Positions 1 to 64,000 of a stretch of DNA of 64,000 nucleotides are shown one piece after another. The translations under genes were made by a program, and so were the position numbers. Origin of the DNA: Mycobacteriales bacterium (GTDB lineage Bacteria; Actinomycetota; Actinomycetes; Mycobacteriales; CADCTP01). The notes beneath the pieces are model-generated. The model saw only the letters and a program-made list of their open reading frames with translations, had not been told where the DNA came from and made no database searches. The stretch spans positions 37,733 to 101,732 of the forward strand of contig DASYKU010000027.1 of the NCBI GenBank assembly GCA_035995165.1, in the 5' to 3' direction. Numbering within the stretch: position 1 is the stretch's first letter; each line of letters starts with the position of its first letter.

Positions 1-818
1 AGCGCGACCGGTGGCTGCCGGAGCTGATCGGCGGCGACCTGCTCGGCGCGTACTGCCTCTCGGAGCCGGAGGCCGGCAGCGACCCGGGGGCGATGCGGAT
101 GCGGGCCGTGCGGGATGGCGACCACTGGGTCCTGGACGGCACCAAGGCCTGGGTCACCCACGGCGGTCACGCGGACTTCTACACGGTGCTGGCGCGGACG
201 GCCGAGGGGTCCCGCGGCATCAGCTGCTTCCTGGTCCCGGCCTCGACGCCCGGCCTGACCGCGGCCCGGCCCGAGGAGAAGATGGGCCTGACCGCCTCGG
301 CCACCGCGACGATGAACTTCGACGGCGTCCGGATCGACGCCGACCGGCTGATCGGCGCCGAGGGCCAGGGCCTCGCGATCGCGCTGGCCGCGCTGGACGC
401 CGGCCGGCTCGGCATCGCCGCGGTCGCGACCGGCCTGGCCCAGGCCGCACTCGACCACGCGGTGGCGTACGCGAAGGAGCGCAGGACCTTCGGCAAGGCG
501 ATCATCGACCACCAGGGCCTCGGCTTCCTGCTCGCCGACATGCAGGCCGGCGTCCAGGCGGGCCGGGCCTGCTACCTGGACGCGGCCCGGCGCAAGGACC
601 TCGGCCGGCCGTACGGGAAGGAGGCCAGCATCGCCAAGCTGGTCGCCACCGACGCGGCCATGACGGTGACCACCGACGCCGTCCAGGTCCTCGGCGGCTA
701 CGGCTACACCCGCGACTTCCCGGTCGAGCGGTTCATGCGCGAGGCCAAGGTCATGCAGATCTTCGAGGGCACCAACCAGATCCAGCGCCTGGTGATCAGC
801 CGCCAGCTGGCGCGCTGA
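1..818 (+). CDS. acyl-CoA dehydrogenase, C-terminal part (5' end lies outside the window)
   Basis: The frame is open from the window edge (RDRWLPELIGGDLLGAYCLSEPEAGSDPGAMRM...). The LSEPxAGSD motif and the C-terminal FEGTNQIQRLVISRQL motif are typical of ACADs. The ORF-track start at 93 is internal. Confidence 0.9.
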   Translation, partial: RDRWLPELIGGDLLGAYCLSEPEAGSDPGAMRMRAVRDGDHWVLDGTKAWVTHGGHADFYTVLARTAEGSRGISCFLVPASTPGLTAARPEEKMGLTASATATMNFDGVRIDADRLIGAEGQGLAIALAALDAGRLGIAAVATGLAQAALDHAVAYAKERRTFGKAIIDHQGLGFLLADMQAGVQAGRACYLDAARRKDLGRPYGKEASIAKLVATDAAMTVTTDAVQVLGGYGYTRDFPVERFMREAKVMQIFEGTNQIQRLVISRQLAR

Positions 819-1638
819 GCGCGGGCGCCAGTCGCTGCAGGTCGGCCAGGGGGTCGGCGCCGAGGGCCTGGATGGTCACGTGGTCGGCGCCGGCCTCGAG
901 GTGCGCGTTCAGCTGGGCCGCGACCTGCTCGGGCGTGCCGTGCGCGACGACCGCGTCGACCAGCCGGTCGCTGCCGGTGCCGACCAGGTCGTCGTTGGTG
1001 AAGCCGAGCCGCCGCAGGTTGTTGGTGTAGTTCACCAGGCCGAGGTAGCGCTCGACGATCTCCCGGCCGGCCGCGCGGGCCCGCTCCGGGTCGGCGTCGA
1101 GCACGACCTTGTGCTCCGGCGCGAGCAGCGGCTGCGGGCCGATCTCGGCCCGGGCCAGCCGGCTGTGCTCCGGCGGCACCAGGTACGGGTGGACGCCCGC
1201 GGTCCGCTCGGCCCCGAGCCGCAGCACCTTCGGGCCGAGCGCGGCCAGCACCATCCGCTGCGCCGGCACCCCGGCCGCCAGCAGCCCGTCCACGAACCGG
1301 GAGATCGTGTCGTACGGCTTCTCGTACTGCTGCCACATCTCGCGGTGGCCGGTGCCGATGCCGAGCACGAACCGGTCCGCGTGCCGGGCCGCCACCCGCT
1401 GGTACGCCGCGGCCACCGACGCCGCGTCGGCCTGCCAGACGTTGACGATGCCGGTCGCGACGACGAGCGTGCCGGTCGCGTCGAGCAGCTGCTCGGCCAG
1501 GGCCAGGTCGGCGGCCGCGCCGCCGAGCCAGAACGCGCCGTACCCGGCGGCCTCCACCCCGGCCGCGAGCTCGGGCGTCGCCACCCGCGAGCTCTGCCAC
1601 ACGCCGTACCGGCCCAGCTGTTCGCGCAAGGAGGTCAT
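796..1638 (-). CDS. LLM-class (luciferase-like) F420-dependent oxidoreductase, 280 aa
   Basis: This is the distal part of the 945-aa composite ORF 796..3633. ATG at 1636-1638 gives MTSLREQLGRYGVWQSS... The sequence is luciferase-like TIM-barrel type; upstream of this ATG the frame turns Arg/Pro/Gly-rich and looks non-coding. Confidence 0.8.
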   Translation of the reverse strand: MTSLREQLGRYGVWQSSRVATPELAAGVEAAGYGAFWLGGAAADLALAEQLLDATGTLVVATGIVNVWQADAASVAAAYQRVAARHADRFVLGIGTGHREMWQQYEKPYDTISRFVDGLLAAGVPAQRMVLAALGPKVLRLGAERTAGVHPYLVPPEHSRLARAEIGPQPLLAPEHKVVLDADPERARAAGREIVERYLGLVNYTNNLRRLGFTNDDLVGTGSDRLVDAVVAHGTPEQVAAQLNAHLEAGADHVTIQALGADPLADLQRLAPALSAPAGG

Positions 1639-1767
1639 GTCTGTCGGCAACGCCCCGGGGGTCTCGTTGTTCCGGGGTCCGGTGGCCGCCGTCACATGGT
1701 GTTCACCCGCCTGACGGCTAGTCTGAAACAGGTAACTATTCGCGCCGCTGCCGCCCGGGAGGCCCCG

Positions 1768-2913
1768 ATGCCCGCTCGCGATGCCGTCATCGTCGACGCT
1801 GTCAGGACCCCGGTGGGGAAGAAGAAGGGCTCGCTGTCCCAGTGGCACTCGGCGGACCTGTCCGCGCACGTGCTGCGGGCGCTGGCCACCCGCACCGGCC
1901 TCGACCCGGCCGTGATCGACGACGTGATCTGGGGCTGCGTCCAGCAGGTCGGGCAGCAGAGCTACAACGTCGGCCGGATGGGCGTGCTCGCGGCCGGCTG
2001 GCCCGAGTCCGTGCCGGCCGTGACGATCGACCGCCAGTGCGGCTCCTCCCAGCAGTCCATCCACTTCGCTGCCGCCGGCCTGATCTCCGGTCAGTACGAC
2101 GTGGCCGTCGCCGGCGGCGTCGAGATCATGAGCGCGGTCCCGCTCGGCGCCTCCTTCGCCGGCGGCGACTACGGCTTTCCCGGCGGTCCGCTGGTGTCCC
2201 AGCGCTACGACGGCGTCCAGTTCAACCAGGGCGTCGGCGCCGAGATCATGGTCGACAAGTGGGGCCTGTCCCGGGCCCAGCTGGACGAGTTCGCCGCCGC
2301 CTCGCACGCGAAGCTGGCCGCCGCGATCGACGCCGGCACGCTGACCGGGCAGCTCGCGCCGGTGGGCGAGTTCGCGGTGGACGAGGGGCTGCGCCGCGGC
2401 ACCTCGGCCGAGACGCTGGCGGCCCTCAAGCCCTCGTTCAAGCCGGACGGCTCCGTGCACGCCGGCAACGCCTCCCAGATCAGCGACGGCGCGGCCGCGC
2501 TGCTGATGACCACTTCGGAGAAGGCGGCCGAGCTCGGGCTGACGCCGATCGCCCGGGTGCACACCGCGGTGCTGGCCGGCGACGACCCGGTGATGATGCT
2601 GGGCGCGCCGATCCCGGCGACGTTCAGGGCGCTGTCCCGCAGTGGACTGTCCATTTCGGACATCGGCGCGTTCGAGGTCAACGAGGCGTTCGCGCCGGTG
2701 CCGCTGGCCTGGCTGGCCGAGACCGGCGCCGACCCGGCCAAGCTCAACGTGCACGGCGGCGCCATCGCGATCGGCCACCCGCTGGGCGCGTCCGGGGCCC
2801 GGCTCGCCACCACGCTGCTGCACCACATGACCGACGACGGCATCCGCTACGGCCTGCAGACGATGTGCGAGGGCGGCGGCCTCGCCAACGCCACCATCTT
2901 CGAGCGGCTCTGA
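1768..2913 (+). CDS. acetyl-CoA C-acyltransferase (thiolase), 381 aa
   Basis: ATG at 1768 gives MPARDAVIVDAVRTPVGKKKG... The active-site context DRQCGSSQQ and the C-terminal CEGGGLANATIFERL are thiolase hallmarks. Confidence 0.9.
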   Translation: MPARDAVIVDAVRTPVGKKKGSLSQWHSADLSAHVLRALATRTGLDPAVIDDVIWGCVQQVGQQSYNVGRMGVLAAGWPESVPAVTIDRQCGSSQQSIHFAAAGLISGQYDVAVAGGVEIMSAVPLGASFAGGDYGFPGGPLVSQRYDGVQFNQGVGAEIMVDKWGLSRAQLDEFAAASHAKLAAAIDAGTLTGQLAPVGEFAVDEGLRRGTSAETLAALKPSFKPDGSVHAGNASQISDGAAALLMTTSEKAAELGLTPIARVHTAVLAGDDPVMMLGAPIPATFRALSRSGLSISDIGAFEVNEAFAPVPLAWLAETGADPAKLNVHGGAIAIGHPLGASGARLATTLLHHMTDDGIRYGLQTMCEGGGLANATIFERL

Positions 2914-2916
2914 GGC

Positions 2917-3717
2917 GTGCCGCCGTACACGGAGCTGTTCAGCCCCGTGCTGCCCGGGATCCGCGCGCCCAAGACCGCCGAGCTGATCGCGGCCCGGCTG
3001 CGCGGCCAGATCGTCCGCGGCGAGCTGCGGGCGGGCAGTCGGCTGCCGCCGGAGGCCGAGCTGCAGGAGTCGTTCGGGGTGTCCCGGCCGACGCTGCGGG
3101 AGGCGTTCCGGATCCTGGAGGCGGAGTCGCTGCTCTCGGTCCGGCGCGGTGCCCGCGGCGGGGCCCAGGTCGTCGTCCCCGACCTCTCGATCGCGGCCCG
3201 GCACGTCGGCACCCTGCTGCAGATCAGCGGCACCACGATCGGCGAGGTGTACGAGGCCCGGCTGGCGATCGAGCCGGCCGCGGCCCGGATGCTCGCGCTG
3301 CGGCGGCGCCGGGAGGCCGTGACCCGGCTGCGGGACTATGTCGGGATGCTGCAGACGATGGCCACCGACGGCGCGCCGGTGCAGGACTGGGCCCGGGCCA
3401 CCTCCGGCTTCCACGACCTCGTCGTCGAGCTGGCCGGCAACAAGGCGCTGGCGGTGGCGGCCGGGGTGCTGCGTGAGGTCGCGGCGACCCACGTCGCGGT
3501 CGCCTTCGTCCGCACGTACGAGCGGCCGGGGCTGCCGGCGTCGATGACCAAGGCGGTCCGGTCGTACGGGAAGCTGGTCGACCTGGTCGAGGCCCGCGAC
3601 GGCGACGGCGCGGAGAAACACTGGCGGACCCACCTGCAGGTGGCCGGCAAGGTGCTCTTCGGCGCGGAGGCCGCCGCCGGCGTCCTGGACCTGTACGAGA
3701 AACCCGCTCGTTCCTAG
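2917..3717 (+). CDS. GntR/FadR-family transcriptional regulator
   Basis: The N-terminal winged HTH ([43 protein letters not shown]) is followed by a helical FCD-like C-terminal domain. GTG start lies 3 nt after the thiolase stop. Confidence 0.85.
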
Positions 3718-3728
3718 GGAGTCACAGC

Positions 3729-4781
3729 ATGCGCGTCGGGATGCCGATCGCCTACGCCGGCGGGTTCACCGAGACGGTCGAGCAGCTCGGCGACTACGAG
3801 AAGGCCGGGCTGGACATCGTGTTCCTGCCCGAGGCGTACTCGTTCGACTCGGTCAGCCAGCTCGGCTACGTGGCCGCGAAGACGACCACGCTGGAGCTCG
3901 GCGCGGACATCCTCAACGTCTACTCGCGGACCCCGGCGCTGCTGGCGATGACCGCGGCCGGGCTGGACTACGTCTCCGGCGGGCGGTTCACCCTCGGGCT
4001 GGGCGCGTCCGGGCCGCAGGTCGTCGAGGGCTTCCACGGGGTGCCGTACACGGCCCCGGTGGGGCGGACCCGCGAGGTGGTCGAGATCTGCCGGCAGGTC
4101 TGGCGCCGGGAGCGGGTGTCGTACGCGGGGAAGCACTTCACCGTCCCGCTGGACGCCGAGCACGGCGGCACCGGCCTGGGCAAGCCGCTGAAGCTCATCA
4201 ACCACCCGGTCCGGGACCGGATCCCGATCACGCTGGCCGCGCTCGGGCCGAAGAACGTCGCGCTGGCCGCGGAGATCGCCGAGGGCTGGGAGCCGGTCTT
4301 CTTCTACCCGGAGCGGGCGCAGGAGACGTTCGGAGAGTCGCTCGCGGCCGGCAAGGCCAGGCGGGACCCGGCGCTCGGGCCGCTGCAGATCGTGGTCGAC
4401 ACCCAGGTCGCGATCACCTCCTCCGCCGAGGAGGAGGCCGCGGCGCTGGCCCGGGTCCGCGACCAGCTCGCCCTCTACGTCGGCGGGATGGGTGCCCGCG
4501 GCCGCAACTTCTACAACGACCTCGCGGTCCGGTACGGGTTCGCCGACGCGGCCGCGACCGTGCAGGGCCTCTACCTGGCCGGGCGCAAGGACGAGGCCGC
4601 CGCGGCGCTGCCGGACGAGCTGGTCCGCGGGGTGACCCTGATCGGCCCTCCGGGGGCGGTCGCGGAGCGTGTCGCGGCGTTCCGGGAGGCGGGCGCGACC
4701 ACCCTGAACGCGAGCCCGCTGGCGTCGACGCACGAGCAACGGGTACGGGACATCGAGCGGCTCGCAGAGCTGAGCCGGTAA
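3729..4781 (+). CDS. LLM-class F420-dependent oxidoreductase, 350 aa
   Basis: Luciferase-like sequence: [56 protein letters not shown]. An RBS-like GGGAG lies upstream of the ATG. Confidence 0.85.
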
Positions 4782-4792
4782 AGGAGGCCTGG

Positions 4793-5557
4793 GTGAACAT
4801 CGACGGCAGCGTGGCGGTCGTGACCGGCGGCGCGAGCGGACTGGGGCTGGCCACCGCGCGGCGGCTGGTCAAGGCCGGCGCCAAGGCGGTGCTGGTCGAC
4901 CTGCCCAGCTCCAAGGGCGACGAGGTCGCGGCGAGCCTCGGCGGCGCCGCGGTGTTCGCGGCCGCGGACGTCACCGACCCGGACGCGGTCGCCTCCGCGC
5001 TGGACGCGGCCGACGAGCTCGGCACCCTGCGGGTGCTGGTGAACTGCGCCGGCATCGGCACCCCCGGCCGGGTGCTGGGCCGGGACGGCTCGGCGTACGC
5101 GCTGGAGCCGTTCGTCAAGGTCCTGCAGGTCAACCTCATCGGCACGTTCAACATGATCCGGCTGGCGGCCGAGCGCATCGCCCGGGCCGAGCCGGTCGGC
5201 GAGGAGCGCGGCGTCATCGTCAACACCGCCTCGGTGGCCGCGTACGAGGGCCAGATCGGGCAGGCGGCGTACTCGGCGTCCAAGGGCGGCATCGTCGGCA
5301 TGACGCTGCCGATCGCGCGGGACCTGGCCCAGCGCCGGATCCGGGTCGTCACGATCGCGCCGGGGCTGTTCAACACGCCGCTGCTGGCCGGGCTGCCGGA
5401 GGAGGCGCGCAACTCCCTCGGCGGGCAGGTGCCGCACCCTTCGCGGCTGGGCGAGCCCGACGAGTACGGCGCGCTGGTCGAGCACATCGTGGCCAACCCG
5501 ATGCTCAACGGCGAGGTCATCCGGCTCGACGGCGCGATCCGGATGGCTCCGCGCTAA
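4793..5557 (+). CDS. SDR-family 3-hydroxyacyl-CoA dehydrogenase (type-2 HSD-like)
   Basis: Contains VTGGASGLG (Rossmann), NCAGIG and the catalytic YSASKGG. AAGGAGG RBS lies upstream of the GTG start. Confidence 0.85.
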
Positions 5558-5585
5558 CCTTTTTCCTTTCCAGAGAGGCTTTCTC

Positions 5586-6113
5586 GTGAGCGTGTACGAC
5601 TACTCGGTCACCTTCCCCGACGGCTCGACCAAGCCGCTGTCGGACTGGGCCGGACAGCCGCTGCTGTTGATCAACGTGGCCAGCAAGTGCGGCTTCACCC
5701 CGCAGTACGAGGGGCTGGAGGCACTGCAGCGCGGCGGCGACGTGCAGCTGATCGGCTTCCCCTGCAACCAGTTCGGCGACCAGGAGCCGGGCTCGGACGC
5801 CGAGATCGCGGACTTCTGCAAGGCCACGTACGACGTGACGTTCCCGATGTCGACCAAGATCGACGTGAACGGGCCGTCCACCGACCCGCTCTGGGCCTAC
5901 CTGCGGGCGCAGGCGCCGGGAGACTTCGGCCCGTCCGCCGGGATGCTCTACGAGATCCTCAAGGAGCGGAAGCCCGAGACGATCGGCACCGACGAGGTCA
6001 AGTGGAACTTCACCAAGTTCCTCGTCGACGGCGACGGCAAGGTCGTGCGCCGCTACGAGTCGTACGAGACCCCCCAGCAGATCGGGTCAGACCTGGCTGC
6101 GCACGCGGGTTAG
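5586..6113 (+). CDS. glutathione peroxidase
   Basis: Contains LLINVASKCGFTPQYEGLE (peroxidatic Cys), FPCNQFGDQEPG and VKWNFTKFLV, the classic GPx motifs. Confidence 0.9.
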   Translation: MSVYDYSVTFPDGSTKPLSDWAGQPLLLINVASKCGFTPQYEGLEALQRGGDVQLIGFPCNQFGDQEPGSDAEIADFCKATYDVTFPMSTKIDVNGPSTDPLWAYLRAQAPGDFGPSAGMLYEILKERKPETIGTDEVKWNFTKFLVDGDGKVVRRYESYETPQQIGSDLAAHAG

Positions 6114-6506
6114 CCGGGTCACCAGGCGCTGGTGCTTGGCCGGGCCGCGGACGTCCCAGACCGTACGGATCCGGTCACCGTCCACTGTGACCAGTCCACT
6201 GTAGACATCCGCGCGGCACGGGTGCGTCACCGGCGTACCCGGCCGCCACGGGTGGAACGGGCGGCCGTCGTCGAACTCGGCCCACCAGCCGTCCGCGTGC
6301 TCGCGCAGCAGGTACGTGCGGGTGACCGGGTGGTCGGTGCCGGCCCACCGCAGCGTGCCCCGCTCGGCCCAGCGCAGGCCGGCGCCGTCCGGTGCGATCA
6401 CCAGCTCGCCCCGGACGGTGCCCTGCCGGCCGGTCCGCCTGTCGGCGACCCGGCGGGCCAGCGACCAGCGGCCGATCAGGTCCTCCACGGCGGCCCTGGC
6501 GTCCAC
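6087..6506 (-). CDS. DUF6314-like hypothetical protein, 139 aa
   Basis: Intact ORF 6 nt downstream of ndh on the same strand. The pattern GRWSLARRVADRRTG...HPCRADVYSG...WDVRGPAK resembles the DUF6314 family as I remember it. Confidence 0.55.
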   Translation of the reverse strand: MDARAAVEDLIGRWSLARRVADRRTGRQGTVRGELVIAPDGAGLRWAERGTLRWAGTDHPVTRTYLLREHADGWWAEFDDGRPFHPWRPGTPVTHPCRADVYSGLVTVDGDRIRTVWDVRGPAKHQRLVTRLTRVRSQV

Positions 6507-6512
6507 GACGGC

Positions 6513-7793
6513 TCAGGCCGGGGGCTGGTCCTGCAGCGGTACGTCGTCCCCGCGGACGAGGTCCAGCCGCTGCGTCTGGGCGCCGAGCGCGAAGTGCTCG
6601 GCCCAGTCCACCGCGGTCCGGATCCGGTTCCCGGGCATCACGCTGAGGTGGTAACCGCGGGTCACGACCTTGGCCGGGAACCCGCCCAGCGGGACGCCGA
6701 GCGGGTCGGCCGCGCCGTCGAAGCCGCCGAGGTCGATGACGAAGCCGAGGTTGCGGTGCCGGTACTGCTGGCGCCGGCCGTGGCCGAGCGTCGCCGCGAT
6801 GTTCTTGCCGGCCCGGGCGCCCTGCCGCTGCGCGTGCTGCGCGGTCATCGCGGTGACCTCGCCGGGCCGGGTCAGGTCCGGCACGGCGGCGGCGTCCCCG
6901 CAGGCCCACAACCCCGGCTGCCCCGGTACGGACAGGTCGGCGTCGACGACCAGCCGGCCCTTCTCGGTCGGCAGCCCCAGCGTCTCCACCAGGTGGTCGG
7001 GCCGGACCCCCACGCACCAGATCAGCGACCGGGTCGGCACGCTGCTGCCGTCCGAGAGCGTCACGCCGTCGCCGGTGGCCTCCTTGACCGAGGTCCTCAT
7101 CCGGACCTCGACCCCGCGCTCCCCCAGCGTCCGCGCCGCCACCGCGGACAGCCGCTCGGACAGCCCCGGCAGCACCCGGTCCGCGGTGTCGAGCAGCAAC
7201 CACCGGGCCCGCGCACCCGCCAGCCGCGGGTGCTTGGCCAGCAGCGCCCGCGTCGCCAGCACGCCCTGGGCCGCGACCTCGGTCCCGGTGTAGCCGGCCC
7301 CGACCACCACGAACGTCAGCCGGGCCGAGCGCTCGTCGGTGTCCTCGGCCTGGTCCGCGAGCTCGACCTGGCGGACCAGGTGGTCGCGCAGGTAGACGGC
7401 CTCGGCCAGGTTGCGGAACCCGTGCGCGTGCTCGCCGACGCCGGGCACCGGCAGCAGCTTGTTCACGCTGCCGCTGGTCAGCAGCAGCTGGTCGTAGGTC
7501 AGCGTCTGGTCGTCGCCGTCGGTGTCGCGGTAGGTGACCGACCGGCCGGCCAGGTCGACGGTGTGCACCGTCCCGACCGCGAGCCGCACCCCGGGCAGCG
7601 CGCCCGGCAGCGAGACCGCGACCCGCCGCGGGTCCAGGATCCCGGCCGCGACCTCCGGCAGGAGCGGTACGTACAGGAAGTAGTCGGTCGGGTTCACGAG
7701 GACGACCTCGGCCTCCCCGGCCAGCCGCTTGCACAGCACCTTCGCCGCGTTGAACCCGGCGAACCCACCTCCGACCACCACGACCCTCGTCAT
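6513..7793 (-). CDS. ndh: type II NADH dehydrogenase (NDH-2), 426 aa
   Basis: ATG at 7791-7793 gives MTRVVVVGGGFAGFNAAK (first dinucleotide-binding motif). A second GxGxxG occurs in FVVVGAGYTGTEVAAQ, and the C-terminal WACGDAAAVPD motif is present. Confidence 0.85.
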   Translation of the reverse strand: MTRVVVVGGGFAGFNAAKVLCKRLAGEAEVVLVNPTDYFLYVPLLPEVAAGILDPRRVAVSLPGALPGVRLAVGTVHTVDLAGRSVTYRDTDGDDQTLTYDQLLLTSGSVNKLLPVPGVGEHAHGFRNLAEAVYLRDHLVRQVELADQAEDTDERSARLTFVVVGAGYTGTEVAAQGVLATRALLAKHPRLAGARARWLLLDTADRVLPGLSERLSAVAARTLGERGVEVRMRTSVKEATGDGVTLSDGSSVPTRSLIWCVGVRPDHLVETLGLPTEKGRLVVDADLSVPGQPGLWACGDAAAVPDLTRPGEVTAMTAQHAQRQGARAGKNIAATLGHGRRQQYRHRNLGFVIDLGGFDGAADPLGVPLGGFPAKVVTRGYHLSVMPGNRIRTAVDWAEHFALGAQTQRLDLVRGDDVPLQDQPPA

Positions 7794-7942
7794 GCCGCCG
7801 ACTCTAAACGCCGATCCCGGCACCGTGCTCCGTCAACCGACGGACCGCGACTCCACCACCCGGCCCCCACCCCGGCAGCCCTCCACCGGAGGCGCCGGGG
7901 CGCCGCGGGCCCGGGAGCACGCGGGCTGCGTAGGCTCGGCCG

Positions 7943-10900
7943 GTGCCGGGGATCACGATCGACGCCACGCCGGTGCTCAGCTACGCGATGGCGCACGTCG
8001 GCATCCCGGCGGTGTCCCGGCTGGCGATCGACGGGGTCGAGGCCGACGTACGGGCGGCGCGGCTGCTGCTGTCGGTGCGGGACGCGACGGGCCCGCTGGG
8101 CGCGCCGCAGGAGGTGCTGCTCGACCTGGTCGCGGGCGAGCCGGCCGTCCTCACCGACCTCCGGCTGCTCCTCGACCCGGCGGCGATGCTGCAGGTCGAG
8201 GAGCAGCGGCCGGGCGCCGTCCGGGCCGCGCTGGAGGTCGGCGGGGTCGTGGTCGCGGAGGCGACGGCGCCCACCCGGGTGCTGGCGGCGCAGCAGTGGC
8301 TGGCCTCTCCCCCGGCGCTGGCCCTGGAGCTGCTGGCCGCGTACGTCATGCCGAACCACCCGGCCGTGCACGGGTTCATGGCCGAGGTCGCGGACCGGCT
8401 GCACCGCACCACCGGCAGCGCGTCGATCCAGGGCTACCAGGCCGGCCCGGAGCGGGTGGACGAGATCGTCGGGGCCGTCTTCGCCGCGATGCGGGCCCGC
8501 CGGATCCGGTACGCCGAGCCGCCGGCGAGCTGGGCCGACGACGGCCAGAAGGTGCGCACCCCGGCCGAGGTCCTGGACGACGGCGTCGGCACCTGCCTGG
8601 ACACCGTGGTGACGATGGCGGCCGTGCTGGAGCAGGCCGGGATCCGGCCGCTGCTCTGGATCGCCGCGGGCCACGCGTTCCTCGGCTGGTGGCGGGAGGA
8701 GTCCTCGCTCGGCACGATCGCCGAGCTGGACCCGATGGCCGCCGTCAACCAGGTCGACCTGGGCCGGATCGGGCTGGTCGAGACGACCACGCTGACCGGA
8801 TCGGAGGCGACCCGGCCGCCGGTGGCCGCCACTGCGGTCGCGGTCGTGGACGTGCACGAGGCCCGGCTGAACGGGATCGTGCCGCTGCCGGCCCGGACCC
8901 GCGACGCGGACGGCACCGTCCGGGTCAGCGTCTACACCGCGCCCGCGTCGGTCGTGACCGCGCCGCCCCCGACGCCGGCCGCCGGCGCCCCGGCGCGCCC
9001 GGCCGAGCCGGCCCGGGTCGCCCGCTGGAAGAACGCCCTGCTGGACCTGAGCCTGCGCAACCGGCTGCTGAACTTCACCGCCCGCTCGGCCCTCTCGGTC
9101 ACGGTCCCGGACGGCGGGATCGCCGCGCTGGAGGACCTCCTCCACAGTGGACGGTCGCTGGTCCTGCGGCCGTCGGACGAGCTGTCCGAGGTGGACCGGG
9201 AGCGGGGCGTACGGCACGGGCGGGAGCTGCCCGCGGACCGGCTGGTCGAGCTGCTCACCGGCCGGCAGACCGTGCACGTGGACGTGCCGGCGGCCGCGTA
9301 CCAGACCCGGTTGCGGGCGCTGGCGTACAAGGCCCGCACGATCGTGGAGGAGACCGGGGCCAACAACCTCTACCTCGCGCTGGGCACGCTGGTCTGGGAG
9401 CTGGACGGGCGGCCGCTGCGGTCGCCGCTGGTCCTGGTCCCGGTCCGGCTGAAGGCGGCCGGGCGCGGCGGCCACTACCGGCTGAGCCTGGACGACACCG
9501 GCTCGTCGACGCCGAACTACTGCCTGCTGGAGAAGCTGCGCCAGGTGCACGACCTCGCCCTGCCGGAGCTGGCCGACCCGGCTCTGGACGGCGCCGGGAT
9601 CGACGTCGACGCGGCGTTCGACGCGGTCCGGCGGACGCTGGCCGAGCGCGGGATCCCGTACCGGATCGAGACGACGGCCGACCTGGCCGTGCTGCAGTTC
9701 GCGAAGTTCCGGCTCTGGAAGGACCTGGACGAGCACTGGCCGGCGTTCGCGGCGAACCCGCTGGTCGACCACCTGATCCGGACGCCGATGGACGCGTTCG
9801 CCGACCCGGTCCGCTCGGACCCGGTGCCGGACCTCGACGGGCTCGGCGAGGCCTGCCCGATCCCGGCCGACGGCTCGCAGCTGCGGGCGATCGCCGACGC
9901 GGTCGCCGGCCGGACCTTCGTGCTGGAGGGGCCGCCCGGGACCGGCAAGTCCCAGACGATCACCAACCTGCTCGTCCGGGCGGTCGCCGAGGGCCGGCGG
10001 GTGCTGTTCGTCGCGGAGAAGCGGGCCGCGCTGGACGTCGTGCAGCGCCGCCTGGACGCGGTCGGCATGGGCCCCCTCTCGCTCGACCTGCACGACAAGG
10101 GCAGCAAGCCGACCGCGGTCCGGGAGCAGATCGCCCGCGGCCTCGACCACGTGGTCGCCGCCGACGTCCAGGGACACGAGGTGGCGACGGCCAGGCTGCG
10201 GTCGGCCCGGCAGGCGTTGACCCGCTACCAGTACCAGCTGCACGACCGGAACTCCGCCGGTCTCTCCCTCTACGAGGCCCACGAGGCCGAGCTGGCGTAC
10301 GGCGACGAGGTCCGGGCGATGCCGGTGCCGGAGTCCTTGCTGACGGCGTCCGCGCCCGGGACGGTCGACCGCGTGCGGCAGCTGTTCAGCACGCTGTCCG
10401 AGGTCGCGTACCCGGCCCGGCCGGGACCGCGGCACCCGTGGGGTTTCCTCGACCGGCCCGCGGGCGTCGACGTCGAGGCCACCGCCCGGGCGGCCCGCCG
10501 GCTCGACGCCGCGCTGGGCGGGCTCCCGGCCGACCTCGCCCCGGCGCTCGCCGACCACCGCGACCTGGCCGCGCTGGCCGGCCTGCTGGCGGCCGGGCTC
10601 CCGCTCACCGTCCTGGACGAGTCACGGACCCCGCGCTGGGCGGCCGCGACCGACGACGCCGTCCGGCGGGCGGCCGAGTTCGCGGGCCGCGCGCATCCCG
10701 GACTGGACGTCGTCACGCCCGCGGTGCTGGACCTGCCGGTCGAGGAGATCGACGCCGCGGCCCGGACCGCCGCCGCGAGCGGGTTCGTCGGCCGGCGCAG
10801 GCGGCTGACCGCCGTCCGTGACCGCCTCGCCCCGGTCCTCCGTCCGAACGCGACGGTCAAGCCGAAGCGGCTCCCGGACCTGACCGGACAGCTCGTCGCG

Positions 10901-13765
10901 CTGCGGGCCGCGGTCCGGGAGCTGGCCGACTCGGTGACCGTGATCCCCGGGCTGACGCTGCCGGCCGGCTGGAGCCCGTTCACCGGCACCGCGCTCGGCG
11001 CCCGGATCGCCTCCGTACGCGGGCTCGGCGCCGCCGTGGATCCGGCCGCCGGGCCGCGGGCGGCCGCGTTCCGCTCGCTCGCCGGCCTCGACGCCGCCCC
11101 GGTACGGGAGGCCGCGACCGCCGCGGCCGAGCTGGTCGCCGCCACCGGAACCACCACGCTGGCCGGCTGGGCCGGCCCGGCCGGGCTGTCCGCGACCTGG
11201 CGGGCCACCGGCGCCGACCGCGCCCTGGCCGACCCGCAGCTCGGCTCGCTGCGGCGCCGGCTGGAGCTGCTGCGGCACCTGGAGCCGCTGCGGGCCGACC
11301 ACCTCGACGAGGCCCGCACGGCCGTCCTGGACGGCACGCTCGACCCGGACGACGCCCGGACCGCGTACGAGGCCGGGCTGGCCCGCTCCGCCGTGGCCGA
11401 GCGACTGCACAGCACCGGGCTGAGCGGCTTCGACCGGACCGCGCAGGAGCGGTCGATCGCCCGGTTCACCGACGCCTCCCGGGCCGTCCGGGAGCTGCTC
11501 GTCTCGCTGCTGCCGCAGCGGGTGCTGGCCGGTCGCGGCTTCGACCCGCGCGCCACCGGCGGCCGGGTCGGGGAGCTGACCCGGCAGCTGGCCCGCCAGC
11601 GCGGCGGGCTCAAGGTCCGCGCGCTGATGTCCGAGTACGGCGACGTGATCACGGCCGCGCTGCCGTGCGTGCTGGTGAGCCCGGAGTCGCTGGCCCGGTT
11701 CTTCCCGGCCACGACCCGGCTCTTCGACATCGTCGTGTTCGACGAGGCGTCCCAGATCCGGGTCGCGGACGCGATCGGCGCGATGGGCCGGGCCCGGTCG
11801 GTGGTCGTCGTCGGCGACAGCAAGCAGCTGCCGCCGACCTCGGTCGCGGAGAGCGGGCTCGCGGACGAGGACGCCGACGAGCACGTCGTGGACGACGAGG
11901 AGTCGATCCTCACCGAGTGCGTCCAGGCACGGGTCGAGCGGCACCGGCTGCTCTGGCACTACCGCAGCCAGGACGAGGCGCTGATCGCGTTCAGCAACGT
12001 CCACTACTACGACGGGGCGCTGTCCACGTTCCCGGCCCCGCACCGGCCGGGCACCGGGGTGTCGCTGGTCCGGGTCGACGGGCACTTCCTCCGTACGGGG
12101 TCGCGGACGACGTTGCGGACCAACCCGGTGGAGGCGGCGGCGGTGGTCGCCGAGATCGCCCGCCGGTTCGCCGCGTCGCCGGACCGGTCGCCGTCGATCG
12201 GGGTGGTGACGTTCAACGCCCAGCAGCGGGCGTACATCGAGGGCCTGCTGCGGGACGCCGGCGATCCGCGGCTGGTCGAGGCGCTGGAGGACACCGACGG
12301 CCTGTTCGTGAAGAACCTCGAGAACGTCCAGGGCGACGAGCGGGACGTGGTGCTGTTCTCCACCGCCTTCAGCGCGGCCGGGAACGGCGTGCTGCCGTTG
12401 AACTTCGGCCCGCTCAACCGGGCCGGCGGCGAGCGGCGGCTGAACGTCGCGGTGACCCGGGCCCGGCGGCAGGTGATCGTCTTCTCCAGCTTCGACCCGG
12501 GGCAGCTGCGGACCGAGCAGACCGCGTCGGTCGGGCTGCGGCACCTGCGGACGTACCTGGAGATGGCCTCGCGCGGCGCGGTGGTGCTGCCGGCGAACCT
12601 GCGCCGGCCGCGGGAGCCGGACCGGCACCGCGACGAGCTCGCGGCCCGGCTGCGCGGCCGCGGGCTGGACGTCCGGACCGACGTCGGGCTGTCGGACTTC
12701 GCCCTCGATGCGGTCCTCGGCGACGTGGCGGTGCTGCTGGACGGCCGGGCCTGGATGCGGCGGCTGACCGCGCGGGACCGGGACACGCTGCCGCGCGAGG
12801 TGCTCGGTGAGGTGCTCGGCTGGCGGGCGGTCGAGCGCGTCTGGCTCCCGGACTGGCTCGCTGACCCCGACGCGGTCCTGGACCGCCTGCAGGCGGTCCA
12901 GGCGGCCGGGACCGTACGGGCGCCCGACCCGGCGCCGGTGCCGGCCCGCGCGGCGGCTCCCGGGCCGAGCACGGAGACCGCGGCCCCGGACCCAGCTCCG
13001 GACGCGGCTCCGGACCCAGTTCCGGACGCGGCTCCGGACCCAGCTCCGGACGCGGCTCCGGACCCAGCTCCGGACCCAGCTCCGGACGCGGCTCCGGACC
13101 CAGCTCCGGATCCAGCTCCGGACCCGGCTCCGGACCCAGCTTCGGATTCCGCGTCAGCGGAGGACGAGCTGCGCGGGACGGCGGAACCGCGCAACGGGCG
13201 TACGGACGGCACGGAGTTCGTCCCGTGGACCGTCCGTCCGGCCGGGACGGTCGACGTCCTCGACGCGCTGCCGCAACGCCGCGCCACGGCCCGGGTGGCC
13301 GGCCTGCTGGCCGACATCGTCACCGCCGAAGGACCCGTGCACGCCGACCGGCTGGCCCGCCTCGCCGCGAACGCCCTCGGTCTCGACCGGGTCTACGAGG
13401 CCCGCCGGGACGCCATCCTGCGTTGTCTCCCGGCCAGCGCCCGGTTCGACGACCTCGAGCCGGTGGTCTGGCCGGCGGACCTGGACCCCGCGGCCTGGAC
13501 CGGCTTCCGCCGTACGCCCGCCGGCGTCGAGCGCCCGCTCGCCCACGTCCCGCTGCGCGAGATCCTCAACGCGATGGCCGCGCAGACCGCCGCGGCCGCC
13601 GGCATGTCCCGGACCGAGCTGCACCGCGCGACGCTGGCCGGCTTCGGCGGCCGCCGGCTCACCCCGGGCCTGGCCGAGCGGCTGGACACCGCGGTCGAGC
13701 TGGGCCTGCGCACCGGCCGGCTGACCGACCGGGACGGCACGATCCGGCCGGCCGCTCAGCCGTAG
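7943..13765 (+). CDS. 1,940-aa multidomain protein: transglutaminase-like N-terminus, DUF4011, Upf1-like SF1 helicase, REase-like domain and DUF3320-like C-terminus
   Basis: One uninterrupted ORF. GTC218LD...GIRP...GH244AFLGWW...LVE280TT is a Cys-His-acid pattern. RWKNALLDLSLRNRLLNF (aa ~361) is DUF4011-like. Walker A GPPGTGKSQT is at nt 9929-9958 and Walker B DEAS at nt 11741-11752. VVVVGDSKQLPPT and RLNVAVTRARRQVIVFSS are helicase motifs. DVRTDVGLSDFALDAV...LGWRAVERVW (nt ~12640-12890) looks REase-like. A PDPA/PDAA repeat linker precedes a C-terminal DUF3320-like region. Confidence 0.85.
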   Translation: MPGITIDATPVLSYAMAHVGIPAVSRLAIDGVEADVRAARLLLSVRDATGPLGAPQEVLLDLVAGEPAVLTDLRLLLDPAAMLQVEEQRPGAVRAALEVGGVVVAEATAPTRVLAAQQWLASPPALALELLAAYVMPNHPAVHGFMAEVADRLHRTTGSASIQGYQAGPERVDEIVGAVFAAMRARRIRYAEPPASWADDGQKVRTPAEVLDDGVGTCLDTVVTMAAVLEQAGIRPLLWIAAGHAFLGWWREESSLGTIAELDPMAAVNQVDLGRIGLVETTTLTGSEATRPPVAATAVAVVDVHEARLNGIVPLPARTRDADGTVRVSVYTAPASVVTAPPPTPAAGAPARPAEPARVARWKNALLDLSLRNRLLNFTARSALSVTVPDGGIAALEDLLHSGRSLVLRPSDELSEVDRERGVRHGRELPADRLVELLTGRQTVHVDVPAAAYQTRLRALAYKARTIVEETGANNLYLALGTLVWELDGRPLRSPLVLVPVRLKAAGRGGHYRLSLDDTGSSTPNYCLLEKLRQVHDLALPELADPALDGAGIDVDAAFDAVRRTLAERGIPYRIETTADLAVLQFAKFRLWKDLDEHWPAFAANPLVDHLIRTPMDAFADPVRSDPVPDLDGLGEACPIPADGSQLRAIADAVAGRTFVLEGPPGTGKSQTITNLLVRAVAEGRRVLFVAEKRAALDVVQRRLDAVGMGPLSLDLHDKGSKPTAVREQIARGLDHVVAADVQGHEVATARLRSARQALTRYQYQLHDRNSAGLSLYEAHEAELAYGDEVRAMPVPESLLTASAPGTVDRVRQLFSTLSEVAYPARPGPRHPWGFLDRPAGVDVEATARAARRLDAALGGLPADLAPALADHRDLAALAGLLAAGLPLTVLDESRTPRWAAATDDAVRRAAEFAGRAHPGLDVVTPAVLDLPVEEIDAAARTAAASGFVGRRRRLTAVRDRLAPVLRPNATVKPKRLPDLTGQLVALRAAVRELADSVTVIPGLTLPAGWSPFTGTALGARIASVRGLGAAVDPAAGPRAAAFRSLAGLDAAPVREAATAAAELVAATGTTTLAGWAGPAGLSATWRATGADRALADPQLGSLRRRLELLRHLEPLRADHLDEARTAVLDGTLDPDDARTAYEAGLARSAVAERLHSTGLSGFDRTAQERSIARFTDASRAVRELLVSLLPQRVLAGRGFDPRATGGRVGELTRQLARQRGGLKVRALMSEYGDVITAALPCVLVSPESLARFFPATTRLFDIVVFDEASQIRVADAIGAMGRARSVVVVGDSKQLPPTSVAESGLADEDADEHVVDDEESILTECVQARVERHRLLWHYRSQDEALIAFSNVHYYDGALSTFPAPHRPGTGVSLVRVDGHFLRTGSRTTLRTNPVEAAAVVAEIARRFAASPDRSPSIGVVTFNAQQRAYIEGLLRDAGDPRLVEALEDTDGLFVKNLENVQGDERDVVLFSTAFSAAGNGVLPLNFGPLNRAGGERRLNVAVTRARRQVIVFSSFDPGQLRTEQTASVGLRHLRTYLEMASRGAVVLPANLRRPREPDRHRDELAARLRGRGLDVRTDVGLSDFALDAVLGDVAVLLDGRAWMRRLTARDRDTLPREVLGEVLGWRAVERVWLPDWLADPDAVLDRLQAVQAAGTVRAPDPAPVPARAAAPGPSTETAAPDPAPDAAPDPVPDAAPDPAPDAAPDPAPDPAPDAAPDPAPDPAPDPAPDPASDSASAEDELRGTAEPRNGRTDGTEFVPWTVRPAGTVDVLDALPQRRATARVAGLLADIVTAEGPVHADRLARLAANALGLDRVYEARRDAILRCLPASARFDDLEPVVWPADLDPAAWTGFRRTPAGVERPLAHVPLREILNAMAAQTAAAAGMSRTELHRATLAGFGGRRLTPGLAERLDTAVELGLRTGRLTDRDGTIRPAAQP
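12986..13141 (+). repeat. 13 tandem copies of a 12-nt unit (ccggacccagct / ccggacgcggct), in frame, encoding (PDPA/PDAA)n
   Basis: Counted directly. Units start at 12986, 12998, 13010 ... 13130, and a degenerate 14th copy follows. Confidence 0.95.
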
Positions 13766-14493
13766 GCGTCGAGCCCGAGCTTCACCGCGACGCCCAGCCC
13801 GCAGACGGCGATGAAGACCCGCAGCGGACCGTCCGGCAGCCGGCGGACCACGGCCGGGCCGATCCAGCCGCCGGTGAAGAAGCCCAGCGCCAGCGGCACC
13901 ACCGCGGTCCAGTGCACCGGCCCGAACAGCGCGAACGTCAGCGCCGCGACCGCGTTGGCGGCCGAGGAGATCACGTTCTTCATCGCGATCGACCGGGCCA
14001 GCGGCTGGTCCAGCAGCGCGGTCAGCACGGCCAGCACCAGCACTCCCCCGGCCGCGCCGAAGTAGCCGGTGTAGACGGCCACCGCGAGGAGGCCGAAGCG
14101 CAGCAGCCGGCTGTGCTCCCGGCCGGCCTCCGGCTGCGGCCGGGGCCGGCGCAGCAGCACCAGCGAGGCGCCGGCGATCAGCCAGGGCACGGCCGCCTCG
14201 AACGCCGACTCCGGCGTGAGCAGCAGCAGCACCGCGCCGATCGCGCCGCCGGCCGCGTTGAGCAGCCCGAACCGCACCAGCCGGGCCCGCTGTCCGGACA
14301 GCTCCGGCCGGGAGCCGGCCGCGGCGCCGAAGCCGACGAACACCAGCGCGGTCGTGTTGGTGACGTTCGCGGCCAGCGGACCCAGTCCGAGCGCCAGCAG
14401 GGCCGGGTACGAGACGAGCGAGGCCAGGCTGGCGACCACGCTCACGACCCCCGCGAGGACCCCCGCCGCGTACAGCCAGAGCACGTCGGACAC
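13756..14493 (-). CDS. TauE/SafE-family sulfite/anion exporter, 245 aa
   Basis: GTG at 14491-14493 gives VSDVLWLYAAGVLAGVVS... The protein is polytopic and hydrophobic with the duplicated TauE-type pattern (VSYPALLALG, YTGYFGAAGGVL). The ORF-track start at 14655 adds a basic, non-membrane leader and was rejected. Confidence 0.8.
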   Translation of the reverse strand: MSDVLWLYAAGVLAGVVSVVASLASLVSYPALLALGLGPLAANVTNTTALVFVGFGAAAGSRPELSGQRARLVRFGLLNAAGGAIGAVLLLLTPESAFEAAVPWLIAGASLVLLRRPRPQPEAGREHSRLLRFGLLAVAVYTGYFGAAGGVLVLAVLTALLDQPLARSIAMKNVISSAANAVAALTFALFGPVHWTAVVPLALGFFTGGWIGPAVVRRLPDGPLRVFIAVCGLGVAVKLGLDAYG

Positions 14494-14636
14494 GGGCTCC
14501 AGTCTCGACGGTGGCCGATCCGGTCTCGTTCCCGGGACGTTTACGTGCCGTCTCTGTCCGGATGGCCGTTTCCGCCGTACGCTCCGAATTCTCAGGCCCA
14601 AATGCTTCGGGTCGTACCGACGAACGGAGTAAGGCC

Positions 14637-15293
14637 ATGTCGAAAATCCGTGCACTTCTCGCTCTGCTCGCCGCCGTGCTCGGAATGGCCGTGCTGATGG
14701 CGCCGTCGGCGCAAGCCGCCACCGTCAGCACGACGCTCCGGGCCGGGGCCTCCGGGCTGCCGGTCGCGACCGAGGTCCGCACCGGCTACACCCGGGCGAT
14801 GTTCCACCTCTGGATCGACGCCGACGGCGACGGCTGCGATACCCGCAACGAGGTGCTCATCGCCGAGGCGACGACCCAGCCGGCGATCGGCGCCGGCTGC
14901 AAGCTCACCGGCGGCCGCTGGCACTCCTACTACGACAACGTCGACTGGACGCTCAGCTCGGATCTGGACATCGACCACCTCGTACCGCTGGCCGAGGCCT
15001 GGGACTCCGGTGCCCGCAACTGGACCGCGACCCAGCGGGAGACGTACGCGAACGACCTCGGCGACGCCCGGGACCTCGTCGCGGTGACCGACAACGTCAA
15101 CCAGTCCAAGGGCGACCGGGACCCGGCCGAGTGGATGCCGTCGGCCACGTCGGCGACCTGCCGGTACGTCGCGGAGTGGGTCGCGGTGAAGATCCGCTGG
15201 CGGCTCACCGTGGACAGCGCCGAGAAGTCCGCGCTCACCGGCTTCGCCGCCGGCTGCACGAACGTCACCATCACCGTCACCCAGGCGATCTAG
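14637..15293 (+). CDS. secreted HNH/DUF1524-family nuclease, 218 aa
   Basis: ATG at 14637 follows GGAGTAAGG. The signal peptide is MSKIRALLALLAAVLGMAVLMAPSAQA. DCDTRNEVL...DIDHLVPLAEAW...DNVNQSKGDRDPAEW is the GmrSD C-terminal/DUF1524 HNH-type motif. Confidence 0.75.
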   Translation: MSKIRALLALLAAVLGMAVLMAPSAQAATVSTTLRAGASGLPVATEVRTGYTRAMFHLWIDADGDGCDTRNEVLIAEATTQPAIGAGCKLTGGRWHSYYDNVDWTLSSDLDIDHLVPLAEAWDSGARNWTATQRETYANDLGDARDLVAVTDNVNQSKGDRDPAEWMPSATSATCRYVAEWVAVKIRWRLTVDSAEKSALTGFAAGCTNVTITVTQAI

Positions 15294-15300
15294 GACACGC

Positions 15301-15471
15301 CTCCGGCGGCGAGCCCAAGACGTGGCCCGCCGCCGGAAGGGGTCCCGGCGGCGGGCCCAGGGGAGACCCGCCGCCGGAACGGTGGAGCTCCGGCGGCGGG
15401 CCCCAGGGGAGGCCCGCCGCCGGAACGGTGAGGTCCGGCGGCGGGCCACGGGGGACGGCCCACCGCCGGAC
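15301..15471. repeat. tandem array of GC-rich hairpins (three complete copies plus two half copies, ~44-nt period) between convergent genes; probable bidirectional terminators
   Basis: Perfect stems: 15324-15336/15345-15357 (13 bp), 15367-15378/15389-15400 (12 bp) and 15411-15424/15434-15447 (14 bp). All are built from gcccgccgccgga / tccggcggcgggc. Half copies lie at 15301-15315 and 15458-15471. Confidence 0.85.
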
Positions 15472-15487
15472 GTGAGCGAGGCGCGCC

Positions 15488-15991
15488 TCAGCGCACCAGC
15501 GGCCAGAGCCGCAGGATCACCCGCCCGCTGACCGCCGACACCGGCACCGAGCCGAAGATCCGCGAGTCGATCGACCCGTCCCGGGAGTCGCCGAGCACGA
15601 AGACGTCCCCGGCCGGCACGGTGACCGGTCCGAAGTAGACACCGTCGATCCGGGTGTGGTCGACGTACGGCTCGTCCGCCTCGACGCCGTCCACATAGAG
15701 GTAGGCGTCCCGGATCTCGACCTTCTGTCCGCCGGTGGCGACGACCCGCTTCACCACCAGGCTGTCGTCCTGCGGGTCGTGCAGGACCAGCAGCTGCCCG
15801 GCCGCGGGCGAGACGTGCCGCTGTATCAGCACGACGTCCCCGGACCGCAGCGTCGGCGCCATGCTGTCGCCGTCCACCCGCAGCGGCTCGGCGACGAAGA
15901 GCCTTACCAGCACGAGGACGAGGACGGCCACGGCGAGCAGAGCGGCCCGGGTCCGGACCGCCCTGCGCCCCCGCGCCGGAGCGACGGTCAA
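15488..15991 (-). CDS. lepB: signal peptidase I (S26), 167 aa
   Basis: Contains GDSMAPTL (Ser box), VKRVVATGG (Lys box) and LGDSRDGSIDSR, with one N-terminal TM helix. The proposed TTG start overlaps the multicopper oxidase stop (cTTGAc, 15988-15991); the exact start is uncertain. Confidence 0.75.
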   Translation of the reverse strand: MTVAPARGRRAVRTRAALLAVAVLVLVLVRLFVAEPLRVDGDSMAPTLRSGDVVLIQRHVSPAAGQLLVLHDPQDDSLVVKRVVATGGQKVEIRDAYLYVDGVEADEPYVDHTRIDGVYFGPVTVPAGDVFVLGDSRDGSIDSRIFGSVPVSAVSGRVILRLWPLVR

Positions 15992-17601
15992 GGGGTGTCC
16001 GGTCGGGCCGGGTCGGCGTTGATCGGGTCGTTCGGGTCGGGGCTCTGCAACCCGACCGAGAACTGCTGCATCATGTCGTGGTCCTCGTGGGGCAGGTTGT
16101 GGCAGTGCATCATGTACTTCCCGCGCTGGTGCTCGAAGCGCATGAGCACCTTCACGGTCTCGTTCTCGCCGATGTAGACGACGTCCTTCGGCCCCTTCTC
16201 GTAGTCGTACGGGGCGATGGGGTTGTTGCTGCCGAGCTTCCGGCTGAGGATCTGGAAGTCGACCAGGTGGATGTGGACCGGGTGGAACCAGCCACCGCTG
16301 CGATTCTCGATCTCCCAGATCTCCACGTCGTCCACCGCGGGGTTGGCCACCACCAGGTCGAAGCCGCTGTCGATGACGTCGTGCCAGGTCTTGCCGCTGA
16401 TCGACCACTCCCCGGCCGACGTCCGCTCGACCGCCATCTTGCGGGTGCGCACGGCGTTCGCGGCCGTCAGCGACATGACCGGCGACGAGGCCAGCGTGGT
16501 CGGGATCGTGTTGTTGGTGGAGTCGAACGGGCCGTCCACGACGTCGAACGCCATGATCTTGCCGGTGTCGTCGTAGTCGATGTTGTTCTTGTTCGACAGG
16601 TTCTTCAGCTCCACCCGCTTGCCGACGGGGTAGCGGGAGAAGTCGATGAGGATCTCGTACCGCTCGGCGTTGCCGTGCCGGTAGGAGGTGACCGTCTTCG
16701 CCACCGGCATCAGGCCGCCGTCGGTGGCCACCACCGTCATCGGGTCGCCCGAGCCCAGCTGCGGCTTGTACGACCGGGAGATCGAGGCGTTGAGGACGCG
16801 GAACCGGTAGACCCGCCGCTTCACCTGCATCACCGGCCACGGCCGGCCGTTGACCAGGACGATGTCGCCCCAGAGCCCGGACTCGGTGTGGTCGTCGTAG
16901 GAGAGCGTGCCGTTCTCGGCGAACATCGCGTCGGTGATGGTGATCGGCACGTCGAACTCGCCCTGCGGCAGCAGCGCCCGCTCCACCGGGTCGTGCAGGT
17001 GGTACTGCGCGGCCAGGCCGCCGTACGCGTTCTGCGCGGTGAAGTGCACGCCGTGGTCGTGGTACCAGAGCGTCCGGGCCGGCTGGAAGTTCGGGTACCG
17101 GTAGTCCTTGACGTATCCCGGCGCGGTGACGTCGCTGGCGTACCCGTCGTACTGGGGCAGCGAGGCCGAGCCGTGCAGGTGCGTCGAGGTGTCGAACGGG
17201 TGCCCGAACGCCGGGTGCAGCGCCGGCAGCTGGTTGCGCACCTTGAGCACCGCGCGGGTGCCCTGCTCCAGGCTGATCGTCGGGCCCGGCACCGAGCCGT
17301 TGTAGCCCCAGACCGGGGTGGTGAGTCCCGGCACGATCTGCGCGGTGCTCTGGCTCTCGGTCACCGTGTAGAAGTTCGTGGTGATGCCGTCACCGTCCAC
17401 AGTGGACGAGGACGGCTGCAGCACCGGCGGCCGCTGGAACGTGGCCTGGTACGGCTTGGGGAAGTTGGCCGACTTCAGCCGGCTGGCCTGCTTGCCGGCC
17501 GCGGCGCGGCCGAGCGGGACGCTGAGCGCCCCGACCCCGACGGCTCCGACGGCTCCGATCTTGAGGAGTCGTCGCCGGGAGTACTGGGTCGTGTCGAACA
17601 C
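15988..17601 (-). CDS. Tat-secreted three-domain multicopper oxidase, 537 aa
   Basis: GTG at 17599-17601 follows GGAGGA. The twin-arginine signal is QYSRRRLLKIGAVGAVG. Copper motifs HLHG, WYHDH, HPVHIHL and HCHNLPHEDHDMM are present. Confidence 0.85.
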   Translation of the reverse strand: MFDTTQYSRRRLLKIGAVGAVGVGALSVPLGRAAAGKQASRLKSANFPKPYQATFQRPPVLQPSSSTVDGDGITTNFYTVTESQSTAQIVPGLTTPVWGYNGSVPGPTISLEQGTRAVLKVRNQLPALHPAFGHPFDTSTHLHGSASLPQYDGYASDVTAPGYVKDYRYPNFQPARTLWYHDHGVHFTAQNAYGGLAAQYHLHDPVERALLPQGEFDVPITITDAMFAENGTLSYDDHTESGLWGDIVLVNGRPWPVMQVKRRVYRFRVLNASISRSYKPQLGSGDPMTVVATDGGLMPVAKTVTSYRHGNAERYEILIDFSRYPVGKRVELKNLSNKNNIDYDDTGKIMAFDVVDGPFDSTNNTIPTTLASSPVMSLTAANAVRTRKMAVERTSAGEWSISGKTWHDVIDSGFDLVVANPAVDDVEIWEIENRSGGWFHPVHIHLVDFQILSRKLGSNNPIAPYDYEKGPKDVVYIGENETVKVLMRFEHQRGKYMMHCHNLPHEDHDMMQQFSVGLQSPDPNDPINADPARPDTP

Positions 17602-17698
17602 TGTGTTCCTCCGCGTGGGGTAGGAGGTGGGCAGGACGCGGGTTCCGGGTGAGGGCCGGATCCCGTTGGCGGGCCCGTGGGGAGCCCGAGTGTGGGAA

Positions 17699-17736
17699 CC
17701 CGCCCCCACAGGCCCGGGAAGGCCTGTGGGGGCGGG
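17699..17736 (-). terminator. GC-rich hairpin just downstream of the giant secreted-protein gene
   Basis: The stem cccgcccccacaggcc / ggcctgtgggggcggg is 16 bp with a 6-nt loop, 17 nt after the stop at 17753. No clear U-tract follows. Confidence 0.5.
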
Positions 17737-17752
17737 GTACTGCTGAGGGGAC

Positions 17753-20700
17753 CTACTTCCCGGTGCCGGTCAACGCGGCCTGCACCGTGGTCGGGACGGT
17801 GGTCAGGTCACCGGTGACGACGAGGCTGGCGGAGTACGCCTGGACCAGCGTCGGCCGGAACGTGACCGTGAGGTTGCAACTGCGGTTGGCCGCCAGCGAG
17901 GTCCCGAGGCACCCGGCACCGGTGACGGTGAACGCCGCGGCGTTCGTCCCGGTGATGGAGGCCGCGGAGACCTGTCCGACGATCGTGCCGACGTTCTTGA
18001 CCGACACGGTCAGGGACTTCGTGGCGTTCCGGTTGACCGTGCTGAAGGCGACCGGGCTCGGGGTCAGCGTGAACGACGACCCCAGCCCGTTCGCGGTCAG
18101 CGAGACGGTCGTGCTCCCGGTGCCCGCGTTGTGCGGGATCACCAGGCTCCCGGTCTGGGAACCCAGCGCCGTCGGCGCGTACTTCACCGAGATGCTGCAC
18201 GTCGCGTTCGGTGCGATCGCGACGGTGCAGGTGTTGGCGGTGATCGAGTAACCCGACGCGCCCGTCCCGGTGAGGGTCGGGTTCCCGACCACCAGCGGAG
18301 CGGTTCCGGTGTTCTTCACCGTCGTCGAGAGCGTCACCGGCTGTCCGGACGCGACGCTGCCGTACGCGAGCACGCCCGGGGTCACGGTGGCGGCCGGAGC
18401 CGCCGCCTGGTCGGCGATACCCGTCAGCGCGACCAACGTCGCGGGACCGGTACCGGTTGGGGTGATCCGCAACGAGGCGGTCTTCGTCCCGGCTGCTGCC
18501 GGGGCGAAGGCGACGGTCACCGTACAGGTGCCGTCGACGGCGACCGTGGCGCCGGCGCAGGTGCCGCCGGTGACCCGGAAGTCGCCACTGTTGACGCCCG
18601 CCAGCGCAACACTGGCGATCGTCGTGGGCACGGCCGCGACGTTGGTGAACGTCACGATCCGGTTGCCGCTGGTCTGACCCGCCGGCTGGTGTCCGAAGTC
18701 GACGGAGCTGACGTCGGACTGCAGCGGCCCGGCCAGCTTGCCGGAGACAGTGAACGTGTCGGTCGAACCCACGAGGTTGCCGGCCGTGTCGAACACCGAG
18801 AACTTGTCGGTCGGCTGGCTCTCGCCGGCGGCGACGTACGTGCCGCCGACGACCTTGTGGAACGCCCGGGCGTCGCCCAGGTAGTTGTCCGGCGCCGCGC
18901 TCTCCGCCGGATCCCAACGCAGGTAGCTCAGCGCGTCGGTGTCACCGTTCGGCTTGACGCCGTTGGTGGTGGCGTCCGGCAGCAGCGCCTGGGAGAAGTC
19001 GCACGTGGCAGGTGCGACCGGGGCGCAGCCGGTGTCGACGGTGCCGCCCGAGACCACGTCGGCGTTGCGGGTGATGGCACCCGCGGCGTTGGTGGTCCGG
19101 GTGAGCGTGCCGTACGGGGTCTGGAAGGTGTACGGCGTGTTCGGGCAGAGACCGCTGGTCACGAACACCCGCATGCGGGTGAAGGTGATCTGGTCCCCGT
19201 CGACCGGCCCGGCGTTCGCGAACGCGCCCTCGAGCGACATCCGCACGGCGGCCGTGCCGGGCGCGGTGCCGCCGCATCCCGGCGTGCCCACGGCCTGCGA
19301 GTCGACGACCTGGTAGAACCACTCGCCCGGGTAGTTGCCCGGGAAGCTGAGCGGCTCGTCCGGGTTGTAGAACTCGTCACCGAGCACCACGCAGTTCGGG
19401 TCGGTGATGTCCAGGCAGGGCTCGATCCGGGCGCCGGTCGAGTCCTGGTAGTACTTCGGGAAGTGGTCGCTGTCGCGGACGGTCGGCGAGACGGCCGGGT
19501 TCGCGTTCGACCCGATGCCGGTCAGCGCCAGCGTGTGCCGGCCGCCCGGTGCGTTGTCGACCACCTGGAGTCCGGCGGAGAAGTTCCCCGCCGAGGTCGG
19601 GCTGAACGCCAGGTCGACCTGGCAGCTCGCTCCGGGCGCCACGTTGGCCGTGGTGCACCGGTCGGCGACGATTCCGAACTGGGCGGCGCCGGTCCCGGTC
19701 AGCGACAGCGCCTGCACGTCCAGCGGCAGGGTGCCGCCGGCGTTGGAGATGCTGACCGTCCAGATCTTGCTGGTGGTGCCCAGGTGCTGCGGCACGAACG
19801 CGGCCGACCGCGGGTTGAAGCTGATCGCCGCGGTGGTACCGGCCGCACCGCCGGTGCCCACGAGCGGCACCGAGAACGGGTTGTTCAGGCCGGTGTGGTT
19901 GACGACCAGGCTGGCTGTTCGGTCACCGGTCGCCGTGGGTGTGAAGCTGAGCTGGATCGCACAGCTCGCCCCCGGCGCCAGCGTGGTGCCGGCGCAGGCG
20001 GTCGTGGTCGCGGTGAAGTCGGCCGCGTCCACGCCCGTCACGGCCAGCGTGTTGATCGTGAGCGGCGCGATGCCCGTGTTCTTCAGGTTCATCGTCGTGG
20101 TCGGCGAGGTGTTGCCGAGCGCGACGACGCCGAGGTCACCCGTGGCCGGGTCGGCCTCGAGCGGGCCCTTCAGCTTGCCGATGACGCTGAACACGTTGGT
20201 CTTGCCGACCTGGGTGCCGGACGCGTCGTTGATCTGGAAGTAGTTCGCCGGCGTGATGCCGTCCGGCGAGTACGGAGCGCCGATGACCTTGTGCAAGGTC
20301 ACGCCGTCACCGATGTAGCCGGCCGGGGCGGCCGGGGCCACCGCCGGGTCCCAGCGCAGGAAGCTCGCCGCGATCCGGCTCTGCAGCGCGATCGTGAAGT
20401 CGCAGGTGTCCGGGACCACGGGGGTGCAGCCGACGTCGTCGGTGCCGCGGTTGCGGGCGATGCTGCCCTGGTCGTTCGTGACCAGCGTGGTGGTGCCGTA
20501 CGGGCCGACGAAGTCGTAGCTCGTGTCCGGGCACAGTCCACCTTGGACACTGATCCGGACGCGGCCGAAGGTGATCTGCTCGGTCGGGGTCGGCGCGTCA
20601 GCGATGAACGCGCCTTCCAGGCCGAGGATCATCTTGGCGCGGCCGGCCGGACCGCCGTTGCAGCCGGGCGTGATGATGTTGTCCGACACGCCGCTCTGGT

Positions 20701-22390
20701 AGAAGAACTCACCCGGGAAGTTGGTCGGGAAGACCTCCGGGTTCACGCCGTCGAAGAACTCGTCCGGCGCGATCGCGCAGTTGGCGTCCTTGAAGTCATT
20801 GCACTGCGCGAGGGTGACCCCGTTCTCGTCGCGATACCACTGCGGGAAGCCGTCGGCCGCGTCGACCGGGCCGACCGCCGCGACGCCGCCGGTGCCGTTG
20901 CCGGTCACCGGGATCGAGTCGGGCGAGCTGGCCGAGTTCGACGCCAGGATGATCGACGTCGGGTGCTGACCGGTCGTCAACGGGACGAACACCACCCGCA
21001 ACGTGCAGGTGCCACCGACCGGCACCGTGGCCCCGGTCGCGCAGGTGTTCGCCAGGATCACGTAGTTGGAGCTCTCGGTGGTGTTCGGGTCCAGCACCGC
21101 GCTGGTGACGCCCAGCGGGGCGGTGCCGGTGTTGGTGATCGTGACGACCTTCTCCGGGCTCTGGGTCCGGACCCGCACGTCACCGAAGGCGACCGACGCG
21201 GTGGTCTTGGTCAGGATCGGCGCGGCACCCACGTTCGTGCCGGTGCCGGTGAGGGCGACCCGCAGCGGCGAGTGCACCCCGCCCGTGGACGCCAGGTCCA
21301 GCGAGGCTGTTCGGGCCCCGGCTGGTGCGAGTGGACTGAACCGGACGCCGACCGTACAGGTCTGGTCCCGGGTCAGGACCTGGCCGGAGCAGAGGTCGGC
21401 CCCGGGAACGACGGAGAACTGGGCCGCGTCGGTGCCGCTGATCGCGGCCGGCGAGACGGTGACCGCGTTCTTGTCCAGGTTGCTGACCGTGACGGTCCTG
21501 GTCGCGCTGGTGCTGCCGACACCGACGCCGCCGAAGTCGACGGAGGCGGGGTTGGAGACCAGCGAGCCGGCCAGCTTGCCGGACACGGTGAACTGGTTGG
21601 TGGTCATGCCCAGGTCGTTGCCGGCGCTGTCCAGGATGGCGAAGTCGTTGCCGACGGTGCCGCCGGTGATCGCGTGCGGCGTGGCGCCGTCACCGAGGTA
21701 GCCGGCCGGAGCGCCGGTGTCCCAGCGCAGGAAGCCGTTCTGGGCGTTGCCCATGATCCGGCTCGCGTTGGCCAGTGAGAAGTCGCACCGGGCCGGCGGG
21801 ACCACCGAGACGCAACCGATGTCCTGGGTGCCGATGTTCGGCACCACCGCGCCGGCCGCGTCGGTCGTGAACGTCTCGGTCCCGAACGGGTGCCGGAACT
21901 GGTACGTCGTGTCCGGGCAGAGGCCGCTGGTCACGCGGACCCGGATCCGGCCGAAGGTGATCTGCTCGCCGGCCACCGCCGGGCCGTTGACGAAGGCGCC
22001 CTCCAAGTCGAGGGTCACCAGCGCCCGGCCCGGAGCCGTCCCGGCACAACCCGGGGTGGGCACGTTCGCGGAGTCGGCCGAGGCGTAGAAGAACTCGTCC
22101 GGGAAGTTGGTCGGGAAGCTGACCGGCAGATTGGGGTCGAAGTCCGCGGCTGCCGGCAGCACGCAGTTCGCATCGTTGGGGTCGAGACAAGGCGCGACGC
22201 GGTTGCCTGCCGAGTCCTGGTACCAGCTCGGAAATCCGGTGGACGGGTCGACGGTGCTGGAGACCGCGCCGGCCGCGCTGGCGACGCCGGGAGCGGCGAA
22301 GGCGAGGCCCACGGCTCCTGACAGTGCGACCGCCAACGCCGCCAAGGCCGCGACGGGCCTCGGCAGTCGTGATCGGGTTCTCAATGACAT
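17753..22390 (-). CDS. 1,545-aa secreted protein: three copies of an uncharacterised six-Cys module, each followed by choice-of-anchor-D-like Ig-fold domains (seven in total)
   Basis: The Sec signal is MSLRTRSRLPRPVAALAALAVALSGAVGLAFAAPGVASA, and AGGGGG lies 9 nt upstream of the ATG. Repeated modules span aa 45-275, 505-743 and 968-1222. Domains of the type VDFGxVxVGxxSxxxxVTVxNxGxxPLxV...C...C.V.V.F.P...G match choice-of-anchor D. There is no C-terminal sorting signal. Confidence 0.85.
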   Translation of the reverse strand: MSLRTRSRLPRPVAALAALAVALSGAVGLAFAAPGVASAAGAVSSTVDPSTGFPSWYQDSAGNRVAPCLDPNDANCVLPAAADFDPNLPVSFPTNFPDEFFYASADSANVPTPGCAGTAPGRALVTLDLEGAFVNGPAVAGEQITFGRIRVRVTSGLCPDTTYQFRHPFGTETFTTDAAGAVVPNIGTQDIGCVSVVPPARCDFSLANASRIMGNAQNGFLRWDTGAPAGYLGDGATPHAITGGTVGNDFAILDSAGNDLGMTTNQFTVSGKLAGSLVSNPASVDFGGVGVGSTSATRTVTVSNLDKNAVTVSPAAISGTDAAQFSVVPGADLCSGQVLTRDQTCTVGVRFSPLAPAGARTASLDLASTGGVHSPLRVALTGTGTNVGAAPILTKTTASVAFGDVRVRTQSPEKVVTITNTGTAPLGVTSAVLDPNTTESSNYVILANTCATGATVPVGGTCTLRVVFVPLTTGQHPTSIILASNSASSPDSIPVTGNGTGGVAAVGPVDAADGFPQWYRDENGVTLAQCNDFKDANCAIAPDEFFDGVNPEVFPTNFPGEFFYQSGVSDNIITPGCNGGPAGRAKMILGLEGAFIADAPTPTEQITFGRVRISVQGGLCPDTSYDFVGPYGTTTLVTNDQGSIARNRGTDDVGCTPVVPDTCDFTIALQSRIAASFLRWDPAVAPAAPAGYIGDGVTLHKVIGAPYSPDGITPANYFQINDASGTQVGKTNVFSVIGKLKGPLEADPATGDLGVVALGNTSPTTTMNLKNTGIAPLTINTLAVTGVDAADFTATTTACAGTTLAPGASCAIQLSFTPTATGDRTASLVVNHTGLNNPFSVPLVGTGGAAGTTAAISFNPRSAAFVPQHLGTTSKIWTVSISNAGGTLPLDVQALSLTGTGAAQFGIVADRCTTANVAPGASCQVDLAFSPTSAGNFSAGLQVVDNAPGGRHTLALTGIGSNANPAVSPTVRDSDHFPKYYQDSTGARIEPCLDITDPNCVVLGDEFYNPDEPLSFPGNYPGEWFYQVVDSQAVGTPGCGGTAPGTAAVRMSLEGAFANAGPVDGDQITFTRMRVFVTSGLCPNTPYTFQTPYGTLTRTTNAAGAITRNADVVSGGTVDTGCAPVAPATCDFSQALLPDATTNGVKPNGDTDALSYLRWDPAESAAPDNYLGDARAFHKVVGGTYVAAGESQPTDKFSVFDTAGNLVGSTDTFTVSGKLAGPLQSDVSSVDFGHQPAGQTSGNRIVTFTNVAAVPTTIASVALAGVNSGDFRVTGGTCAGATVAVDGTCTVTVAFAPAAAGTKTASLRITPTGTGPATLVALTGIADQAAAPAATVTPGVLAYGSVASGQPVTLSTTVKNTGTAPLVVGNPTLTGTGASGYSITANTCTVAIAPNATCSISVKYAPTALGSQTGSLVIPHNAGTGSTTVSLTANGLGSSFTLTPSPVAFSTVNRNATKSLTVSVKNVGTIVGQVSAASITGTNAAAFTVTGAGCLGTSLAANRSCNLTVTFRPTLVQAYSASLVVTGDLTTVPTTVQAALTGTGK

Positions 22391-22658
22391 CGGTGATGCC
22401 CCCTAGGCATGCCTTCGGCCCAGTGCCGACGACCTGATCAGACTCGAAAAAACCGGCCGGTTCCGGTAAGCCGAGGGGTGGGGGTTGACGATCCCCAATC
22501 CAGGGGGGCCAGTGGAGTAGTACCTTCTGATCCGTTCGGCACGGCCAGCGCGTAGTCATGACCAATAACGCCATCCCACCGCGACAGATCCGCATCAGGA
22601 TGTAAGGCTGTGAACGGTGGCAAGACGGGTCACCCAAGTGGGGTGTCGGGGGGAGAGC

Positions 22659-23330
22659 GTGGAGCCGGTTACGAAGGTCGTCATCGTCGATGATCATCAG
22701 ACGCTGGTCGATCTGCTCCGACTGGCGTTGAGCGCGGAGACCGACATCGACGTCGTCGGCACCGCGGGCACGGCGTCGGAGGGGTTGCGGCTTGTCGACG
22801 ACACCAGGCCGGACCTGGTGTTGATGGACTTCGGGCTGCCCGATTCCGACGGCGTGACCACGGCGGCCGAGGTGCTGGTACGGCAGCCGACGACCCGTGT
22901 CGTGATGCTCACGGCGACCCATGACGGGTCGCTGATCAGCCGGGCCGCGGCGGCCGGCGTGTGCGGGTTCGTGGCGAAGACGGGGGCCTTCGGAGAAGTG
23001 CTGTCCGCGATCCGTACGGCCCGGACCGGGTCCATGGTCATCGACCCCACGGTGCTCGCCCGGCTGGTCCCGTCCCAGCGCAGGAACTCCGAGGATGACA
23101 GCGACCGGATGGTCGCGCCGCTGCTCACCCCACGGGAGCAGGAGGTGCTCGGCCTTCTCGGAGCCGGGATGGACGCCCGGGCCATCGCGCGGACGCTGTC
23201 GATCTCCCTTCACACCTGCCGGGGCTACGTGAAGAGCGTCCTGGCCAAGCTCGACTGCCACTCCCAGCTGGAGGCCGTCGTGGCGGCCGGCCGGTTGGGG
23301 CTGCTGCCCCCACCGGTGGAGCGGCGTTGA
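22659..23330 (+). CDS. NarL/LuxR-family response regulator, 223 aa
   Basis: GTG at 22659 follows GGGGGGAG. The receiver is KVVIVDDHQTLVDLL...PDLVLMDFGLPDSDG and the C-terminal HTH is LTPREQEVLGLLGAGMDARAIARTLSISLHTCRGYVKSVLAKL. Confidence 0.85.
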   Translation: MEPVTKVVIVDDHQTLVDLLRLALSAETDIDVVGTAGTASEGLRLVDDTRPDLVLMDFGLPDSDGVTTAAEVLVRQPTTRVVMLTATHDGSLISRAAAAGVCGFVAKTGAFGEVLSAIRTARTGSMVIDPTVLARLVPSQRRNSEDDSDRMVAPLLTPREQEVLGLLGAGMDARAIARTLSISLHTCRGYVKSVLAKLDCHSQLEAVVAAGRLGLLPPPVERR

Positions 23331-24721
23331 CTTTCTGGTCGCCGCGCGACCGCCGGCTGTCCGTCGTCGCCCGCGCGCTCGTGCAGCACGCGGTCGTCAG
23401 CATCATGGCGCTGGTGGTGGTCGGCGCGACCGCGGCGATCATCTGCGTCCGGGTGGTGCAGAGCCAGGCGCTGCGCCAGGCCGAGGGCGGCGGCGAGGTC
23501 GTGGCCACCCGGGTCGTCGCGCCGCTGATCAACCAGGGCGTGTACGACGGGGACACCGACGACCTGACCGCGCTCGACGACCGGGTCCGGATCCGCAAGT
23601 CGGGCAGCACGATCCAGCGGGTCAAGGTCTGGTCGGCCGAGGGCGTCATCCTCTACTGCGACGACCCACGGTTGATCGGCCAGCGCTACCCGCTGGAGCC
23701 CGAGGACAAGGCGGTCCTCGACGCCGGCGGCGTCGCCTCCGACGTCTCGGACCTGAGCAAGTCCGAGAACGTGCTGGACCAGAGCTTCGGCGAGAGCCTC
23801 GAGGTCTACGTCGGCACGAGGGACACCGAGGGCCGGCCGATCCTGGTCGAGACGTACTTCACCGCGGACCGATTGCACGCCGACGAGGCCGCCCTGATCC
23901 GCCGGATCATCCCGGTGGTGCTGACCGCGCTGCTGGTGCTGGGGCTGCTCCTGGTCCCGCTGGCGTACTCGCTGGCCCGCCGGGTGGCCCGGTACGAGCG
24001 GGAGCGGCAGGCGATGATCCGGCTGGCGGTCGAGGCGTCCTCGGCCGAGCGGCGCCGGGTCGCCGGGGAGTTGCACGACGGGGTGATCCAGGACCTCGCG
24101 GGGGTGGGCTATGCCCTGACCGCGCTGGACGCCCAGATCGCCGGACTCGGCAGCGGGCCCACGCCGGGGAGCGGCTCGCCCCCACCGATCGGCGCGCTGC
24201 GGGCGACCCTGCGCACGGCCCAGCGGCTGGTGCACGACGACGTCCTGGCGCTGCGCGAGCTGACCGGCATGCAGTACGCGGCCGACAGCGGCGCGGCCGA
24301 CCCCGCCGCCGCCCTTCGGGTCATCGCCGACGGCGTCCGCGAGGAGGGCACGCCGGTCGAGATGATCGTCGGCGAGCTGCCGACCCTGCCGGCCGCGCAC
24401 CGGGCCGCGCTGATCCGGGTCGGCCGCGAGGCCCTGCGCAACGCGGCCAAGCACGCCCCCGGCTCGAACGTGACGCTGGAGCTCGGCACCGAGGGTGAGT
24501 CCGCGGTGGTCACGGTCACCGACGACGGCCCGGGCTTCGACCCGACCGCGGCGCTCGGCCCGGTCGACGGCCACATCGGCCTGGCGCTGCTCACCGACGC
24601 CGCCGAGGGCGTGGGCGGGCTGCTGGACCTGCGCTCCCGTCCCGGCCACGGCACCACGGTCAGGCTGGCCGTGCCGATCCCGCGCACCGCGGCCGGCCCG
24701 AACGGCCGCACCACCGCCTGA
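23327..24721 (+). CDS. sensor histidine kinase (HisKA_3 type), 464 aa
   Basis: The TTG start overlaps the response-regulator stop (TTGA). The protein has two TM segments, the H-box ERRRVAGELHDGVIQDLAG and the ATPase motifs REALRNAAKHA and DDGPGF. Confidence 0.85.
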   Translation: MTFWSPRDRRLSVVARALVQHAVVSIMALVVVGATAAIICVRVVQSQALRQAEGGGEVVATRVVAPLINQGVYDGDTDDLTALDDRVRIRKSGSTIQRVKVWSAEGVILYCDDPRLIGQRYPLEPEDKAVLDAGGVASDVSDLSKSENVLDQSFGESLEVYVGTRDTEGRPILVETYFTADRLHADEAALIRRIIPVVLTALLVLGLLLVPLAYSLARRVARYERERQAMIRLAVEASSAERRRVAGELHDGVIQDLAGVGYALTALDAQIAGLGSGPTPGSGSPPPIGALRATLRTAQRLVHDDVLALRELTGMQYAADSGAADPAAALRVIADGVREEGTPVEMIVGELPTLPAAHRAALIRVGREALRNAAKHAPGSNVTLELGTEGESAVVTVTDDGPGFDPTAALGPVDGHIGLALLTDAAEGVGGLLDLRSRPGHGTTVRLAVPIPRTAAGPNGRTTA

Positions 24722-24899
24722 CCTGCCTTCTCCGCCCCTGCGACTCCGATGAGAGGCGTGCGTCCGGGCTGCAAGAAATGGACGACACGACGAAACTTGC
24801 CGTGTGTGCGTCGGAATATGGCGTCGCGATGTCTTGTGGAGTGACTTGCGCCACCCCTATGGTCACTTTGCCGAGACCGTGGAGAGAAACGAGCCCGCG

Positions 24900-26912
24900 A
24901 TGCGACGGAGCACCGGACCGGACGGACGACGGACGAGATGGGTCGCGGGCGCCGCGGCCGCGCTGACGGCCGGCGGGCTCGCGCTCGCGCCGGGCACCGC
25001 GGCGGCCCAGACGACCCCCGCGCCGGTGGTGACCAGGGCCGCGCTCGACCCGGCCCTGGTCGCCGGCCGCGGCGCTGCGGTGCCGTACACGGAGCAGGAG
25101 GCGGAGAACGCGGTCACCACCGGCACCCGCATCGGCCCCGGGCGGGACGCGTACACGCTGCCGGCCGAGGCCTCCGGGCGGACCGCCGTCCGCCTCGCCC
25201 CGGGCCAGTACGTCGAGTTCACGCTGCCCGGCGCCGCGAACGCGATCACGGTCCGGTACAGCATCCCGGACGCGCCCACCGGCGGCGGGATCACCGCCCC
25301 GCTGGCCGTCACCGGCAGCCACGGCCTGCGGACGTCGATGACGCTGACCTCGCAGTACGCCTGGCTCTACAACCAGTTCCCGTTCTCCAACGACCCGAAC
25401 GCGGGGCTGCTGCACCCGGAGCAGTTCATCACCGAGTGCCAGTGCGTGCCGCAGGACACCGTGCCGTTCCCGACGGTCAGCGTCCCGTTCCGGCCCAACC
25501 ACTTCTACGACGAGCAGCGGCTGCTGCTCGGGCGGACGCTGCGGGCCGGGGACACGATCCGGCTGACCGCGAGCGCCGGCGCCGCCTGGACCGTGCTCGA
25601 CCTGCTCGACTCCCAGCTGGTCGGGCTGCCGCACGTCCGGCTGGCCGCGGCCAACGTGCTGCTGTTCGGCGCCGACCCGAGCGGGCGGCGCGACTCCGCG
25701 CCCGCGTTCGACCGGGCGATCGCGTTCGCCCGGGCCCACCACCTGGTCGTCTACCTCCCGCCGGGCACGTTCCAGGTCAACCGGCACATCGTCGTCGACC
25801 ACGTGACCGTCGAGGGCGCCGGCAGCTGGTACACGATCGTCAAGGGCCACGAGATCGCGCTGAGCACGCCGGCCCCGGACGGCTCGGTGCACAGCGGCGT
25901 CGGCTTCTACGGCCGGTCCGCGGCCGAGGGCGGCAGCTCCGACGTACACCTGTCCGGCTTCGCGATCGAGGGCGACGTCCGCGAGCGCATCGACACCGAC
26001 CAGGTCAACGGCGTCGGCGGCGCGCTGAGCGACTCCACCGTGGACGGCCTCTACCTGCACCACACCAAGGTCGGGCTCTGGCTGGACGGGCCGATGACGA
26101 ACCTGCGGGTGACGGACAACGTCATCGCCGACCAGATCGCGGACGGGCTGAACTTCCACACCGGCGTGACCGACTCGCTCGTCGCGAACAATGTCGTCCG
26201 CAACACCGGCGACGACGGGCTGGCGATGTGGTCGGACCGGACCGAGGACGCGCGGGACACGTTCGACCACAACACCGTGCAGACGCCGGTCCTGGCGAAC
26301 GCGATCGCGCTCTACGGCGGCACCGACAACACGATCTCGGCCAACCTCGTCGCCGACCCGATCCGGGAGGGCAGCGGCATCCAGCTCGGGTCCCGGTTCG
26401 GTGCCGAGGCGTTCACCGGGCACGTCTGGGTCACCGACAACACGACCGTCCGGGCCGGGCCGTTCGAGCTGAACTGGAACATCGGCATGGGCGCGATCTG
26501 GATATTCGCGCTGGAGAAGAACATCGACGCCGACATCGAGGTCGTCGGCGACCATTTCCTCGACAACACGTACAACGCGATCATGCTGGTGAGCGATTTC
26601 CCGGTGAAGGACCTCGTCTCGATCACGAACGTGCATTTCCGGGACGTGCAGGTCGACGGGACCGGGACGTCGGTGGTTTCGGCCCGGGTGGCCGGCGGGG
26701 CGTCGTTCGAGAACGTGGACGCCCGCAACGTCGGCGCGGTCGGCATCAACAACTGCGGCTCGTTCCACTTCACCCCGGCCGGGTCCGAATTCACGGTCAC
26801 CGACCTCGGCGGGAACGACGGCGGCTGGCTGGCGCCGTTCGAGCTGCCGAACACGATCACCTGCGACGACCGGCCGCCGGTGGTGCCGCCGCCGCCGCCG
26901 TCCGCGTTCTGA
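24900..26912 (+). CDS. secreted glycoside hydrolase with an N-terminal beta-sandwich and a right-handed beta-helix (GH87-like alpha-1,3-glucanase/mycodextranase candidate), 670 aa
   Basis: ATG at 24900 gives a signal peptide ending APGTAAAQ. A CBM-like block (YTEQEAENA...GQYVEFTLPGAANAITVRYSIPD) is followed by parallel-beta-helix repeats (VTDNVIADQIADGLNFH, VANNVVRNTGDDGLAMW, NTISANLV). The family call is from memory only. Confidence 0.6.
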   Translation: MRRSTGPDGRRTRWVAGAAAALTAGGLALAPGTAAAQTTPAPVVTRAALDPALVAGRGAAVPYTEQEAENAVTTGTRIGPGRDAYTLPAEASGRTAVRLAPGQYVEFTLPGAANAITVRYSIPDAPTGGGITAPLAVTGSHGLRTSMTLTSQYAWLYNQFPFSNDPNAGLLHPEQFITECQCVPQDTVPFPTVSVPFRPNHFYDEQRLLLGRTLRAGDTIRLTASAGAAWTVLDLLDSQLVGLPHVRLAAANVLLFGADPSGRRDSAPAFDRAIAFARAHHLVVYLPPGTFQVNRHIVVDHVTVEGAGSWYTIVKGHEIALSTPAPDGSVHSGVGFYGRSAAEGGSSDVHLSGFAIEGDVRERIDTDQVNGVGGALSDSTVDGLYLHHTKVGLWLDGPMTNLRVTDNVIADQIADGLNFHTGVTDSLVANNVVRNTGDDGLAMWSDRTEDARDTFDHNTVQTPVLANAIALYGGTDNTISANLVADPIREGSGIQLGSRFGAEAFTGHVWVTDNTTVRAGPFELNWNIGMGAIWIFALEKNIDADIEVVGDHFLDNTYNAIMLVSDFPVKDLVSITNVHFRDVQVDGTGTSVVSARVAGGASFENVDARNVGAVGINNCGSFHFTPAGSEFTVTDLGGNDGGWLAPFELPNTITCDDRPPVVPPPPPSAF

Positions 26913-26916
26913 CCCC

Positions 26917-26953
26917 CACCGGCCGCCGTCCCCTCCCGGGCCGGCGGCCGGTG
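26917..26953 (+). terminator. hairpin 5 nt after the glycoside hydrolase stop
   Basis: The 12-bp perfect stem caccggccgccg / cggcggccggtg has a 13-nt loop and is followed by acgtttc. Confidence 0.45.
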
Positions 26954-27033
26954 ACGTTTCGACCGGGGCCGAAGGGTGCCAGGCGGAGCGTCGAAACGAT
27001 GACCACGACGGCGGAGACGTCGATCTCGCCGCG

Positions 27034-27335
27034 GTGGGTGCGCTGGTCGCGGACGAGCGGCGGTGCCGGATCCTGCTCGCGCTCGGCTACGGTCGCGCGC
27101 TTCCGGCCGGGCGGCCGGCCGACGAGGCCGGGGTGAGCGCCGCGACCGCGAGCAGCCACCTGACCGCGGCGTGGACTGGAGCCAGCAGCGCCACCACCTC
27201 TCCGGCGCGCTCGGCCGCGGCCTGCTCGACCGGCTGCCGGAGCTCGGCTGGATCGCCCGCGCCGACGCGACGCGCGCGATCCGGATCACCCCTGGGGGCG
27301 GGACGGCCTGCGCGCTACGTTCGGGCTCGACCTGA
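27034..27335 (+). pseudogene. decayed ArsR-type wHTH regulator (internal deletion plus frameshift)
   Basis: Frame 1 reads LVADERRCRILLALGYGRALPAGRPADEAGVSAATASSHL, an ArsR recognition helix. The conserved C-terminal part (HHLSGALGRGLLDRLPELGWIA...IRITPGG) continues only in another frame (ORF 27063..27335), and the wing/linker between them is missing. Confidence 0.45.
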
Positions 27336-27350
27336 GCTGAGGAGAGTCCC

Positions 27351-27812
27351 GTGACCGAGTCCCGGCCGCCGTTCCCGCCGTTCGACGCCCAGACCGCCGC
27401 GCAGAAGGTGCAGGCGGCCGAGGACGCGTGGAACTCCCGCGATCCGCAGCGGGTGAGCATGGCGTACACCGAGGACTCGGTCTGGCGGAACCGGGACCAG
27501 TTCGTCACCGGGCGGGCGGCGATCGTCGAGTTCCTCGCCGGCAAGTGGGAGCGGGAGCTGGACTACGCGCTGCGCAAGTCCCTCTGGGCGTACACGGACG
27601 ACCGGATCGCGGTGCGTTTCCAGTACGAGTGCCGGGACACGAACGGCCAGTGGTGGCGGTGCTACGGCAACGAGCTGTGGGAGTTCGCGGCGAACGGGCT
27701 GATGCGCCGGCGGGAGGCCAGCATCAACGACCTGGCGATCACCGAGTCGGACCGCCGGATCACCGGACCGCGCCCGGAGGACGAGCGCGGCGTCGACATT
27801 CCGCTGCAGTAG
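27351..27812 (+). CDS. DUF1348-family (NTF2/SnoaL-like) protein, 153 aa
   Basis: [27 protein letters not shown]...[26 protein letters not shown] matches the conserved DUF1348 sequence pattern. Confidence 0.8.
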
Positions 27813-27877
27813 ACCTCACGTTCCGGCCGTCCGCGGCGTCTACCTGGTGACGGACCCGCGAGACGAAGGAGCACCCG

Positions 27878-28369
27878 ATGTCCACCCGGCACACGATCCT
27901 GGCCTCGCCGATCGGCGACCTCACGGTCGTGCGCGACGACGACGGCCTGACCGGGCTCTACTTCCCGCACCACTGGACCCGGCCGGACCGGACCGCGTTC
28001 GGCCCGCCGGTCACCGCCGGCTTCGATGACGTCGCGACCCAGCTGGCGGAGTACCTCGCCGGCGACCGGCGCACGTTCGACCTGCCCCTGCACGCCGACG
28101 GGGACTCGCTCCAGCGCCAGGTCTGGGCGCTGCTGGCCGCGATCCCGTACGGCTCGACCGTGACGTACGGGCACCTCGCCCGGACGCTCGGCTGTTCCGC
28201 GCAGGAGGTCGGCGCCGCGGTCGGCAGCAACCCGCTGTCGATCCTGGTGCCCTGCCACCGCGTGGTCGGCAGCACCGGCAAGCTCACCGGGTACGCCGGC
28301 GGGCTGGACCGCAAGCGGCACCTGCTCGACCTCGAATCGGGTCAGCAGGTCCTGGGAGCGGTGTCCTGA
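27878..28369 (+). CDS. ogt: methylated-DNA--protein-cysteine methyltransferase (copy 1), 163 aa
   Basis: The active site is VPCHRVVGSTGKLTGYAGGLDRKRHLLDLE. GAAGGAG RBS lies upstream. Confidence 0.9.
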   Translation: MSTRHTILASPIGDLTVVRDDDGLTGLYFPHHWTRPDRTAFGPPVTAGFDDVATQLAEYLAGDRRTFDLPLHADGDSLQRQVWALLAAIPYGSTVTYGHLARTLGCSAQEVGAAVGSNPLSILVPCHRVVGSTGKLTGYAGGLDRKRHLLDLESGQQVLGAVS

Positions 28370-28386
28370 AGCCCCCCTTCGAGCGC

Positions 28387-28830
28387 GTGGTCGCCGAGCA
28401 CGGCGCGACGGTCCTGCGGGTCTGCCGCGCGGTGCTCGGCCCGGCCGACGCCGACGACGCCTGGTCCGAGACGTTCCTGGCCGCGCTGAAGGCGTACCCG
28501 GAGCTGCCCGCGGACGCGAACGTCGAGGCCTGGCTCGTGACGATCGCGCACCGCAGGGCCATCGACGTGACCCGGGCGACCGCCCGGCGGGCCGTCCCGG
28601 TGCCGGACCCGCCCGAGACGCCGGCCCCGGACGGGACCGCTGATCTCGACCTCGCCGCCGCGGTGGCCGCCCTGCCGGTCAAGCAGCGGCAGGCCGTCGC
28701 GTACCACTACCTGACCGGACTGCCGTACGCGGAGATCGCGCGGCTGCTGGGCGGCACCGCCGACGCCGCCCGCCGCGCCGCCGCCGACGGCATCCGGACC
28801 CTGAGACGCACCGTAGGAGAGTCACGATGA
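28387..28830 (+). CDS. ECF-type sigma-70 family sigma factor (regions 2 and 4 only), 147 aa
   Basis: Region 2 reads DADDAWSETFLAAL...VEAWLVTIAHRRAIDVTR. Region 4 reads LPVKQRQAVAYHYLTGLPYAEIARLLGGTADAARRAAADGIRTLR. The start is uncertain (GTG at 28387). Confidence 0.75.
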   Translation: MVAEHGATVLRVCRAVLGPADADDAWSETFLAALKAYPELPADANVEAWLVTIAHRRAIDVTRATARRAVPVPDPPETPAPDGTADLDLAAAVAALPVKQRQAVAYHYLTGLPYAEIARLLGGTADAARRAAADGIRTLRRTVGESR

Positions 28831-29420
28831 ACGAGATCGGAGCGGCCTTCCCGGTCGGGGAGTCCGAAGTGGACCGACTGCACGCCCGGCTGGTCGCGGC
28901 CGCGCAGGCGGACGGGGTCCTCGACGTCGCGTACCGGACCGTGGACAGCCCGGTCGGGTCGCTGCTGCTGGCGGCGACCGAGCAGGGGCTGGTCCGGGTC
29001 GCGTTCGCGGGCGAGGACCACGACACGGTCCTGCAGTCGCTGGCCGACCGGATCAGCCCGCGGCTGCTGCGGGCCCCGGGCCGGCTCGACCCGGTCGCCC
29101 GGGAGCTGGAGGACTACTTCGCCGGCCGCCGGCAGGGCTTCGACCTGCCGCTGGACTGGCGGCTGTCCAGCGGCTTCCGGGCCACCGTGCTGCACCACCT
29201 GGCGACCGACGTCGGCTACGGCCGGACCGCGTCGTACCAGGCGCTGGCCGCGCTGGCCGGCAACCCGAAGGCGGTCCGCGCGGTCGGCACCGCCTGCGCG
29301 ACCAACCCGATCCCGGTCGTCGTGCCCTGCCACCGGGTGGTGCGCTCGGACGGCGGCATGGGCAACTACCGCGGCGGCCCCGAGGCCAAGCGGACCCTGC
29401 TCGACCTGGAGGCGGCATGA
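28827..29420 (+). CDS. methylated-DNA--protein-cysteine methyltransferase (copy 2, with a ~35-aa N-terminal extension), 197 aa
   Basis: The ATG overlaps the sigma factor stop (ATGA). The N-terminal MGMT domain is YRTVDSPVGSLLLAATEQGLVRVAF and the active site is VVPCHRVVRSDGGMGNYRGG. Confidence 0.85.
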   Translation: MNEIGAAFPVGESEVDRLHARLVAAAQADGVLDVAYRTVDSPVGSLLLAATEQGLVRVAFAGEDHDTVLQSLADRISPRLLRAPGRLDPVARELEDYFAGRRQGFDLPLDWRLSSGFRATVLHHLATDVGYGRTASYQALAALAGNPKAVRAVGTACATNPIPVVVPCHRVVRSDGGMGNYRGGPEAKRTLLDLEAA

Positions 29421-30124
29421 GCTACGCGGACCGGGTGGCCGCGGCGGACTGGTCCCGCGTCGCCACCGAGCTGGACGACCACGGCAGCGGCCTGATCGGC
29501 CCGCTGCTGGACCCGGCGCAGGCCAAGGAGATCGCCGCGCTCTACGACGACCCGTCCCGGTTCCGGTCCACTGTGGACATGGAGCGGCACCGGTTCGGCC
29601 GCGGGCAGTACCGCTACTTCGCCGAGCCGTTCCCGGACGCGGTGGTCGAGCTCAAGCAGGCGCTCTACCCGCGGCTGCTGCCGATCGCCCGGGACTGGTG
29701 GACCCGGCTCGGCCGGGAGACGCCCTGGCCGGACAGCCTCCAGGAGTGGCTGGAGCGGTGCCACGCCGCCGGGCAGACCAAGTCCACCCCGATCCTGCTG
29801 CGCTACGGCCAGGGCGACTGGAATGCGCTGCACCGCGATCTCTACGGCGAGCTCGTCTTCCCGCTGCAGGTGGTGATCAACCTCAACGACCCGGGCGTCG
29901 ACCACACCGGCGGCGAGTTCCTGCTCTACGAGCAGCGGCCGCGGGCGCAGTCGCGGGGCACCGCGACGCTCATCCCGTACGGGCACGGGCTGGTCTTCAC
30001 CACCCGGGACCGGCCGGTCCGCGGCGCCCGGGGCTGGTCGGCCGCCCCCGTCCGGCACGGCGTCTCGGTGATCCGGTCCGGACAGCGGTTCACCCTCGCC
30101 CTCGTCTTCCACGACGCGGCATGA
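29417..30124 (+). CDS. 2OG-Fe(II) oxygenase of the predicted nucleic-acid demethylase type (PF09859-like), 235 aa
   Basis: ATGA overlap with the upstream gene. LLRYGQGDWNALHRDLYGELVFPLQVVINL...GGEFLL...VRHGVS carries the HxD...H facial-triad pattern. Confidence 0.7.
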   Translation: MSYADRVAAADWSRVATELDDHGSGLIGPLLDPAQAKEIAALYDDPSRFRSTVDMERHRFGRGQYRYFAEPFPDAVVELKQALYPRLLPIARDWWTRLGRETPWPDSLQEWLERCHAAGQTKSTPILLRYGQGDWNALHRDLYGELVFPLQVVINLNDPGVDHTGGEFLLYEQRPRAQSRGTATLIPYGHGLVFTTRDRPVRGARGWSAAPVRHGVSVIRSGQRFTLALVFHDAA

Positions 30125-30363
30125 GCTGGACCCTGCTCGGCCCGGCCGGGCCGTACGAGAGCGCCGTGCCGGGCACGCTCGGCGGGCACCGTCGCAACAA
30201 GCTCTACGGTCGGCTCGACTGTCCCGGCGCGCTGCGCTGGATCGCCAAGGGGCACTACGTGCAGCACCGGGTGTTCTTCGCCGACGAGGCCACCGCGGTC
30301 GCGACCGGCTTCCGGCCCTGCGCGAACTGCCTGCCGGCGGAGTACCGGAGGTGGAAGGGATGA
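30121..30363 (+). CDS. stand-alone Ada N-terminal-like metal-binding domain protein, 80 aa
   Basis: ATGA overlap with the upstream gene. ...LDCPGA...ATGFRPCANCLP resembles the GFRPCxxC half of the Ada Zn site. Only three Cys are present. Confidence 0.55.
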   Translation: MSWTLLGPAGPYESAVPGTLGGHRRNKLYGRLDCPGALRWIAKGHYVQHRVFFADEATAVATGFRPCANCLPAEYRRWKG

Positions 30364-31031
30364 CGTTGTTCGAGCGGCCGAAGGCCGAGATCGCTCCGGG
30401 CGCCGTGCACCTGCCGGGCCGGCTGGACCTCGCCGGGCGACGCCGGCTGGTCGAGGCCTACGCGCAGTGGACGGCCGGCCCGGTCCCGGCGCACGCGGCC
30501 GTGCTGCCCGGTGGCCACCCGATGTCCGTCCGGATGGTGTGCCTGGGCTGGCACTGGTCGCCCTACCGGTACACCCGCACGGCCGACGACGTGAACGGCG
30601 CCCGCGTGCTCGACTTCCCCGACTGGCTCGGCGACCTCGGCCGCCGGGTCCTCGCCGACGCGTACGACGAGGACGCCGCGGCCGCGTACCGGCCGGACAC
30701 CGCCCTGGTCAACTGGTACCACCCGAGCGCGCGGATGGGCATGCACCAGGACAAGGACGAGGTCACCGACGCCCCGGTGGTCTCGCTGTCGATCGGCGCG
30801 AGCTGTGTCTTCCGGTTCGGGAATCCCGGGACCCGCGGGAAGCCGTACACGGACGTGACGCTGGCGTCCGGGGACGCGGTGGTGTTCGGCCGGGAGAGCC
30901 GGTTCGCGTACCACGGGGTGCCGCGGATCCTGCCCGGTACGGCCGACCCGGACGCGGGACTGCCGGCGGGACGGATCAACATCACGCTGCGGAGCACCGG
31001 GTTGACCGACAATGGCGGGCATGCGGACTGA
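30360..31031 (+). CDS. alkB: alpha-ketoglutarate-dependent dioxygenase AlkB, 223 aa
   Basis: ATGA overlap with the upstream gene. NWYHPSARMGMHQDKDE (HxD), SLSIGASCVFRFG, RFAYHGVPRI and RINITLR are AlkB motifs. Confidence 0.85.
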   Translation: MTLFERPKAEIAPGAVHLPGRLDLAGRRRLVEAYAQWTAGPVPAHAAVLPGGHPMSVRMVCLGWHWSPYRYTRTADDVNGARVLDFPDWLGDLGRRVLADAYDEDAAAAYRPDTALVNWYHPSARMGMHQDKDEVTDAPVVSLSIGASCVFRFGNPGTRGKPYTDVTLASGDAVVFGRESRFAYHGVPRILPGTADPDAGLPAGRINITLRSTGLTDNGGHAD

Positions 31032-32175
31032 GGTCGCGATCGTCGGAGCCGGGCCGGCCGGCCTGCTGCTGTCCCACCTGCTGGCCCAGGACGGCGTCGA
31101 GTCGGTCGTGGTCGAGGCCCGCTCCCGGGAGTACGTCGAGGCCCGCATCCGGGCCGGCATCCTGGAGCACTCGACCGTCCAGTTGCTCGATCGGGCCGGC
31201 CTCGGCGACCGGCTCAGAACAGAGGGCGTCCAGCACCGCGGGATCTACCTGCAGTGGCCGGGCGAGCGGCACCACTTCGACTTCCTCGACCTGGTCGGGC
31301 GCAGCGTCTGGGTCTACGGGCAGACCGAGGTGCAGAAGGATCTCGGCCGGGCCCGGGAGGCGGCCGGCCAGCAGATCGTCTACGAGGCCGCGGATGTCGC
31401 CGTGCACGATGTCACCGACCGTCCACACGTGACGTTCACCGTGGACGGACGGCCGCAGCGGCTGGACGCCGAGGTGGTGGTCGGCTGCGACGGGTCGTTC
31501 GGTCCGAGCCGGGCCGCGATCCCGGCGGCCGAGGTGCAGGGCTGGGCCCGGACGTACCCGTACTCGTGGCTGGGGATTCTGGCCGACGCCGCCCCCTCCA
31601 CCGACGAGCTGATCTACGCCTGGCACCCGAACGGCTTCGCGTTGCACTCCATGCGCTCGGCCACGGTCAGCCGGCTCTACCTCCAGGTCCCCAACGGCAC
31701 CGATGTGGCCGACTGGTCCGACGACCGGATCTGGGCCGAGCTGGCCACCCGGATCGGGCCGGAGCGGGTGCCCGGCCCGATCACCGACAAGAGCGTGCTG
31801 CCGATGCGCAGCGCGGTGCAGGCGCCGATGTCGTACGGGAAGCTGTTCCTGGCCGGGGACGCCGCCCACATCGTGCCGCCGACCGGGGCCAAGGGCCTCA
31901 ACCTCGCCGTCGCCGACGTGGCCCTGCTGGCCCCGGCCCTGCTCGCGCTGCTGCGGGAGAAGGACCCCCGGCTGGCGGAGTCCTATTCGGACACCGCACT
32001 GCGCCGGGTCTGGCGCTGCACCCACTTCTCCTGGTGGATGACGACGATGCTGCACACCGGCGAGGACCCGTTCGACCAGCAGCTGCAGCTGTCCCAGCTG
32101 CGCTGGGTCGCCGGCAGCGCGGCCGGCGCGACCGGGCTGGCGGAGAACTACGCCGGGCTGCCCATCGGCTACTGA
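31021..32175 (+). CDS. pobA: 4-hydroxybenzoate 3-monooxygenase
   Basis: MRTEVAIVGAGPAGLLLSHLL is followed by a PobA-like sequence throughout (FLAGDAAHIVPPTGAKGLNLAVADV). An alternative ATG lies at 31012. Confidence 0.9.
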   Translation: MRTEVAIVGAGPAGLLLSHLLAQDGVESVVVEARSREYVEARIRAGILEHSTVQLLDRAGLGDRLRTEGVQHRGIYLQWPGERHHFDFLDLVGRSVWVYGQTEVQKDLGRAREAAGQQIVYEAADVAVHDVTDRPHVTFTVDGRPQRLDAEVVVGCDGSFGPSRAAIPAAEVQGWARTYPYSWLGILADAAPSTDELIYAWHPNGFALHSMRSATVSRLYLQVPNGTDVADWSDDRIWAELATRIGPERVPGPITDKSVLPMRSAVQAPMSYGKLFLAGDAAHIVPPTGAKGLNLAVADVALLAPALLALLREKDPRLAESYSDTALRRVWRCTHFSWWMTTMLHTGEDPFDQQLQLSQLRWVAGSAAGATGLAENYAGLPIGY

Positions 32176-33425
32176 GCTGCGTTCACCGCGCTGGTGACGT
32201 TCGCCAGCGTCGGCTGGGCGACGGCCTTGCCGTTCACCAGGACGGTCGGGGTGCCGGTCACGCCGTCCTTGGACGACTGGTCGGTCGCCTTGGCCACGTA
32301 GTCCGCGTACGTCCCGGCGCGGATCTGGGCCTCGACCGAGCCCGCCCCGGCCTGCTGGGCCAGCTGCACCAGGGTGTCCTCGGTCAGCCCGGCCGAGCCC
32401 TCCGCCGGCTGCTGCTGGTAGAGCAGCGCGTGGTACTTGGCGAACACGTCGGCGCTGACCCCGGCCGAGGCGTAGAGCGCGTTCGCGGCCCGGCTGGAGT
32501 ACTTCGTGGTCGAGGACGAGTCCAGGAACGAGATCACGTGGTAGTGGACCTTGACCGTGCCGTTCGCGATCCAGGTCGAGATCGCCGAGCCGACCTGGGA
32601 CTCGAACTGGGCGCAGACCGGGCACTGCGGGTCCTCGTACAGGTCGAGGGTGACGGGGGCGGTGGCCTGTCCGACGGTCACGCCGTCGGCCAGCGAGGCG
32701 CCGGCCGGGGTCGGCCCGGTCGGCGGCGGGATCCGGGAGGCCTGGACCCCGATGCCGGCCCCGACGAGCGCGACCAGCGCGATCCCGGCCACCCCCGAGG
32801 TCAGCGCGACCCGGCGGTCGCCGGCCCGGCGGCGCTTCTCGGCCAGCTCGGCCAGCCGGCGCCGGCCCTCGGCCGTCCGCCGCGGACCCGTGATCGCCGG
32901 CTCCGGCCCGGCCGTCCGGATCGCGCCGTCGACCGCCCACCGGGTCCGGTACGCCCAGACCAGGAACGCCGAGACCACCAGCAGGCCGGCGTCCCGCAGG
33001 ATCTCCCCGGTGTACGCGGTCGACTGGCCCGCGCCGAGCTGCCCGCCGCCGCCGAAGCAGCCGCACTCGATCTGCAGCCCGCGGACGGCGGCGGAGATGA
33101 TCCCGGTCAGGAACACCACGAACAGCGCCGCGGACACGATCGCGGCCACCCGGGTCGCGAGCCCGGCCAGCAGCAGCACGGCCAGCCCGATCTCCAGGAA
33201 CGGCAGGCCGTAGCCGACGCCCTGGGCCAGCCACTCCGGCAGGATCTGGTACGCCCGCACGGCCCGGACGGAGGCCGCCGGGTCACCCGTCTTCGACACC
33301 GCCGCGTAGGCCCAGACGGCCGCGAGCAGCAGCCGGGCCGCGGTGCCGACCCAGGGCAGGATCCGGCGCGGCGGCGGCGACTCGACGGTCGGCGCGGACG
33401 CACGAGTGGCGGTGGCAGCGGGCAT
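32169..33425 (-). CDS. MauE/DoxX-type membrane protein fused to a DsbA-like thioredoxin domain, 418 aa
   Basis: ATG at 33423-33425. The N-terminal four TM helices carry IECGCFGGGG. After a linker and one further TM helix comes DLYEDPQCPVCAQFE (CxxC) with the DsbA-type ...GVTGTPTVLVNG. Confidence 0.75.
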   Translation of the reverse strand: MPAATATRASAPTVESPPPRRILPWVGTAARLLLAAVWAYAAVSKTGDPAASVRAVRAYQILPEWLAQGVGYGLPFLEIGLAVLLLAGLATRVAAIVSAALFVVFLTGIISAAVRGLQIECGCFGGGGQLGAGQSTAYTGEILRDAGLLVVSAFLVWAYRTRWAVDGAIRTAGPEPAITGPRRTAEGRRRLAELAEKRRRAGDRRVALTSGVAGIALVALVGAGIGVQASRIPPPTGPTPAGASLADGVTVGQATAPVTLDLYEDPQCPVCAQFESQVGSAISTWIANGTVKVHYHVISFLDSSSTTKYSSRAANALYASAGVSADVFAKYHALLYQQQPAEGSAGLTEDTLVQLAQQAGAGSVEAQIRAGTYADYVAKATDQSSKDGVTGTPTVLVNGKAVAQPTLANVTSAVNAAQ

Positions 33426-33668
33426 GACGGAACTCCCCCGGACGGGCACGTGGACGCTCGTGGGACGGGCGCCCGCGGACCCAGGATCCGCCCGCCGCCT
33501 GTGCACCAGTTATGAGCCCTGTCGCTAATCCCTACTGGTTTGGTAGAGTTCTGGCGTGCCGAGTTCGGAACTGTGGCGGGACCGCGCCCTCGACCTCCTG
33601 CGGGTCGTGGCGGCCGCGTGTCCGGGGGCCTGACCCCGCCCCGCCCACCTCTGGCCCTCGGAGTTCCC

Positions 33669-34157
33669 ATGACCACACCCACGCTGTACCTCCACCCTGC
33701 CCTGCTCCCGCTCGCCCCGGCCGTGACCGGCCGCCCGGACTGGCCGGTCGGCGACCTGGCCCGGCTGACCCGGTTGCTGGCCGCCGATCTCGCCGGCGCG
33801 CTGCGGTCCGAGGCCGTGCACGACCCGGCCGAACGCTGGTACCTGCGCCTCGCCCTCACCCAGTACGTCGAGGTCTGGCTGCTGACCTGGACCCCGGGCC
33901 AGGGGACCCGGCCGCACGACCACGGCGGTGCGGCCGGCTCGTACACGGTCCTGGACGGGGTGCTGACCGAGACCTGGCGGGACGGTTCCGGGCCGTCCCA
34001 CCGGGCCGTCCGTCCACACGGGACGGGGTCGGCGTTCGGGCCGGAACGGGTGCACGTGGTCGCGAACCGCGGGCTGCGTGACGCCACCAGCGTGCACGCG
34101 TACTCGCCGCCGCTGCTGCCGCTGGGCGAGGGCGTCCTCACGGAGCCGGGCCGATGA
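33669..34157 (+). CDS. cysteine dioxygenase-like cupin protein, 162 aa
   Basis: ATG at 33669. WTPGQGTRPHDHGGAAGSYTVLDGVLTE ... VHVVAN is a cupin metal site of the bacterial CDO type. Confidence 0.65.
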   Translation: MTTPTLYLHPALLPLAPAVTGRPDWPVGDLARLTRLLAADLAGALRSEAVHDPAERWYLRLALTQYVEVWLLTWTPGQGTRPHDHGGAAGSYTVLDGVLTETWRDGSGPSHRAVRPHGTGSAFGPERVHVVANRGLRDATSVHAYSPPLLPLGEGVLTEPGR

Positions 34158-34546
34158 GCGTCGACGCGCTGCTGAACGACGCCCGCGTCGGGATGACGCG
34201 GCTGGACCCGGTGGCGGCGGCCCGCGCCCAGGCCGACGGCGCCGTCCTCGTGGATACCCGGCCGTACGCGTTCCGGGCGGCGGAGGGGGAGATCGCGGGC
34301 GCGCTCGTGGTCGAGCGGAACGTGCTGGAGTGGCGGTTCGCGCCGGACAGCCCCTGGCGGCTGCCGGAGGCCGACCCGGACGCGGTCGTGGTCGTCGTCT
34401 GCAACGAGGGGTACGCGTCCAGCCTCGCCGCCGACTCGCTGCGCCGGCTCGGGGTCCGGCGCGCCACCGATCTGGCCGGCGGCTTCCGGGCCTGGGTCGC
34501 CGCCGGCCTCCCCACCGTCCCCGGCGGCTCCCCCGCCCGCCCCTAG
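34154..34546 (+). CDS. rhodanese-domain protein, 130 aa
   Basis: ATGA overlap with the CDO-like gene. The active-site loop context is VVVVCNEGYASSLAADSLRRLG and the C-terminus reads DLAGGFRAW. Confidence 0.8.
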   Translation: MSVDALLNDARVGMTRLDPVAAARAQADGAVLVDTRPYAFRAAEGEIAGALVVERNVLEWRFAPDSPWRLPEADPDAVVVVVCNEGYASSLAADSLRRLGVRRATDLAGGFRAWVAAGLPTVPGGSPARP

Positions 34547-35031
34547 CCGGCGCGGCCGGCGAGGGCGGTGAGGCGGCCGCGCAGGCGGGGGCCGGCGGCG
34601 GGGCCGGGGAGGAACCGCACGTCGAGCTCGTCGATCGGGCGGCCGGTCCGCCGGTCGACCAGGACCGGGTCGACCTCGGCGCCGGTCGCCCGGTCGGTGA
34701 GGACCATGGTCCGCCGTTCCGGTGCGATCCGCTCCGCGGCGTACAGGGCCAGCACGACCGGGTGGAAGTCGCGCCCGCGCGCGGTCAGCACGTACTCGTC
34801 CCGGGGCGGCCGCTCGGAGTAGCGGCGCCGCTCGACCAGCCCGGCCGCACCGAGCGTGCCGAGCCGCCGGGTGAGCATGTTCGGGGCGATGCCGAGGTCG
34901 GTCTGCAGCTCGTCGAAGCGGGTGAGGCCGTCGAAGAGGTCCCGCAGGATCAACAGGCTCCAGACGTCCCCGACCGTGTCGGCGCCGCGGGCGACCGGGC
35001 ACTCGCTGTCGGCGAAGCTGATCCGGCGCAC
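34543..35031 (-). CDS. HxlR-family transcriptional regulator, 162 aa
   Basis: CPVARGADTVGDVWSLLILRDLFDGLTRFDELQTDLGIAPNMLTRRLGTL..GLVERRRY is the HxlR wHTH. The gene lies 2 nt downstream of the AKR gene. Confidence 0.85.
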   Translation of the reverse strand: MRRISFADSECPVARGADTVGDVWSLLILRDLFDGLTRFDELQTDLGIAPNMLTRRLGTLGAAGLVERRRYSERPPRDEYVLTARGRDFHPVVLALYAAERIAPERRTMVLTDRATGAEVDPVLVDRRTGRPIDELDVRFLPGPAAGPRLRGRLTALAGRAG

Positions 35032-35033
35032 GC

Positions 35034-36071
35034 TCAGGCCACCGGGGTCAGCCGGTCGAAGGACTCCGAGTGCCCGCCGAGCACGCCGTTGAGCACGCCC
35101 CGCCCGGCGTCGTGCGGGACCCCGAGGGCCGGCGCGCTGACCGCGTCCAGCCGCTCGTACTGGTCCGGGGTCAGCGAGACCGACAGCGCGGCCAGGTAGT
35201 CCTCCAGCTGCTCCGGCGTCCGCGGGCCGATGATCGGCAGCACGGCCGTGGCCGAGCCGGCGAACCGGTGCCGCAGCCAGGACACCGCCACCCGCGACGG
35301 CGGCTCGGAGACCTCCGCGGCGACCGCGAGCAGCGCGTCCAGCACGGCGGTCTTCTGCTCGGTGTCCTCGCGCTGGATCACCGCCTTCAGCGTGGTCAGC
35401 CGGCCCTCGTCGCTGCGCCGGTACTTCCCGGTCAGCAGCCCGCCGCCGAGCGGCGACCAGAGCACCGTGCCGAGCCCGAGGCCCTCGGCCATCGGCACCA
35501 GCTCCCGCTCGGCGGTCCGCTCGGCCAGGCTGTACTCGAACTGCACGCCGACCAGCGACCGCGACAGCGCCGCCGCGGTCGCGACCCGCCAGGCCGGGAA
35601 GTTCGAGAGCCCGCCGTGCAGGATCTTGCCCGCCCGGACCAGGTCGTCGAAGGTCTCGACGATCTCCTCGATCGGGGTGACCTGGTCCGGCCAGTGCGCC
35701 CAGTAGAGGTCGAGGTGGTCGGTGCCGAGCCGCCGCAGCGTCCCCTCCAGCGAGCGCACGATCACCTTGCGGCTGTTGCCGGTGGACGAGATGTCCTTGG
35801 TCCGGCCCACGCTCTGGGTGAACTTGCTGGCCACCACGAAGTGGTCCCGGTCGGCGGCCAGGAACTCGCCCAGCAGCTCCTCGGACTCCCCGAACTGGTA
35901 CGTGTCCGAGGTGTCGATCGCGGTCCCGCCGGCCTCGGCGAACCGGTCGAAGATCACCTTGGCGGTGTCCCGGTCGGCCCCGGTGGCCCAGCCGGTGCCG
36001 AAGTTGGCCGCGCCCAGCACGTACTCGGAGACCCGCAGGCCGGTCCGCCGCCCGAACGTCGTGTACCGCAT
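35034..36071 (-). CDS. aldo/keto reductase, 345 aa
   Basis: ATG at 36069-36071 gives MRYTTFGRRTGLRVSEYVLGAANFG. IDTSDTYQFGESEE, LDLYWAHWPD and GLSNFPAW are AKR motifs. Confidence 0.9.
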   Translation of the reverse strand: MRYTTFGRRTGLRVSEYVLGAANFGTGWATGADRDTAKVIFDRFAEAGGTAIDTSDTYQFGESEELLGEFLAADRDHFVVASKFTQSVGRTKDISSTGNSRKVIVRSLEGTLRRLGTDHLDLYWAHWPDQVTPIEEIVETFDDLVRAGKILHGGLSNFPAWRVATAAALSRSLVGVQFEYSLAERTAERELVPMAEGLGLGTVLWSPLGGGLLTGKYRRSDEGRLTTLKAVIQREDTEQKTAVLDALLAVAAEVSEPPSRVAVSWLRHRFAGSATAVLPIIGPRTPEQLEDYLAALSVSLTPDQYERLDAVSAPALGVPHDAGRGVLNGVLGGHSESFDRLTPVA

Positions 36072-36202
36072 CGTCCTCGTCACGGGACCGACGCTAGGCC
36101 GGTGACTTGCATCATGCAAGTCAGGGGCGGGTGATGGTGCTCTCCCGGCCCGTACGGCAACCTGGGCCCGATCACGACGACGTGTGGACCGAGGGGGTAC
36201 CC

Positions 36203-36967
36203 ATGGCGGTGCTGGGCGAGCTGGTGGCGGCGTTGCGGAGCGGCTCGATCGAGGTGATCGACCTGACCGCGCCGCTGGTGGAGACGACGCCGGTGCTGGT
36301 GCTGCCGGAGCCGTTCGCGAACACGAGCACGTTCCGGCTGGAGGAGCTGAGCCGGTACGACGAGCGCGGCCCGGGCTGGTACTGGAACGACATCCACACC
36401 GGCGAGCACACCGGCACCCACCTCGACGCCCCGATCCACTGGATCACCGGCAGGGACGCCGGCGACATCTCCGAGCTCGCGCCCGGGCGGCTGGTCGCCC
36501 CGGCCGCGGTGCTGGACATGTCCGGGGCCGAGCCCGACTTCCTGCTGGAGATCGAGCACGTCCGGGCGTTCGAGGACGCGCACGGGCCGCTGCCCGAGGG
36601 CGGCTGGCTGCTCTACCGGACCGGCTGGGACATCCGGGCGCACTCCCAGGCCGAGTTCCTCAACGCCGACGACACCGGCCCGCACACGCCGGGCGTCTCG
36701 GTCGAGTGCGCGAAGTGGCTGGCCACCGAGACCCCGATCATGGGCCTCGGGGTGGAGACCGTCGGCACCGACGCCGGGGCCGCGCACTCCTTCGACCCGC
36801 CGTTCCCCTGCCACACCTACCTGCTCGGGGCGGGCAAGTACGGCCTGACCCAGCTGCGGAACCTGCAGCAGCTGCCGCCGACCGGCGCGGTGCTGATGAC
36901 CGGGCCGCTGCCGATCGTCGGCGGCTCGGGCAGCCCGACCCGCGTGCTGGCCCTGGTCGAGCGCTGA
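36203..36967 (+). CDS. cyclase-family protein (kynurenine formamidase-like)
   Basis: HTGEHTGTHLDAPIHW is the cyclase-family metal motif. ATG at 36203 follows GAGGGGG; earlier in-frame starts are possible. Confidence 0.8.
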   Translation: MAVLGELVAALRSGSIEVIDLTAPLVETTPVLVLPEPFANTSTFRLEELSRYDERGPGWYWNDIHTGEHTGTHLDAPIHWITGRDAGDISELAPGRLVAPAAVLDMSGAEPDFLLEIEHVRAFEDAHGPLPEGGWLLYRTGWDIRAHSQAEFLNADDTGPHTPGVSVECAKWLATETPIMGLGVETVGTDAGAAHSFDPPFPCHTYLLGAGKYGLTQLRNLQQLPPTGAVLMTGPLPIVGGSGSPTRVLALVER

Positions 36968-38598
36968 TGCTCGCCTCCCAGGCGGTCGGCCGGGCCCTGG
37001 TCGCGCTGGGCGCGGACCGCGTGTTCGGCGTGGTCGGCAGCGGCAACTTCCACGCGACCAACGCCATGATCGCGGCCGGCGCCGACTACGTGGCGGCCCG
37101 GCACGAGGGCGGCGCGGCCACCATGGCCGATGCGTACGCGCGGGTCAGCGGCCGGCTCGGGGTGCTGACCGTCCACCAGGGACCGGGCCTGACCAACGCG
37201 ACGACCGGGATCACCGAGGCGGCCAAGAGCCGGACGCCGCTGGTGGTGCTGGCCGCCGACACCGGCGCCGCCGCGGTCCGGTCCAACTTCCGGATCGACC
37301 AGGGCGGGCTGGCGACCGCGGTCGGCGCGGTGGCCGAGCGGGTGCACACGCCCGGCTCCGCGGTCGCCGACACCGTCCGCGCGGTCCGGACCGCGGTGCT
37401 GGAGCGCCGGACCGTGGTGCTGAACCTGCCGCTGGACGTGCAGGCCGGGACGGTGCCGGACGACGCGCTCGACGGGCTGGTCCCGGTCACCCCGCTGCCG
37501 GCACCGCGGCCGGCGGCGGAGTCGGTCGAGGCGCTGGCGGCGTTGCTCGCGGGAGCCCACCGGCCGGTGTTCCTGGCCGGGCGCGGGGCTCGCGGCGCCG
37601 GCCCGGCGCTGGCCGCGCTGGCCGAGCGGTGCGGCGCCCTGCTGGCCACCTCGGCGGTCGCGAAAGGACTGTTCGCCGGGCACCCGTGGGCGCTGGACGT
37701 CTCCGGCGGCTTCGCGACCCCGCTGGCGGCCGAGCTGATCGGCGAGGCCGACGTCGTGGTCGCCTGGGGCTGCTCGATGTCGATGTGGACGACCCGGCAC
37801 GGTCGGCTCATCGGTCCACACGCGACGGTCGCGCAGGTCGACCTGGACGTGGACGCGCTCGGCGCCCACCGAACGATCGACCTGCCCGTGCTCGGCGACG
37901 TCGGCGCGACCGCGGCGGCGCTCGACCTGAACCCCTCCCCCGGCTACCGCACGGACGCGCTGGCCGACCGGATCGCGGCCGAGGGCCGCTGGCGGGACGT
38001 GTCCTACGTGGACGGTTCCGGCGCGGACACGATCGACCCGCGGACGCTGACGATCGCGCTGGACGACCTGCTGCCGGCGCAGCGGCTGGTCGCCGTCGAC
38101 TCCGGCAACTTCATGGGCTACCCGAGCATGTACCTGTCCGTACCGGACGAGGGCGGGTTCTGCTTCACCCAGGCGTTCCAGTCCATCGGGCTCGGGCTCG
38201 GCACCGCGATCGGGGCCGCGCTGGCCCGGCCGGACCGGCTGACCGTGGCCGCGCTCGGCGACGGCGGCATCCTGATGGCCGTCTCCGAGCTGGAGACCGC
38301 GGTCCGGATCGGCCTGCCGCTGGTGATCGTGGTCTACGACGACCGCGGCTACGGCGCCGAGGTGCACCACTTCGGGCCCGACGGCTTCGACCTCGGCACC
38401 GTACGGTTCCCGGACGCCGACATCGCGTCGATCGCCCGCGGCTTCGGCTGCGCCGGGGTGACGGTACGGCGGCCGGCGGACCTGGCGCCGCTGACGGACT
38501 GGCTGGCCGGGCCGCGGACCGCGCCGATCGTGATCGACGCCAAGGTCACCGCCGACACCGGCTCCTGGTGGCTCGAGGAGGCCTTCCGCGGCCACTGA
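36967..38598 (+). CDS. thiamine-diphosphate-binding enzyme (acetolactate synthase-like), 543 aa
   Basis: TGATG overlap with the cyclase gene. The N-terminal Pyr domain is VFGVVGSGNFHATNAM...HEGGAATMADAYAR and the TPP motif is GDGGILMAVSELETAV..LPLVIVVYDD. Confidence 0.85.
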   Translation: MLASQAVGRALVALGADRVFGVVGSGNFHATNAMIAAGADYVAARHEGGAATMADAYARVSGRLGVLTVHQGPGLTNATTGITEAAKSRTPLVVLAADTGAAAVRSNFRIDQGGLATAVGAVAERVHTPGSAVADTVRAVRTAVLERRTVVLNLPLDVQAGTVPDDALDGLVPVTPLPAPRPAAESVEALAALLAGAHRPVFLAGRGARGAGPALAALAERCGALLATSAVAKGLFAGHPWALDVSGGFATPLAAELIGEADVVVAWGCSMSMWTTRHGRLIGPHATVAQVDLDVDALGAHRTIDLPVLGDVGATAAALDLNPSPGYRTDALADRIAAEGRWRDVSYVDGSGADTIDPRTLTIALDDLLPAQRLVAVDSGNFMGYPSMYLSVPDEGGFCFTQAFQSIGLGLGTAIGAALARPDRLTVAALGDGGILMAVSELETAVRIGLPLVIVVYDDRGYGAEVHHFGPDGFDLGTVRFPDADIASIARGFGCAGVTVRRPADLAPLTDWLAGPRTAPIVIDAKVTADTGSWWLEEAFRGH

Positions 38599-38600
38599 CC

Positions 38601-38636
38601 CGCCGGCGGGGCCCGGACGCGGTCCGGGCGCCGGCG
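38601..38636. terminator. imperfect GC hairpin that exactly fills the gap between two convergent stops
   Basis: The core stem gcccggac / gtccgggc is 8 bp with a 3-nt loop, flanked by cgccggcg / gccggcg pairing. Confidence 0.4.
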
Positions 38637-39263
38637 TCAGACCGGGGTGACCTCGTCGGGGCTGAACCCGGTGGCGGCACGGAACGCCTCGACCACCTCG
38701 GCCGGGTGCGGGCTGGCCGACAGCAGCATCGACTGCCCGTCCCGCAGGCCGGACCGCAGGTCCCAGTCGTCGACGACCGCCAGCACGTCGCCGGTGGCGG
38801 CCAGCTCCAGCACGACGACCGCCCGGTCGTCGGCCTGCTCGGCGTTGGTGCGCAGCCGGTTCGCGGCCGGGCCCCAGTCGTACCCGATCCGGGCCACGGC
38901 CGGGGCGGTCAGCACGTCCGGCCGCTCCTGCCAGCGCAGCACCCGGAACGGCGGCGGCGTCCACGGCGCGGACGCCTCCAGCGCGTCGGCCAGCCGGCCG
39001 AGGAACGCCCGGACCGAGGCCTCGTCGTGGGGCTGCGGGATGCCGCCGGTCAGCGCCGCACCGCTGGCCAGCGCCGCTCGCAGCGCGGCCAGCGTGGCCT
39101 CCGGCGGCCGGCCCAGCAGCGGGCGCTCGACCAGGTCACGCGCCCCGCGCGCGACGAGCTGATCGTCGTCGAGCGTCGGTGCGAACTGGGCCTGGTAGAG
39201 CACCGCGTTGACCGCCGGCCGCCACTCCTGCTCGTTCACCACGCCTGCCCTTCCGTCCGGCAC
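38637..39263 (-). CDS. hypothetical 208-aa cytoplasmic protein; candidate immunity protein for the upstream toxin
   Basis: The GTG start lies 1 nt after the toxin stop (TGAgGTG). The ORF is intact with ordinary, non-shadow amino-acid composition, no signal peptide or TM segment, and no family I recognise. Confidence 0.6.
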   Translation of the reverse strand: MPDGRAGVVNEQEWRPAVNAVLYQAQFAPTLDDDQLVARGARDLVERPLLGRPPEATLAALRAALASGAALTGGIPQPHDEASVRAFLGRLADALEASAPWTPPPFRVLRWQERPDVLTAPAVARIGYDWGPAANRLRTNAEQADDRAVVVLELAATGDVLAVVDDWDLRSGLRDGQSMLLSASPHPAEVVEAFRAATGFSPDEVTPV

Positions 39264-39264
39264 C

Positions 39265-40749
39265 TCAGTTGGGCGCGATCATCATGACCTGATCATCCCT
39301 GATCGGGATGCCGGCGTCGCGCAGCCGCTGGACCATCTGCTGCGTCATCGCCTGGGTCGGACGGTAGTGCCCGCTCTGGTCGGTGAGCCGGACCACCTGG
39401 CCGTTGCTGACCTCCAGCTCGCCCGCCGCGGACACCGGCTTACCGCCGAGCAGGCTGGAGTGGTGGAACGCCCCGACCTCCTGGTAGTTCGAGGCGTAGA
39501 TGTTGCCCTGCTCGTCCATGACGTAGATCGCCCGCCCGTCGCCGCTCCAGTGCGTGACGCCGGCGGCGGTGTCGAACGGGTTGCCGTTGACGTCGACGAG
39601 CTTGCCGTCCTTCGGGATCACCCGGTACGACTCCCGGCCCGCGTCGTCGAGGTACTTGACCTCGGTGCCCCAGACCGAGTTGCCCGGCAAGTGCTCCCCC
39701 TCGAAGGCGGTCTGCATGTCCTTGGTCGGCAGCGGGTTGCCGCCCTCGAGCTTCGGCGGCGGCCAGACCTCGTCGAGGGTCTTGCCGAGGTCGTCGCCCT
39801 CCTTGATCAGCTTGCTCGCGTCCTCGCCGGCGAGCAGCGCCTTCTCCCCGGCCGCGACGACCTCCTCACCGGCGACCGCGGCCTTGACCCCCTTGAGCCC
39901 GGACAGGATCTTGCCCGCCGGCAGGAACGTCAACGCGGCGTCGATGCCGATCGCGGCCCAGGATCCCTTGCCGGTGGCGACCTTGATGGCGACGTCGATC
40001 GCCAGCGCGGCGCCCGCGGTGATCAGCGCGAACGGGGCCAGGAACTGCAGCCCCGGCACCAGCGAGAGCACGCCCAGCACGGCCGAGATGCCCTTGAGCA
40101 CGCTGGAGATCTTGGCCAGCACGTCGGCGTGGTCGGCGATCCAGCCCTTGACCGAGGACCAGGCCCGCGACAGCCAGCCCGGCTCCTTGTACGGCGCGTT
40201 CGCGACGTTCTTGATCGTGCCGGCCGCGGTGGACGCGGCCGACTGGTGCTCGGAGTGGAGCCGGCGGGCCTGGGCGATGACGTCCTGCAGGTCGGAGCTG
40301 ATCGTGTTCGCGCTGGACCTGGCCGAGTCGTACTGGTTCTTCAGCTGGGTGTACTGGGCGCTGCCGGAGGGCGCGGTCTGCCCGGCGAGCCGGTTGACCT
40401 CGGCCACCGCGGACTGCTCCCGGCGGCGCAGCTCGGCCGCCCGGGACTCCAGCTCGCTCGCGCGGCGCTGCCGGGCGGCCAGGCCGGAGTGGTAGTCGGT
40501 GAGCGCCTGGGCGGCGGTCTGGTGCGAGGTCGCGGCCAGGTCGAGGTCGCGGGGCAGGTCCTTGAGCTGGCCGCGGAAGGCCTCGGCCGCGTCGCCGGTC
40601 CAGCCCGAGGAGTTCAGCCGGGTGACGTTGGCGGACGCGCTGGAGAACACCTTGCCCGCGCCGGTCACATCGGAGGCGGCGGAGTTCAGCGCTGCCGCGT
40701 CCCCCGGCGCCGGATCGAACCCCAGCGCAGGAAACTCCCGCGTCGTCAT
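39265..40749 (-). CDS. WXG100-like/T7SS-type polymorphic toxin candidate, 494 aa
   Basis: The N-terminus reads LGFDPAPGD...NSSGW50TG52DAAEAF (WxG at nt 40600-40602) within a ~200-aa helical region. A Gly/Ala-rich hydrophobic segment spans aa ~215-290. The C-terminal ~170 aa could not be assigned. GGGGG RBS lies 7 nt upstream of the ATG. Confidence 0.7.
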   Translation of the reverse strand: MTTREFPALGFDPAPGDAAALNSAASDVTGAGKVFSSASANVTRLNSSGWTGDAAEAFRGQLKDLPRDLDLAATSHQTAAQALTDYHSGLAARQRRASELESRAAELRRREQSAVAEVNRLAGQTAPSGSAQYTQLKNQYDSARSSANTISSDLQDVIAQARRLHSEHQSAASTAAGTIKNVANAPYKEPGWLSRAWSSVKGWIADHADVLAKISSVLKGISAVLGVLSLVPGLQFLAPFALITAGAALAIDVAIKVATGKGSWAAIGIDAALTFLPAGKILSGLKGVKAAVAGEEVVAAGEKALLAGEDASKLIKEGDDLGKTLDEVWPPPKLEGGNPLPTKDMQTAFEGEHLPGNSVWGTEVKYLDDAGRESYRVIPKDGKLVDVNGNPFDTAAGVTHWSGDGRAIYVMDEQGNIYASNYQEVGAFHHSSLLGGKPVSAAGELEVSNGQVVRLTDQSGHYRPTQAMTQQMVQRLRDAGIPIRDDQVMMIAPN

Positions 40750-40824
40750 CGACGTACCCCCTGCACGATCTGCGGACCGTTTGTGCCGATCATGGACACT
40801 GCCGAGCCAGAAGATATAACACGG

Positions 40825-42852
40825 ATGCCCGGTAGGCGACTATTGCCCGGTTTGGTACGATCCACGGCGCGGCCGGGAATGACCCGGCCGGTCTCTAGGC
40901 TGGCTCCGGTGGTGACGACAGCGACGGACGAGCCCGGCCAGACGGCCGCGTACACGCGGCGGCAGGTGGCCGCGCCCCTGCGCGCCTTCCTCAGCACGGA
41001 GTCCGGCTCCGCCGGCGTGCTCGTACTGGCCATCCTGGCCGCGCTCGTCTGGGCCAACATCGACCTCGGATCGTACGAGAGCTTCTGGCGGACCCAGTTC
41101 GCGCTGCGGGTCGGCGACCACGGGGTCAGCCGGGACCTGCGGACCTGGGTCAACAGCGGCCTGATGACGTTCTTCTTCCTCGTGGTCGGGCTGGAGGCCC
41201 GGCGCGAGATCGACCTCGGCGACCTGCGGGACCGGCGCCGGCTGGTGCTGCCGTTCGTCGGCGGCCTGTTCGCGATGGCCGTCCCGGTGCTGATCTACCT
41301 CGCGATCAACGCCGGGCACGGCAGCGCCCACGGCTGGGGCGTGGCGATGTCCACCGACACCGCGCTCGCGCTGGGCGGGCTGGCCCTGCTCGGCAAGCGG
41401 GTGCCGGACCGGACCCGGGTCTTCCTGCTCACCCTGTTCGTGGTCGACGACCTGGCCTCGCTGGTGGTGATCGGGGTCGCGTACAGCGGGTCGGTCGAGA
41501 TCATGCCGATCCTGCTGGCGGTCCTGCTGCTGGGCCTGATGATCGGGATGCTGGCGATCGGCGTCGACTGGGCCCCGGCGTACCTGCTGGCCGGGATCGC
41601 GATGTGGTCGGCGCTGCTGACCAGCGGGGTCGACCCGGTGGTGGCGGGGCTGGCGATCGGGCTGACCGCCCCGGCGTACTCGCCCGCGCGGCAGAGCCTG
41701 GAGGAGGCCTCGGGCCTGTTCCGGCTGTTCCGGGAGCAGCCGACGCCGGAGCTGGCCCGGACCGCGGCCGTCCGGCTCACCTCGACGCTCTCGCCGAACG
41801 CCCGGCTGCAGCGGGTCTACCACCCCTGGACGAGCTACGCGATCGTGCCGCTGTTCGGGCTGGCCAACGCCGGCATCGCCCTGGACGGCGGGTTCCTGGC
41901 CGACGCGTACCGGTCGCCGGTGACCTGGGGCGTCATCCTCGGGTACGTCGCCGGCAAGCCGATCGCGATCCTCGGCTCCTCCTGGCTGGTCACCCGGCTG
42001 TCGAAGGGCCGGCTGCGCCCGACCGTGGGCTGGGCCGCGGTCGCCGGCAGCGGCACCATCGGCGGGGTCGGCTTCACCGTGTCCTTCCTCATCGCCAACC
42101 TGGCCCTGGAGGGCACCGCGCTGGCCCAAGCCAAGCTGGGCGTGCTGAGCGCGGCCGTGCTGGCCACGGGGCTGACCTGGGTGGTGTTCCGGTCCACCGC
42201 ACTGCTGCCGGCCGGCCGCCGGGAGCGGGCCCTGCTCGGCGACGCCGAGCAGCTGCTGGACCTGGTCGACCCGGTCGACGAGGACCGCGACCACATCCGC
42301 GGGCCGGGCGACGCGACCGTCACCGTGGTCGAGTACGGCGACTTCCAGTGCCCGTACTGCGGGCAGGCCGAGACCGCGATCCGGGCCGAGTTCGAGACCG
42401 ACCACGACGTCCGGTACGTCTGGCGGCACCTGCCACTGATCGACGTGCACCCGCAGGCGCAGCTGGCGGCGGAGGCGGCCGAGGCCGCGGCCGCGCAGGG
42501 CGTGTTCTGGCCGATGCACGACGTGCTGCTCACCCACCAGGAGAAGCTCGCCGGCATCGACCTGATGCGGTACGCCCGCGAGCAGAGCCTGGACGAGGCC
42601 CGGTTCCACGACGAGATCATGCGGCACGTGTACGCGGCCCGGGTCGCCCAGGACGTCGAGACCGCCGACGAGAGCGGGGTGTCGGGGACGCCGACGTTCT
42701 TCATCAACGGGCAGCGGTACACCGGCAGCTTCAGCGCCGCCGGGCTGACCGCGGCGGTCGCGGCGGCCCGGGCCCGGGCGGCCCGCGGCGGCCGCAGCCA
42801 GCCCCAGGCCGACGTCCGGGTCCGGACGAAGTCCCGCCGCGGCCTGCTCTGA
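40825..42852 (+). CDS. nhaA: Na+/H+ antiporter NhaA fused to a C-terminal DsbA-like thioredoxin domain
   Basis: NhaA motifs are FLSTESGSAGVLV..ALVWAN, FFFLVVGLEARRE, FVVDDL and LFGLANAGI. The C-terminal part reads VVEYGDFQCPYCGQ (CxxC, nt 42349-42360) ...VSGTPTFFINGQ. The start is ATG 40825 or 40879. The 5' two-fifths of ORF 39208..42852 is antisense to the toxin gene and was rejected. Confidence 0.85.
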   Translation: MPGRRLLPGLVRSTARPGMTRPVSRLAPVVTTATDEPGQTAAYTRRQVAAPLRAFLSTESGSAGVLVLAILAALVWANIDLGSYESFWRTQFALRVGDHGVSRDLRTWVNSGLMTFFFLVVGLEARREIDLGDLRDRRRLVLPFVGGLFAMAVPVLIYLAINAGHGSAHGWGVAMSTDTALALGGLALLGKRVPDRTRVFLLTLFVVDDLASLVVIGVAYSGSVEIMPILLAVLLLGLMIGMLAIGVDWAPAYLLAGIAMWSALLTSGVDPVVAGLAIGLTAPAYSPARQSLEEASGLFRLFREQPTPELARTAAVRLTSTLSPNARLQRVYHPWTSYAIVPLFGLANAGIALDGGFLADAYRSPVTWGVILGYVAGKPIAILGSSWLVTRLSKGRLRPTVGWAAVAGSGTIGGVGFTVSFLIANLALEGTALAQAKLGVLSAAVLATGLTWVVFRSTALLPAGRRERALLGDAEQLLDLVDPVDEDRDHIRGPGDATVTVVEYGDFQCPYCGQAETAIRAEFETDHDVRYVWRHLPLIDVHPQAQLAAEAAEAAAAQGVFWPMHDVLLTHQEKLAGIDLMRYAREQSLDEARFHDEIMRHVYAARVAQDVETADESGVSGTPTFFINGQRYTGSFSAAGLTAAVAAARARAARGGRSQPQADVRVRTKSRRGLL

Positions 42853-42995
42853 GGCCCAGAGCCGGGGCAGCACGATCTCGACGACCGGGCACGGCGGATC
42901 TGAGGGTGCCCGCCCCGATCGGAGGGGCGATCATCCACCGCTCACCCGTCCGGCCCGGTCTGCTCCGCCGGCCGCACCACACCGGCCGGGGCGGG

Positions 42996-43826
42996 TCAGG
43001 CGGGGTATTCGGTGCTGAGGGTGAGGGGCTCCCAGGTGTCCACGTCGGTGCGGAGGCGGTCGAGGGCGCCGCGGAAGCCGGCCAGCGCGTCCGGGCCGAG
43101 TACGAGCATGAACGGCGGGTCGTCGGCGTCGACAGCCGTGAGGATCGCCTCCGCGCCGCGGACGGGGTCGCCCGGCTGGGTGCCGTGCACACGGTCGTTC
43201 TGCTTGCGCCGCGGACCGGCCGTCCCGTCGTAGTCGTCGATCGTGATGCTCGATCCCACCAGCGACCGCCCGGCGAAGTCGGTCCGGAACTGCCCCGGCT
43301 CGACCACCATCACCGCGATCCCGAGCGGGGCGACCTCCTGGCGCAGCGAGGCGGACAGGGCCTCCAGCGCGGCCTTGGTCGCGGCGTAGTAGCCCGATCC
43401 GGCCGGCGAGATCCGGGCGCCGATCGAGGAGATGTTGACGATCGTGCCGCGCCGCCGCGCGCGCATGCCCGGCAGGACCGCCTTCGTCAGCGTGATCGGG
43501 CCGAACAGGTTCGTCGCGAACAGCCGCTGCACGTCGTCCTCGTCGCCCTCCTCGACGGCCGCGCGGTAGCCGTAGCCGGCGTTGTTGACGAGCACGTCCA
43601 CGCCGCCGAAGCGGCGCCCGGCCCGCCGGACGGCGTCGGCGACCTGGTCCGGCACGGTGACGTCGAGGGCGAGCGGCAGCGCCGTGTCCGGGTGGGACGA
43701 CCCGAACTCGGCCACCGCCGCGACGTCGCGCGCGGTCACGACCGCGTTGTCGCCGCGGGCCAGCACCGCGTCCGCCAGCGCCCGGCCGAAGCCGGTCGAG
43801 CACCCCGTGATGAACCACGTCGCCAT
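42996..43826 (-). CDS. SDR-family oxidoreductase, 276 aa
   Basis: Contains WFITGCSTGFGRALA, NNAGYG and the catalytic YAATKAALE. Confidence 0.85.
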   Translation of the reverse strand: MATWFITGCSTGFGRALADAVLARGDNAVVTARDVAAVAEFGSSHPDTALPLALDVTVPDQVADAVRRAGRRFGGVDVLVNNAGYGYRAAVEEGDEDDVQRLFATNLFGPITLTKAVLPGMRARRRGTIVNISSIGARISPAGSGYYAATKAALEALSASLRQEVAPLGIAVMVVEPGQFRTDFAGRSLVGSSITIDDYDGTAGPRRKQNDRVHGTQPGDPVRGAEAILTAVDADDPPFMLVLGPDALAGFRGALDRLRTDVDTWEPLTLSTEYPA

Positions 43827-43877
43827 GAACGTCCTTCCGCCGGTCCCGACGCCAGGACCCTAGCGGCGCGGACCCGG

Positions 43878-44735
43878 TCAGGCCGGCAGCGTGAGGTTGT
43901 AGACGCGGGCGGCGTTGCCGGCCAGGACGAGCCCCGCGGTCTCCTCGTCCGGGCACAGTTCCGCCACCGCGCGGGCGTTGTTCGCGATACCCGGTACGCC
44001 GGGCCAGTCCGTACCGAAGATCATGCGGCGGGACAGCCGGCCCCAGTGGTGGCGCGCGTAGTAGTCGCGCAGCCGGGACGGCGGCAGTCCGGACAGCTCG
44101 ATCCAGACCCGCTCGTACGACAGGGCCAGGAACGCGGCTGCGTCGTACCACCAGCCCCGGCCGCCGTGGGCCAGCACCACGTCCAGGGACCGGAAGTCCC
44201 GCAGCACGTCGTCGAGCAGGATCGGGTCCGCGTACGCGTTCATCGAGCCCGGGAAGGTCGACGTGCCGCAGTGCACGACCAGCGGGATGCCGGCCTGCTG
44301 GCACACCGCGTACGCCGGGTACATGGCACGGTCGTCGGCCGGGAAACCCCCGTGCACCGGGTGGATCTTCAGCGCGACCGCGCCGAGGTCGAGCTGCCGC
44401 CGCAGCTCCGCCTCGATCGGGAAGTGCAGGTGCGGGTTGACGTTCGCGACCAGCCGGGTGCGCTGCGAGTACGACGTCAGCGGCAGTAGGTCCTCCACCG
44501 GCTGGATCCCGGTCACCTTGGGGCTGTACTCGGAGAACAGCAGGGCGACGTCGACCCCCTCGGCGGCCAGGTACGCGTCGAACCGGGCCGGGTCGACCGT
44601 CCCGGCCTCGTCGTAGACGGCGCCGAGCACGCCGCCGTCGCCGAAGTCCTGGGCCCAGGTCCGCCAGGCCGGCGTGAGCGTCGGCAGCCGGGCCGCGTGC
44701 ACGTGCACGTCGACCAGGGCCCGGCCGTCGAGCAT
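43878..44735 (-). CDS. amidohydrolase-family (TIM-barrel metal hydrolase) protein, 285 aa
   Basis: The ATG overlaps the ligase stop (TGATG at 44733-44737). The HxH motif VDVHVHA is present, followed by IHPVHGGF, VVHCG, AHGG and FGTDWP. Confidence 0.8.
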   Translation of the reverse strand: MLDGRALVDVHVHAARLPTLTPAWRTWAQDFGDGGVLGAVYDEAGTVDPARFDAYLAAEGVDVALLFSEYSPKVTGIQPVEDLLPLTSYSQRTRLVANVNPHLHFPIEAELRRQLDLGAVALKIHPVHGGFPADDRAMYPAYAVCQQAGIPLVVHCGTSTFPGSMNAYADPILLDDVLRDFRSLDVVLAHGGRGWWYDAAAFLALSYERVWIELSGLPPSRLRDYYARHHWGRLSRRMIFGTDWPGVPGIANNARAVAELCPDEETAGLVLAGNAARVYNLTLPA

Positions 44736-46315
44736 CAGCTCCCTCCGGACACGTCCGCGGCGCCGGCGGCCTCGGCCTTCGGCAGCGGCTCGACGAGCAC
44801 GGTCGCGGCCATCGCCCGCAGGTCGACCCGGCGGATCTTGCCGGTCGCCGTGGTCGGGTACGCGTCGACGAACACGACCCTGCGCGGCCGCTTGAACGAC
44901 GGCAGTCCCTCCCGGCAGAACGCGACCAGCTCGGCCTCGGTCGCCGCCGACCCCGGCCGCAGGACCACGTACGCCACCGGCTTCTCCAGCCCGTCGACGT
45001 CCGGGGCGGCGACCACGATCGCCTGCCCCACGGCCGCGTGCGCCAGCAGCCGGGTCTCGACCTCGGCCGGCGAGACCCAGATCCCGCTGGCCTTGAGCAT
45101 GTCCCCGGTCCGGCCGAGGCAGCTGTAGAAGCCCGCCGCGTCCTGGACGTACGTGTCCCCGGTGCGCAGCCACTCGCCCTGGAAGACCTGGCGGGAGGCG
45201 CCGTACCGGGACCAGTAGCCGGTGGCGGTGGAGTCGCCGCGGACGAACAGCGTCCCCGGCACCCCGGTCTCGACCGGCCGGCCGTCCTGGTCGAGGATCC
45301 GCAGCTCGTACCCCGGCACGGCCTCGCCGGTCGTGCCCGGCCGGATCCGCCCGGGCCGGTTGGACAGGAAGATGTGCAGCATCTCGGTCATGCCGATGCC
45401 GTCGAGGATGTCGACCCCGAAGTACGCGCTCCAGCGCTCCTGCAGCGCGGCCGGCAGCGCCTCGCCCGCGCTCACCGCGGTCCGGACGCCGGTCAGCCCA
45501 TCCGCCGGCAGCTCGGCCCGCAGCATGTTGGCGAAGAACGTCGGCCCGGCGAAGAACAGCGTCGCGCCGTACTTCTGGGTCCGGTCGGTGATGACGTCGG
45601 GCCGGGACGGCGCCGGCTCCAGCACCGCGGCGGCGCCGACCGAGAGCGGGAACAGCACGGTGTTGCCGAGGCCGTAGGCGAAGAAGGCCTTGGCCGCGGA
45701 CAGGCAGCGGTCCTCGCGGGTGATCCCGAGGACCTGCGACCCGTACGTCTCGCAGACGACCTGGATCGAGCCGTGCCGGTGCATGGCCGCCTTCGGCATG
45801 CCGGTGGTGCCGGACGTGTAGAGCCAGAACGCCGGCGAGTCCGGGCCCGTCGGGTAGATCGAGTCGTCGTCGCCGGAGAGCGAATCCAGCCGGTGCACGG
45901 GCAGCTCGGACGGGACCGGCGCGGCGGCGAGGATGCCGACCAGCTCGGGCGCCTGCGCGGCCGCGGCCCCGGCCAGCTCGGCGAACTCGGCCGAGGTCGC
46001 CAGCAACCGCGCCCGCGAGTCCCGCAGCAGCTCGACCAGACCGTCCACATGCGACATGGTCGAGACCGGCACCGGCACCGCGCCCATCCGCATCGCGGCC
46101 AGGTAGACCACGAAGAACTCCGGCGAGTCGGCCATGAACATCAGCACCCGCTGCTCCGGCTGCAGGCCGATCGCCCGCAGCCCGGCCGCGGTCCGGCGGA
46201 CGCGCTCGTGCAGCTCCCCGTACGTCACGTCGCCGGCGACGCCGGTCAGCGCGAGCCGGGCACCGTCACCGGCGGCGATCCGCCGGTCGAGGAGATACTC
46301 GCTGGCGTTGAACAT
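44735..46315 (-). CDS. benzoate-CoA ligase family protein, 526 aa
   Basis: The AMP-binding motif is WLYTSGTTGMPKAAMH, followed by GEWLRTGD and the C-terminal TATGKIRR. Overall the sequence resembles BclA/BadA-type ligases, and the gene is adjacent to boxBC. Confidence 0.85.
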   Translation of the reverse strand: MFNASEYLLDRRIAAGDGARLALTGVAGDVTYGELHERVRRTAAGLRAIGLQPEQRVLMFMADSPEFFVVYLAAMRMGAVPVPVSTMSHVDGLVELLRDSRARLLATSAEFAELAGAAAAQAPELVGILAAAPVPSELPVHRLDSLSGDDDSIYPTGPDSPAFWLYTSGTTGMPKAAMHRHGSIQVVCETYGSQVLGITREDRCLSAAKAFFAYGLGNTVLFPLSVGAAAVLEPAPSRPDVITDRTQKYGATLFFAGPTFFANMLRAELPADGLTGVRTAVSAGEALPAALQERWSAYFGVDILDGIGMTEMLHIFLSNRPGRIRPGTTGEAVPGYELRILDQDGRPVETGVPGTLFVRGDSTATGYWSRYGASRQVFQGEWLRTGDTYVQDAAGFYSCLGRTGDMLKASGIWVSPAEVETRLLAHAAVGQAIVVAAPDVDGLEKPVAYVVLRPGSAATEAELVAFCREGLPSFKRPRRVVFVDAYPTTATGKIRRVDLRAMAATVLVEPLPKAEAAGAADVSGGS

Positions 46316-46321
46316 GCCTCA

Positions 46322-47740
46322 TCACACCAGGTGGACGTAGTCGTAGTCGAACGGCTGGCCGTTGATCCCGTTGCGCGGCGGCGCGATCCAGGAGGCGATC
46401 CGGCCGCGCTCGTACACCGGGTGCATGAGCGAGCGGACGTGCGTCTTGTCGACCTCGGTCGGCAGGAAGCGGCCCTGCTCGCGGGCCCACTCGTCGGCCG
46501 ACAGGATCCGGCCGTCCGGGGTCGCCTCGATCCCGGCGAACGCGCCGACCTTGCGGTTGAACGCGACGTCCGGCAGCGCCAGCCGCTGCTTCAGCCCGGC
46601 CTGCTCCAGGATCCGGTTCCACCGCTTGACCCCGCCCTGGCAGTCCGCGATGTACTCGCGCCGCAGGTCGGTGTTGAGGCCGACCAGCGCGGACACCTCG
46701 GTCTGCCCGATAGCACCCTCGACCAGGGCGTCGACGGTCATCGCGTCGTCGCCCAGCTTGTGGTCGTCCTTGCGGCGGTCCTCCATCCAGCGGCCCTTGA
46801 GCCCGGCGGTGTAGTAGTTCGCCACGTTGGTCGAGGTGTCGCCGCCGAAGAGGTCGAGCGAGACCGAGTAGTGGAAGTTCAGGTACTTCTGGATCACGTC
46901 CAGCGGGATCACCCCGGCCCCGCCGACGTCCTCGGTGTCCTGCTCGACCATCACCTGGGCCGTGCGCTCCACGATCCGGTCCACCCCGGTGGTGCCGACC
47001 ATCATGTGGTGGGCCTCCTCCTTGAGCATGAACTCACAGGTCCGCGACAGCGGGTCGAAGGCCGACTCCTTCAGCGTCCCGAGCTGATATTTGCCGTCCC
47101 GGTCGGTGAAGTAGGTGAACATGAAGAACGACAGCCAGTCCGGCGTCTCCTCGTTGAAGGCGCCGAGGATGCGGGGCGCGTCCTCGCTGCCGGAGTTGCG
47201 GTGCAGCAGCTCCTCGGCCTCCTCGCGGCCCTCCCGGCCGAAGTACGCGTGCAGCAGGTAGACCATCGCCCACAGGTGCCGGCCCTCCTCCACATTGACC
47301 TGGAAGAGGTTGCGCAGGTCGTACAGGGAGGGGGCGGTGGCGCCGAGGTTGCGCTGCTGCTCGACCGACGCCGGCTCGGTGTCGCCCTGGATGACGATCA
47401 GCCGCTGCAGCTCGGAGCGGTACTCCCCCGGCACCTTCTGCCAGGCCGGGTCGCCCTTGTGCTGGCCGAAGCCGACCTGCCGGTCCCGGTCCCGCTCGGC
47501 CAGGAAGATGCCCCAGCGGTAGTCCCGCATCGGCACGTGCCCGAAGTGGGCCCAGCCGTCGCGCCCGACGTGCATCGCCGTACGGAGGTAGACGTCCTCG
47601 GTGGGCAGCGTCGGGCCCATCGACTCCCACCAGTTCAGGAAGTTCGGCTGCCAGGACTCCAGCGCCCGCTGCAGCCGCCGGTCGTCGCGCAGGTCGACGT
47701 TGTTCGGGATCTTCTCGGTGTAGTCGGCGGGACCGCTCAT
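46322..47740 (-). CDS. boxB: benzoyl-CoA 2,3-epoxidase (oxygenase) subunit BoxB, 472 aa
   Basis: The di-iron protein sequence reads IPNNVDLRDDRRLQRALESWQPNFLNWW, NVEEGRHLWAMVYLL, FMLKEEAHHM. Confidence 0.9.
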   Translation of the reverse strand: MSGPADYTEKIPNNVDLRDDRRLQRALESWQPNFLNWWESMGPTLPTEDVYLRTAMHVGRDGWAHFGHVPMRDYRWGIFLAERDRDRQVGFGQHKGDPAWQKVPGEYRSELQRLIVIQGDTEPASVEQQRNLGATAPSLYDLRNLFQVNVEEGRHLWAMVYLLHAYFGREGREEAEELLHRNSGSEDAPRILGAFNEETPDWLSFFMFTYFTDRDGKYQLGTLKESAFDPLSRTCEFMLKEEAHHMMVGTTGVDRIVERTAQVMVEQDTEDVGGAGVIPLDVIQKYLNFHYSVSLDLFGGDTSTNVANYYTAGLKGRWMEDRRKDDHKLGDDAMTVDALVEGAIGQTEVSALVGLNTDLRREYIADCQGGVKRWNRILEQAGLKQRLALPDVAFNRKVGAFAGIEATPDGRILSADEWAREQGRFLPTEVDKTHVRSLMHPVYERGRIASWIAPPRNGINGQPFDYDYVHLV

Positions 47741-47742
47741 GC

Positions 47743-49437
47743 TCAGACTCGCTTCCGGTCGAAGTCGGCGCGCTGGCCGGTGCCGAACTTGCGGAGGGCC
47801 CCGTCGGGGCCGGATGCGTTGGGTCGGTTGAAGATCCAGTTCTGCCAGGCCGTGAGCCGGCCGAAGATCTTCGTCTCCAGCGTCTCCGGGCCGGCGAAGC
47901 GGTAGTTCGCCTCCAGGCCGGTGAGCGCGTCCGGGCTGAAGCCCGTCCGCTCCTCCAGCGCTATCCGCACCTCCTCGTCCCAGTCGATGTCGTCCGGGGC
48001 GAAGGTGACCAGCCCGAGCCCGGCCGCGTCGTCGGCGGCCAGTGGCTCACCGACCCGCTTCGACACCGCCTCCAGCGCGGCCTCGTCGCCGAGGAACCGG
48101 GTCTGCAGCCGGGTCAGGCCGTTGCCCATCGGCAGCGGGCCGAGGTTCATCGGCCCGACCGTGATCGCGGCCGGCGCGGCGTCCGGGTCGACGTCCTCGA
48201 ACACGCCGAACAGCTGGAACGAGCGGTCCGCGGCCAGCGCCAGCTCCAGCAGCGACCCGGCGAAGCAGCTGCCCGGCTCGGCCAGCGCGATCAGGCTGCG
48301 GCTGGTCACGTCCAGCCGCTTCAGCGTCCGCTTCAGGTACTGGGTGATCTCGTTGGCCGGCCACGGCCCGGAGTTGTCCGCCAGCAGCTGGTCGTACGCC
48401 AGCACGCGGCTCGCGTCGCCGCTGGTGCGAAGCACCCAGGTGCCGAGCTCGAGCTCGTTCGTCCGCAGGTCCAGGATCAGGTCGTCCAGCTCGCGGGTCA
48501 TCGCCAGCGTCCAGAAGGCGGCGCCCTGCTCGGCCGGGCTCGCCGGCGGGTCCTCGACCGGCCCGGCGACGGTGATCTCGACCAGCGAGCGGTCCCGGTC
48601 GAGGGTGGCGCGGACGTGGTCGTACTCGATCGTGGTGTCCGTGCGGGACTTCGCCAGCGGGGTCAGCTCGATCCCCGTCCCCTGTGGACGGTCGGAGCGC
48701 TCGGCCAGCTCGGCCGCCCGGGCCGCGACGGTCTCGTCCCACTTCGCCCGCGGCACGGCCTCGTCCACCAGCCGCCACTGCACCGCCTTCTTGCCGCCGA
48801 GCCCCTCGGACCGGGTGGAGAACCAGTCGGCCAGGTCGCGGCGGACGTGCCGCTTGTCGACCACCCGGGTCAGCCCGCCGGTGCCGGGCAGCACGCCGAG
48901 CAGCGGCAGCTCCGGCAGCGACACCGCCGAGGACCGGTCGTCGATCAGCATGATGTGGTCGCAGGCCAGCGCCAGCTCGTAGCCGCCGCCGGAGGCGGTC
49001 CCGTTCAGCGCGGCCAAGTACGTCTGTCCGGAGTGGACGGTGGCGTCCTCCATGCCGTTGCGGGTCTCGTTGGTGAACTTGCAGAAGTTCACCTTCCACG
49101 GGTGCGAGGAGGCGGCCAGCATCCGGATGTTGGCGCCGGCGCAGAAGATCTTGTCCTTGGCGCTGGTGACCACGACGGTCCGGACCCCGGGGTGCTCGAA
49201 GCGCAGCCGCTGGACCGCGTCGTAGAGCTCGATGTCGACGCCCAGGTCGTACGAGTTGAGCTTGAGCTCGTAGCCCGGGACCAGGCCGCCGGCCTCGTCC
49301 ACGTCCATCGTCAGCGTCGCCACCGGGCCGTCGAAGGACAGCCGCCAGTGCCTGTAGGCCGCCGGCTCCGTCCGGAACTCGACGAGCCCGGCGCCCGGCG
49401 CAGCGTCGGTGCTGGGATCGGTCGCCACGGTCGTCAT
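47743..49437 (-). CDS. boxC: 2,3-epoxybenzoyl-CoA dihydrolase BoxC, 564 aa
   Basis: ATG at 49435-49437 follows GGAGGA. The crotonase-fold region is YRHWRLSFDGPVATLTMDV, KIFCAGANI, GGGYELALACD, and the C-terminus reads FGTGQRADFD. Confidence 0.9.
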   Translation of the reverse strand: MTTVATDPSTDAAPGAGLVEFRTEPAAYRHWRLSFDGPVATLTMDVDEAGGLVPGYELKLNSYDLGVDIELYDAVQRLRFEHPGVRTVVVTSAKDKIFCAGANIRMLAASSHPWKVNFCKFTNETRNGMEDATVHSGQTYLAALNGTASGGGYELALACDHIMLIDDRSSAVSLPELPLLGVLPGTGGLTRVVDKRHVRRDLADWFSTRSEGLGGKKAVQWRLVDEAVPRAKWDETVAARAAELAERSDRPQGTGIELTPLAKSRTDTTIEYDHVRATLDRDRSLVEITVAGPVEDPPASPAEQGAAFWTLAMTRELDDLILDLRTNELELGTWVLRTSGDASRVLAYDQLLADNSGPWPANEITQYLKRTLKRLDVTSRSLIALAEPGSCFAGSLLELALAADRSFQLFGVFEDVDPDAAPAAITVGPMNLGPLPMGNGLTRLQTRFLGDEAALEAVSKRVGEPLAADDAAGLGLVTFAPDDIDWDEEVRIALEERTGFSPDALTGLEANYRFAGPETLETKIFGRLTAWQNWIFNRPNASGPDGALRKFGTGQRADFDRKRV

Positions 49438-49524
49438 GAGGTGGTCCTCCTGCCCGGGGTCCTGACCCCACCATGTTCTACAGGTGAACGCCAGATCGTC
49501 AAGGGCTCGTAGTACGTTGGGAGC

Positions 49525-50358
49525 ATGTCGACCGCCCCGATCCTGTCGCGACGGGACGCGGCCGGGGCCGAGAGCGCCCGCGGCCTGCTGCTGACGCTGC
49601 TGGGCGAGTTCGTCCTGCCGTCCGGCGGCTCGGCCTGGACCTCGGCGGTCATCGACGCGCTGGGCCGGCTCGGGGTCGAGCAGAAGGCCACCCGGCAGGC
49701 GCTCATGCGCACCGCCGGCGCCGGCTGGCTCACCTCCGAGCGCGTCGGCCGGCGCACCAGCTGGCGGCTCACCCCGGCCGCCGAGCGGCTGCTCACCGAG
49801 GGCACCGAGCGCATCTACGGCTTCACCCCCGGGCTGGCCGACTGGGACGGCCGCTGGCTGCTGGTGCTGGCCCGGGCCCCGGAGACCGACCGCCCGCTGC
49901 GGCACCTGCTCAAGACCCGGCTGACCTGGGCCGGGCTCGGCAGCCCGGCGCCGGGCGTCTGGGTCAGCACCCGGGTCGACCGGGTCGGCGAGGTGGAGAA
50001 GGTGCTCGGCGAGGCCGGCGTGCTGGAGGGTGCGCACGTGTTCGTCGCCGAGCACACCGGCCACGGCGACCTCGCCGCGATGGTCGCCCAGGCCTGGGAC
50101 CTGAGCGCGGTCGAGGACGGCTACCGGCAGTTCCTGGACGACTTCGCCGCGGCCGGTGCGGCCGACCCGCTCGTCCGGCTGGTCGAGCTGGTGCACGCCT
50201 GGCGCCGGTTCCCCTCCCTGGACCCGTCGCTGCCGGACGCGCTGCTGCCCGCGCAGTGGAGCGGCACGGTCGCGGCGACGCTGTTCCGGCGCCGGCACGC
50301 CTCCTGGTCCGTCCGGGCCCGGACCGAATGGACCCGGCTCAACGAGGCGGGCGCCTGA
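49525..50358 (+). CDS. paaX: PaaX-family transcriptional regulator, 277 aa
   Basis: ARGLLLTLLGEFVLPSGGSAWTSAVIDALGRLGVEQKATRQALMR...W...GVWVS matches the PaaX pattern. The gene is divergent from boxC across an 87-bp gap. Confidence 0.85.
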   Translation: MSTAPILSRRDAAGAESARGLLLTLLGEFVLPSGGSAWTSAVIDALGRLGVEQKATRQALMRTAGAGWLTSERVGRRTSWRLTPAAERLLTEGTERIYGFTPGLADWDGRWLLVLARAPETDRPLRHLLKTRLTWAGLGSPAPGVWVSTRVDRVGEVEKVLGEAGVLEGAHVFVAEHTGHGDLAAMVAQAWDLSAVEDGYRQFLDDFAAAGAADPLVRLVELVHAWRRFPSLDPSLPDALLPAQWSGTVAATLFRRRHASWSVRARTEWTRLNEAGA

Positions 50359-50386
50359 CCCGGCGCGGACCCGGGAGAATCCCGGC

Positions 50387-50875
50387 ATGACCGATCTTGC
50401 GGCTCATGCGCGGTCCCTGCTGGCGGCGACGCTCTACCTGACGCTGGGTACGGCCGACGCGGACGGGCGGCCGTGGACCGCGCCGGTCTACTTCGCCCCG
50501 GCCGGGATCACCGAGTTCTACTGGGTCTCGGCCACCGACGCCGTGCACTCCCGGCAGCTCGCCGCGCGGCCGCAGGTGAGCCTGGTCGTCTTCGACTCGA
50601 CCGTGGCGCCGTACCACGGGCGGGCCGTGTACGCGCTGGGCGAGGCGACGGAGCTGTCCGGGGCCGAGCTCGACCGCGGGCTGGCGGCCTACCCGCGCGA
50701 CGACGGCCGGGGCGCGAGCGGGGTGAGCCGGGAGGACGTCAGCGGGGCGGCGCCGTACCGGCTGTACCGGGCGACGGCGGCGGAGCTGTGGGTGTTGTGC
50801 CCGCGCGATCCCGGGCACCCGTGCTCCCTCCACGGACTCTCCCAGGACCATCGCGCCGGTGTCCCGCTGCGCTGA
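50387..50875 (+). CDS. pyridoxamine 5'-phosphate oxidase-family (FMN/F420-binding split barrel) protein, 162 aa
   Basis: ATG at 50387. LLAATLYLTLGTADADGRPWTAPVYFA...QVSLVVFDS matches the PNPOx-like pattern. Confidence 0.7.
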   Translation: MTDLAAHARSLLAATLYLTLGTADADGRPWTAPVYFAPAGITEFYWVSATDAVHSRQLAARPQVSLVVFDSTVAPYHGRAVYALGEATELSGAELDRGLAAYPRDDGRGASGVSREDVSGAAPYRLYRATAAELWVLCPRDPGHPCSLHGLSQDHRAGVPLR

Positions 50876-50999
50876 TCCGGATCCCGGCGGCGACGGCGAT
50901 CGTGCGGCCGTCGACGTCGCCGCGTTCAGGTCTGCCCTCCTCGGTTGGGATCGCTCCCACGTACGCTCGGCGCGTTGATCCACCCCTTCAGGAGGACTC

Positions 51000-51728
51000 A
51001 TGACGCAGCCCACGATCGTTCTCGTGCACGGGGCCTGGGCCGACGCCTCGAGCTGGAACGCAGTGGCGTCCGACCTGCAGGGCCGGGGCTTCACCGTCCT
51101 CGCGCCGACGAACCTGCTGCACGGGGTGGAGAGCGACGCCGCGTACGTCGCCTCGTTCCTGGCCCAGCGGACGAGCGGGCCGGTCGTGCTCGTCGGCCAC
51201 TCGTACGGCGGGTTCGTCATCACCAACGCCGGCACCGGCGGCGGCGACGTGACGGCGCTCGTCTACGTCGACGCGTTCATCCCGGAGGAGGGCGAGACCG
51301 TCTTCCAGCTGCTGGGCGGGTCCGGGTCCGCGTTCGACATCCCCGACCCGACGGCGGTCTTCGACATCGCGGGCTTCCCCGGGGCGGCCGAGGGCGACGC
51401 CGAGGCCTTCCTCAAGCCCGACACGGTGCACAACTCCTTCGCCCAGGACCTGCCGGCGGCCGACCGCTGGCTGATCGCGGCCGGGCAGCGGCCGCCCGCA
51501 CTGAGTGCCAACACGACCCCGTCGAAGGTCGCGGCCTGGAAGACGCTGCCGAGCTGGGCAGTCGTCGGCACCGAGGACCGCGTCATCCCGCCGGCCCTGC
51601 AGCGCCGGATGGCCGAGCGCGCGGGCGCCACGATCACCGAGGTGGCCGGCTCGCACGTCTCGATGGTGTCCCACCCCCAGACCACCATCGACGCCATCCT
51701 CGCCGCGGTCGCCGCCACGACCGACTAG
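51000..51728 (+). CDS. alpha/beta hydrolase, 242 aa
   Basis: Contains IVLVHGAWADASSW and the nucleophile elbow LVGHSYGG. CAGGAGGA RBS lies upstream. Confidence 0.85.
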   Translation: MTQPTIVLVHGAWADASSWNAVASDLQGRGFTVLAPTNLLHGVESDAAYVASFLAQRTSGPVVLVGHSYGGFVITNAGTGGGDVTALVYVDAFIPEEGETVFQLLGGSGSAFDIPDPTAVFDIAGFPGAAEGDAEAFLKPDTVHNSFAQDLPAADRWLIAAGQRPPALSANTTPSKVAAWKTLPSWAVVGTEDRVIPPALQRRMAERAGATITEVAGSHVSMVSHPQTTIDAILAAVAATTD

Positions 51729-52579
51729 GCGTCGAGGACCGCGCGGAGGGTCCGGGCGAACTCCTCCGGCTTGCCGGCGTAGCCGGACCCGCCGCCCACG
51801 AAGCCGCCGTGGTGGCTCGGGAAGACCGTCGCCGTCTGCCCGAGCCGCTCCGCCGTCGCCACCGTCGCACGGCCGGTGAAAGCGTCCCCGGACTCCTCGG
51901 CGACCGCGATCACGACCCGCGTCGGCGCCGCCGCGAGCGCGTCGAAGTCGGGCCGGTAGCTGCTGACCGCCCACGACCGGTCCGACAGCAGCGGGTCGCC
52001 CCGGGAGCCGTCATCGTCCGACGGCATCCCGAAGGCGGCCGGATCCGGCGCGGGCTGCGCGAAGTAGTCGTCGGTGTACTCCCCCGGCCAGGAGGACATC
52101 ACGATGAACGCGGCCATCCCGGCGTGCGACCCGTTGGCCTCGTAGACGTCGCGGACGCCGGCCCGGGCCCGCGCCGCGGCCTCGGCGTCCGGCAGCACCG
52201 GGATCAGCGGCGGCTCGTGCGCGACCAGCGTGGTCACGTCGCCGGGGTGCGCCGCCACCAGCGCCAGCGCCGTCACCGCGCCGCCGCTGCTGGCGAACAT
52301 CTCGACCGGGCCGGCGTCCAGCGCCTCGATCAGCGCGTGCACGTCCTCGGCCTGGACCGCGGGGTCGTGGTCGGTCCGGCCGTCCTTGCGGGTGCTGCGC
52401 CCGAGCCCGCGGGGGTCGTACGTGACCACGGTGCGGTCCGGGAAGAGCCCGGCCAGCGTGCTGAACCCGTCGGCCGCCATCGGCTGGCCGACCATGAACA
52501 ACAGCGGCCGCCCGTCCGCCGGTCCGTGCAGGTCGTAGGCGAGATCGACCTCGTCGGTCGCGAGGATGTGCGTCGTCAT
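51725..52579 (-). CDS. alpha/beta hydrolase, 284 aa
   Basis: Contains PLLFMVGQPM, DPRGLGRS and the nucleophile-elbow-like FASSGGA. Confidence 0.8.
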   Translation of the reverse strand: MTTHILATDEVDLAYDLHGPADGRPLLFMVGQPMAADGFSTLAGLFPDRTVVTYDPRGLGRSTRKDGRTDHDPAVQAEDVHALIEALDAGPVEMFASSGGAVTALALVAAHPGDVTTLVAHEPPLIPVLPDAEAAARARAGVRDVYEANGSHAGMAAFIVMSSWPGEYTDDYFAQPAPDPAAFGMPSDDDGSRGDPLLSDRSWAVSSYRPDFDALAAAPTRVVIAVAEESGDAFTGRATVATAERLGQTATVFPSHHGGFVGGGSGYAGKPEEFARTLRAVLDA

Positions 52580-52649
52580 GGCAGCCGGACCCTCCGAGTC
52601 GGGAACTCGCCGGAGGCTACTTCACCGGCTCCCGGAAACGCTCCGCGCG

Positions 52650-52890
52650 CACGAGGGGGCCGCGACGACGAGCCCCCTGGTCGAGACGACGTTCTACGTC
52701 CCCCGCTCCGCCACGGTCTGGTCGCCCGCCCCGCCTCGGTACGCACCTCCGCCGGGGTTCGGAGTCGCGGCTGACGCTGGTCTCCGCACCCGCCGGCTTC
52801 GGCCGGACGACGCTGCCGGCCGAGCGGGTGAGCGGTCGCCCGGTGGCCTGGCTGTCCCTCGACGAGGGCGACAGCCGGAGCACCAGACCG
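52650..52890 (+). pseudogene. remnant of the N-terminus of a MalT/LuxR-type STAND regulator (frameshifted and truncated)
   Basis: One frame reads PLVETTFYVPRSA and another reads RLTLVSAPAGFGRTTLPAE...VAWLSLDEGDS. These match the conserved N-terminal blocks of large LuxR ATPases, but no ATPase body or HTH follows. Confidence 0.45.
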
Positions 52891-52914
52891 CACATCACCA
52901 CACGTGGTGATGTG
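52891..52914. repeat. perfect 11-bp inverted repeat with a 2-nt spacer (cacatcaccac ac gtggtgatgtg)
   Basis: Read directly. It lies at the truncation point of the LuxR remnant, 33 nt upstream of the ATG at 52947, and an extra half-site-like caccacatc follows. It could be an operator or a deletion scar. Confidence 0.6.
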
Positions 52915-52946
52915 CGCTCACCACATCCGTTCCTACCGTCCGCCCC

Positions 52947-53173
52947 ATGAGCGACACGGCCCGGTACGAGATCCGCGTGGCGGGACACCTCGCCCCCCGC
53001 TGGGCCGCCCGCCTCGACGGCATGACCCTCACCCGGCGCGCCGACGGCACCACCGTATCGACGGGCCGGTCGCCGACCAGGCCGCGCTGCACGGGCTGCT
53101 GCGGACCGTCCGCGACATCGGTGTCCCGCTGCTGTCGGTCACCCTCATCCCTGGAGATCACCATGCGCACTGA
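52947..53173 (+). pseudogene. small conserved actinobacterial protein (~75 aa) interrupted by a 1-nt deletion near 53055
   Basis: Frame 1 reads MSDTARYEIRVAGHLAPRWAARLDGMTLTRRADGTTV. The conserved continuation IDGPVADQAALHGLLRTVRDIGVPLLSVT is in the +1 frame and ends at TGA 53171-53173. This could instead be a sequencing error. Confidence 0.45.
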
Positions 53174-53867
53174 CCACGCCCGGACGACCGCCTTCGTGGC
53201 GGGCACCCTCTACCTCGTCACCTTCGTCAGCTCGATCCCGGCCGCGCTCTACCTCCTCACGCCGGTGCTCGACGACCCCGGCTACATCCTCGGCGCCGGC
53301 AGCGACACCCGGGTGCTCTGGGGCTGCCTGCTCGACGTGGTCAACGCCTTCGCCGGCATCGGCACGGCGGTCGCCCTGTTCCCGGTGATGAAGAAGTACG
53401 GCGAGAGCGCCGCGCTCGGCTTCGTCACCTCCCGGACGATCGAGGCCGCGGTCGTCATGATCGGCGTCGTCAGCCTGCTCGGCATCGTGACGCTCAAGCA
53501 GAACGGGGCCGGGGCGGACCCGGACACGATGGTGGCCACCGGCCGTTCGCTCGTCGCCGTCCGCGACTGGACGCTGCTGCTCGGCCCCGGCCTCATGCCG
53601 GCGTTCAGCGCACTGCTGCTGGGCTCGCTGATGTACCGCTCCCGGCTCGTGCCGCGGATCATCCCGATGATGGGCCTCGTCGGCGGTCCCCTGCTGATGG
53701 CCTCCGTCGTCGGGACGCTGTTCGGGCACGTCGGCCAGTTCTCCTCCGTCGGCAGCCTGCTCGCCCTCCCGGTCGCGGCCTGGGAGCTGTCCCTCGGCAT
53801 CTATCTGGTCGTGAAGGGCTTCAAGCCGGTCGCCGCCGCGTCCCGGGAGCCCGTCCTCGTCGCCTGA
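53163..53867 (+). CDS. DUF4386-family membrane protein, 234 aa
   Basis: ATG at 53163 gives MRTDHARTTAFVAGTLYLVTFVSSIPAALYLL... The protein has multiple TM helices matching the DUF4386 pattern. The 306-aa ORF-track version is a frame fusion with the upstream small gene. Confidence 0.75.
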   Translation: MRTDHARTTAFVAGTLYLVTFVSSIPAALYLLTPVLDDPGYILGAGSDTRVLWGCLLDVVNAFAGIGTAVALFPVMKKYGESAALGFVTSRTIEAAVVMIGVVSLLGIVTLKQNGAGADPDTMVATGRSLVAVRDWTLLLGPGLMPAFSALLLGSLMYRSRLVPRIIPMMGLVGGPLLMASVVGTLFGHVGQFSSVGSLLALPVAAWELSLGIYLVVKGFKPVAAASREPVLVA

Positions 53868-53879
53868 CCTCGGTCCCGG

Positions 53880-53908
53880 ACGGCCCACCGCACGACGCGG
53901 TGGGCCGT
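53880..53908 (+). terminator. hairpin 13 nt after the DUF4386 stop
   Basis: The 12-bp perfect stem acggcccaccgc / gcggtgggccgt has a 5-nt loop. Confidence 0.5.
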
Positions 53909-54051
53909 TCGGCGTGGGCCGCATCGGGCGGTCCGTGGGTGGTACGGAGGTGGGGGTTCCGTGCTGGGCACGGATGCCCGGGACCGGTGCCGCGCAGCAG
54001 GCTCGGCCGGGCCGGTTCGACGGGGACCGGCAGCGACGAGCGGAGACACGA

Positions 54052-55128
54052 GTGACCACCACCGAGATCCCGGCGATCGACCACGCGAAGCTGGAGGCGT
54101 TCGTCGGACAGGCGGTCGTCGACATGGGCGCCGCCATCTCCGGGCTGCTGCTGCACCTCGGCGACCGGCTCGGCCTGTACAAGGCGATGGCCGGCGCCGG
54201 TCCGATCACCTCCGCCGACCTGGCGGCCCGCACCGGCACCACCGAGCGGTACGTCCGCGAGTGGCTCGGCAACCAGACCGCCGGCGGCTACGTCGTGCAC
54301 GACCCGGCCGAGGACACGTACGAGCTGCCGGCCGAGCAGGCGATGGTGGTCGCGAACGAGGAGAGCCCGGTCTTCCTCGGCGGCGCCTTCGAGGCCATCG
54401 CCTCCTGCTACTCCGACCACGAGGTGTTCGCGGAGGCGTTCCGCACCGGGGCCGGGGTGAGCTGGCGCGACCACGACCACCGCCTGTTCTCCGGTGTGCT
54501 GCGGCTGTTCCGGCCCGGGTACGCCGCCCACCTCGTCCCGGAGTGGCTGCCGGCCCTCGACGGGGTGGTGGAGAAGCTGCGGGCGGGCGCGAGCGTGGCC
54601 GACGTCGGCTGCGGGCTCGGCGCCTCCACGATCATCCTGGCCCAGGCCTTCGAGCGGTCGACGTTCGCGGGCTTCGACGTCCACCAGGAGTCGATCGACG
54701 CCGCCCGGACGGCCGCGGCGGAGGCGGGCGTGGCGCAGCGGGCGAGGTTCGACGTCGCCGCCGCGAAGGATCTTCCCGGCCAGGGCTACGACCTGGTCTG
54801 CCTGTTCGACGCGCTGCACGACATGGGTGACCCGGTCGGCGCCGCCCGCCGCATCCGGCAGGCGATGGCCCCCGACGGCACACTGCTGCTGGTCGAGCCG
54901 TACGCCGGGGACACCCTGGAGGAGAACGCGAACCCGGTGGGCCGCGCGTACTACGGCCTGTCCACCGTCATCTGCACGCCCGGCTCGCTGGCGCAGGAGG
55001 TCGGGCTCGGACTCGGCGCCCAGGCCGGGCAACGGCGGCTGACCGCCGTGCTGCGGGAGGCCGGCTTCACACACGTACGGCGGGCGACCGAGACCCCGTT
55101 CAACCTCATCCTGGAGGCCAGGCCGTAG
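54052..55128 (+). CDS. class I SAM-dependent methyltransferase with an N-terminal winged-helix-like domain, 358 aa
   Basis: GTG at 54052 follows GGAG. The SAM motif I is VADVGCGLGASTIILA, followed by DLVCLFDALHDM. Confidence 0.85.
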   Translation: MTTTEIPAIDHAKLEAFVGQAVVDMGAAISGLLLHLGDRLGLYKAMAGAGPITSADLAARTGTTERYVREWLGNQTAGGYVVHDPAEDTYELPAEQAMVVANEESPVFLGGAFEAIASCYSDHEVFAEAFRTGAGVSWRDHDHRLFSGVLRLFRPGYAAHLVPEWLPALDGVVEKLRAGASVADVGCGLGASTIILAQAFERSTFAGFDVHQESIDAARTAAAEAGVAQRARFDVAAAKDLPGQGYDLVCLFDALHDMGDPVGAARRIRQAMAPDGTLLLVEPYAGDTLEENANPVGRAYYGLSTVICTPGSLAQEVGLGLGAQAGQRRLTAVLREAGFTHVRRATETPFNLILEARP

Positions 55129-57913
55129 CCGTGGCCCCCATCGCCGCCAGTGCGGCCTCGCCCCGCTGCCGATCCGCGCCACCGAGCCGGACGAGCGTCC
55201 GGGCCCACTGGTAGCGGCAGCCGGCGGCCTGCAGGGCGGTGGCCGCGGCGGTCAGCCCGGCCCGGTCACCGTCCTTTGTGGACAGCAGCGCGGCCGCCCG
55301 GTCGACCAGGGGGGCGGCGACCGGGTTGCCGGCCGTCGCCACCCGCGCCCGCCGGACCCGGTCGGCCGCGTCCGCGGCCCCGCTGAGCACGGCGGCCTCG
55401 GCCCACAGTGCCGCGTACCACTGCCGCCACATGCCGTCGTACCAGTGCGTGAACTGCTCCGGCGGCGTGACCATCAGCTCGAACGCCTGCTCGGGCCGGC
55501 CCCGGTGCAGCAGCAGCATCGCGTCGAACATCTCGCCGAAGTGCATCTCCGGCAGCGAGCGCCCGGGCGAGAGCAGCGCGTCGACGACCGCCAGCCAGTC
55601 GGCCCGGGCGTCGTCGTCGCCGCGCAGCCCGTGCATCGTCGCCGCCGCGTACGCGGCCCGGCTCAGGTTGCCCGCGCGGGGCCGGCCGGCCCGCTCCCAG
55701 CCCTCCCGGAAGCGCTCGGCCAGGCCGGCCGCCTCCGGCCAGTCACCGGCCAGCACGGTGACGACCAGCAGCCGGGCGACGGCCAGGTGGCCCTCCTCGC
55801 GGTGGAACGGCAGGTCCCGCAGCCGTTCGGCCAGGCTGCGGGCGACCGGGAGGTCGCCGGCGGCGACCGCGCAGTCCGACGCCATGAGCAACGCGTCGAA
55901 GAGCTCGAGCGCGGTCGTGGCCGTCACCGGCACCGTCGCCAGCAGCTGCGTACGCCGCAGCGCGCTGGCCGCCGCGGCCCGGATCTCGCTGCGGGACAGC
56001 TGGGCCGCGGTCAGCTGGTCGAGCGCCGCACTCTCGATCAGGGGGTCGCCGACGCGGCGGACCTGGGTGAGCGCGCTCTCGATGATCTCCAGGGCGTCCG
56101 GGTCGGACTCGTCGGCGTCGAACGCCTCGGCGACGAGCAGCCGCGCCTCCGCGACCGGGTCCCCGCCGGCCAGCGCCCAGCCCTGCTTGATCAGCGCGGT
56201 CGCGGCCCCGGCCGGCGGCTGGGTCGCCATCAGCCCGGGGCCGCGGTTCATCAGCTCGGCGTTGCGGGCCAGGTCGCCGGCCGCCGCGGCGCGATCGCCG
56301 GCCCGTACCGCCGCGTCGGCCGCACGTTGCCGCAGCGCCAGCGCCTCGATCCCGACGTGCCGCGACTCGGCCGCGCCGGCGGCCCCGCGCCAGGCGTCGG
56401 CCGCGGACCGGTCGTCGGGGGCGAGCCCGGCCGCCTGCTCGTACCGGCGCTGCGACTCGCCGGGCAGGCCGCGCAGGAAGGTCAGCTCGGCCAGCCCGAT
56501 CGCCAGCTCGTACGCCTCCGCGCGGTGCCGCGGCTCCCCCGCCGCCCAGGCCAGCGCGGCCCGCAGCTCGCCGGCGACGTCGTCGAAGGCGGTCCGCCAG
56601 GCCGCCGAGGTCGCCCGGTCCAGCGTCGCGCTCCGGTCGAGGGCGCCGCTGCGGTCCAGGCACCAGCGCAGGTGGCGGAACCGGGCGTCGTCGGCCTCGC
56701 CGGCCTCGTCGAGCCGATCCGTGCCGTACTGGCGGATGGTCTCCAGCGCCCGGTAGCGGGTGCCGCCGGCGCCGACGGTGGCGACCAGCAGGCTCTGGTC
56801 GGCGAGCCCGGCCAGGACGGTGGGGAGATGGCCGGCGGGCGGCAGGTCGGCCAGCACCGCCGCCGCCGCGGTCGACGTGAACGGGTCCGCGAACACCGAG
56901 ACCCGGCGCAGCACGGCCCGATCGGCCTCGGCCAGCAGGGCATGGCTCCAGTCCAGCGTCGAGCGCAGCGACCGGTGCCGGTCGTCGATGCGCCGCCCGC
57001 CGGTCAGCAGCCGCAACCGGTCGGCCAGCCCGCTCTCCAGCCCGTCCAGCCCGAGCGACGGACACCGGGCGGCGGCCAGCTCGATCGCCAGCGCCATCCC
57101 GTCCAGGTCCCGGCAGATGGCGGCGACGCGACGGGTGTCCTCCGGCCGCACCGGGCTGCCGCCGGCCGCGGCCCGGGCGGCGAACAGCTCGACCGCGTCG
57201 CCGCCGGCCGCGTCCACCGACAGCCCGGGCACCGCGAAGACCCGCTCGAACGGGACCAGCAGCCGGGCCCGGCTGGTGGCGAGCACGACGAGCCGGGGCG
57301 CGGCGGCCAGCAGCCGCTCCAGCAGCACGACCACGCCGTCCAGCAGGTGCTCGCAGTTGTCCAGCACCAGCAGCGCCTCCCGGCCGGCCAGCCAGCTCGC
57401 GACGTCGTCCGCCGGGGAGCTGCCCGCGTGCTCGCCGAGACCGAGCGCGTCGGCGAGTGCCGGAGCGATCATCGCCCGATCGGTCACCGGGACGAGGTCG
57501 ACATACCAGACCCCGTCGGCGAACCGGTCGCCGAGATCCGCGGCGACGCTGAGCGCGAGCCGGGTCTTGCCGACCCCGCCGGGCCCGACTGCGGTCACCA
57601 GCCGGTGCTCACCCAGCGCCGCGGACAGCGCCACCCGCTCGGCCGCGCGCCCGACGAACGGGGTCAGCGGCGACGGCAGGACGGCGGCGGCGGTCCTCGG
57701 ACCGGTTCCTGCTCCGGCGGCAGCGGCCAGCGCGCGCCGGTCGGCCACCTCGAGCTTGCGCAGCAAGGAGGACACGTGGCTCTCGACCGTACGGACGGAG
57801 ATGAACAGCCGGGCGCCGATCTCGGCGTTCGTCAGGTGCTCGCCCAGCGCGGTCAGGACCTCGGCCTCGCGGACGGAGATCCCGACCTCGCGAGGTCCTC
57901 CCGACGTGGCCAT
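55106..57913 (-). CDS. LuxR-family regulator with an N-terminal HTH, an NB-ARC-type ATPase and TPR-like helical repeats, 935 aa
   Basis: ATG at 57911-57913. The HTH is SVREAEVLTALGEHLTNAEIGARLFISVRTVESHVSSLLRKL and the P-loop is VGPGGVGKTRLA, followed by LLVLDNCEH and GMALAIELAAAR. The ORF-track extension to 58843 is out-of-frame overlap with the EamA gene. Confidence 0.85.
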   Translation of the reverse strand: MATSGGPREVGISVREAEVLTALGEHLTNAEIGARLFISVRTVESHVSSLLRKLEVADRRALAAAAGAGTGPRTAAAVLPSPLTPFVGRAAERVALSAALGEHRLVTAVGPGGVGKTRLALSVAADLGDRFADGVWYVDLVPVTDRAMIAPALADALGLGEHAGSSPADDVASWLAGREALLVLDNCEHLLDGVVVLLERLLAAAPRLVVLATSRARLLVPFERVFAVPGLSVDAAGGDAVELFAARAAAGGSPVRPEDTRRVAAICRDLDGMALAIELAAARCPSLGLDGLESGLADRLRLLTGGRRIDDRHRSLRSTLDWSHALLAEADRAVLRRVSVFADPFTSTAAAAVLADLPPAGHLPTVLAGLADQSLLVATVGAGGTRYRALETIRQYGTDRLDEAGEADDARFRHLRWCLDRSGALDRSATLDRATSAAWRTAFDDVAGELRAALAWAAGEPRHRAEAYELAIGLAELTFLRGLPGESQRRYEQAAGLAPDDRSAADAWRGAAGAAESRHVGIEALALRQRAADAAVRAGDRAAAAGDLARNAELMNRGPGLMATQPPAGAATALIKQGWALAGGDPVAEARLLVAEAFDADESDPDALEIIESALTQVRRVGDPLIESAALDQLTAAQLSRSEIRAAAASALRRTQLLATVPVTATTALELFDALLMASDCAVAAGDLPVARSLAERLRDLPFHREEGHLAVARLLVVTVLAGDWPEAAGLAERFREGWERAGRPRAGNLSRAAYAAATMHGLRGDDDARADWLAVVDALLSPGRSLPEMHFGEMFDAMLLLHRGRPEQAFELMVTPPEQFTHWYDGMWRQWYAALWAEAAVLSGAADAADRVRRARVATAGNPVAAPLVDRAAALLSTKDGDRAGLTAAATALQAAGCRYQWARTLVRLGGADRQRGEAALAAMGATATAWPPG

Positions 57914-57948
57914 GCCCAGAGTCTGCCGCAGCGTGGGAGTCGCGAGCA

Positions 57949-58911
57949 TCACCCACGAGCACGCGGATCCCGGTCGCGCCCCGACCCGCCCGCACCGCGG
58001 TCGAGGCGGATGCGGACGGCGGTGGCGGCGCAGAGGATCACGGCGAGGCCGCCGAGGACGGTGGGCCAGGTGACGCGCTCGTGCAGGAGGAGCGCGGCCC
58101 ACAGGATGCTGAGCACGGGCTGGATCAGCTGGACCTGGCTGACCTGGGCCATCGGCCCGATGGCCAGCCCGCGGTACCAGGCGAAGAAGCCCAGGAACAT
58201 GCTCACCACGGCCAGGTACGCGAACGCCGCCCACTCCGGCGGCGTCGCGGCCGGCGGCTGCCGGATCGCCGAGACGACGCTCAGCGTGATCATGACCGGT
58301 GCGGCGAGCACCAGCGCCCACGACACCGTCTGCCAGGAGCCGAGCTCGCGGGAGAGCAGCCCTCCTTCGGCGTAACCGACCGCCGCGGCGGCGACCGCGC
58401 CGAACAGCAGCAGGTCGGCCCAGTGCAGCCGCCCGAACCCGCCACCCTGCAACGACGCGAACCCGAGGGCGACGGCGGCGCCGACCACCGCCATCACCCA
58501 GAACGACCGCGGCGGATGTTCCCTGCCGCGCAGGACGGCCATGGCCGCGGTCGCGGCCGGCAGCAGCGCGATCACGACGGCGCCGTGCGAGGCCGGGGTG
58601 GTGCTCAGCGCGTACGAGGTCAGCAGCGGGAACCCGGCGACGACACCGCCGGCGATGACGGCCAGCCGTCCCCACTGGGCGCCGGCCGGCCGGCGCTGAC
58701 CGGTCAACCCGAGCGCCAGGGCGGCCAGCACGGCGGCGACGACCGCGCGACCGGAGCCGATGAACAGCGGCGAGAGGCCGCCGACGGCGACGCGGGTCAG
58801 CGGGACGGTGAACGAGAACGCCGCCGTCCCGAGCAACCCCCACTGCAGGCCCTCCCGGGACGGCGATAGCAGTGGCTCGGTCCGGTGGATAACGCTACTG
58901 TCACCTGACAT
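57949..58911 (-). CDS. EamA/DMT-family transporter, 320 aa
   Basis: ATG at 58909-58911 gives MSGDSSVIH... The protein has ten hydrophobic segments with the duplicated EamA pattern. Confidence 0.85.
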   Translation of the reverse strand: MSGDSSVIHRTEPLLSPSREGLQWGLLGTAAFSFTVPLTRVAVGGLSPLFIGSGRAVVAAVLAALALGLTGQRRPAGAQWGRLAVIAGGVVAGFPLLTSYALSTTPASHGAVVIALLPAATAAMAVLRGREHPPRSFWVMAVVGAAVALGFASLQGGGFGRLHWADLLLFGAVAAAAVGYAEGGLLSRELGSWQTVSWALVLAAPVMITLSVVSAIRQPPAATPPEWAAFAYLAVVSMFLGFFAWYRGLAIGPMAQVSQVQLIQPVLSILWAALLLHERVTWPTVLGGLAVILCAATAVRIRLDRGAGGSGRDRDPRARG

Positions 58912-60307
58912 GTCTGACGATAGCACCGGCCGCATCGTCGCCGGCCTCCGCGCCTGGATCGCGCAGGCGGCGCCGGGTGCCCGGGTGCCGTCGAACCGCG
59001 CCCTCATGGCCGAGTACCGGGCCAGCCCGATCACGGTGCAGAAGGCCATGCGCGAACTCGGGTCGGCCGGCCTGATCGAGAGCCGGCCGGGGGTGGGGAC
59101 GTTCGTTCGCGCCGTCCGCACCGCCGGCCCGGTCGACTACAGCTGGCAGACCGGCGCGCTGAGCTCGCCGCCGGCTCGGCTGCCGACCCTGTCGGCGCCG
59201 CTGCGCGACGGCGCACCCGACACGATCGGCCTGCACTCGGGTTACCCGGACCGCGAGCTCCTCCCGGAAGGGCTCGTCCGGGCCGCACTGGCCCGGGCCG
59301 CGCGGACCGACGCGGTGGGAACCCGGTCCGCCGCCGCGGGGCTGCCCGAGCTGCGGGCCTGGTTCGCGCACGAGCTCGCCGGCGACCACCCGCCCGCGGC
59401 GCGGGACGTCATCGTCCTGCCCGGCAGCCAGAGCGGCCTGAGCTCGATCTTCCGCGCCCTGGTCGGTGCCGGGCGGCCGCTGCTGCTGGAGTCCCCGACG
59501 TACTGGGGCGCCATCCTCGCCGCGGCCCAGGCCGGGGTCCAGGTCGTCCCGGTGCCCAGCGGAACCGGCGGACCGGACCCGGACGACCTCGCGCACGCGT
59601 TCGCCCGGACCGGGGCGCGCGCCTTCTACGCCCAGCCCACCTACGCCAACCCCACCGGCGCCCAGTGGTCGCCGGCGCAGGCGGAGCGGATCCTCGGCAC
59701 CGTCCGCGACCACGACGCCTTCCTCGTCGAGGACGACTGGGCCCACGACTTCGGCATCGACTCCACCGCCCGCCCCGTCGCCGCCCGCGACGAGGCCGGG
59801 CACGTCGTCTACCTGCGGTCGCTGACCAAGAGCGTGTCGCCGGCCCTGCGCGTCGCCGCCGTCGTCGCGCGCGGGCCGGCCCGCGACCGCATCCTCGCCG
59901 ACCACGGGGCCGACTCCCTCTACGTCAGCGGCGTGCTCCAGGCCGCGGCCCTCGACGTCGTCACCCGGCCCGGCTGGCGCACGTACCGGCGCACCCTCCG
60001 GCACCACCTGCGGACCCGGCGCGACCTGCTCGTCCGGAGCCTGGCCGAGCACGTCCCGCAGGCCCACCTCGAGCACGTCCCACCGGGCGGCCTGCACCTG
60101 TGGGCGCGGCTGCCCGACGGCGTCGACGTCGACCGGCTCACCCGCGACTGCGAGGCCGACGGCGTGCTCATCGCGCCCGGGACCGAATGGTTCCCGGCCG
60201 AACCGGTCGGGCCGTACGTCCGGCTCAACTACTGCGGCCCGAACCCCGACCGCTTCCCCGACGCCGCCCGCATCCTCGGCCGCGCCCTCACCACCCAGAC
60301 CGGCTGA
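58910..60307 (+). CDS. MocR-type GntR regulator with an aminotransferase-like (PLP) domain, 465 aa
   Basis: ATG at 58910 gives MSDDSTGRIVAGL... The GntR wHTH is VPSNRALMAEYRASPITVQKAMRELGSAGLIESRPGVGTFV. A fold-type I aminotransferase-like body follows (YLRSLTKSVSPALR, where K is the PLP-Lys candidate). Confidence 0.85.
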   Translation: MSDDSTGRIVAGLRAWIAQAAPGARVPSNRALMAEYRASPITVQKAMRELGSAGLIESRPGVGTFVRAVRTAGPVDYSWQTGALSSPPARLPTLSAPLRDGAPDTIGLHSGYPDRELLPEGLVRAALARAARTDAVGTRSAAAGLPELRAWFAHELAGDHPPAARDVIVLPGSQSGLSSIFRALVGAGRPLLLESPTYWGAILAAAQAGVQVVPVPSGTGGPDPDDLAHAFARTGARAFYAQPTYANPTGAQWSPAQAERILGTVRDHDAFLVEDDWAHDFGIDSTARPVAARDEAGHVVYLRSLTKSVSPALRVAAVVARGPARDRILADHGADSLYVSGVLQAAALDVVTRPGWRTYRRTLRHHLRTRRDLLVRSLAEHVPQAHLEHVPPGGLHLWARLPDGVDVDRLTRDCEADGVLIAPGTEWFPAEPVGPYVRLNYCGPNPDRFPDAARILGRALTTQTG

Positions 60308-60340
60308 CCCGACCCACCGGGAGGCTGATGAGATACGGCG

Positions 60341-61120
60341 ATGGAATCAGGACGTGGCCGGGTGGCGGTCGTGACCGGCGCCCGGCAGGGCCTCGGCCGG
60401 GTGGTCGCGCAGCACCTCGCCGGCCAGGGGTACGCGCTGGCCCTGCTCGACATCGCCGCCCCGGCCGAGACCGAGGAGTCGGTGCGGGGCGTCCCCGTTC
60501 TCTCGGTCGAGGTCGACGTGGCCGACGAGGCCGGCGTACGGGCGGCCGCCGACCGGGTCACCGACCGCCTCGGCCCGGCCGACGTGCTGGTGAACAACGC
60601 CGGGATCAGCCTCATCGCCCCGGCCGAGGCGACCTCGGCCGAGCAGTGGCGGCGGGTGCTCGAGGTCAACCTGACCGGGCCGTTCCTGCTCTGCCAGGCC
60701 TTCGGCCGCGGCATGCTCGACCGGCGTACCGGGTCGATCGTCAACATCGCCTCGATCGCCGGCCTGCGCGGGATCGCCGACCGGGCCGCCTACAACGCCT
60801 CCAAGCACGGGCTGGTCGGGCTCACCCGGACCCTCGCCGTCGAATGGGGCGGCCGCGGCGTCCGGGTCAACGCCGTGTGCCCGGGCTGGATCAAGACCGA
60901 GATGGATGTCGCCGACCAGGGCGCCGGCGCCTACACCGACGACGACATCGTCGAGCACGTCCCGATGGGCCGCTTCGCCCGGCCCGAGGACGTCGCGCAG
61001 GCCGTCGCGTTCCTCGCCGACGACACCGCGAGCGGGTTCGTCAACGGTCAGGAGCTCGGCGTCGACGGCGGCTGGCACGCCGACGGCAGCTGGCGGCAAC
61101 TCCGCCTGTCGAAGCGGTAG
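60341..61120 (+). CDS. SDR-family oxidoreductase, 259 aa
   Basis: Contains VAVVTGARQGLG, NNAGI and YNASKHG. Confidence 0.9.
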   Translation: MESGRGRVAVVTGARQGLGRVVAQHLAGQGYALALLDIAAPAETEESVRGVPVLSVEVDVADEAGVRAAADRVTDRLGPADVLVNNAGISLIAPAEATSAEQWRRVLEVNLTGPFLLCQAFGRGMLDRRTGSIVNIASIAGLRGIADRAAYNASKHGLVGLTRTLAVEWGGRGVRVNAVCPGWIKTEMDVADQGAGAYTDDDIVEHVPMGRFARPEDVAQAVAFLADDTASGFVNGQELGVDGGWHADGSWRQLRLSKR

Positions 61121-61580
61121 CCGGCGCTTCCGCTGGTCCGGCCGGAGCACCGTCCACACGCGACAGCCGCAGGACGGCTCCCAGCACCCGTACCGTCGGG
61201 ACGTAGCCGAGTTGGCGGGAGCCCTGGCTGACCGGGTTGTCGCCCTCGACGACGAGGGAGCCGGGCGGCACCGTGCGGCCGGCGGTCGCCGCCCAGTCCG
61301 GCGCCGGATCGCCGGCGACGGCGGTGACGCGCTTGATGCGCCAGCCCGGGTCGGCCGCGAGCCGCTGCGATCCGACGTCGAACACGACGACGTCGCCGAC
61401 GCGGTAGCGCGCGCGGCGGACCGCGTACACCCGGTCGCCGTCGTCGAAGGTCGGCGTCATGCTCGATCCTCGTACGGTGGCGGCGACGACCCGACGGCGT
61501 ACGGCGACGGCGACGGCGACGGCGGCTGCGGCTGCGGCTGCGGCTGCGAGGAACGCCGGCGCGCCGATCGACGAGCTCAC
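61041..61580 (-). CDS. small S26-family signal-peptidase-like protein, 179 aa
   Basis: GTG at 61578-61580. An Ala/Val-repeat TM segment is followed by RGSSMTPTF (Ser box), RIKRV (Lys box) and EGDNPVSQGSR. The Arg-rich C-terminal ~45 aa overlaps the convergent SDR gene by 80 nt and is doubtful. Confidence 0.55.
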   Translation of the reverse strand: MSSSIGAPAFLAAAAAAAAAVAVAVAVRRRVVAATVRGSSMTPTFDDGDRVYAVRRARYRVGDVVVFDVGSQRLAADPGWRIKRVTAVAGDPAPDWAATAGRTVPPGSLVVEGDNPVSQGSRQLGYVPTVRVLGAVLRLSRVDGAPAGPAEAPATASTGGVAASCRRRASRRRRRAPDR

Positions 61581-61639
61581 CGGGACGGCGGAGGTCGACT
61601 CCGCGGACCGGCGGCTGGCGCTGCGGCTGTGCGCGGGGG

Positions 61640-63292
61640 ATGCCGCTGGCGCTGCGCCTGGTCGCCGTACATCTGGCCCGGCCGCTGCGGCACCGGCCCG
61701 CCCTCGACCTGCTGACCGCGGCCGACGACCCCCGCGCCGGCGTACGGGAGCTGCTGTCGTGGTCGGCCCGGGTCCTCGATCCGGACGCGGACCGGCTGCT
61801 GTGCATGCTGGGGCTTCTTCCGGTGGCCGACCCGGACGTGACCGTGGCCGCCGCGGCGTGCGGCTGGGAACTCCCGCGCACCCGCGACGTCTTCGAGCGG
61901 CTCGCCGACGTGAACATGGTCCAGTACCGCGGCCCCGGCCGGTACGGGATGCACGAGCTCGTCCGCGAGTACGCCCGGGAGCGCGCGGCCGGACTCCCCG
62001 ACGCGGCCGGACTCCCCGACGCGGCCGGACTCCTCGACGCGGAGCGGGCAGCTGCCTGCGACCGGGTGGAGACGCTGTTCCTCGCCGCGGCGCTGGAGGC
62101 GTCCCGCCGGCTGGGGATGGCGACCGACCTCGCCGAACGGGACCGCGTCGCCGTACCGGACGCGCTGACCGGCCTGGTCGCGCCGGACGTGCAGGGCTGG
62201 CTGCGCGACCACCGCGGGTCCGTCGCCGCGGTCGCCCGGCAGGCCCAGGACCGGGGTGCGCACGCCGCCGTCCGGCGACTGTCCGACGCCTGGTGGCGCC
62301 ACCTCTACAAGGACATGCGCGACGCCGAGGCGCGGGACCTGCACAGCATCGCGCTGGTGTCGGCGGAGTCGGCGGGCGACCGGCTCGCCCGGTGCCGGGC
62401 GCTGCGGCACCTGGGTGTGCTCGACACCCGCGCCGGGCGCGGCGACGACGCCCGGCACCGGTTCGACGAGGCCGCGCGGGAGGCGCACGAGCTCGGCGAG
62501 CCGGCGGAGGAGGCGGAGGCGACCGGGCTGCTCGCCTCCATGCACGCCGCCCTCGCCGAGTACGGCCCGGCGATCGCCTGGCTGCACCGCACCCTGGAGC
62601 TCACCGACCAGGTTCCGGACTCCGCCAGCCGGGCCAGCCTGCTCAACAATCTGGGCATGCTCTACCGCAAGATCGGCGACCTCGACCGCGCCTCCACCGT
62701 CCTGGACGAGGCGCTGCACGAGGCCGTCGCCACGTCCGACACCGATGTGGAGAGTGCCGCCCACAACAACCTCGGCAGCCTGGAACGGGAGCGCGGCGAC
62801 CTGACCGCCGCCCACGCCCATCTGCGGGCAGCGCTGGACGCCGCCCGGCGCGCCTGCAACCTCGAGGGCGAGGCGGTCGTGCTCACGAAGCTCGCGGACG
62901 TGGCCGGGGCGCGCGGGGACGTCGAGGCGGCGAAGGCGTACCTCGACGCCGCGGCCCTGATCAGCGCGGAGTCGGGTACCCCGCACCTGCGCAACCTGGT
63001 GTGGAACGCGCGCGGCGAGTGGGCGCTGACCGTGCACGACCTCGCCGCTGCCGCCCGGGCCCACCAGCAGGTTCTGCTCCCCGCCGCCGACGCCCGGGAC
63101 ATGCCCGAACTGGCCCGGGCGTACGCCGGCCTGGGGCAGGTGGCGCGGGTGGAGGGACGCACCAGCCAGGCCCGGGACTACCTCCGCCGGGCCGCCGAGG
63201 AGTACCGGCGCCTGGGCTCCCCGCACGCCTCCGCCATAGAGGCCCAACTGCGCGCCCTCCGGACCCGCCGTGGACAGTCGTCATCCAGCTGA
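61640..63292 (+). CDS. TPR-repeat protein; N-terminally truncated AfsR/NB-ARC-type regulator, 550 aa
   Basis: It starts at MPLALRLVAVHL, the GxPLAL motif of NB-ARC. The preceding ...RRLALRLCAG is in another frame because of an extra G in the run 61635-61639. No P-loop or DNA-binding domain lies upstream. TPR-like repeats fill the C-terminal part (NNLGMLYRKIGDLDRA, NNLGSLERERGDLTAA). Confidence 0.7.
   Translation: MPLALRLVAVHLARPLRHRPALDLLTAADDPRAGVRELLSWSARVLDPDADRLLCMLGLLPVADPDVTVAAAACGWELPRTRDVFERLADVNMVQYRGPGRYGMHELVREYARERAAGLPDAAGLPDAAGLLDAERAAACDRVETLFLAAALEASRRLGMATDLAERDRVAVPDALTGLVAPDVQGWLRDHRGSVAAVARQAQDRGAHAAVRRLSDAWWRHLYKDMRDAEARDLHSIALVSAESAGDRLARCRALRHLGVLDTRAGRGDDARHRFDEAAREAHELGEPAEEAEATGLLASMHAALAEYGPAIAWLHRTLELTDQVPDSASRASLLNNLGMLYRKIGDLDRASTVLDEALHEAVATSDTDVESAAHNNLGSLERERGDLTAAHAHLRAALDAARRACNLEGEAVVLTKLADVAGARGDVEAAKAYLDAAALISAESGTPHLRNLVWNARGEWALTVHDLAAAARAHQQVLLPAADARDMPELARAYAGLGQVARVEGRTSQARDYLRRAAEEYRRLGSPHASAIEAQLRALRTRRGQSSSS
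61988..62041 (+). repeat. three tandem copies of an 18-nt unit (gccggactccccgacgcg), in frame (AGLPDA x3)
   Basis: Units lie at 61988, 62006 and 62024. The third has one mismatch at 62034. Confidence 0.95.
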
Positions 63293-63407
63293 CGGGGGGC
63301 ACCGTCCGGGTCGCGTAGTGGCACGCTGTGGATCCACGCCCGCCTTGGCTGACGATGGCGTCCAGGCGGCCATCGCGGTGGCGGGCAGCTCGTGACTTCG
63401 GCTGTGA

Positions 63408-64000
63408 TCAGCGCCGGATGTCGGGGCCGTTGTGGCCGAGGGCTGCTTGGATCTGGTCGAGCCACTGGATGCGCAGTTGGCGCCCGTTGGGGAGTTGGTC
63501 GTCTCGATCCCAGCGCCACGTCGTGGCTATCGCGAGCGTCAGGATCCGGCACCGGCGGAGCAGGTCCGGATCAGCCGCTGGATAGTGCTCGCTGACCTGT
63601 TCCGGCGCATGGGCGAGGTCGAACTCGACCGGTCCGCGACAGCAGGTCTCCAGGTCGATGAACAGCCGCCCTTTCCTCGTCGTGAGCACGTTGCCCGGAT
63701 GCGGCTCACCGTGCAGCAGCTGCTCATCGGCGCCGCGGTCGCCGATCGCGCGGCTCAGGCCCGTCAGCGTGTCGCGCAGCAGTCCGCGCTCCGCCGCACC
63801 GAGCTCCGGGGTGCGCGCGCGGTTGCCGACCAGCGACTGCGCCTGCGCGACCCGATCGGTGAAGTGCGGCGTGGGAACGTCGATCTGCCGCATGCCGGCA
63901 TGCAGCCGCACGAGCGCCCGCGCGTACTCAGCGGGCGCGAGCTCGGGTGCTGGCAGCGGCTCGTAGTACTTCCACAGCGTGACCGCGAAGCCATCACGTG
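63408..64000 (-). CDS. aminoglycoside/choline-kinase-type phosphotransferase (APH family), C-terminal part (5' end outside the window)
   Basis: The frame is open to the window edge (DGFAVTLWKYYEPL...). LLHGEPHPGNVLTTRKGRLFIDLETCCRGPVEFDL carries the HxxxxN catalytic loop and the IDLE (DxD-like) motif. Confidence 0.75.
   Translation of the reverse strand, partial: RDGFAVTLWKYYEPLPAPELAPAEYARALVRLHAGMRQIDVPTPHFTDRVAQAQSLVGNRARTPELGAAERGLLRDTLTGLSRAIGDRGADEQLLHGEPHPGNVLTTRKGRLFIDLETCCRGPVEFDLAHAPEQVSEHYPAADPDLLRRCRILTLAIATTWRWDRDDQLPNGRQLRIQWLDQIQAALGHNGPDIRR

What the first reader, a model, noticed from the sequence alone, without database searches (positions are those of the whole stretch)
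15488..24721. Neighbourhood hypothesis: a two-component system, the giant secreted protein, a Tat multicopper oxidase and a dedicated signal peptidase may form one extracellular assembly or cross-linking system
The gene order on the minus strand is giant secreted protein (17753..22390), then Tat-exported three-domain multicopper oxidase (15988..17601), then a small signal peptidase I. The peptidase's TTG start overlaps the oxidase stop (TTGA), which indicates translational coupling.

A NarL-type response regulator and histidine kinase pair (also TTGA-coupled) is divergent from the giant gene across a 268-bp, visibly less GC-rich region.

Dedicated signal peptidases sitting next to their matrix-protein substrates are known from the Bacillus tapA-sipW-tasA operon. 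Laccase-like oxidases can cross-link proteins through Tyr radicals. The combination suggests a processed and oxidatively cross-linked surface or matrix protein. I know of no described system with this composition.

One caveat: a strong hairpin (17699-17736) sits between the giant gene and the oxidase, so the two may be separate transcription units.
Basis: inference. Interest (0 to 1): 0.6.

Follow-up and report, generated by a model that had tools for sequence, protein, structure and literature searches.

The report
Secreted scaffold protein plus oxidase module
A giant secreted protein built from an undescribed domain sits beside a copper oxidase, that oxidase's own signal peptidase and a two-component regulator; the same gene set recurs in many bacteria and is switched on together when an Arthrobacter strain starts oxidising manganese.

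Summary
The neighbourhood is not a chance arrangement.

The giant protein contains three copies of a ~240-aa, disulfide-rich, all-beta domain that I call "X". X has no Pfam, NCBIfam or PDB relative, yet it matches about 2,570 protein clusters.

Among 79 genomic loci that encode X:
- 34 carry an extracellular oxidase within 10 kb.
- 15 carry an ortholog of this multicopper oxidase, and all 15 also carry the small signal peptidase I.
- 35 carry the NarL-type response regulator and 34 the kinase.
- 18 carry a SARP regulator and 9 carry CopC.

Gene order differs between lineages, and the link extends to Chloroflexota, Bacillota and Proteobacteria.

In Arthrobacter sp. QXT-31, published RNA-seq shows co-induction at the onset of Mn(II) oxidation of an X protein, a 62%-identical oxidase, a MopA-like peroxidase, a small signal peptidase I and a SARP/kinase pair.

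The peptidase tracks the oxidase rather than the giant protein. Tyrosine cross-linking is unproven, and Mn(II) or phenol oxidation on an X scaffold is at least as likely.

In this window the module is three separate transcription units. The closest relative lacks the oxidase-peptidase cassette at this site.

The parts
17753..22390 (-). Giant secreted protein, 1545 aa, mature ~151 kDa, pI 4.6. Layout: Sec signal peptide (aa 1-39), then three modules, each an X domain followed by 2-3 choice-of-anchor D / ASH Ig-like domains. No cell-wall anchor.
   Evidence: (NF012200 344.7 bits, 7 stretches)
21536..22273 (-). X domain copy 1 (aa 40-285), an undescribed all-beta, Asp-rich domain stabilised by conserved Cys pairs.
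   Evidence: 48-50% identical to copies 2 and 3; no Pfam hit; 18 invariant columns; AF2 pLDDT 86.9, pTM 0.84; no Foldseek PDB match; no PDB sequence match at E<=10; 2,571 clusters at E<=1e-3
20135..20866 (-). X domain copy 2 (aa 509-752)
18698..19495 (-). X domain copy 3 (aa 966-1231)
17699..17736 (-). GC-rich 17-bp hairpin starting 16 nt after the giant gene's stop codon. Probably the giant gene's own terminator or 3' stabiliser.
   Evidence: -41.7 kcal/mol, z -6.6; hairpin kept, with changes on both arms, in L004 and L005, where unrelated genes follow
15988..17601 (-). Tat-exported three-domain multicopper oxidase of the bilirubin-oxidase/CotA clade, 537 aa. Own RBS GGAGGAA at 17606-17612.
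   Evidence: nearest PDB sequences: bilirubin oxidase E 5e-99, CotA 2e-68; HLH, HDH, HPVHIH, HCHNLPHEDHDM; Tat motif in 109 of 120 orthologs
15488..15991 (-). Small P-type signal peptidase I (S26), 167 aa, one N-terminal TM segment. Its start overlaps the MCO stop (TTGA).
   Evidence: (Ser motif SM.PT and Lys motif KR kept in all 23 MCO-linked homologs; box E GD.R..S.DSR recognisable in most, degraded in L023, L025 and L031)
15434..15471 (-). Strong hairpin after the S26 stop, between the convergent S26 gene and a GmrSD_C-like gene. Likely marks the end of the MCO-S26 operon.
   Evidence: fold of 15401-15490; identity of the convergent gene, from L005 synteny
22391..22658 (.). Divergent control region between the giant gene and the response regulator, GC 0.62. 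Holds a block (about 22487-22539) conserved in L004 and L005.
22617..23330 (+). NarL/LuxR-type response regulator (REC + GerE). The alternative start at GTG 22659 is more likely.
   Evidence: (92% identical in L005)
23327..24721 (+). Sensor histidine kinase (HisKA_3 + HATPase_c) with two TM segments flanking a ~135-aa extracytoplasmic loop. Its TTG start overlaps the regulator's stop.
   Evidence: (83% identical in L005)

Best explanation
The five genes are the local version of a recurrent, facultatively assembled extracellular-oxidase module.

Proposed sequence of events:
1. The kinase senses an external cue through its extracytoplasmic loop. With its NarL-type regulator it switches on the giant gene and the MCO-S26 operon (inferred).
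2. The laccase-like oxidase (bilirubin-oxidase/CotA type) folds in the cytoplasm and is exported by Tat. Its twin-arginine leader is removed by the translationally coupled, dedicated signal peptidase I, releasing it from the membrane. The pairing is shown; the substrate relationship is inferred.
3. The giant protein is secreted by Sec. It displays three X domains on Ig-like spacers and acts outside the cell as the oxidase's partner, either as a scaffold that binds the substrate or product, or as a substrate itself (inferred from co-localisation).

The chemistry is a one-electron oxidation. I consider Mn(II) or phenolic oxidation on, or next to, the acidic X scaffold the most likely version. 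Oxidative cross-linking of the X protein is the next most likely.
For: **X-first survey.** In 79 genome loci (1.41 Mb) chosen only for encoding X:
- 15 have an MCO ortholog (44-60% identical), and all 15 have the S26 peptidase.
- 31 have some MCO, 11 have a haem peroxidase, and 34 have at least one oxidase.
- 35 have the RR, 34 the HK, 18 a SARP regulator and 9 CopC.
- Far more abundant families appear in only 4-8 of the 85 loci clustered (those 79 plus six earlier loci and the window): ABC ATPase 8, ECF sigma 5, SDR 4.

**Shuffled gene orders** argue for selection on proximity:
- X>SARP>RR>HK>(REC>)MCO>S26>CopC in Phycicoccus and in MAGs.
- X> then Perox< S26< MCO< in Kocuria.
- S26< MCO< REC< then X> in Microlunatus.
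- X directly followed by an MCO in L026, L088 and four Chloroflexi loci.

**Other oxidase classes** also sit next to X:
- MnxG-like giant MCOs.
- MopA-like peroxidase-RTX proteins.
- MCO-SCO-X on a Skermanella plasmid.
- MCO/X/MCO on an Arthrobacter plasmid.

**MCO-first sampling.** S26 lies immediately downstream in 7 of 7 loci, and X lies within 10 kb in 4 of 7.

**S26 and MCO features.**
- S26 keeps its catalytic Ser and Lys in all 23 copies examined.
- MCO orthologs keep the Tat motif and an AxA-type cleavage site followed by a conserved KSASRL..MPRPYQ stretch.

**Expression in Arthrobacter sp. QXT-31**, Mn(II)-oxidising mutant against wild type (log2 fold change):
- MCO RS00880: 9.4 (62% identical to the window MCO)
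- X protein RS00870: 5.4
- MopA-like peroxidase: 8.7
- 150-aa signal peptidase I: 8.7
- BTAD/SARP regulator plus kinase: 9.1 and 9.3
- CopC and YcnI: 3-4

Source: supplement of bioRxiv 10.1101/2025.05.09.653071, read. Gene identities were checked.
Against: - 45 of 79 X loci have no oxidase within 10 kb.
- The closest relative (L005; 82-87% nucleotide identity, collinear) has a short-chain dehydrogenase where the window has MCO-S26. L004 has the giant gene alone.
- In the window, a conserved terminator hairpin separates the giant gene from the MCO.
- No motif is shared between the two upstream regions.
- The Arthrobacter plasmid MCO next to X has no S26.
- No activity, substrate or interaction has been measured for any X protein.
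- Co-induction in QXT-31 covers a large regulon and does not prove that X takes part in Mn oxidation.
- Orthology of the QXT-31 signal peptidase to this one was not checked.
Confidence: 0.6

Rival explanations
1. The giant protein is a matrix protein whose signal peptide is removed by the dedicated peptidase, as SipW does for TasA. The laccase-like oxidase then cross-links it covalently through tyrosine radicals into an insoluble surface layer.
For: - The giant protein is secreted, multi-domain, Ig-rich and has no anchor.
- X is accompanied by both MCOs and haem peroxidases. These two unrelated enzyme families share the ability to make phenoxyl radicals, which fits a common protein substrate better than a docking partner.
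- X has four nearly invariant Tyr residues.
Against: - S26 tracks the MCO (15 of 15; 7 of 7). Among the X loci lacking the MCO ortholog, only L048 (weak) and L049 (contig edge) have one.
- S26 is translationally coupled to the MCO and separated from the giant gene by a terminator.
- The peptidase is P-type Ser-Lys, not SipW-like.
- The giant protein is Tyr-poor: 1.7% overall and 0.7% in the Ig-like parts.
Confidence: 0.2
2. A copper homeostasis or resistance locus. The oxidase is a cuprous oxidase like CueO or CopA, the TCS senses copper, and the giant protein is an unrelated or copper-buffering surface protein.
For: - CopC, YcnI, CopC-CopD and SCO genes occur in related loci.
- The Arthrobacter plasmid copy lies in a metal-resistance island.
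- CueO is the top NCBIfam hit.
Against: - The MCO scores far below the CueO and CopA cut-offs: 194 against 525 bits, and 46.6 against 479 bits.
- Its nearest solved relatives are bilirubin oxidase and CotA.
- It has 2.4% Met and I saw no Met-rich insert when reading it, though none was searched for.
- The giant protein has 0.8% His and 0.4% Met, so it is not a copper sponge.
- The window has no CopC, CopD or P-type ATPase nearby.
- CopC and SCO are equally well explained as copper suppliers for the oxidase.
Confidence: 0.1
3. No functional link in this organism. The MCO-S26 cassette landed next to the giant gene through an indel, and the three transcription units work independently.
For: - The window differs from its collinear relative L005 by four indels, one of which is exactly the S26+MCO segment 15294-17752.
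- The giant gene has its own terminator.
- No shared operator was found.
Against: - The same juxtaposition arose repeatedly, in different orders and in five phyla.
- An insertion that recreates a widespread pairing is what selection for co-localisation predicts.
- The homologs are co-expressed in Arthrobacter.
Confidence: 0.1

Closest known systems
Bacterial Mn(II)-oxidase systems: Bacillus mnxEFG, Pseudomonas putida MnxG/McoA/MopA with MnxS1/S2/R, and Arthrobacter sp. QXT-31 BoxA
   Same: - An extracellular MCO or animal-haem peroxidase under two-component control.
- The oxidase classes next to X (CotA/bilirubin-oxidase type, MnxG-like, MopA-like) are the known Mn(II)-oxidase classes.
- Homologs of the window genes are induced with Mn(II) oxidation in QXT-31.
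   Different: - The window MCO is not MnxG, since it did not hit NF041487. Whether it is an ortholog of BoxA is untested.
- None of the papers I searched or read on these systems mentions an X-domain partner or a dedicated signal peptidase I.
- The regulators here are NarL/SARP-type, not NtrC-type.
- Mn(II) oxidation by this enzyme has not been tested.
Bacillus subtilis tapA-sipW-tasA (a dedicated signal peptidase with its matrix protein)
   Same: A specialised type I signal peptidase encoded beside secreted extracellular-matrix-like proteins.
   Different: - SipW is an ER-type (Ser-His) peptidase in the same operon as its substrates.
- This enzyme is P-type (Ser-Lys), is coupled to an oxidase gene, and is co-conserved with the oxidase rather than with the giant protein.
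Streptomyces sodN-sodX (NiSOD with its own S26 maturation protease)
   Same: An S26-family peptidase encoded next to, and co-conserved with, a single metalloenzyme that it is presumed to mature.
   Different: - SodX trims a cytoplasmic pro-peptide to create the Ni hook.
- This peptidase has a membrane anchor and full signal-peptidase motifs.
- It scores 51.5 bits on TIGR02754 against a cut-off of 63.25, so it is not a SodX member.
MCO clusters with copper-delivery accessories: copABCD, Rhodobacter cutOFG, and MCO-SCO pairs
   Same: An exported MCO encoded with small accessory proteins for its maturation or metallation. CopC, YcnI or SCO occur in related loci.
   Different: - The accessory in the window is a signal peptidase, not a copper chaperone.
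- The MCO is laccase/bilirubin-oxidase-like, not CopA/CueO-like.
Choice-of-anchor D / ASH (HYDIN-like) Ig-domain surface proteins
   Same: The seven Ig-like domains of the giant protein match NF012200 and PF15780/PF22544/PF22073.
   Different: These models cover only the spacers. The three X domains, about half of the protein, match no model.

Membership tests
Type I signal peptidase, P-type (S26A, LepB/SipS-like) | Family profile above the curated cut-off | tested here: met
   PF10502 126.9 bits (cut-off 22.9); TIGR02227 126 bits (cut-off 47)
Type I signal peptidase, P-type (S26A, LepB/SipS-like) | Ser-Lys catalytic dyad motifs (SM.PT, KR) and box E (GDN/S-R..S.DSR), with an N-terminal membrane anchor | tested here: met
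   The window enzyme has GDSMAPT, VKRV and GDSRDGSIDSR, plus a hydrophobic stretch at aa 19-35. The Ser and Lys motifs are kept in all 23 MCO-linked homologs aligned with B. subtilis SipS; box E is degraded in a few (L023, L025, L031).
Type I signal peptidase, P-type (S26A, LepB/SipS-like) | Cleaves signal peptides; identity of the substrate | not testable with these tools
   Only genomic linkage to the Tat-MCO is available (22 of 22 pairs adjacent).
SipW-type dedicated matrix signal peptidase (tapA-sipW-tasA) | ER/archaeal-type peptidase (Ser-His) | tested here: not met
   TIGR02228 (archaeal/ER type) scores 19.7 bits against a cut-off of 51.85. A catalytic Lys is present.
SipW-type dedicated matrix signal peptidase (tapA-sipW-tasA) | Encoded in one operon with, and co-conserved with, the matrix protein | tested here: not met
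   A hairpin terminator separates the giant gene from MCO-S26. S26 is present in 15 of 15 X loci with the MCO ortholog. Among the other 64 it occurs only in L048 (weak match) and L049 (contig edge).
SodX (NiSOD maturation protease) | TIGR02754 above cut-off and adjacency to sodN | tested here: not met
   51.5 bits against 63.25. The neighbour is an MCO, not sodN.
Three-domain multicopper oxidase, bilirubin-oxidase/CotA clade | Three cupredoxin domains and the four copper-ligand motifs (HxH, HxH, HxxHxH, HCHxxxHxxxxM) | tested here: met
   PF07732, PF00394 and PF07731 all score above their cut-offs. Motifs H141LH, H181DH, H440PVHIH and H499CHNLPHEDHDM are present. Nearest PDB sequences are bilirubin oxidase (E 5e-99) and CotA (2e-68).
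Three-domain multicopper oxidase, bilirubin-oxidase/CotA clade | Tat export signal | tested here: met
   SRRRLLK, then a hydrophobic region, then AAA|G. The motif occurs in 109 of 120 orthologs. Export itself was not tested.
CueO / CopA cuprous oxidases; PhsA | Equivalog profile above cut-off | tested here: not met
   CueO 194 against 525 bits; PhsA 187.5 against 950; copper_res_A 46.6 against 479.
Mn(II)-oxidising MCOs (MnxG, BoxA) | Membership of the MnxG family | tested here: not met
   The window MCO did not hit NF041487. Only the giant MCOs in L069, L059 and L080 hit it, and they score below the cut-off.
Mn(II)-oxidising MCOs (MnxG, BoxA) | Mn(II) oxidase activity, or induction together with Mn(II) oxidation | tested here: inconclusive
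   A 62%-identical Arthrobacter QXT-31 homolog (RS00880) is induced with a log2 fold change of 9.4 alongside Mn(II) oxidation. The activity of this enzyme and its orthology to BoxA are untested.
NarL/LuxR-type two-component system | REC + GerE regulator and HisKA_3 + HATPase_c kinase, adjacent genes | tested here: met
   overlapping stop and start. All named equivalogs (NarL, MadR, MctR and others) score below their cut-offs, so the signal is unknown.
Choice-of-anchor D domain proteins | NF012200 above cut-off | tested here: met
   344.7 bits against 45, in 7 stretches. The model covers only the Ig-like spacers.
X domain (no existing family) | Match to any Pfam-A, NCBIfam or PDB entry | tested here: not met

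The most novel reading that the evidence does not exclude
The X domain is a new extracellular fold that defines a widespread, undescribed class of partner proteins for bacterial one-electron oxidases (CotA/BOD-type, MnxG-like and MopA-like). Such a partner could be the missing scaffold, template or substrate that determines where and how Mn oxides or radical-coupled polymers are deposited outside the cell. The oxidase's private signal peptidase would then be a new maturation step for Tat-exported multicopper oxidases.
Probability: 0.35. Interest if true: 0.8.

Novelty: new variant of a known kind. Interest (0 to 1): 0.68.

Why it matters
Bacterial Mn(II) and phenol oxidation by multicopper oxidases and haem peroxidases drives manganese, carbon and trace-metal cycling. 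Its accessory components, and what it does for the cell, are still poorly understood.

This analysis identifies a protein family of about 2,570 clusters that no domain database models. It sits next to all three known classes of these oxidases in five phyla, and it is co-induced with them in the one strain for which data exist.

That gives specialists concrete candidates to delete and purify: the X protein, the oxidase-linked signal peptidase, and the NarL/SARP regulators.

A signal peptidase I dedicated to a single Tat-exported metalloenzyme would also be an unusual case in protein export. Only a few comparable dedicated cases come to mind, such as SipW with TasA and SodX with NiSOD.

Tried and rejected
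1. **Early conclusion, later revised.** After the first three MCO contexts I concluded that only the MCO-S26 pair was conserved. tblastn then showed that the "PKD" proteins upstream in L001 and L002 carry the X domain.
2. **Possible MCO-S26 fusions.** The 670-aa Arthrobacter MCOs are not fusions. Their extra C-terminus is a Pro/Thr linker plus an unrelated domain.
3. **MctS/MctR and MadRS leads** from NCBIfam. The hits score far below cut-off, and MctRS is a rhizobial pyruvate-transport regulator.
4. **Giant protein as a copper sponge.** Rejected: His is 0.8% and Met 0.4%.
5. **Shared operator.** I searched for a 14-mer (up to 2 mismatches, both strands) common to the MCO and giant upstream regions and found none. 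The sigma-70 consensus scan also found no promoter.
6. **SARP or CopC in the window.** No homolog found.
7. **Fusions and anchors.** None of the 150 best X-family proteins is fused to an oxidase or carries a convincing LPXTG anchor.
8. **Micrococcales proteins in the X position.** The secreted proteins in L087 and L089 are not detectable X homologs (hmmsearch E above 0.02).
10. **Literature.** Seven literature searches found no description of this gene combination or of the domain.

Full report

On the minus strand:
- The giant ORF is 17753..22390 (1545 aa).
- A 17-bp perfect hairpin lies at 17699-17736 (-41.7 kcal/mol, z = -6.6).
- The multicopper oxidase (MCO) is 15988..17601. It has a GTG start, a GGAGGAA ribosome-binding site and the Tat motif SRRRLLK.
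- A 167-aa S26 signal peptidase I is 15488..15991. Its TTG start overlaps the MCO TGA stop.

On the plus strand, a REC+GerE regulator and a HisKA_3 kinase overlap as TTGA.

The divergent intergenic region has GC 0.62. It is 268 bp long if the regulator starts at GTG 22659, which places the receiver domain at residue 7.

Pfam and NCBIfam confirm every assignment above the curated cut-offs. The MCO has all four copper-ligand motifs.

**2. Anatomy of the giant protein**

The protein has a Sec signal peptide followed by three modules. Each module is a ~245-aa domain, here called X, at aa 40-285, 509-752 and 966-1231. The three copies are 48-50% identical to one another. Each is followed by two or three choice-of-anchor D / ASH Ig-like domains.

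X matches nothing in the databases:
- Pfam-A: best E-value 0.2.
- NCBIfam: nothing beyond choice-of-anchor D.
- PDB sequences, searched with a profile: no hit at E<=10.

An alignment of 21 X domains has 18 invariant columns. The motifs are GFPxWYQD, NFPDEFFY, LEGAF, QIxFGRxR, HPFG, TxDIGC, CDF, FLRWD and PAGYLGD. Several cysteines appear or disappear together, as disulfide partners would.

AlphaFold2 gives a confident all-beta model (pLDDT 86.9, pTM 0.84). It has no Foldseek match in the PDB; the best hit has E 0.24 and TM below 0.25.

A profile search of 1.84 billion representative proteins finds 2,571 proteins at E<=1e-3 and 1,304 at E<=1e-30. Many are about 1,500-1,600 aa with three X copies.

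The mature giant protein is acidic (pI 4.6), and its X domains are Asp-rich. It is poor in His (0.8%), Met (0.4%) and Tyr (1.7%), and it has no wall anchor.

**3. Is the neighbourhood conserved?**

My first three contexts of MCO homologs suggested that only the MCO-S26 pair was conserved. tblastn then showed that the "PKD" proteins lying 2-3 kb upstream in Catenuloplanes japonicus (L001) and in a JGI contig (L002) begin with an X domain.

I then used the single genome-collection scan with the X alignment. It found 204 genome loci encoding X, of which 79 were fetched with flanks of up to 10 kb, 1.41 Mb in total.

tblastn counts across those 79 loci:

| Feature within 10 kb of X | Loci (of 79) |
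|---|---|
| Ortholog-grade MCO (44-60% identical) | 15, all with S26 |
| Any MCO | 31 |
| Haem peroxidase | 11 |
| At least one oxidase | 34 |
| NarL-type regulator / kinase | 35 / 34 |
| SARP (BTAD) regulator | 18 |
| CopC | 9 |

The gene-family clustering covered 85 loci plus the window segment: those 79 plus six fetched earlier. Apart from the X proteins and MCOs, which fell into one cluster, only these families recur. The next most frequent families are present in 9 loci or fewer. Families that are far more abundant in genomes appear in only 4-8 loci: ABC ATPases 8, ECF sigma factors 5, SDRs 4. This serves as an internal control.

Gene order differs between lineages:
- X>SARP>RR>HK>(REC>)MCO>S26>CopC in Phycicoccus and several MAGs.
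- X> then Perox< S26< MCO< and SARP> RR> HK> in Kocuria.
- S26< MCO< REC< then X> YcnI> CopCD> in Microlunatus.
- X followed directly by an MCO in L026 (5-bp gap), Pilimelia (L088) and four Chloroflexi loci, where the MCO is only 26-28% identical and two kinases plus one regulator lie upstream.

Other oxidase classes also sit next to X:
- MnxG-like giant MCOs in Neobacillus, Actinoplanes and a gammaproteobacterial MAG. Their best NCBIfam hit is NF041487, below its cut-off.
- MopA-like peroxidase-RTX proteins.
- MCO-SCO-X on a Skermanella plasmid.
- MCO/X/MCO on an Arthrobacter plasmid, inside a metal island.

Sampling in the other direction, starting from MCO orthologs, gives S26 immediately downstream in 7 of 7 loci and X within 10 kb in 4 of 7. 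In Arthrobacter burdickii and Cryobacterium a different secreted protein occupies the same position. It has an unmodelled N-terminal domain followed by CHB_HEX_C/fn3 domains, and a SARP regulator lies nearby.

**4. What the window's own history shows**

L005 is 82-87% identical in DNA and collinear with window positions 1-33190, apart from four indels:
- 7802-14618, carrying a DUF4011 helicase and TauE;
- 15294-17752, which is exactly S26 plus the MCO (L005 has a short-chain dehydrogenase gene there);
- 18326-21104, two of the giant protein's three modules;
- 24710-26952, an alpha-1,3-glucanase-like gene.

L005 keeps the TCS divergent from its one-module X gene; the regulator is 92% and the kinase 83% identical.

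L004 shares only window 17667-22565, at 80% identity. That span covers the giant gene, its hairpin and its upstream region, with no TCS and no MCO.

The hairpin is retained in both relatives, with changes on both arms. It therefore belongs to the giant gene and probably terminates it.

The window thus holds three transcription units: the giant gene, MCO-S26 and RR-HK. The MCO-S26 cassette is a movable unit that here has come to lie beside the X gene, reproducing a pairing seen widely elsewhere. I found no motif shared by the two upstream regions.

**5. Which protein does the peptidase serve?**

- All 23 MCO-linked S26 copies keep the catalytic Ser and Lys motifs. Most keep box E. All have a single N-terminal anchor.
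- The gene always lies directly after the MCO gene, often with overlapping stop and start, as in the window, L001, L002 and L003.
- Among X loci without the MCO ortholog, only L048 (a weak match) and L049 (contig edge) have one.
- MCO orthologs keep a Tat leader and an AxA-type site, followed by a conserved KSASRL..MPRPYQ stretch.

The parsimonious reading is that the peptidase is a private leader peptidase for the Tat-exported oxidase. That is closer in logic to SodX with SodN than to SipW with TasA. It is a member of neither family: TIGR02754 and TIGR02228 both score below their cut-offs. The substrate assignment is an inference.

**6. What chemistry is involved?**

The MCO's nearest solved relatives are fungal bilirubin oxidase (E 5e-99) and B. 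subtilis CotA (2e-68). It scores far below the CueO, CopA and PhsA cut-offs. This argues against a cuprous-oxidase role. CopC, YcnI and SCO in related loci can be read as copper suppliers for the enzyme.

The enzyme classes that accompany X are CotA/BOD-type MCOs, MnxG-like MCOs and MopA-like haem peroxidases. These are the three classes implicated in bacterial Mn(II) oxidation, as named in the papers listed.

Direct expression evidence comes from Arthrobacter sp. QXT-31 (bioRxiv 10.1101/2025.05.09.653071; main text read, supplement). In a spontaneous mutant that oxidises Mn(II), compared with wild type, the log2 fold changes are:

| Gene | Product | log2FC |
|---|---|---|
| BWQ92_RS00880 | MCO | 9.4 |
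| RS00865 | MCO | 8.9 |
| RS02455 | boxA | 9.3 |
| RS00885 | peroxidase | 8.7 |
| RS00870 | "hypothetical" | 5.4 |
| RS08145 | 150-aa signal peptidase I | 8.7 |
| RS15745 | BTAD/SARP regulator | 9.1 |
| RS15750 | kinase | 9.3 |
| RS00720, RS00715 | CopC, YcnI | 3-4 |

I verified three of these identities:
- RS00870 is an X-domain protein. Its name and coordinates (169211-171178) match, and hmmsearch gives E = 6e-78.
- RS00880 is 62% identical to the window MCO over 535 aa.
- RS00885 is MopA-like.

The homologous gene set is therefore co-regulated and switches on together with Mn(II) oxidation. This does not show that X takes part in the reaction. The orthology of RS08145 and of BoxA to the window genes was not checked.

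Because X accompanies structurally unrelated oxidases, it is more likely tied to the shared chemistry than to docking on one particular enzyme. It could bind the substrate or product, or be a substrate itself. Its acidity and Asp-richness fit cation binding. Its low Tyr content weakens, but does not exclude, the cross-linking idea.

**7. Verdict**

The proposed roles need revision. The peptidase most likely serves the oxidase. The chemistry is unresolved between Mn(II)/phenol oxidation on an X scaffold, which I favour, and oxidative cross-linking of X. The module is facultative rather than a fixed operon.

I found no description of this gene combination or of the X domain in seven literature searches.

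I class it as a new variant of a known kind, namely an accessory-gene cluster around an exported oxidase, that contains a domain family with no match in Pfam, NCBIfam or the PDB.

Noticed in passing
window 7802-14618: This segment is absent from the otherwise collinear relative L005. It carries a 1940-aa DUF4011/AAA_11/AAA_12/MTES_1575 helicase-nuclease-like gene (7943-13765, +) and a TauE/SafE exporter (13756-14655, -). It looks like an inserted island.
   Followed up: partly
window 24710-26952: An alpha-1,3-glucanase-like beta-helix gene (CatAgl_D1/D2; 24804-26912, +) lies directly after the kinase. L005 lacks it at that position, so it is not part of the conserved module.
   Followed up: partly
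window 18326-21104 against L005 10742-10743: The closest relative has a one-module X gene where the window has three modules, so modules have been gained or lost recently. In L005 the gene is called in three fragments, so frameshifts or assembly errors are possible.
   Followed up: partly
L087 6665-8749 (-), L089 12699-15005 (-): In Arthrobacter burdickii and Cryobacterium the position next to MCO-S26 and SARP is held by a different secreted protein. It has a conserved ~400-aa N-terminal region that no database models (VPxFPDNxxVFPDRDFxTIEGYQD...), followed by CHB_HEX_C_1/Fn3 domains. The X profile does not detect it. It may be an analogous partner family.
   Followed up: partly
L061 5911-7053, L083 3518-4675, L046 6587-7888, L003 294-1007: A hydrophobic, probably membrane, protein family with no Pfam or NCBIfam match sits immediately downstream of a second, PhsA/CueO-like MCO type (26-30% identical to the window MCO). 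This occurs in several loci that also encode X or the MCO-S26 pair.
   Followed up: no
window 17446-17490 (MCO aa 38-52) and orthologs P0001-P0120: The stretch just after the predicted Tat-leader cleavage site (A|KSASRL....MPRPYQ) is strongly conserved among MCO orthologs, and its first part lies upstream of the region that aligns to solved bilirubin oxidase (from MCO residue 54). It could be a recognition element for the dedicated peptidase, or a pro-segment.
   Followed up: no
window 22487-22539: A sequence block upstream of the giant gene (GACGATCCCCAAT.C..GGGGG....GGAGTAGTAC.TTCTGATCCGTTCGG on the + strand) is conserved in L005 and also in L004, which has no adjacent TCS. It is a candidate promoter, operator or 5'-UTR element of the X gene.
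   Followed up: no
window 22452-22467 (-): A terminator-like hairpin plus T-run lies in the giant gene's 5' leader, about 60 nt before its ATG. The T-run is not conserved in L004 or L005, so it may be fortuitous.
   Followed up: partly
L024, L027, L030, L035 (Chloroflexi): Upstream of X>MCO these loci carry two tandem sensor kinases and one NarL-type regulator (L030 is cut off after the X gene). A thioredoxin-like TlpA/ResA gene follows the MCO in L024. As I recall it, the layout resembles the two-kinase MnxS1/MnxS2/MnxR arrangement in Pseudomonas putida.
   Followed up: no
L023 11830-12201, L025 17669-18040, L031 8152-8595, L050 9162-9560, L079 5844-6281: A stand-alone receiver-domain gene (123-147 aa, no output domain) lies immediately upstream of the MCO in several loci. 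The window has none.
   Followed up: no
L090 (Arthrobacter sp. FW305-BF8 plasmid NZ_CP084562, 14.8-22.3 kb): The plasmid-borne MCO/X/MCO cluster sits among metal-handling genes: a P-type ATPase, ArsR/SmtB, CcdA/TlpA, a CDF transporter, an Nramp transporter and a DtxR-like regulator. The strain was isolated from groundwater at Oak Ridge.
   Followed up: no

Follow-up and report, generated by a model that had tools for sequence, protein, structure and literature searches.

Many Actinomycetota do not possess an E. coli-type Ada regulator, and the induction of alkylation repair in these organisms is poorly understood. A stretch of DNA from a Mycobacteriales bacterium (64,000 nucleotides, referred to here as the window) poses the question in a concrete form, as it carries a cluster of alkylation-repair genes in which the gene for an ECF sigma factor lies between two genes for alkyltransferases of the MGMT family, ogt1 and ogt2. 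What controls this sigma factor? We regard it as an even call that Ogt2 is an alkylation-sensing anti-sigma factor, and that the locus represents an autoregulated alkylation-damage regulon run by the ECF sigma factor.

Gene content of the locus

The genes are arranged on the plus strand in the order ogt1, sigma factor, ogt2, PF09859 oxygenase, Ada_Zn_binding-like gene and alkB (Table 1). ORF and profile searches returned all six genes with the domains described in the initial annotation, and the four ATGA overlaps that it had placed at 28827, 29417, 30121 and 30360 can be read straight from the sequence. Overlaps of this kind are frequent in high-GC operons in general. Concerning the 17-nt gap that had been reported between ogt1 and the sigma factor gene, the number is literally right when translation begins at GTG 28387. 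Nevertheless, the conserved N terminus of the sigma factor, K-x-P-F-E-x-V-V, is encoded in frame 5' of this codon as L-K-P-P-F-E-R-V-V, and only CTG 28366 could serve as an upstream start codon that would include it; this codon forms a CTGA overlap with the ogt1 stop codon. The CTGA junction is also found in the closest relatives (L085 and L086), and judging from these sequences the gap may be replaced by a fifth overlap.

Table 1. Positions of the predicted features in the window
Feature	Position	Strand	Description
Predicted ECF-type promoter	27815..27843	+	CTCAC-N17-CGTCTAC; -35 CTCAC at 27815-27819, 17-nt spacer, -10 CGTCTAC at 27837-27843
Shine-Dalgarno-like GAAGGAG	27865..27871	+	6 nt 5' of the ogt1 ATG; read from sequence
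ogt1	27878..28369	+	163 aa; short MGMT paralogue; PF02870 and PF01035
ECF sigma factor	28366..28830	+	147 aa from GTG 28387 or 154 aa from CTG 28366
ogt2	28827..29420	+	197 aa; MGMT; PF02870 and PF01035
Ogt2 N-terminal extension	28827..28925	+	about residues 1-33; conserved across 79 orthologues
PF09859 (Oxygenase-NA) 2OG-Fe(II) oxygenase	29417..30124	+	235 aa; 262.4 bits (cut-off 26.2)
Ada_Zn_binding-like protein	30121..30363	+	80 aa; PF02805, 24.6 bits (cut-off 23)
AlkB oxidative demethylase	30360..31031	+	223 aa from ATG 30360 or 226 aa from GTG 30351; PF13532, 151 bits
PobA-family FAD monooxygenase	31021 or 31012 to 32175	+	start overlaps alkB stop

The sigma factor, which is 100% identical to a protein from one Mycobacteriales MAG, scored 53.8 bits against the ECF superfamily profile TIGR02937 (cut-off 42.9). 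It is a small protein composed of sigma2 and sigma4 only (Sigma70_r2 at residues 1-67 and Sigma70_r4_2 at residues 88-133 in Pfam), without sigma1.1 or sigma3, as expected for the ECF type (group 4), and its sequence matches in the PDB were ECF sigma factors throughout. As the initial annotation had stated, the operon lacks an AraC domain: no AraC/HTH_18 match was obtained with any operon protein. A Pfam search likewise gave no anti-sigma domain among these proteins.

Ogt1 harbours the active-site Cys126 (PCHRV), with Gln109 at the arginine-finger position. Among 47 orthologues this column is occupied by Gln (20), Arg (14), Tyr (7), His (4) or Lys (2), while PCHRV, Tyr, Asn and Glu are invariant in the family. 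The match of the oxygenase to PF09859 covers the full profile (positions 1-172 of 172), and the gene is present in 29 of the 78 genome loci described below; the function of the PF09859 family is itself a prediction only. AlkB contains the motifs H-x-D (MHQD), H (YHG) and R-x5-R (RINITLR) of its family. As its score against the NCBIfam equivalog NF011930 (114 bits) is under the cut-off of 267, we describe it as an AlkB-family protein rather than a proven equivalog. The PobA-like protein that follows scored 541 bits against NF006091 (cut-off 351). Its gene comes after alkB, again with an overlap, in L085, L086, L112 and L142, and a terminator scan revealed no terminator-like site at the junction; it may be a seventh cistron of the operon. 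A scan of positions 26800-33600 for generic sigma-70 promoters and terminators gave nothing.

The Ada-like protein was considered as an alkyl sensor controlling the sigma factor. Its score exceeds the Pfam threshold for Ada_Zn_binding, and the three Cys residues reported earlier (C34, C67 and C70) are indeed present and invariant in all 17 orthologues, one in a GRLDC motif and the others in PCxxC. The gene also recurs after the PF09859 gene or ogt2 in some clusters. However, the profile match is marginal and partial (positions 20-64 of 65, mostly the PCxxC half), and the best match to N-Ada entries in the PDB (E=0.011) is confined to residues 46-74. The zinc site of N-Ada comprises four Cys residues in the motifs CRPSC and PCKRC (PMC10779285). 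The Ada-like protein has three; its first motif is degenerate and reads DCPGA, and the retained Cys does not clearly correspond to the acceptor Cys38. In addition, the gene is found in only 4 of 78 genome loci and about a quarter of the metagenome loci, and is missing in the closest relatives, L085 and L086. As the gene is rare among the loci and one CRPSC Cys is missing, the protein cannot be the general sensor that the initial annotation had put forward as one candidate, and control of the sigma factor by this protein seems very improbable. It is best read as an occasional accessory, and could at most be a local modulator or an accessory in phosphotriester repair.

Conservation of the sigma/Ogt2 pair and its predicted promoter

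We compared 144 related loci, 78 from genomes and 66 from metagenomes. An Ogt2-type long MGMT is encoded directly 3' of the sigma factor gene in every one of them, and the adjacency seen in the window was thus borne out in 78/78 evaluable loci found via the sigma factor and in 66/66 found via Ogt2. The pair occurs in Actinomycetota and in one Thermomicrobiales MAG. The junction between the two genes is a 4-nt overlap in 62 of 78 loci, with an overlap of 8 or 14 nt in 12 more. On the other hand, ogt1, alkB and the genes for the Ada-like protein and the PF09859 oxygenase are optional: they are absent from some loci, their place and orientation differ between others, and a separate copy of the promoter motif often precedes them. 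Because the pair and its overlap are fixed while these genes vary, the link between the sigma factor and Ogt2 appears to exceed mere co-regulation. No other conserved candidate regulator was found beside the pair among the loci compared.

Two further lines of evidence were set aside. Natural sigma-MGMT fusions exist (about 15), but each is a singleton, visible frameshifts occur in several, and the two that were checked both derive from MAG assemblies with 'contig_N' names; they may be indel artefacts and are weak as Rosetta-stone evidence. Covariation between the two proteins (mutual information with APC, 132 pairs) gave top pairs in the variable linker and at the extreme N terminus. These reflect phylogeny and indels, and the result was therefore not used.

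Concerning the promoter, which had been expected upstream of 27878, a conserved ECF-type motif was identified there by sequence, and the same motif precedes other alkylation-repair units. An exact search with CTCAC-N16-18-CGTCT gave a single match within the window, the one in Table 1, and a relaxed search revealed no further copies in the window beyond chance. The motif lies 5' of the first gene in 77 of 79 loci. In 2.4 Mb of sequence the spacing was 17 nt at 170 sites, and 16, 18 and 19 nt at 3, 5 and 2 sites, respectively. Including divergent units, the motif was found 5' of the sigma factor gene (53 cases), ogt1 (41) and the PF09859 gene (4), the last having its own copy in L059, L080 and L081. 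We infer from this distribution that the motif is probably recognized by the sigma factor of the operon itself.

These results could also be explained by co-regulation only. The sigma factor would then be controlled in another manner, at transcription or by an unlinked factor, and Ogt2 would simply be the first gene of the regulon, its N-terminal helix (described below) serving repair, for example in dimerization or DNA handling. Transcriptional control without any anti-sigma factor is known for several ECF groups (PMC8999054), ATGA overlaps are frequent both in this operon and in high-GC genomes, and every residue needed for repair is kept in Ogt2. This explanation does not account for why Ogt2 alone is fixed 3' of the sigma factor gene with a conserved overlap when ogt1, PF09859 and alkB are mobile, and leaves the high pTM of the fusion model below unexplained. 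We consider it unlikely.

Ogt2 and its predicted complex with the sigma factor

Ogt2 looks like a working alkyltransferase, as all catalytic and DNA-binding residues are kept. Cys168 at the active site (codon 29328-29330) is intact, as are the arginine finger, Tyr and Asn, and the equivalents of PCHRV, the arginine finger, Tyr114, Asn137 and Glu172 are invariant in 79 of 79 Ogt2 sequences. The extra N-terminal segment of about 35 residues noted previously is real: Ogt2 is about 32-34 residues longer than E. coli Ogt, human MGMT and Mtb Ogt. The segment is conserved in, and specific to, the sigma-linked MGMT clade, displays the helix motif L-x-R-L-H-x-R-L...A....L-L-D-V-A-Y-R, and has no counterpart in solved MGMT structures, alignments with which begin at residue 32-35. 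A Pfam search of Ogt2 detected the two MGMT domains and no recognizable anti-sigma domain. The four-helix domain of class I anti-sigma factors, often with an HxxxCxxC zinc site, is absent from Ogt2, which may act like an anti-sigma factor but stands outside this family.

The relation of the two proteins was examined in an AlphaFold2 model of a single-chain sigma-Ogt2 fusion (P0121), 65% identical to the pair in the window. The fusions used for modelling are themselves singletons derived from MAG assemblies, several with signs of a frameshift. The model is compact, with a mean pLDDT of 88.9 and a pTM of 0.82 despite a linker of about 60 disordered residues; a pTM this high suggests a confidently predicted relative placement of the sigma2, sigma4 and MGMT domains. 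The Ogt2 part superposes on Mtb OGT with a TM-score of 0.88, and its extension is modelled as a helix (pLDDT ~96), with a single main helix of ~17 residues. Taken as one unit, the sigma part matches the structures of ECF sigma factors bound to their anti-sigma factors (TM-scores of 0.71 with SigW/RsiW, 0.72 with EcfG/NepR and 0.68 with CnrH/CnrY) and not that of holoenzyme SigE (0.40, rmsd 21.8 Å), with the caveat that AlphaFold2 often gives closed ECF sigma factors even without a partner. An earlier run of P0121 on a shallow alignment of close relatives (pLDDT 54, pTM 0.27) left the MGMT domain unfolded and was uninformative.

The pairing, the coupling and the AlphaFold2 evidence also apply to Ogt2 as a positive partner, in which alkylated Ogt2 would activate or stabilize the sigma factor, or the sigma factor would tether Ogt2 to RNA polymerase for transcription-linked repair. 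E. coli Ada is a precedent in that methyl transfer switches it on, not off (PMC10779285). Against this, the modelled sigma factor is closed as in anti-sigma-bound ECFs rather than extended as in the holoenzyme, and alkylated alkyltransferases are generally destabilized, which is easier to reconcile with losing a partner than with gaining one. A positive role is in our estimation quite improbable.

The preferred reading, Ogt2 as an anti-sigma factor, would work as follows. In the off state, the overlapping stop and start codons would supply the sigma factor and Ogt2 in roughly equal amounts, and unalkylated Ogt2 would hold the sigma factor, probably via its extra N-terminal helix and its N-domain, in a closed form that cannot bind RNA polymerase. 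The signal would be the repair of O6-alkylguanine by Ogt2, in which the alkyl group is transferred irreversibly onto Cys168. This alkylation would either liberate the sigma factor or make Ogt2 a target for degradation. Such a release is plausible because alkyl transfer destabilizes alkyltransferases and disrupts contacts between their N- and C-domains, as described in section 3.3 of PMC10779285 and in PMC4605297. The freed sigma factor would transcribe from CTCAC-N17-CGTCTAC promoters, raising the levels of Ogt1, the sigma factor and Ogt2, the PF09859 oxygenase, the Ada-like protein, AlkB and possibly the PobA-like enzyme. Once the lesions are cleared, fresh unalkylated Ogt2 would recapture the sigma factor. 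Both the binding and the alkylation-driven release are proposals. That Ogt2 is an active 'suicide' anti-sigma factor, whose own irreversible alkylation by a DNA lesion frees the ECF sigma factor, is a proposal that we place just short of even. If the surfaces binding the sigma factor and DNA overlap, the way in which bound Ogt2 finds lesions would be hard to explain, which speaks against an anti-sigma role.

Should Ogt2 prove to be an anti-sigma factor, a DNA-repair enzyme would directly report the amount of damage to the transcription machinery, with one sigma molecule released per repaired lesion. A new fold and a structurally new class would be added to the anti-sigma repertoire, and the mechanism of the orphan group ECF122 (see below) would be settled. 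The locus would represent a second adaptive response to alkylation, of independent evolutionary origin and widespread among Actinomycetota, with a uniform regulon that includes the uncharacterized PF09859 oxygenase. It would also offer actinobacterial engineering a compact switch that responds to damage and whose promoter is known.

Comparison with known systems

The association of the sigma factor with MGMT is not new, being already catalogued as ECF122. In a 2022 review (PMC8999054, citing Casas-Pastor 2021), 6-O-methylguanine DNA methyltransferases are given as the conserved neighbour of this group and as a possible regulator whose mechanism is unknown. As in the loci studied here, ECF122 is described there as an actinobacterial ECF sigma factor without a recognizable anti-sigma factor and with an MGMT neighbour. 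Our loci resemble ECF122 by neighbourhood, with MGMT directly 3' (78/78 and 66/66) and no anti-sigma factor. The ECF122 model protein is, in the same text, from Cellulomonas. Orthologues of the window sigma factor from this genus (71-74% identical) display the same MGMT pairing; WP_057211282.1, the accession of the model protein, did not appear among the members listed for the Cellulomonas cluster. Relative to the ECF122 literature accessible to us, the present analysis contributes a promoter motif and a regulon, the conserved helix at the N terminus, statistics on the overlaps and a predicted complex. In agreement with the initial annotation, a literature search found no experimental demonstration of a sigma/MGMT mechanism. 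Since a 2023 review of the alkyltransferase family (PMC10779285) does not mention sigma factors, the link seems unfamiliar to the DNA-repair field while catalogued by ECF specialists.

With canonical MGMT/Ogt proteins (Mtb OGT, 4BHB/4WXC; E. coli Ada-C, 1SFE; human AGT, 1EH6), Ogt2 shares the two-domain fold and the catalytic and DNA-binding residues, and differs in the extra conserved N-terminal helix of ~32 residues and in its obligate genetic link to a sigma factor.

RsrA-SigR and RshA-SigH are pairs in which soluble Cys-sensing anti-sigma factors act on ECF sigma factors. Both are listed in Table 1 of PMC8999054. As in these systems, a cytoplasmic partner is encoded directly 3' of the ECF gene, which is here probably autoregulated, and covalent modification of Cys would release the sigma factor. 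The fold of Ogt2 is that of MGMT, whereas RsrA and RshA have a four-helix anti-sigma domain with an HxxxCxxC zinc site, and the Cys of Ogt2 would be modified irreversibly, by enzymatic transfer from damaged DNA.

Like the systems of E. coli Ada and B. subtilis AdaA/AdaB, the locus described here joins an alkyltransferase and AlkB in what we propose is an inducible regulon, and the signal would again be irreversible alkyl transfer to Cys of a repair protein. In contrast to Ada, there is no AraC HTH, and the Ada-like domain is separate, optional and carries three Cys residues. The proposed signal is the repair of O6-alkylguanine by an alkyltransferase of the C-terminal type, whereas that of Ada is phosphotriester repair at a Zn(Cys)4 site. 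The output here would be release of a sigma factor, and in Ada it is a gain in DNA binding.

The operon and its boundaries

The order and domain content of the six genes, as proposed in the initial annotation, were confirmed by ORF and domain searches. Both the ATGA overlaps (28827, 29417, 30121 and 30360) and the gap of 17 nt preceding GTG 28387 were read directly from the sequence, and the observation of a tightly packed operon thus held. The operon region is rich in GC (~0.70-0.76), and a protein from a Mycobacteriales MAG is 100% identical to the sigma factor of the window.

Features of the operon and its surroundings in the window
Feature	Coordinates	Strand	Description
ArsR-type ORFs	27034-27354		two overlapping ORFs
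DUF1348/SnoaL-like gene	27351-27812		adjoins promoter, upstream side
Predicted ECF-type promoter	27815-27843	+	single motif copy in window, 34 nt 5' of ogt1 ATG
ogt1	27878-28369	+	163 aa; PF02870 + PF01035
ECF sigma factor	28387-28830	+	147 aa from GTG; Sigma70_r2 + r4_2
ogt2	28827-29420	+	197 aa; PF02870 + PF01035
PF09859 oxygenase	29417-30124	+	235 aa; Oxygenase-NA
Ada_Zn_binding-like	30121-30363	+	80 aa; PF02805, marginal
AlkB	30360-31031	+	223 aa; PF13532
PobA-family FAD monooxygenase gene	31012-32175	+	start overlaps alkB stop
MauE/DoxX membrane domain fused to DsbA-like thioredoxin domain	32169-33506	-	445 aa; unrelated to operon

Concerning the start of the sigma factor, the motif K-x-P-F-E-x-V-V opens the protein in every related locus. 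In the window, the same reading frame 5' of GTG 28387 encodes it as L-K-P-P-F-E-R-V-V (28366-28389). CTG 28366, the sole candidate in-frame start there, overlaps the ogt1 stop codon as CTGA, a junction also kept in the closest relatives, the metagenome loci L085 and L086. Taken together, these features raise the possibility that the ogt1-sigma junction is a fifth 4-nt overlap, and suggest that translation of sigma begins by termination-reinitiation at a non-canonical CTG.

At the other end, the four most closely related metagenomic loci (L085, L086, L112 and L142) likewise have a PobA-family gene 3' of alkB, and a scan of the window detected no terminator-like site between the two genes. This monooxygenase may be encoded by a seventh gene of the operon. 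Its tie to alkylation repair is so far without explanation.

Distribution of the operon genes and the candidate sensors

A sigma-factor scan with one genome per species gave 80 loci, of which 78 carried an intact, evaluable sigma-ogt2 pair. They derive from taxa including Streptomyces, Mycobacterium, Mycolicibacterium, Cellulomonas, Arthrobacter, Microbacterium, Amycolatopsis, Tsukamurella and Acidimicrobiales, with one Thermomicrobiales MAG among the 80. Cultivable carriers of the module include Cellulomonas sp. Leaf334, Streptomyces niveus NRRL 2466, Paenarthrobacter histidinolovorans JCM 2520, Mycolicibacterium litorale and an Amycolatopsis species. An Ogt2-type MGMT was encoded downstream of the sigma factor on the same strand in all 78 loci, joined by a 4-nt overlap in 62, an 8- or 14-nt overlap in 12 and a small gap in 4. 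In the converse Ogt2 scan of metagenome contigs, the sigma gene was directly upstream in each of the 66 loci with sufficient upstream DNA. The adjacency, whose conservation the initial annotation had named as a check, is therefore maintained in both sets, which makes the sigma-Ogt2 pair the module's invariant core. That the two proteins are merely co-regulated is a reading of this pairing which we regard as fairly unlikely.

The remaining operon genes are optional and mobile. Among the 78 genome loci, ogt1 was present in 45, lying upstream in the same orientation in 30 and divergently in 11. PF09859 was present in 29, at times as a separate unit, and alkB in 6. The small Ada-like protein was encoded in only 4, and is absent from the closest relatives of the window; it is commoner in metagenome loci, mostly after PF09859. 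Its score against PF02805 (24.6 bits) is close to the cut-off of 23, and N-Ada structures align to residues 46-74 only (E=0.011). Of the two Ada motifs, PCxxC is retained but CRPSC is replaced by DCPGA, and only three Cys residues are invariant in 17 orthologues. It had been proposed that an alkyl-acceptor protein, either Ogt2 or the Ada-like protein, controls the sigma factor. This interpretation is supported in part: the support is strong for Ogt2 as the candidate, whereas the sparse distribution and degenerate zinc site of the Ada-like protein contradict its acting as the sensor, which we consider very improbable.

A further protein of 180-199 aa shares with the Ada-like protein only the half-motif 'FFLDEA..AAGHRPCAECRR'. 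Its gene lies 3' of ogt2 (~200 nt) in the Mycobacterium-like loci L017, L033, L042, L047 and L055, and the protein also occurs in L130, L134 and L138.

A predicted promoter and regulon

The motif CTCAC-N16-18-CGTCT was found 5' of the first cluster gene in 77 of 79 loci. When both strands of all loci (2.4 Mb) were searched, a 17-nt spacer accounted for 170 sites, against 3, 5 and 2 sites with spacers of 16, 18 and 19 nt, respectively. The extended consensus reads A-(C/T)-CTCAC-(G/A)-T-T ... (G/A)-CGTCT-(A/T)-C. Copies were present upstream of sigma (53), ogt1 (41, including divergent ogt1-PF09859 units) and PF09859 (4), with a few upstream of other genes, SnoaL-like genes being an example. With 0.61 matches expected by chance, a single occurrence in the window carries no significance by itself; its significance lies in its position and in its conservation across loci. 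Judging from these sequences, the conserved ECF-type promoter defines a predicted regulon. Since ECF sigma factors are usually autoregulated, we infer that the motif serves this sigma factor as its own promoter.

In loci that open with the sigma gene (e.g. L059, 4022-4080; L072; L080), only ~8-15 nt separate the end of the CGTCTAC -10 element from the start codon, and a Shine-Dalgarno sequence is absent. The short distance and this absence imply that such sigma mRNAs would be leaderless or nearly so. By contrast, the leader in the window is ~27-34 nt, with a GAAGGAG ribosome-binding site between the motif and the ogt1 ATG.

A DUF1348/SnoaL-like gene adjoins the promoter in L085 and L086 as it does in the window. 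SnoaL-like genes with an upstream CTCAC-N17-CGTCT motif adjoin sigma in L001 and L007, a SnoaL-like gene adjoins it in L084, and DUF1348 is found downstream in L008 and L020. In L012, L016 and L031, CTCAC-N17-CGTCT also occurs 5' of a minus-strand gene next to sigma, whose product contains 'LPNAWDVPSALAYLADGF' and presumably resembles PEP-mutase/isocitrate-lyase-like proteins. This gene may be an additional regulon member in some mycobacterial lineages. The two overlapping ORFs at 27034-27354 resemble frameshift-split halves of an ArsR-type HTH regulator (HTH_20, weak, 19 bits), and represent a pseudogene or else an error of assembly.

Ogt2 as a candidate anti-sigma factor

The primary structure of Ogt2 was examined. 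PCHRV, the arginine finger and the equivalents of Tyr114, Asn137 and Glu172 are invariant in 79/79 sequences. The first ~32 residues, which E. coli Ogt/Ada-C, human AGT and Mtb OGT all lack, carry the conserved motif R-L-H-x-R-L...A....L-L-D-V-A-Y-R. Judged from its residues, Ogt2 is enzymatically complete and bears an additional helix. In ogt1, the arginine-finger position is Q109 in the window (codon 28202-28204), and the column in 47 orthologues comprises Q (20), R (14), Y (7), H (4) and K (2), all other catalytic residues being invariant. This variable finger may bring altered base flipping or a different substrate.

A search with a concatenated sigma+Ogt2 query retrieved single-chain sigma-MGMT proteins. 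As these are rare singletons, several of them frameshifted, and the two that were traced came from MAG assemblies, we treated them as possible artefacts. One clean fusion, P0121 (65% identity to the window pair), was modelled with AlphaFold2 from a diverse alignment. The model displayed a mean pLDDT of 88.9 and a pTM of 0.82, with low confidence restricted to two linkers and a pLDDT of ~96 for the N-terminal helix. A pTM this high despite ~15% of the chain being disordered requires that sigma2, sigma4 and both MGMT domains be confidently placed relative to each other in the predicted fusion. In Foldseek searches, the MGMT part matched Mtb OGT (TM 0.88) and the whole sigma chain matched crystal structures of ECF sigma factors bound to their anti-sigma factors (SigW/RsiW 0.71, EcfG/NepR 0.72, CnrH/CnrY 0.68), with no match of the sigma part to holoenzyme-bound SigE (TM 0.40, rmsd ~22 Å); AlphaFold2 predictions of ECF sigma factors are prone to the closed form. 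No sigma-MGMT complex was found in PDB searches. That Ogt2 is instead a positive partner of the sigma factor seems to us quite unlikely.

The best-supported reading is that Ogt2 would act as an anti-sigma factor, its own irreversible alkylation being the sensing event. Translational coupling would supply sigma factor and inhibitor in roughly equal amounts, alkylated and destabilised Ogt2 would let the sigma factor go, ogt1, PF09859 and AlkB would act as effectors, and newly made Ogt2 would return the switch to its starting state. Published work shows that alkyltransferases lose stability on alkyl transfer and that contacts between their N- and C-domains are disrupted (PMC10779285 section 3.3; PMC4605297), which makes for a plausible release step. 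We regard the mechanism as an attractive and directly testable hypothesis.

The sigma/MGMT association itself is already catalogued. A 2022 review, in its passage on ECFs without anti-sigma factors, names '6-O-methylguanine DNA methyltransferases (ECF122)' as conserved neighbours and possible regulators, and there describes the ECF122 mechanism as unknown, with a Cellulomonas protein as the model (PMC8999054, citing Casas-Pastor et al. 2021). In Cellulomonas, orthologues of the window sigma factor are 71-74% identical and display the same MGMT pairing, and the window sigma factor thus very likely belongs to ECF122. A 2023 review of the alkyltransferase family does not mention sigma factors (PMC10779285). 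The initial annotation knew of no experimental demonstration, and the literature searched likewise contained no experimental study of a sigma/MGMT system. The present analysis adds the promoter, the regulon and the predicted sigma-Ogt2 complex. The system would work like Cys-sensing sigma/anti-sigma pairs, but has no anti-sigma domain, and like Ada, but has neither an AraC domain nor a Zn(Cys)4 site; it belongs to neither family.
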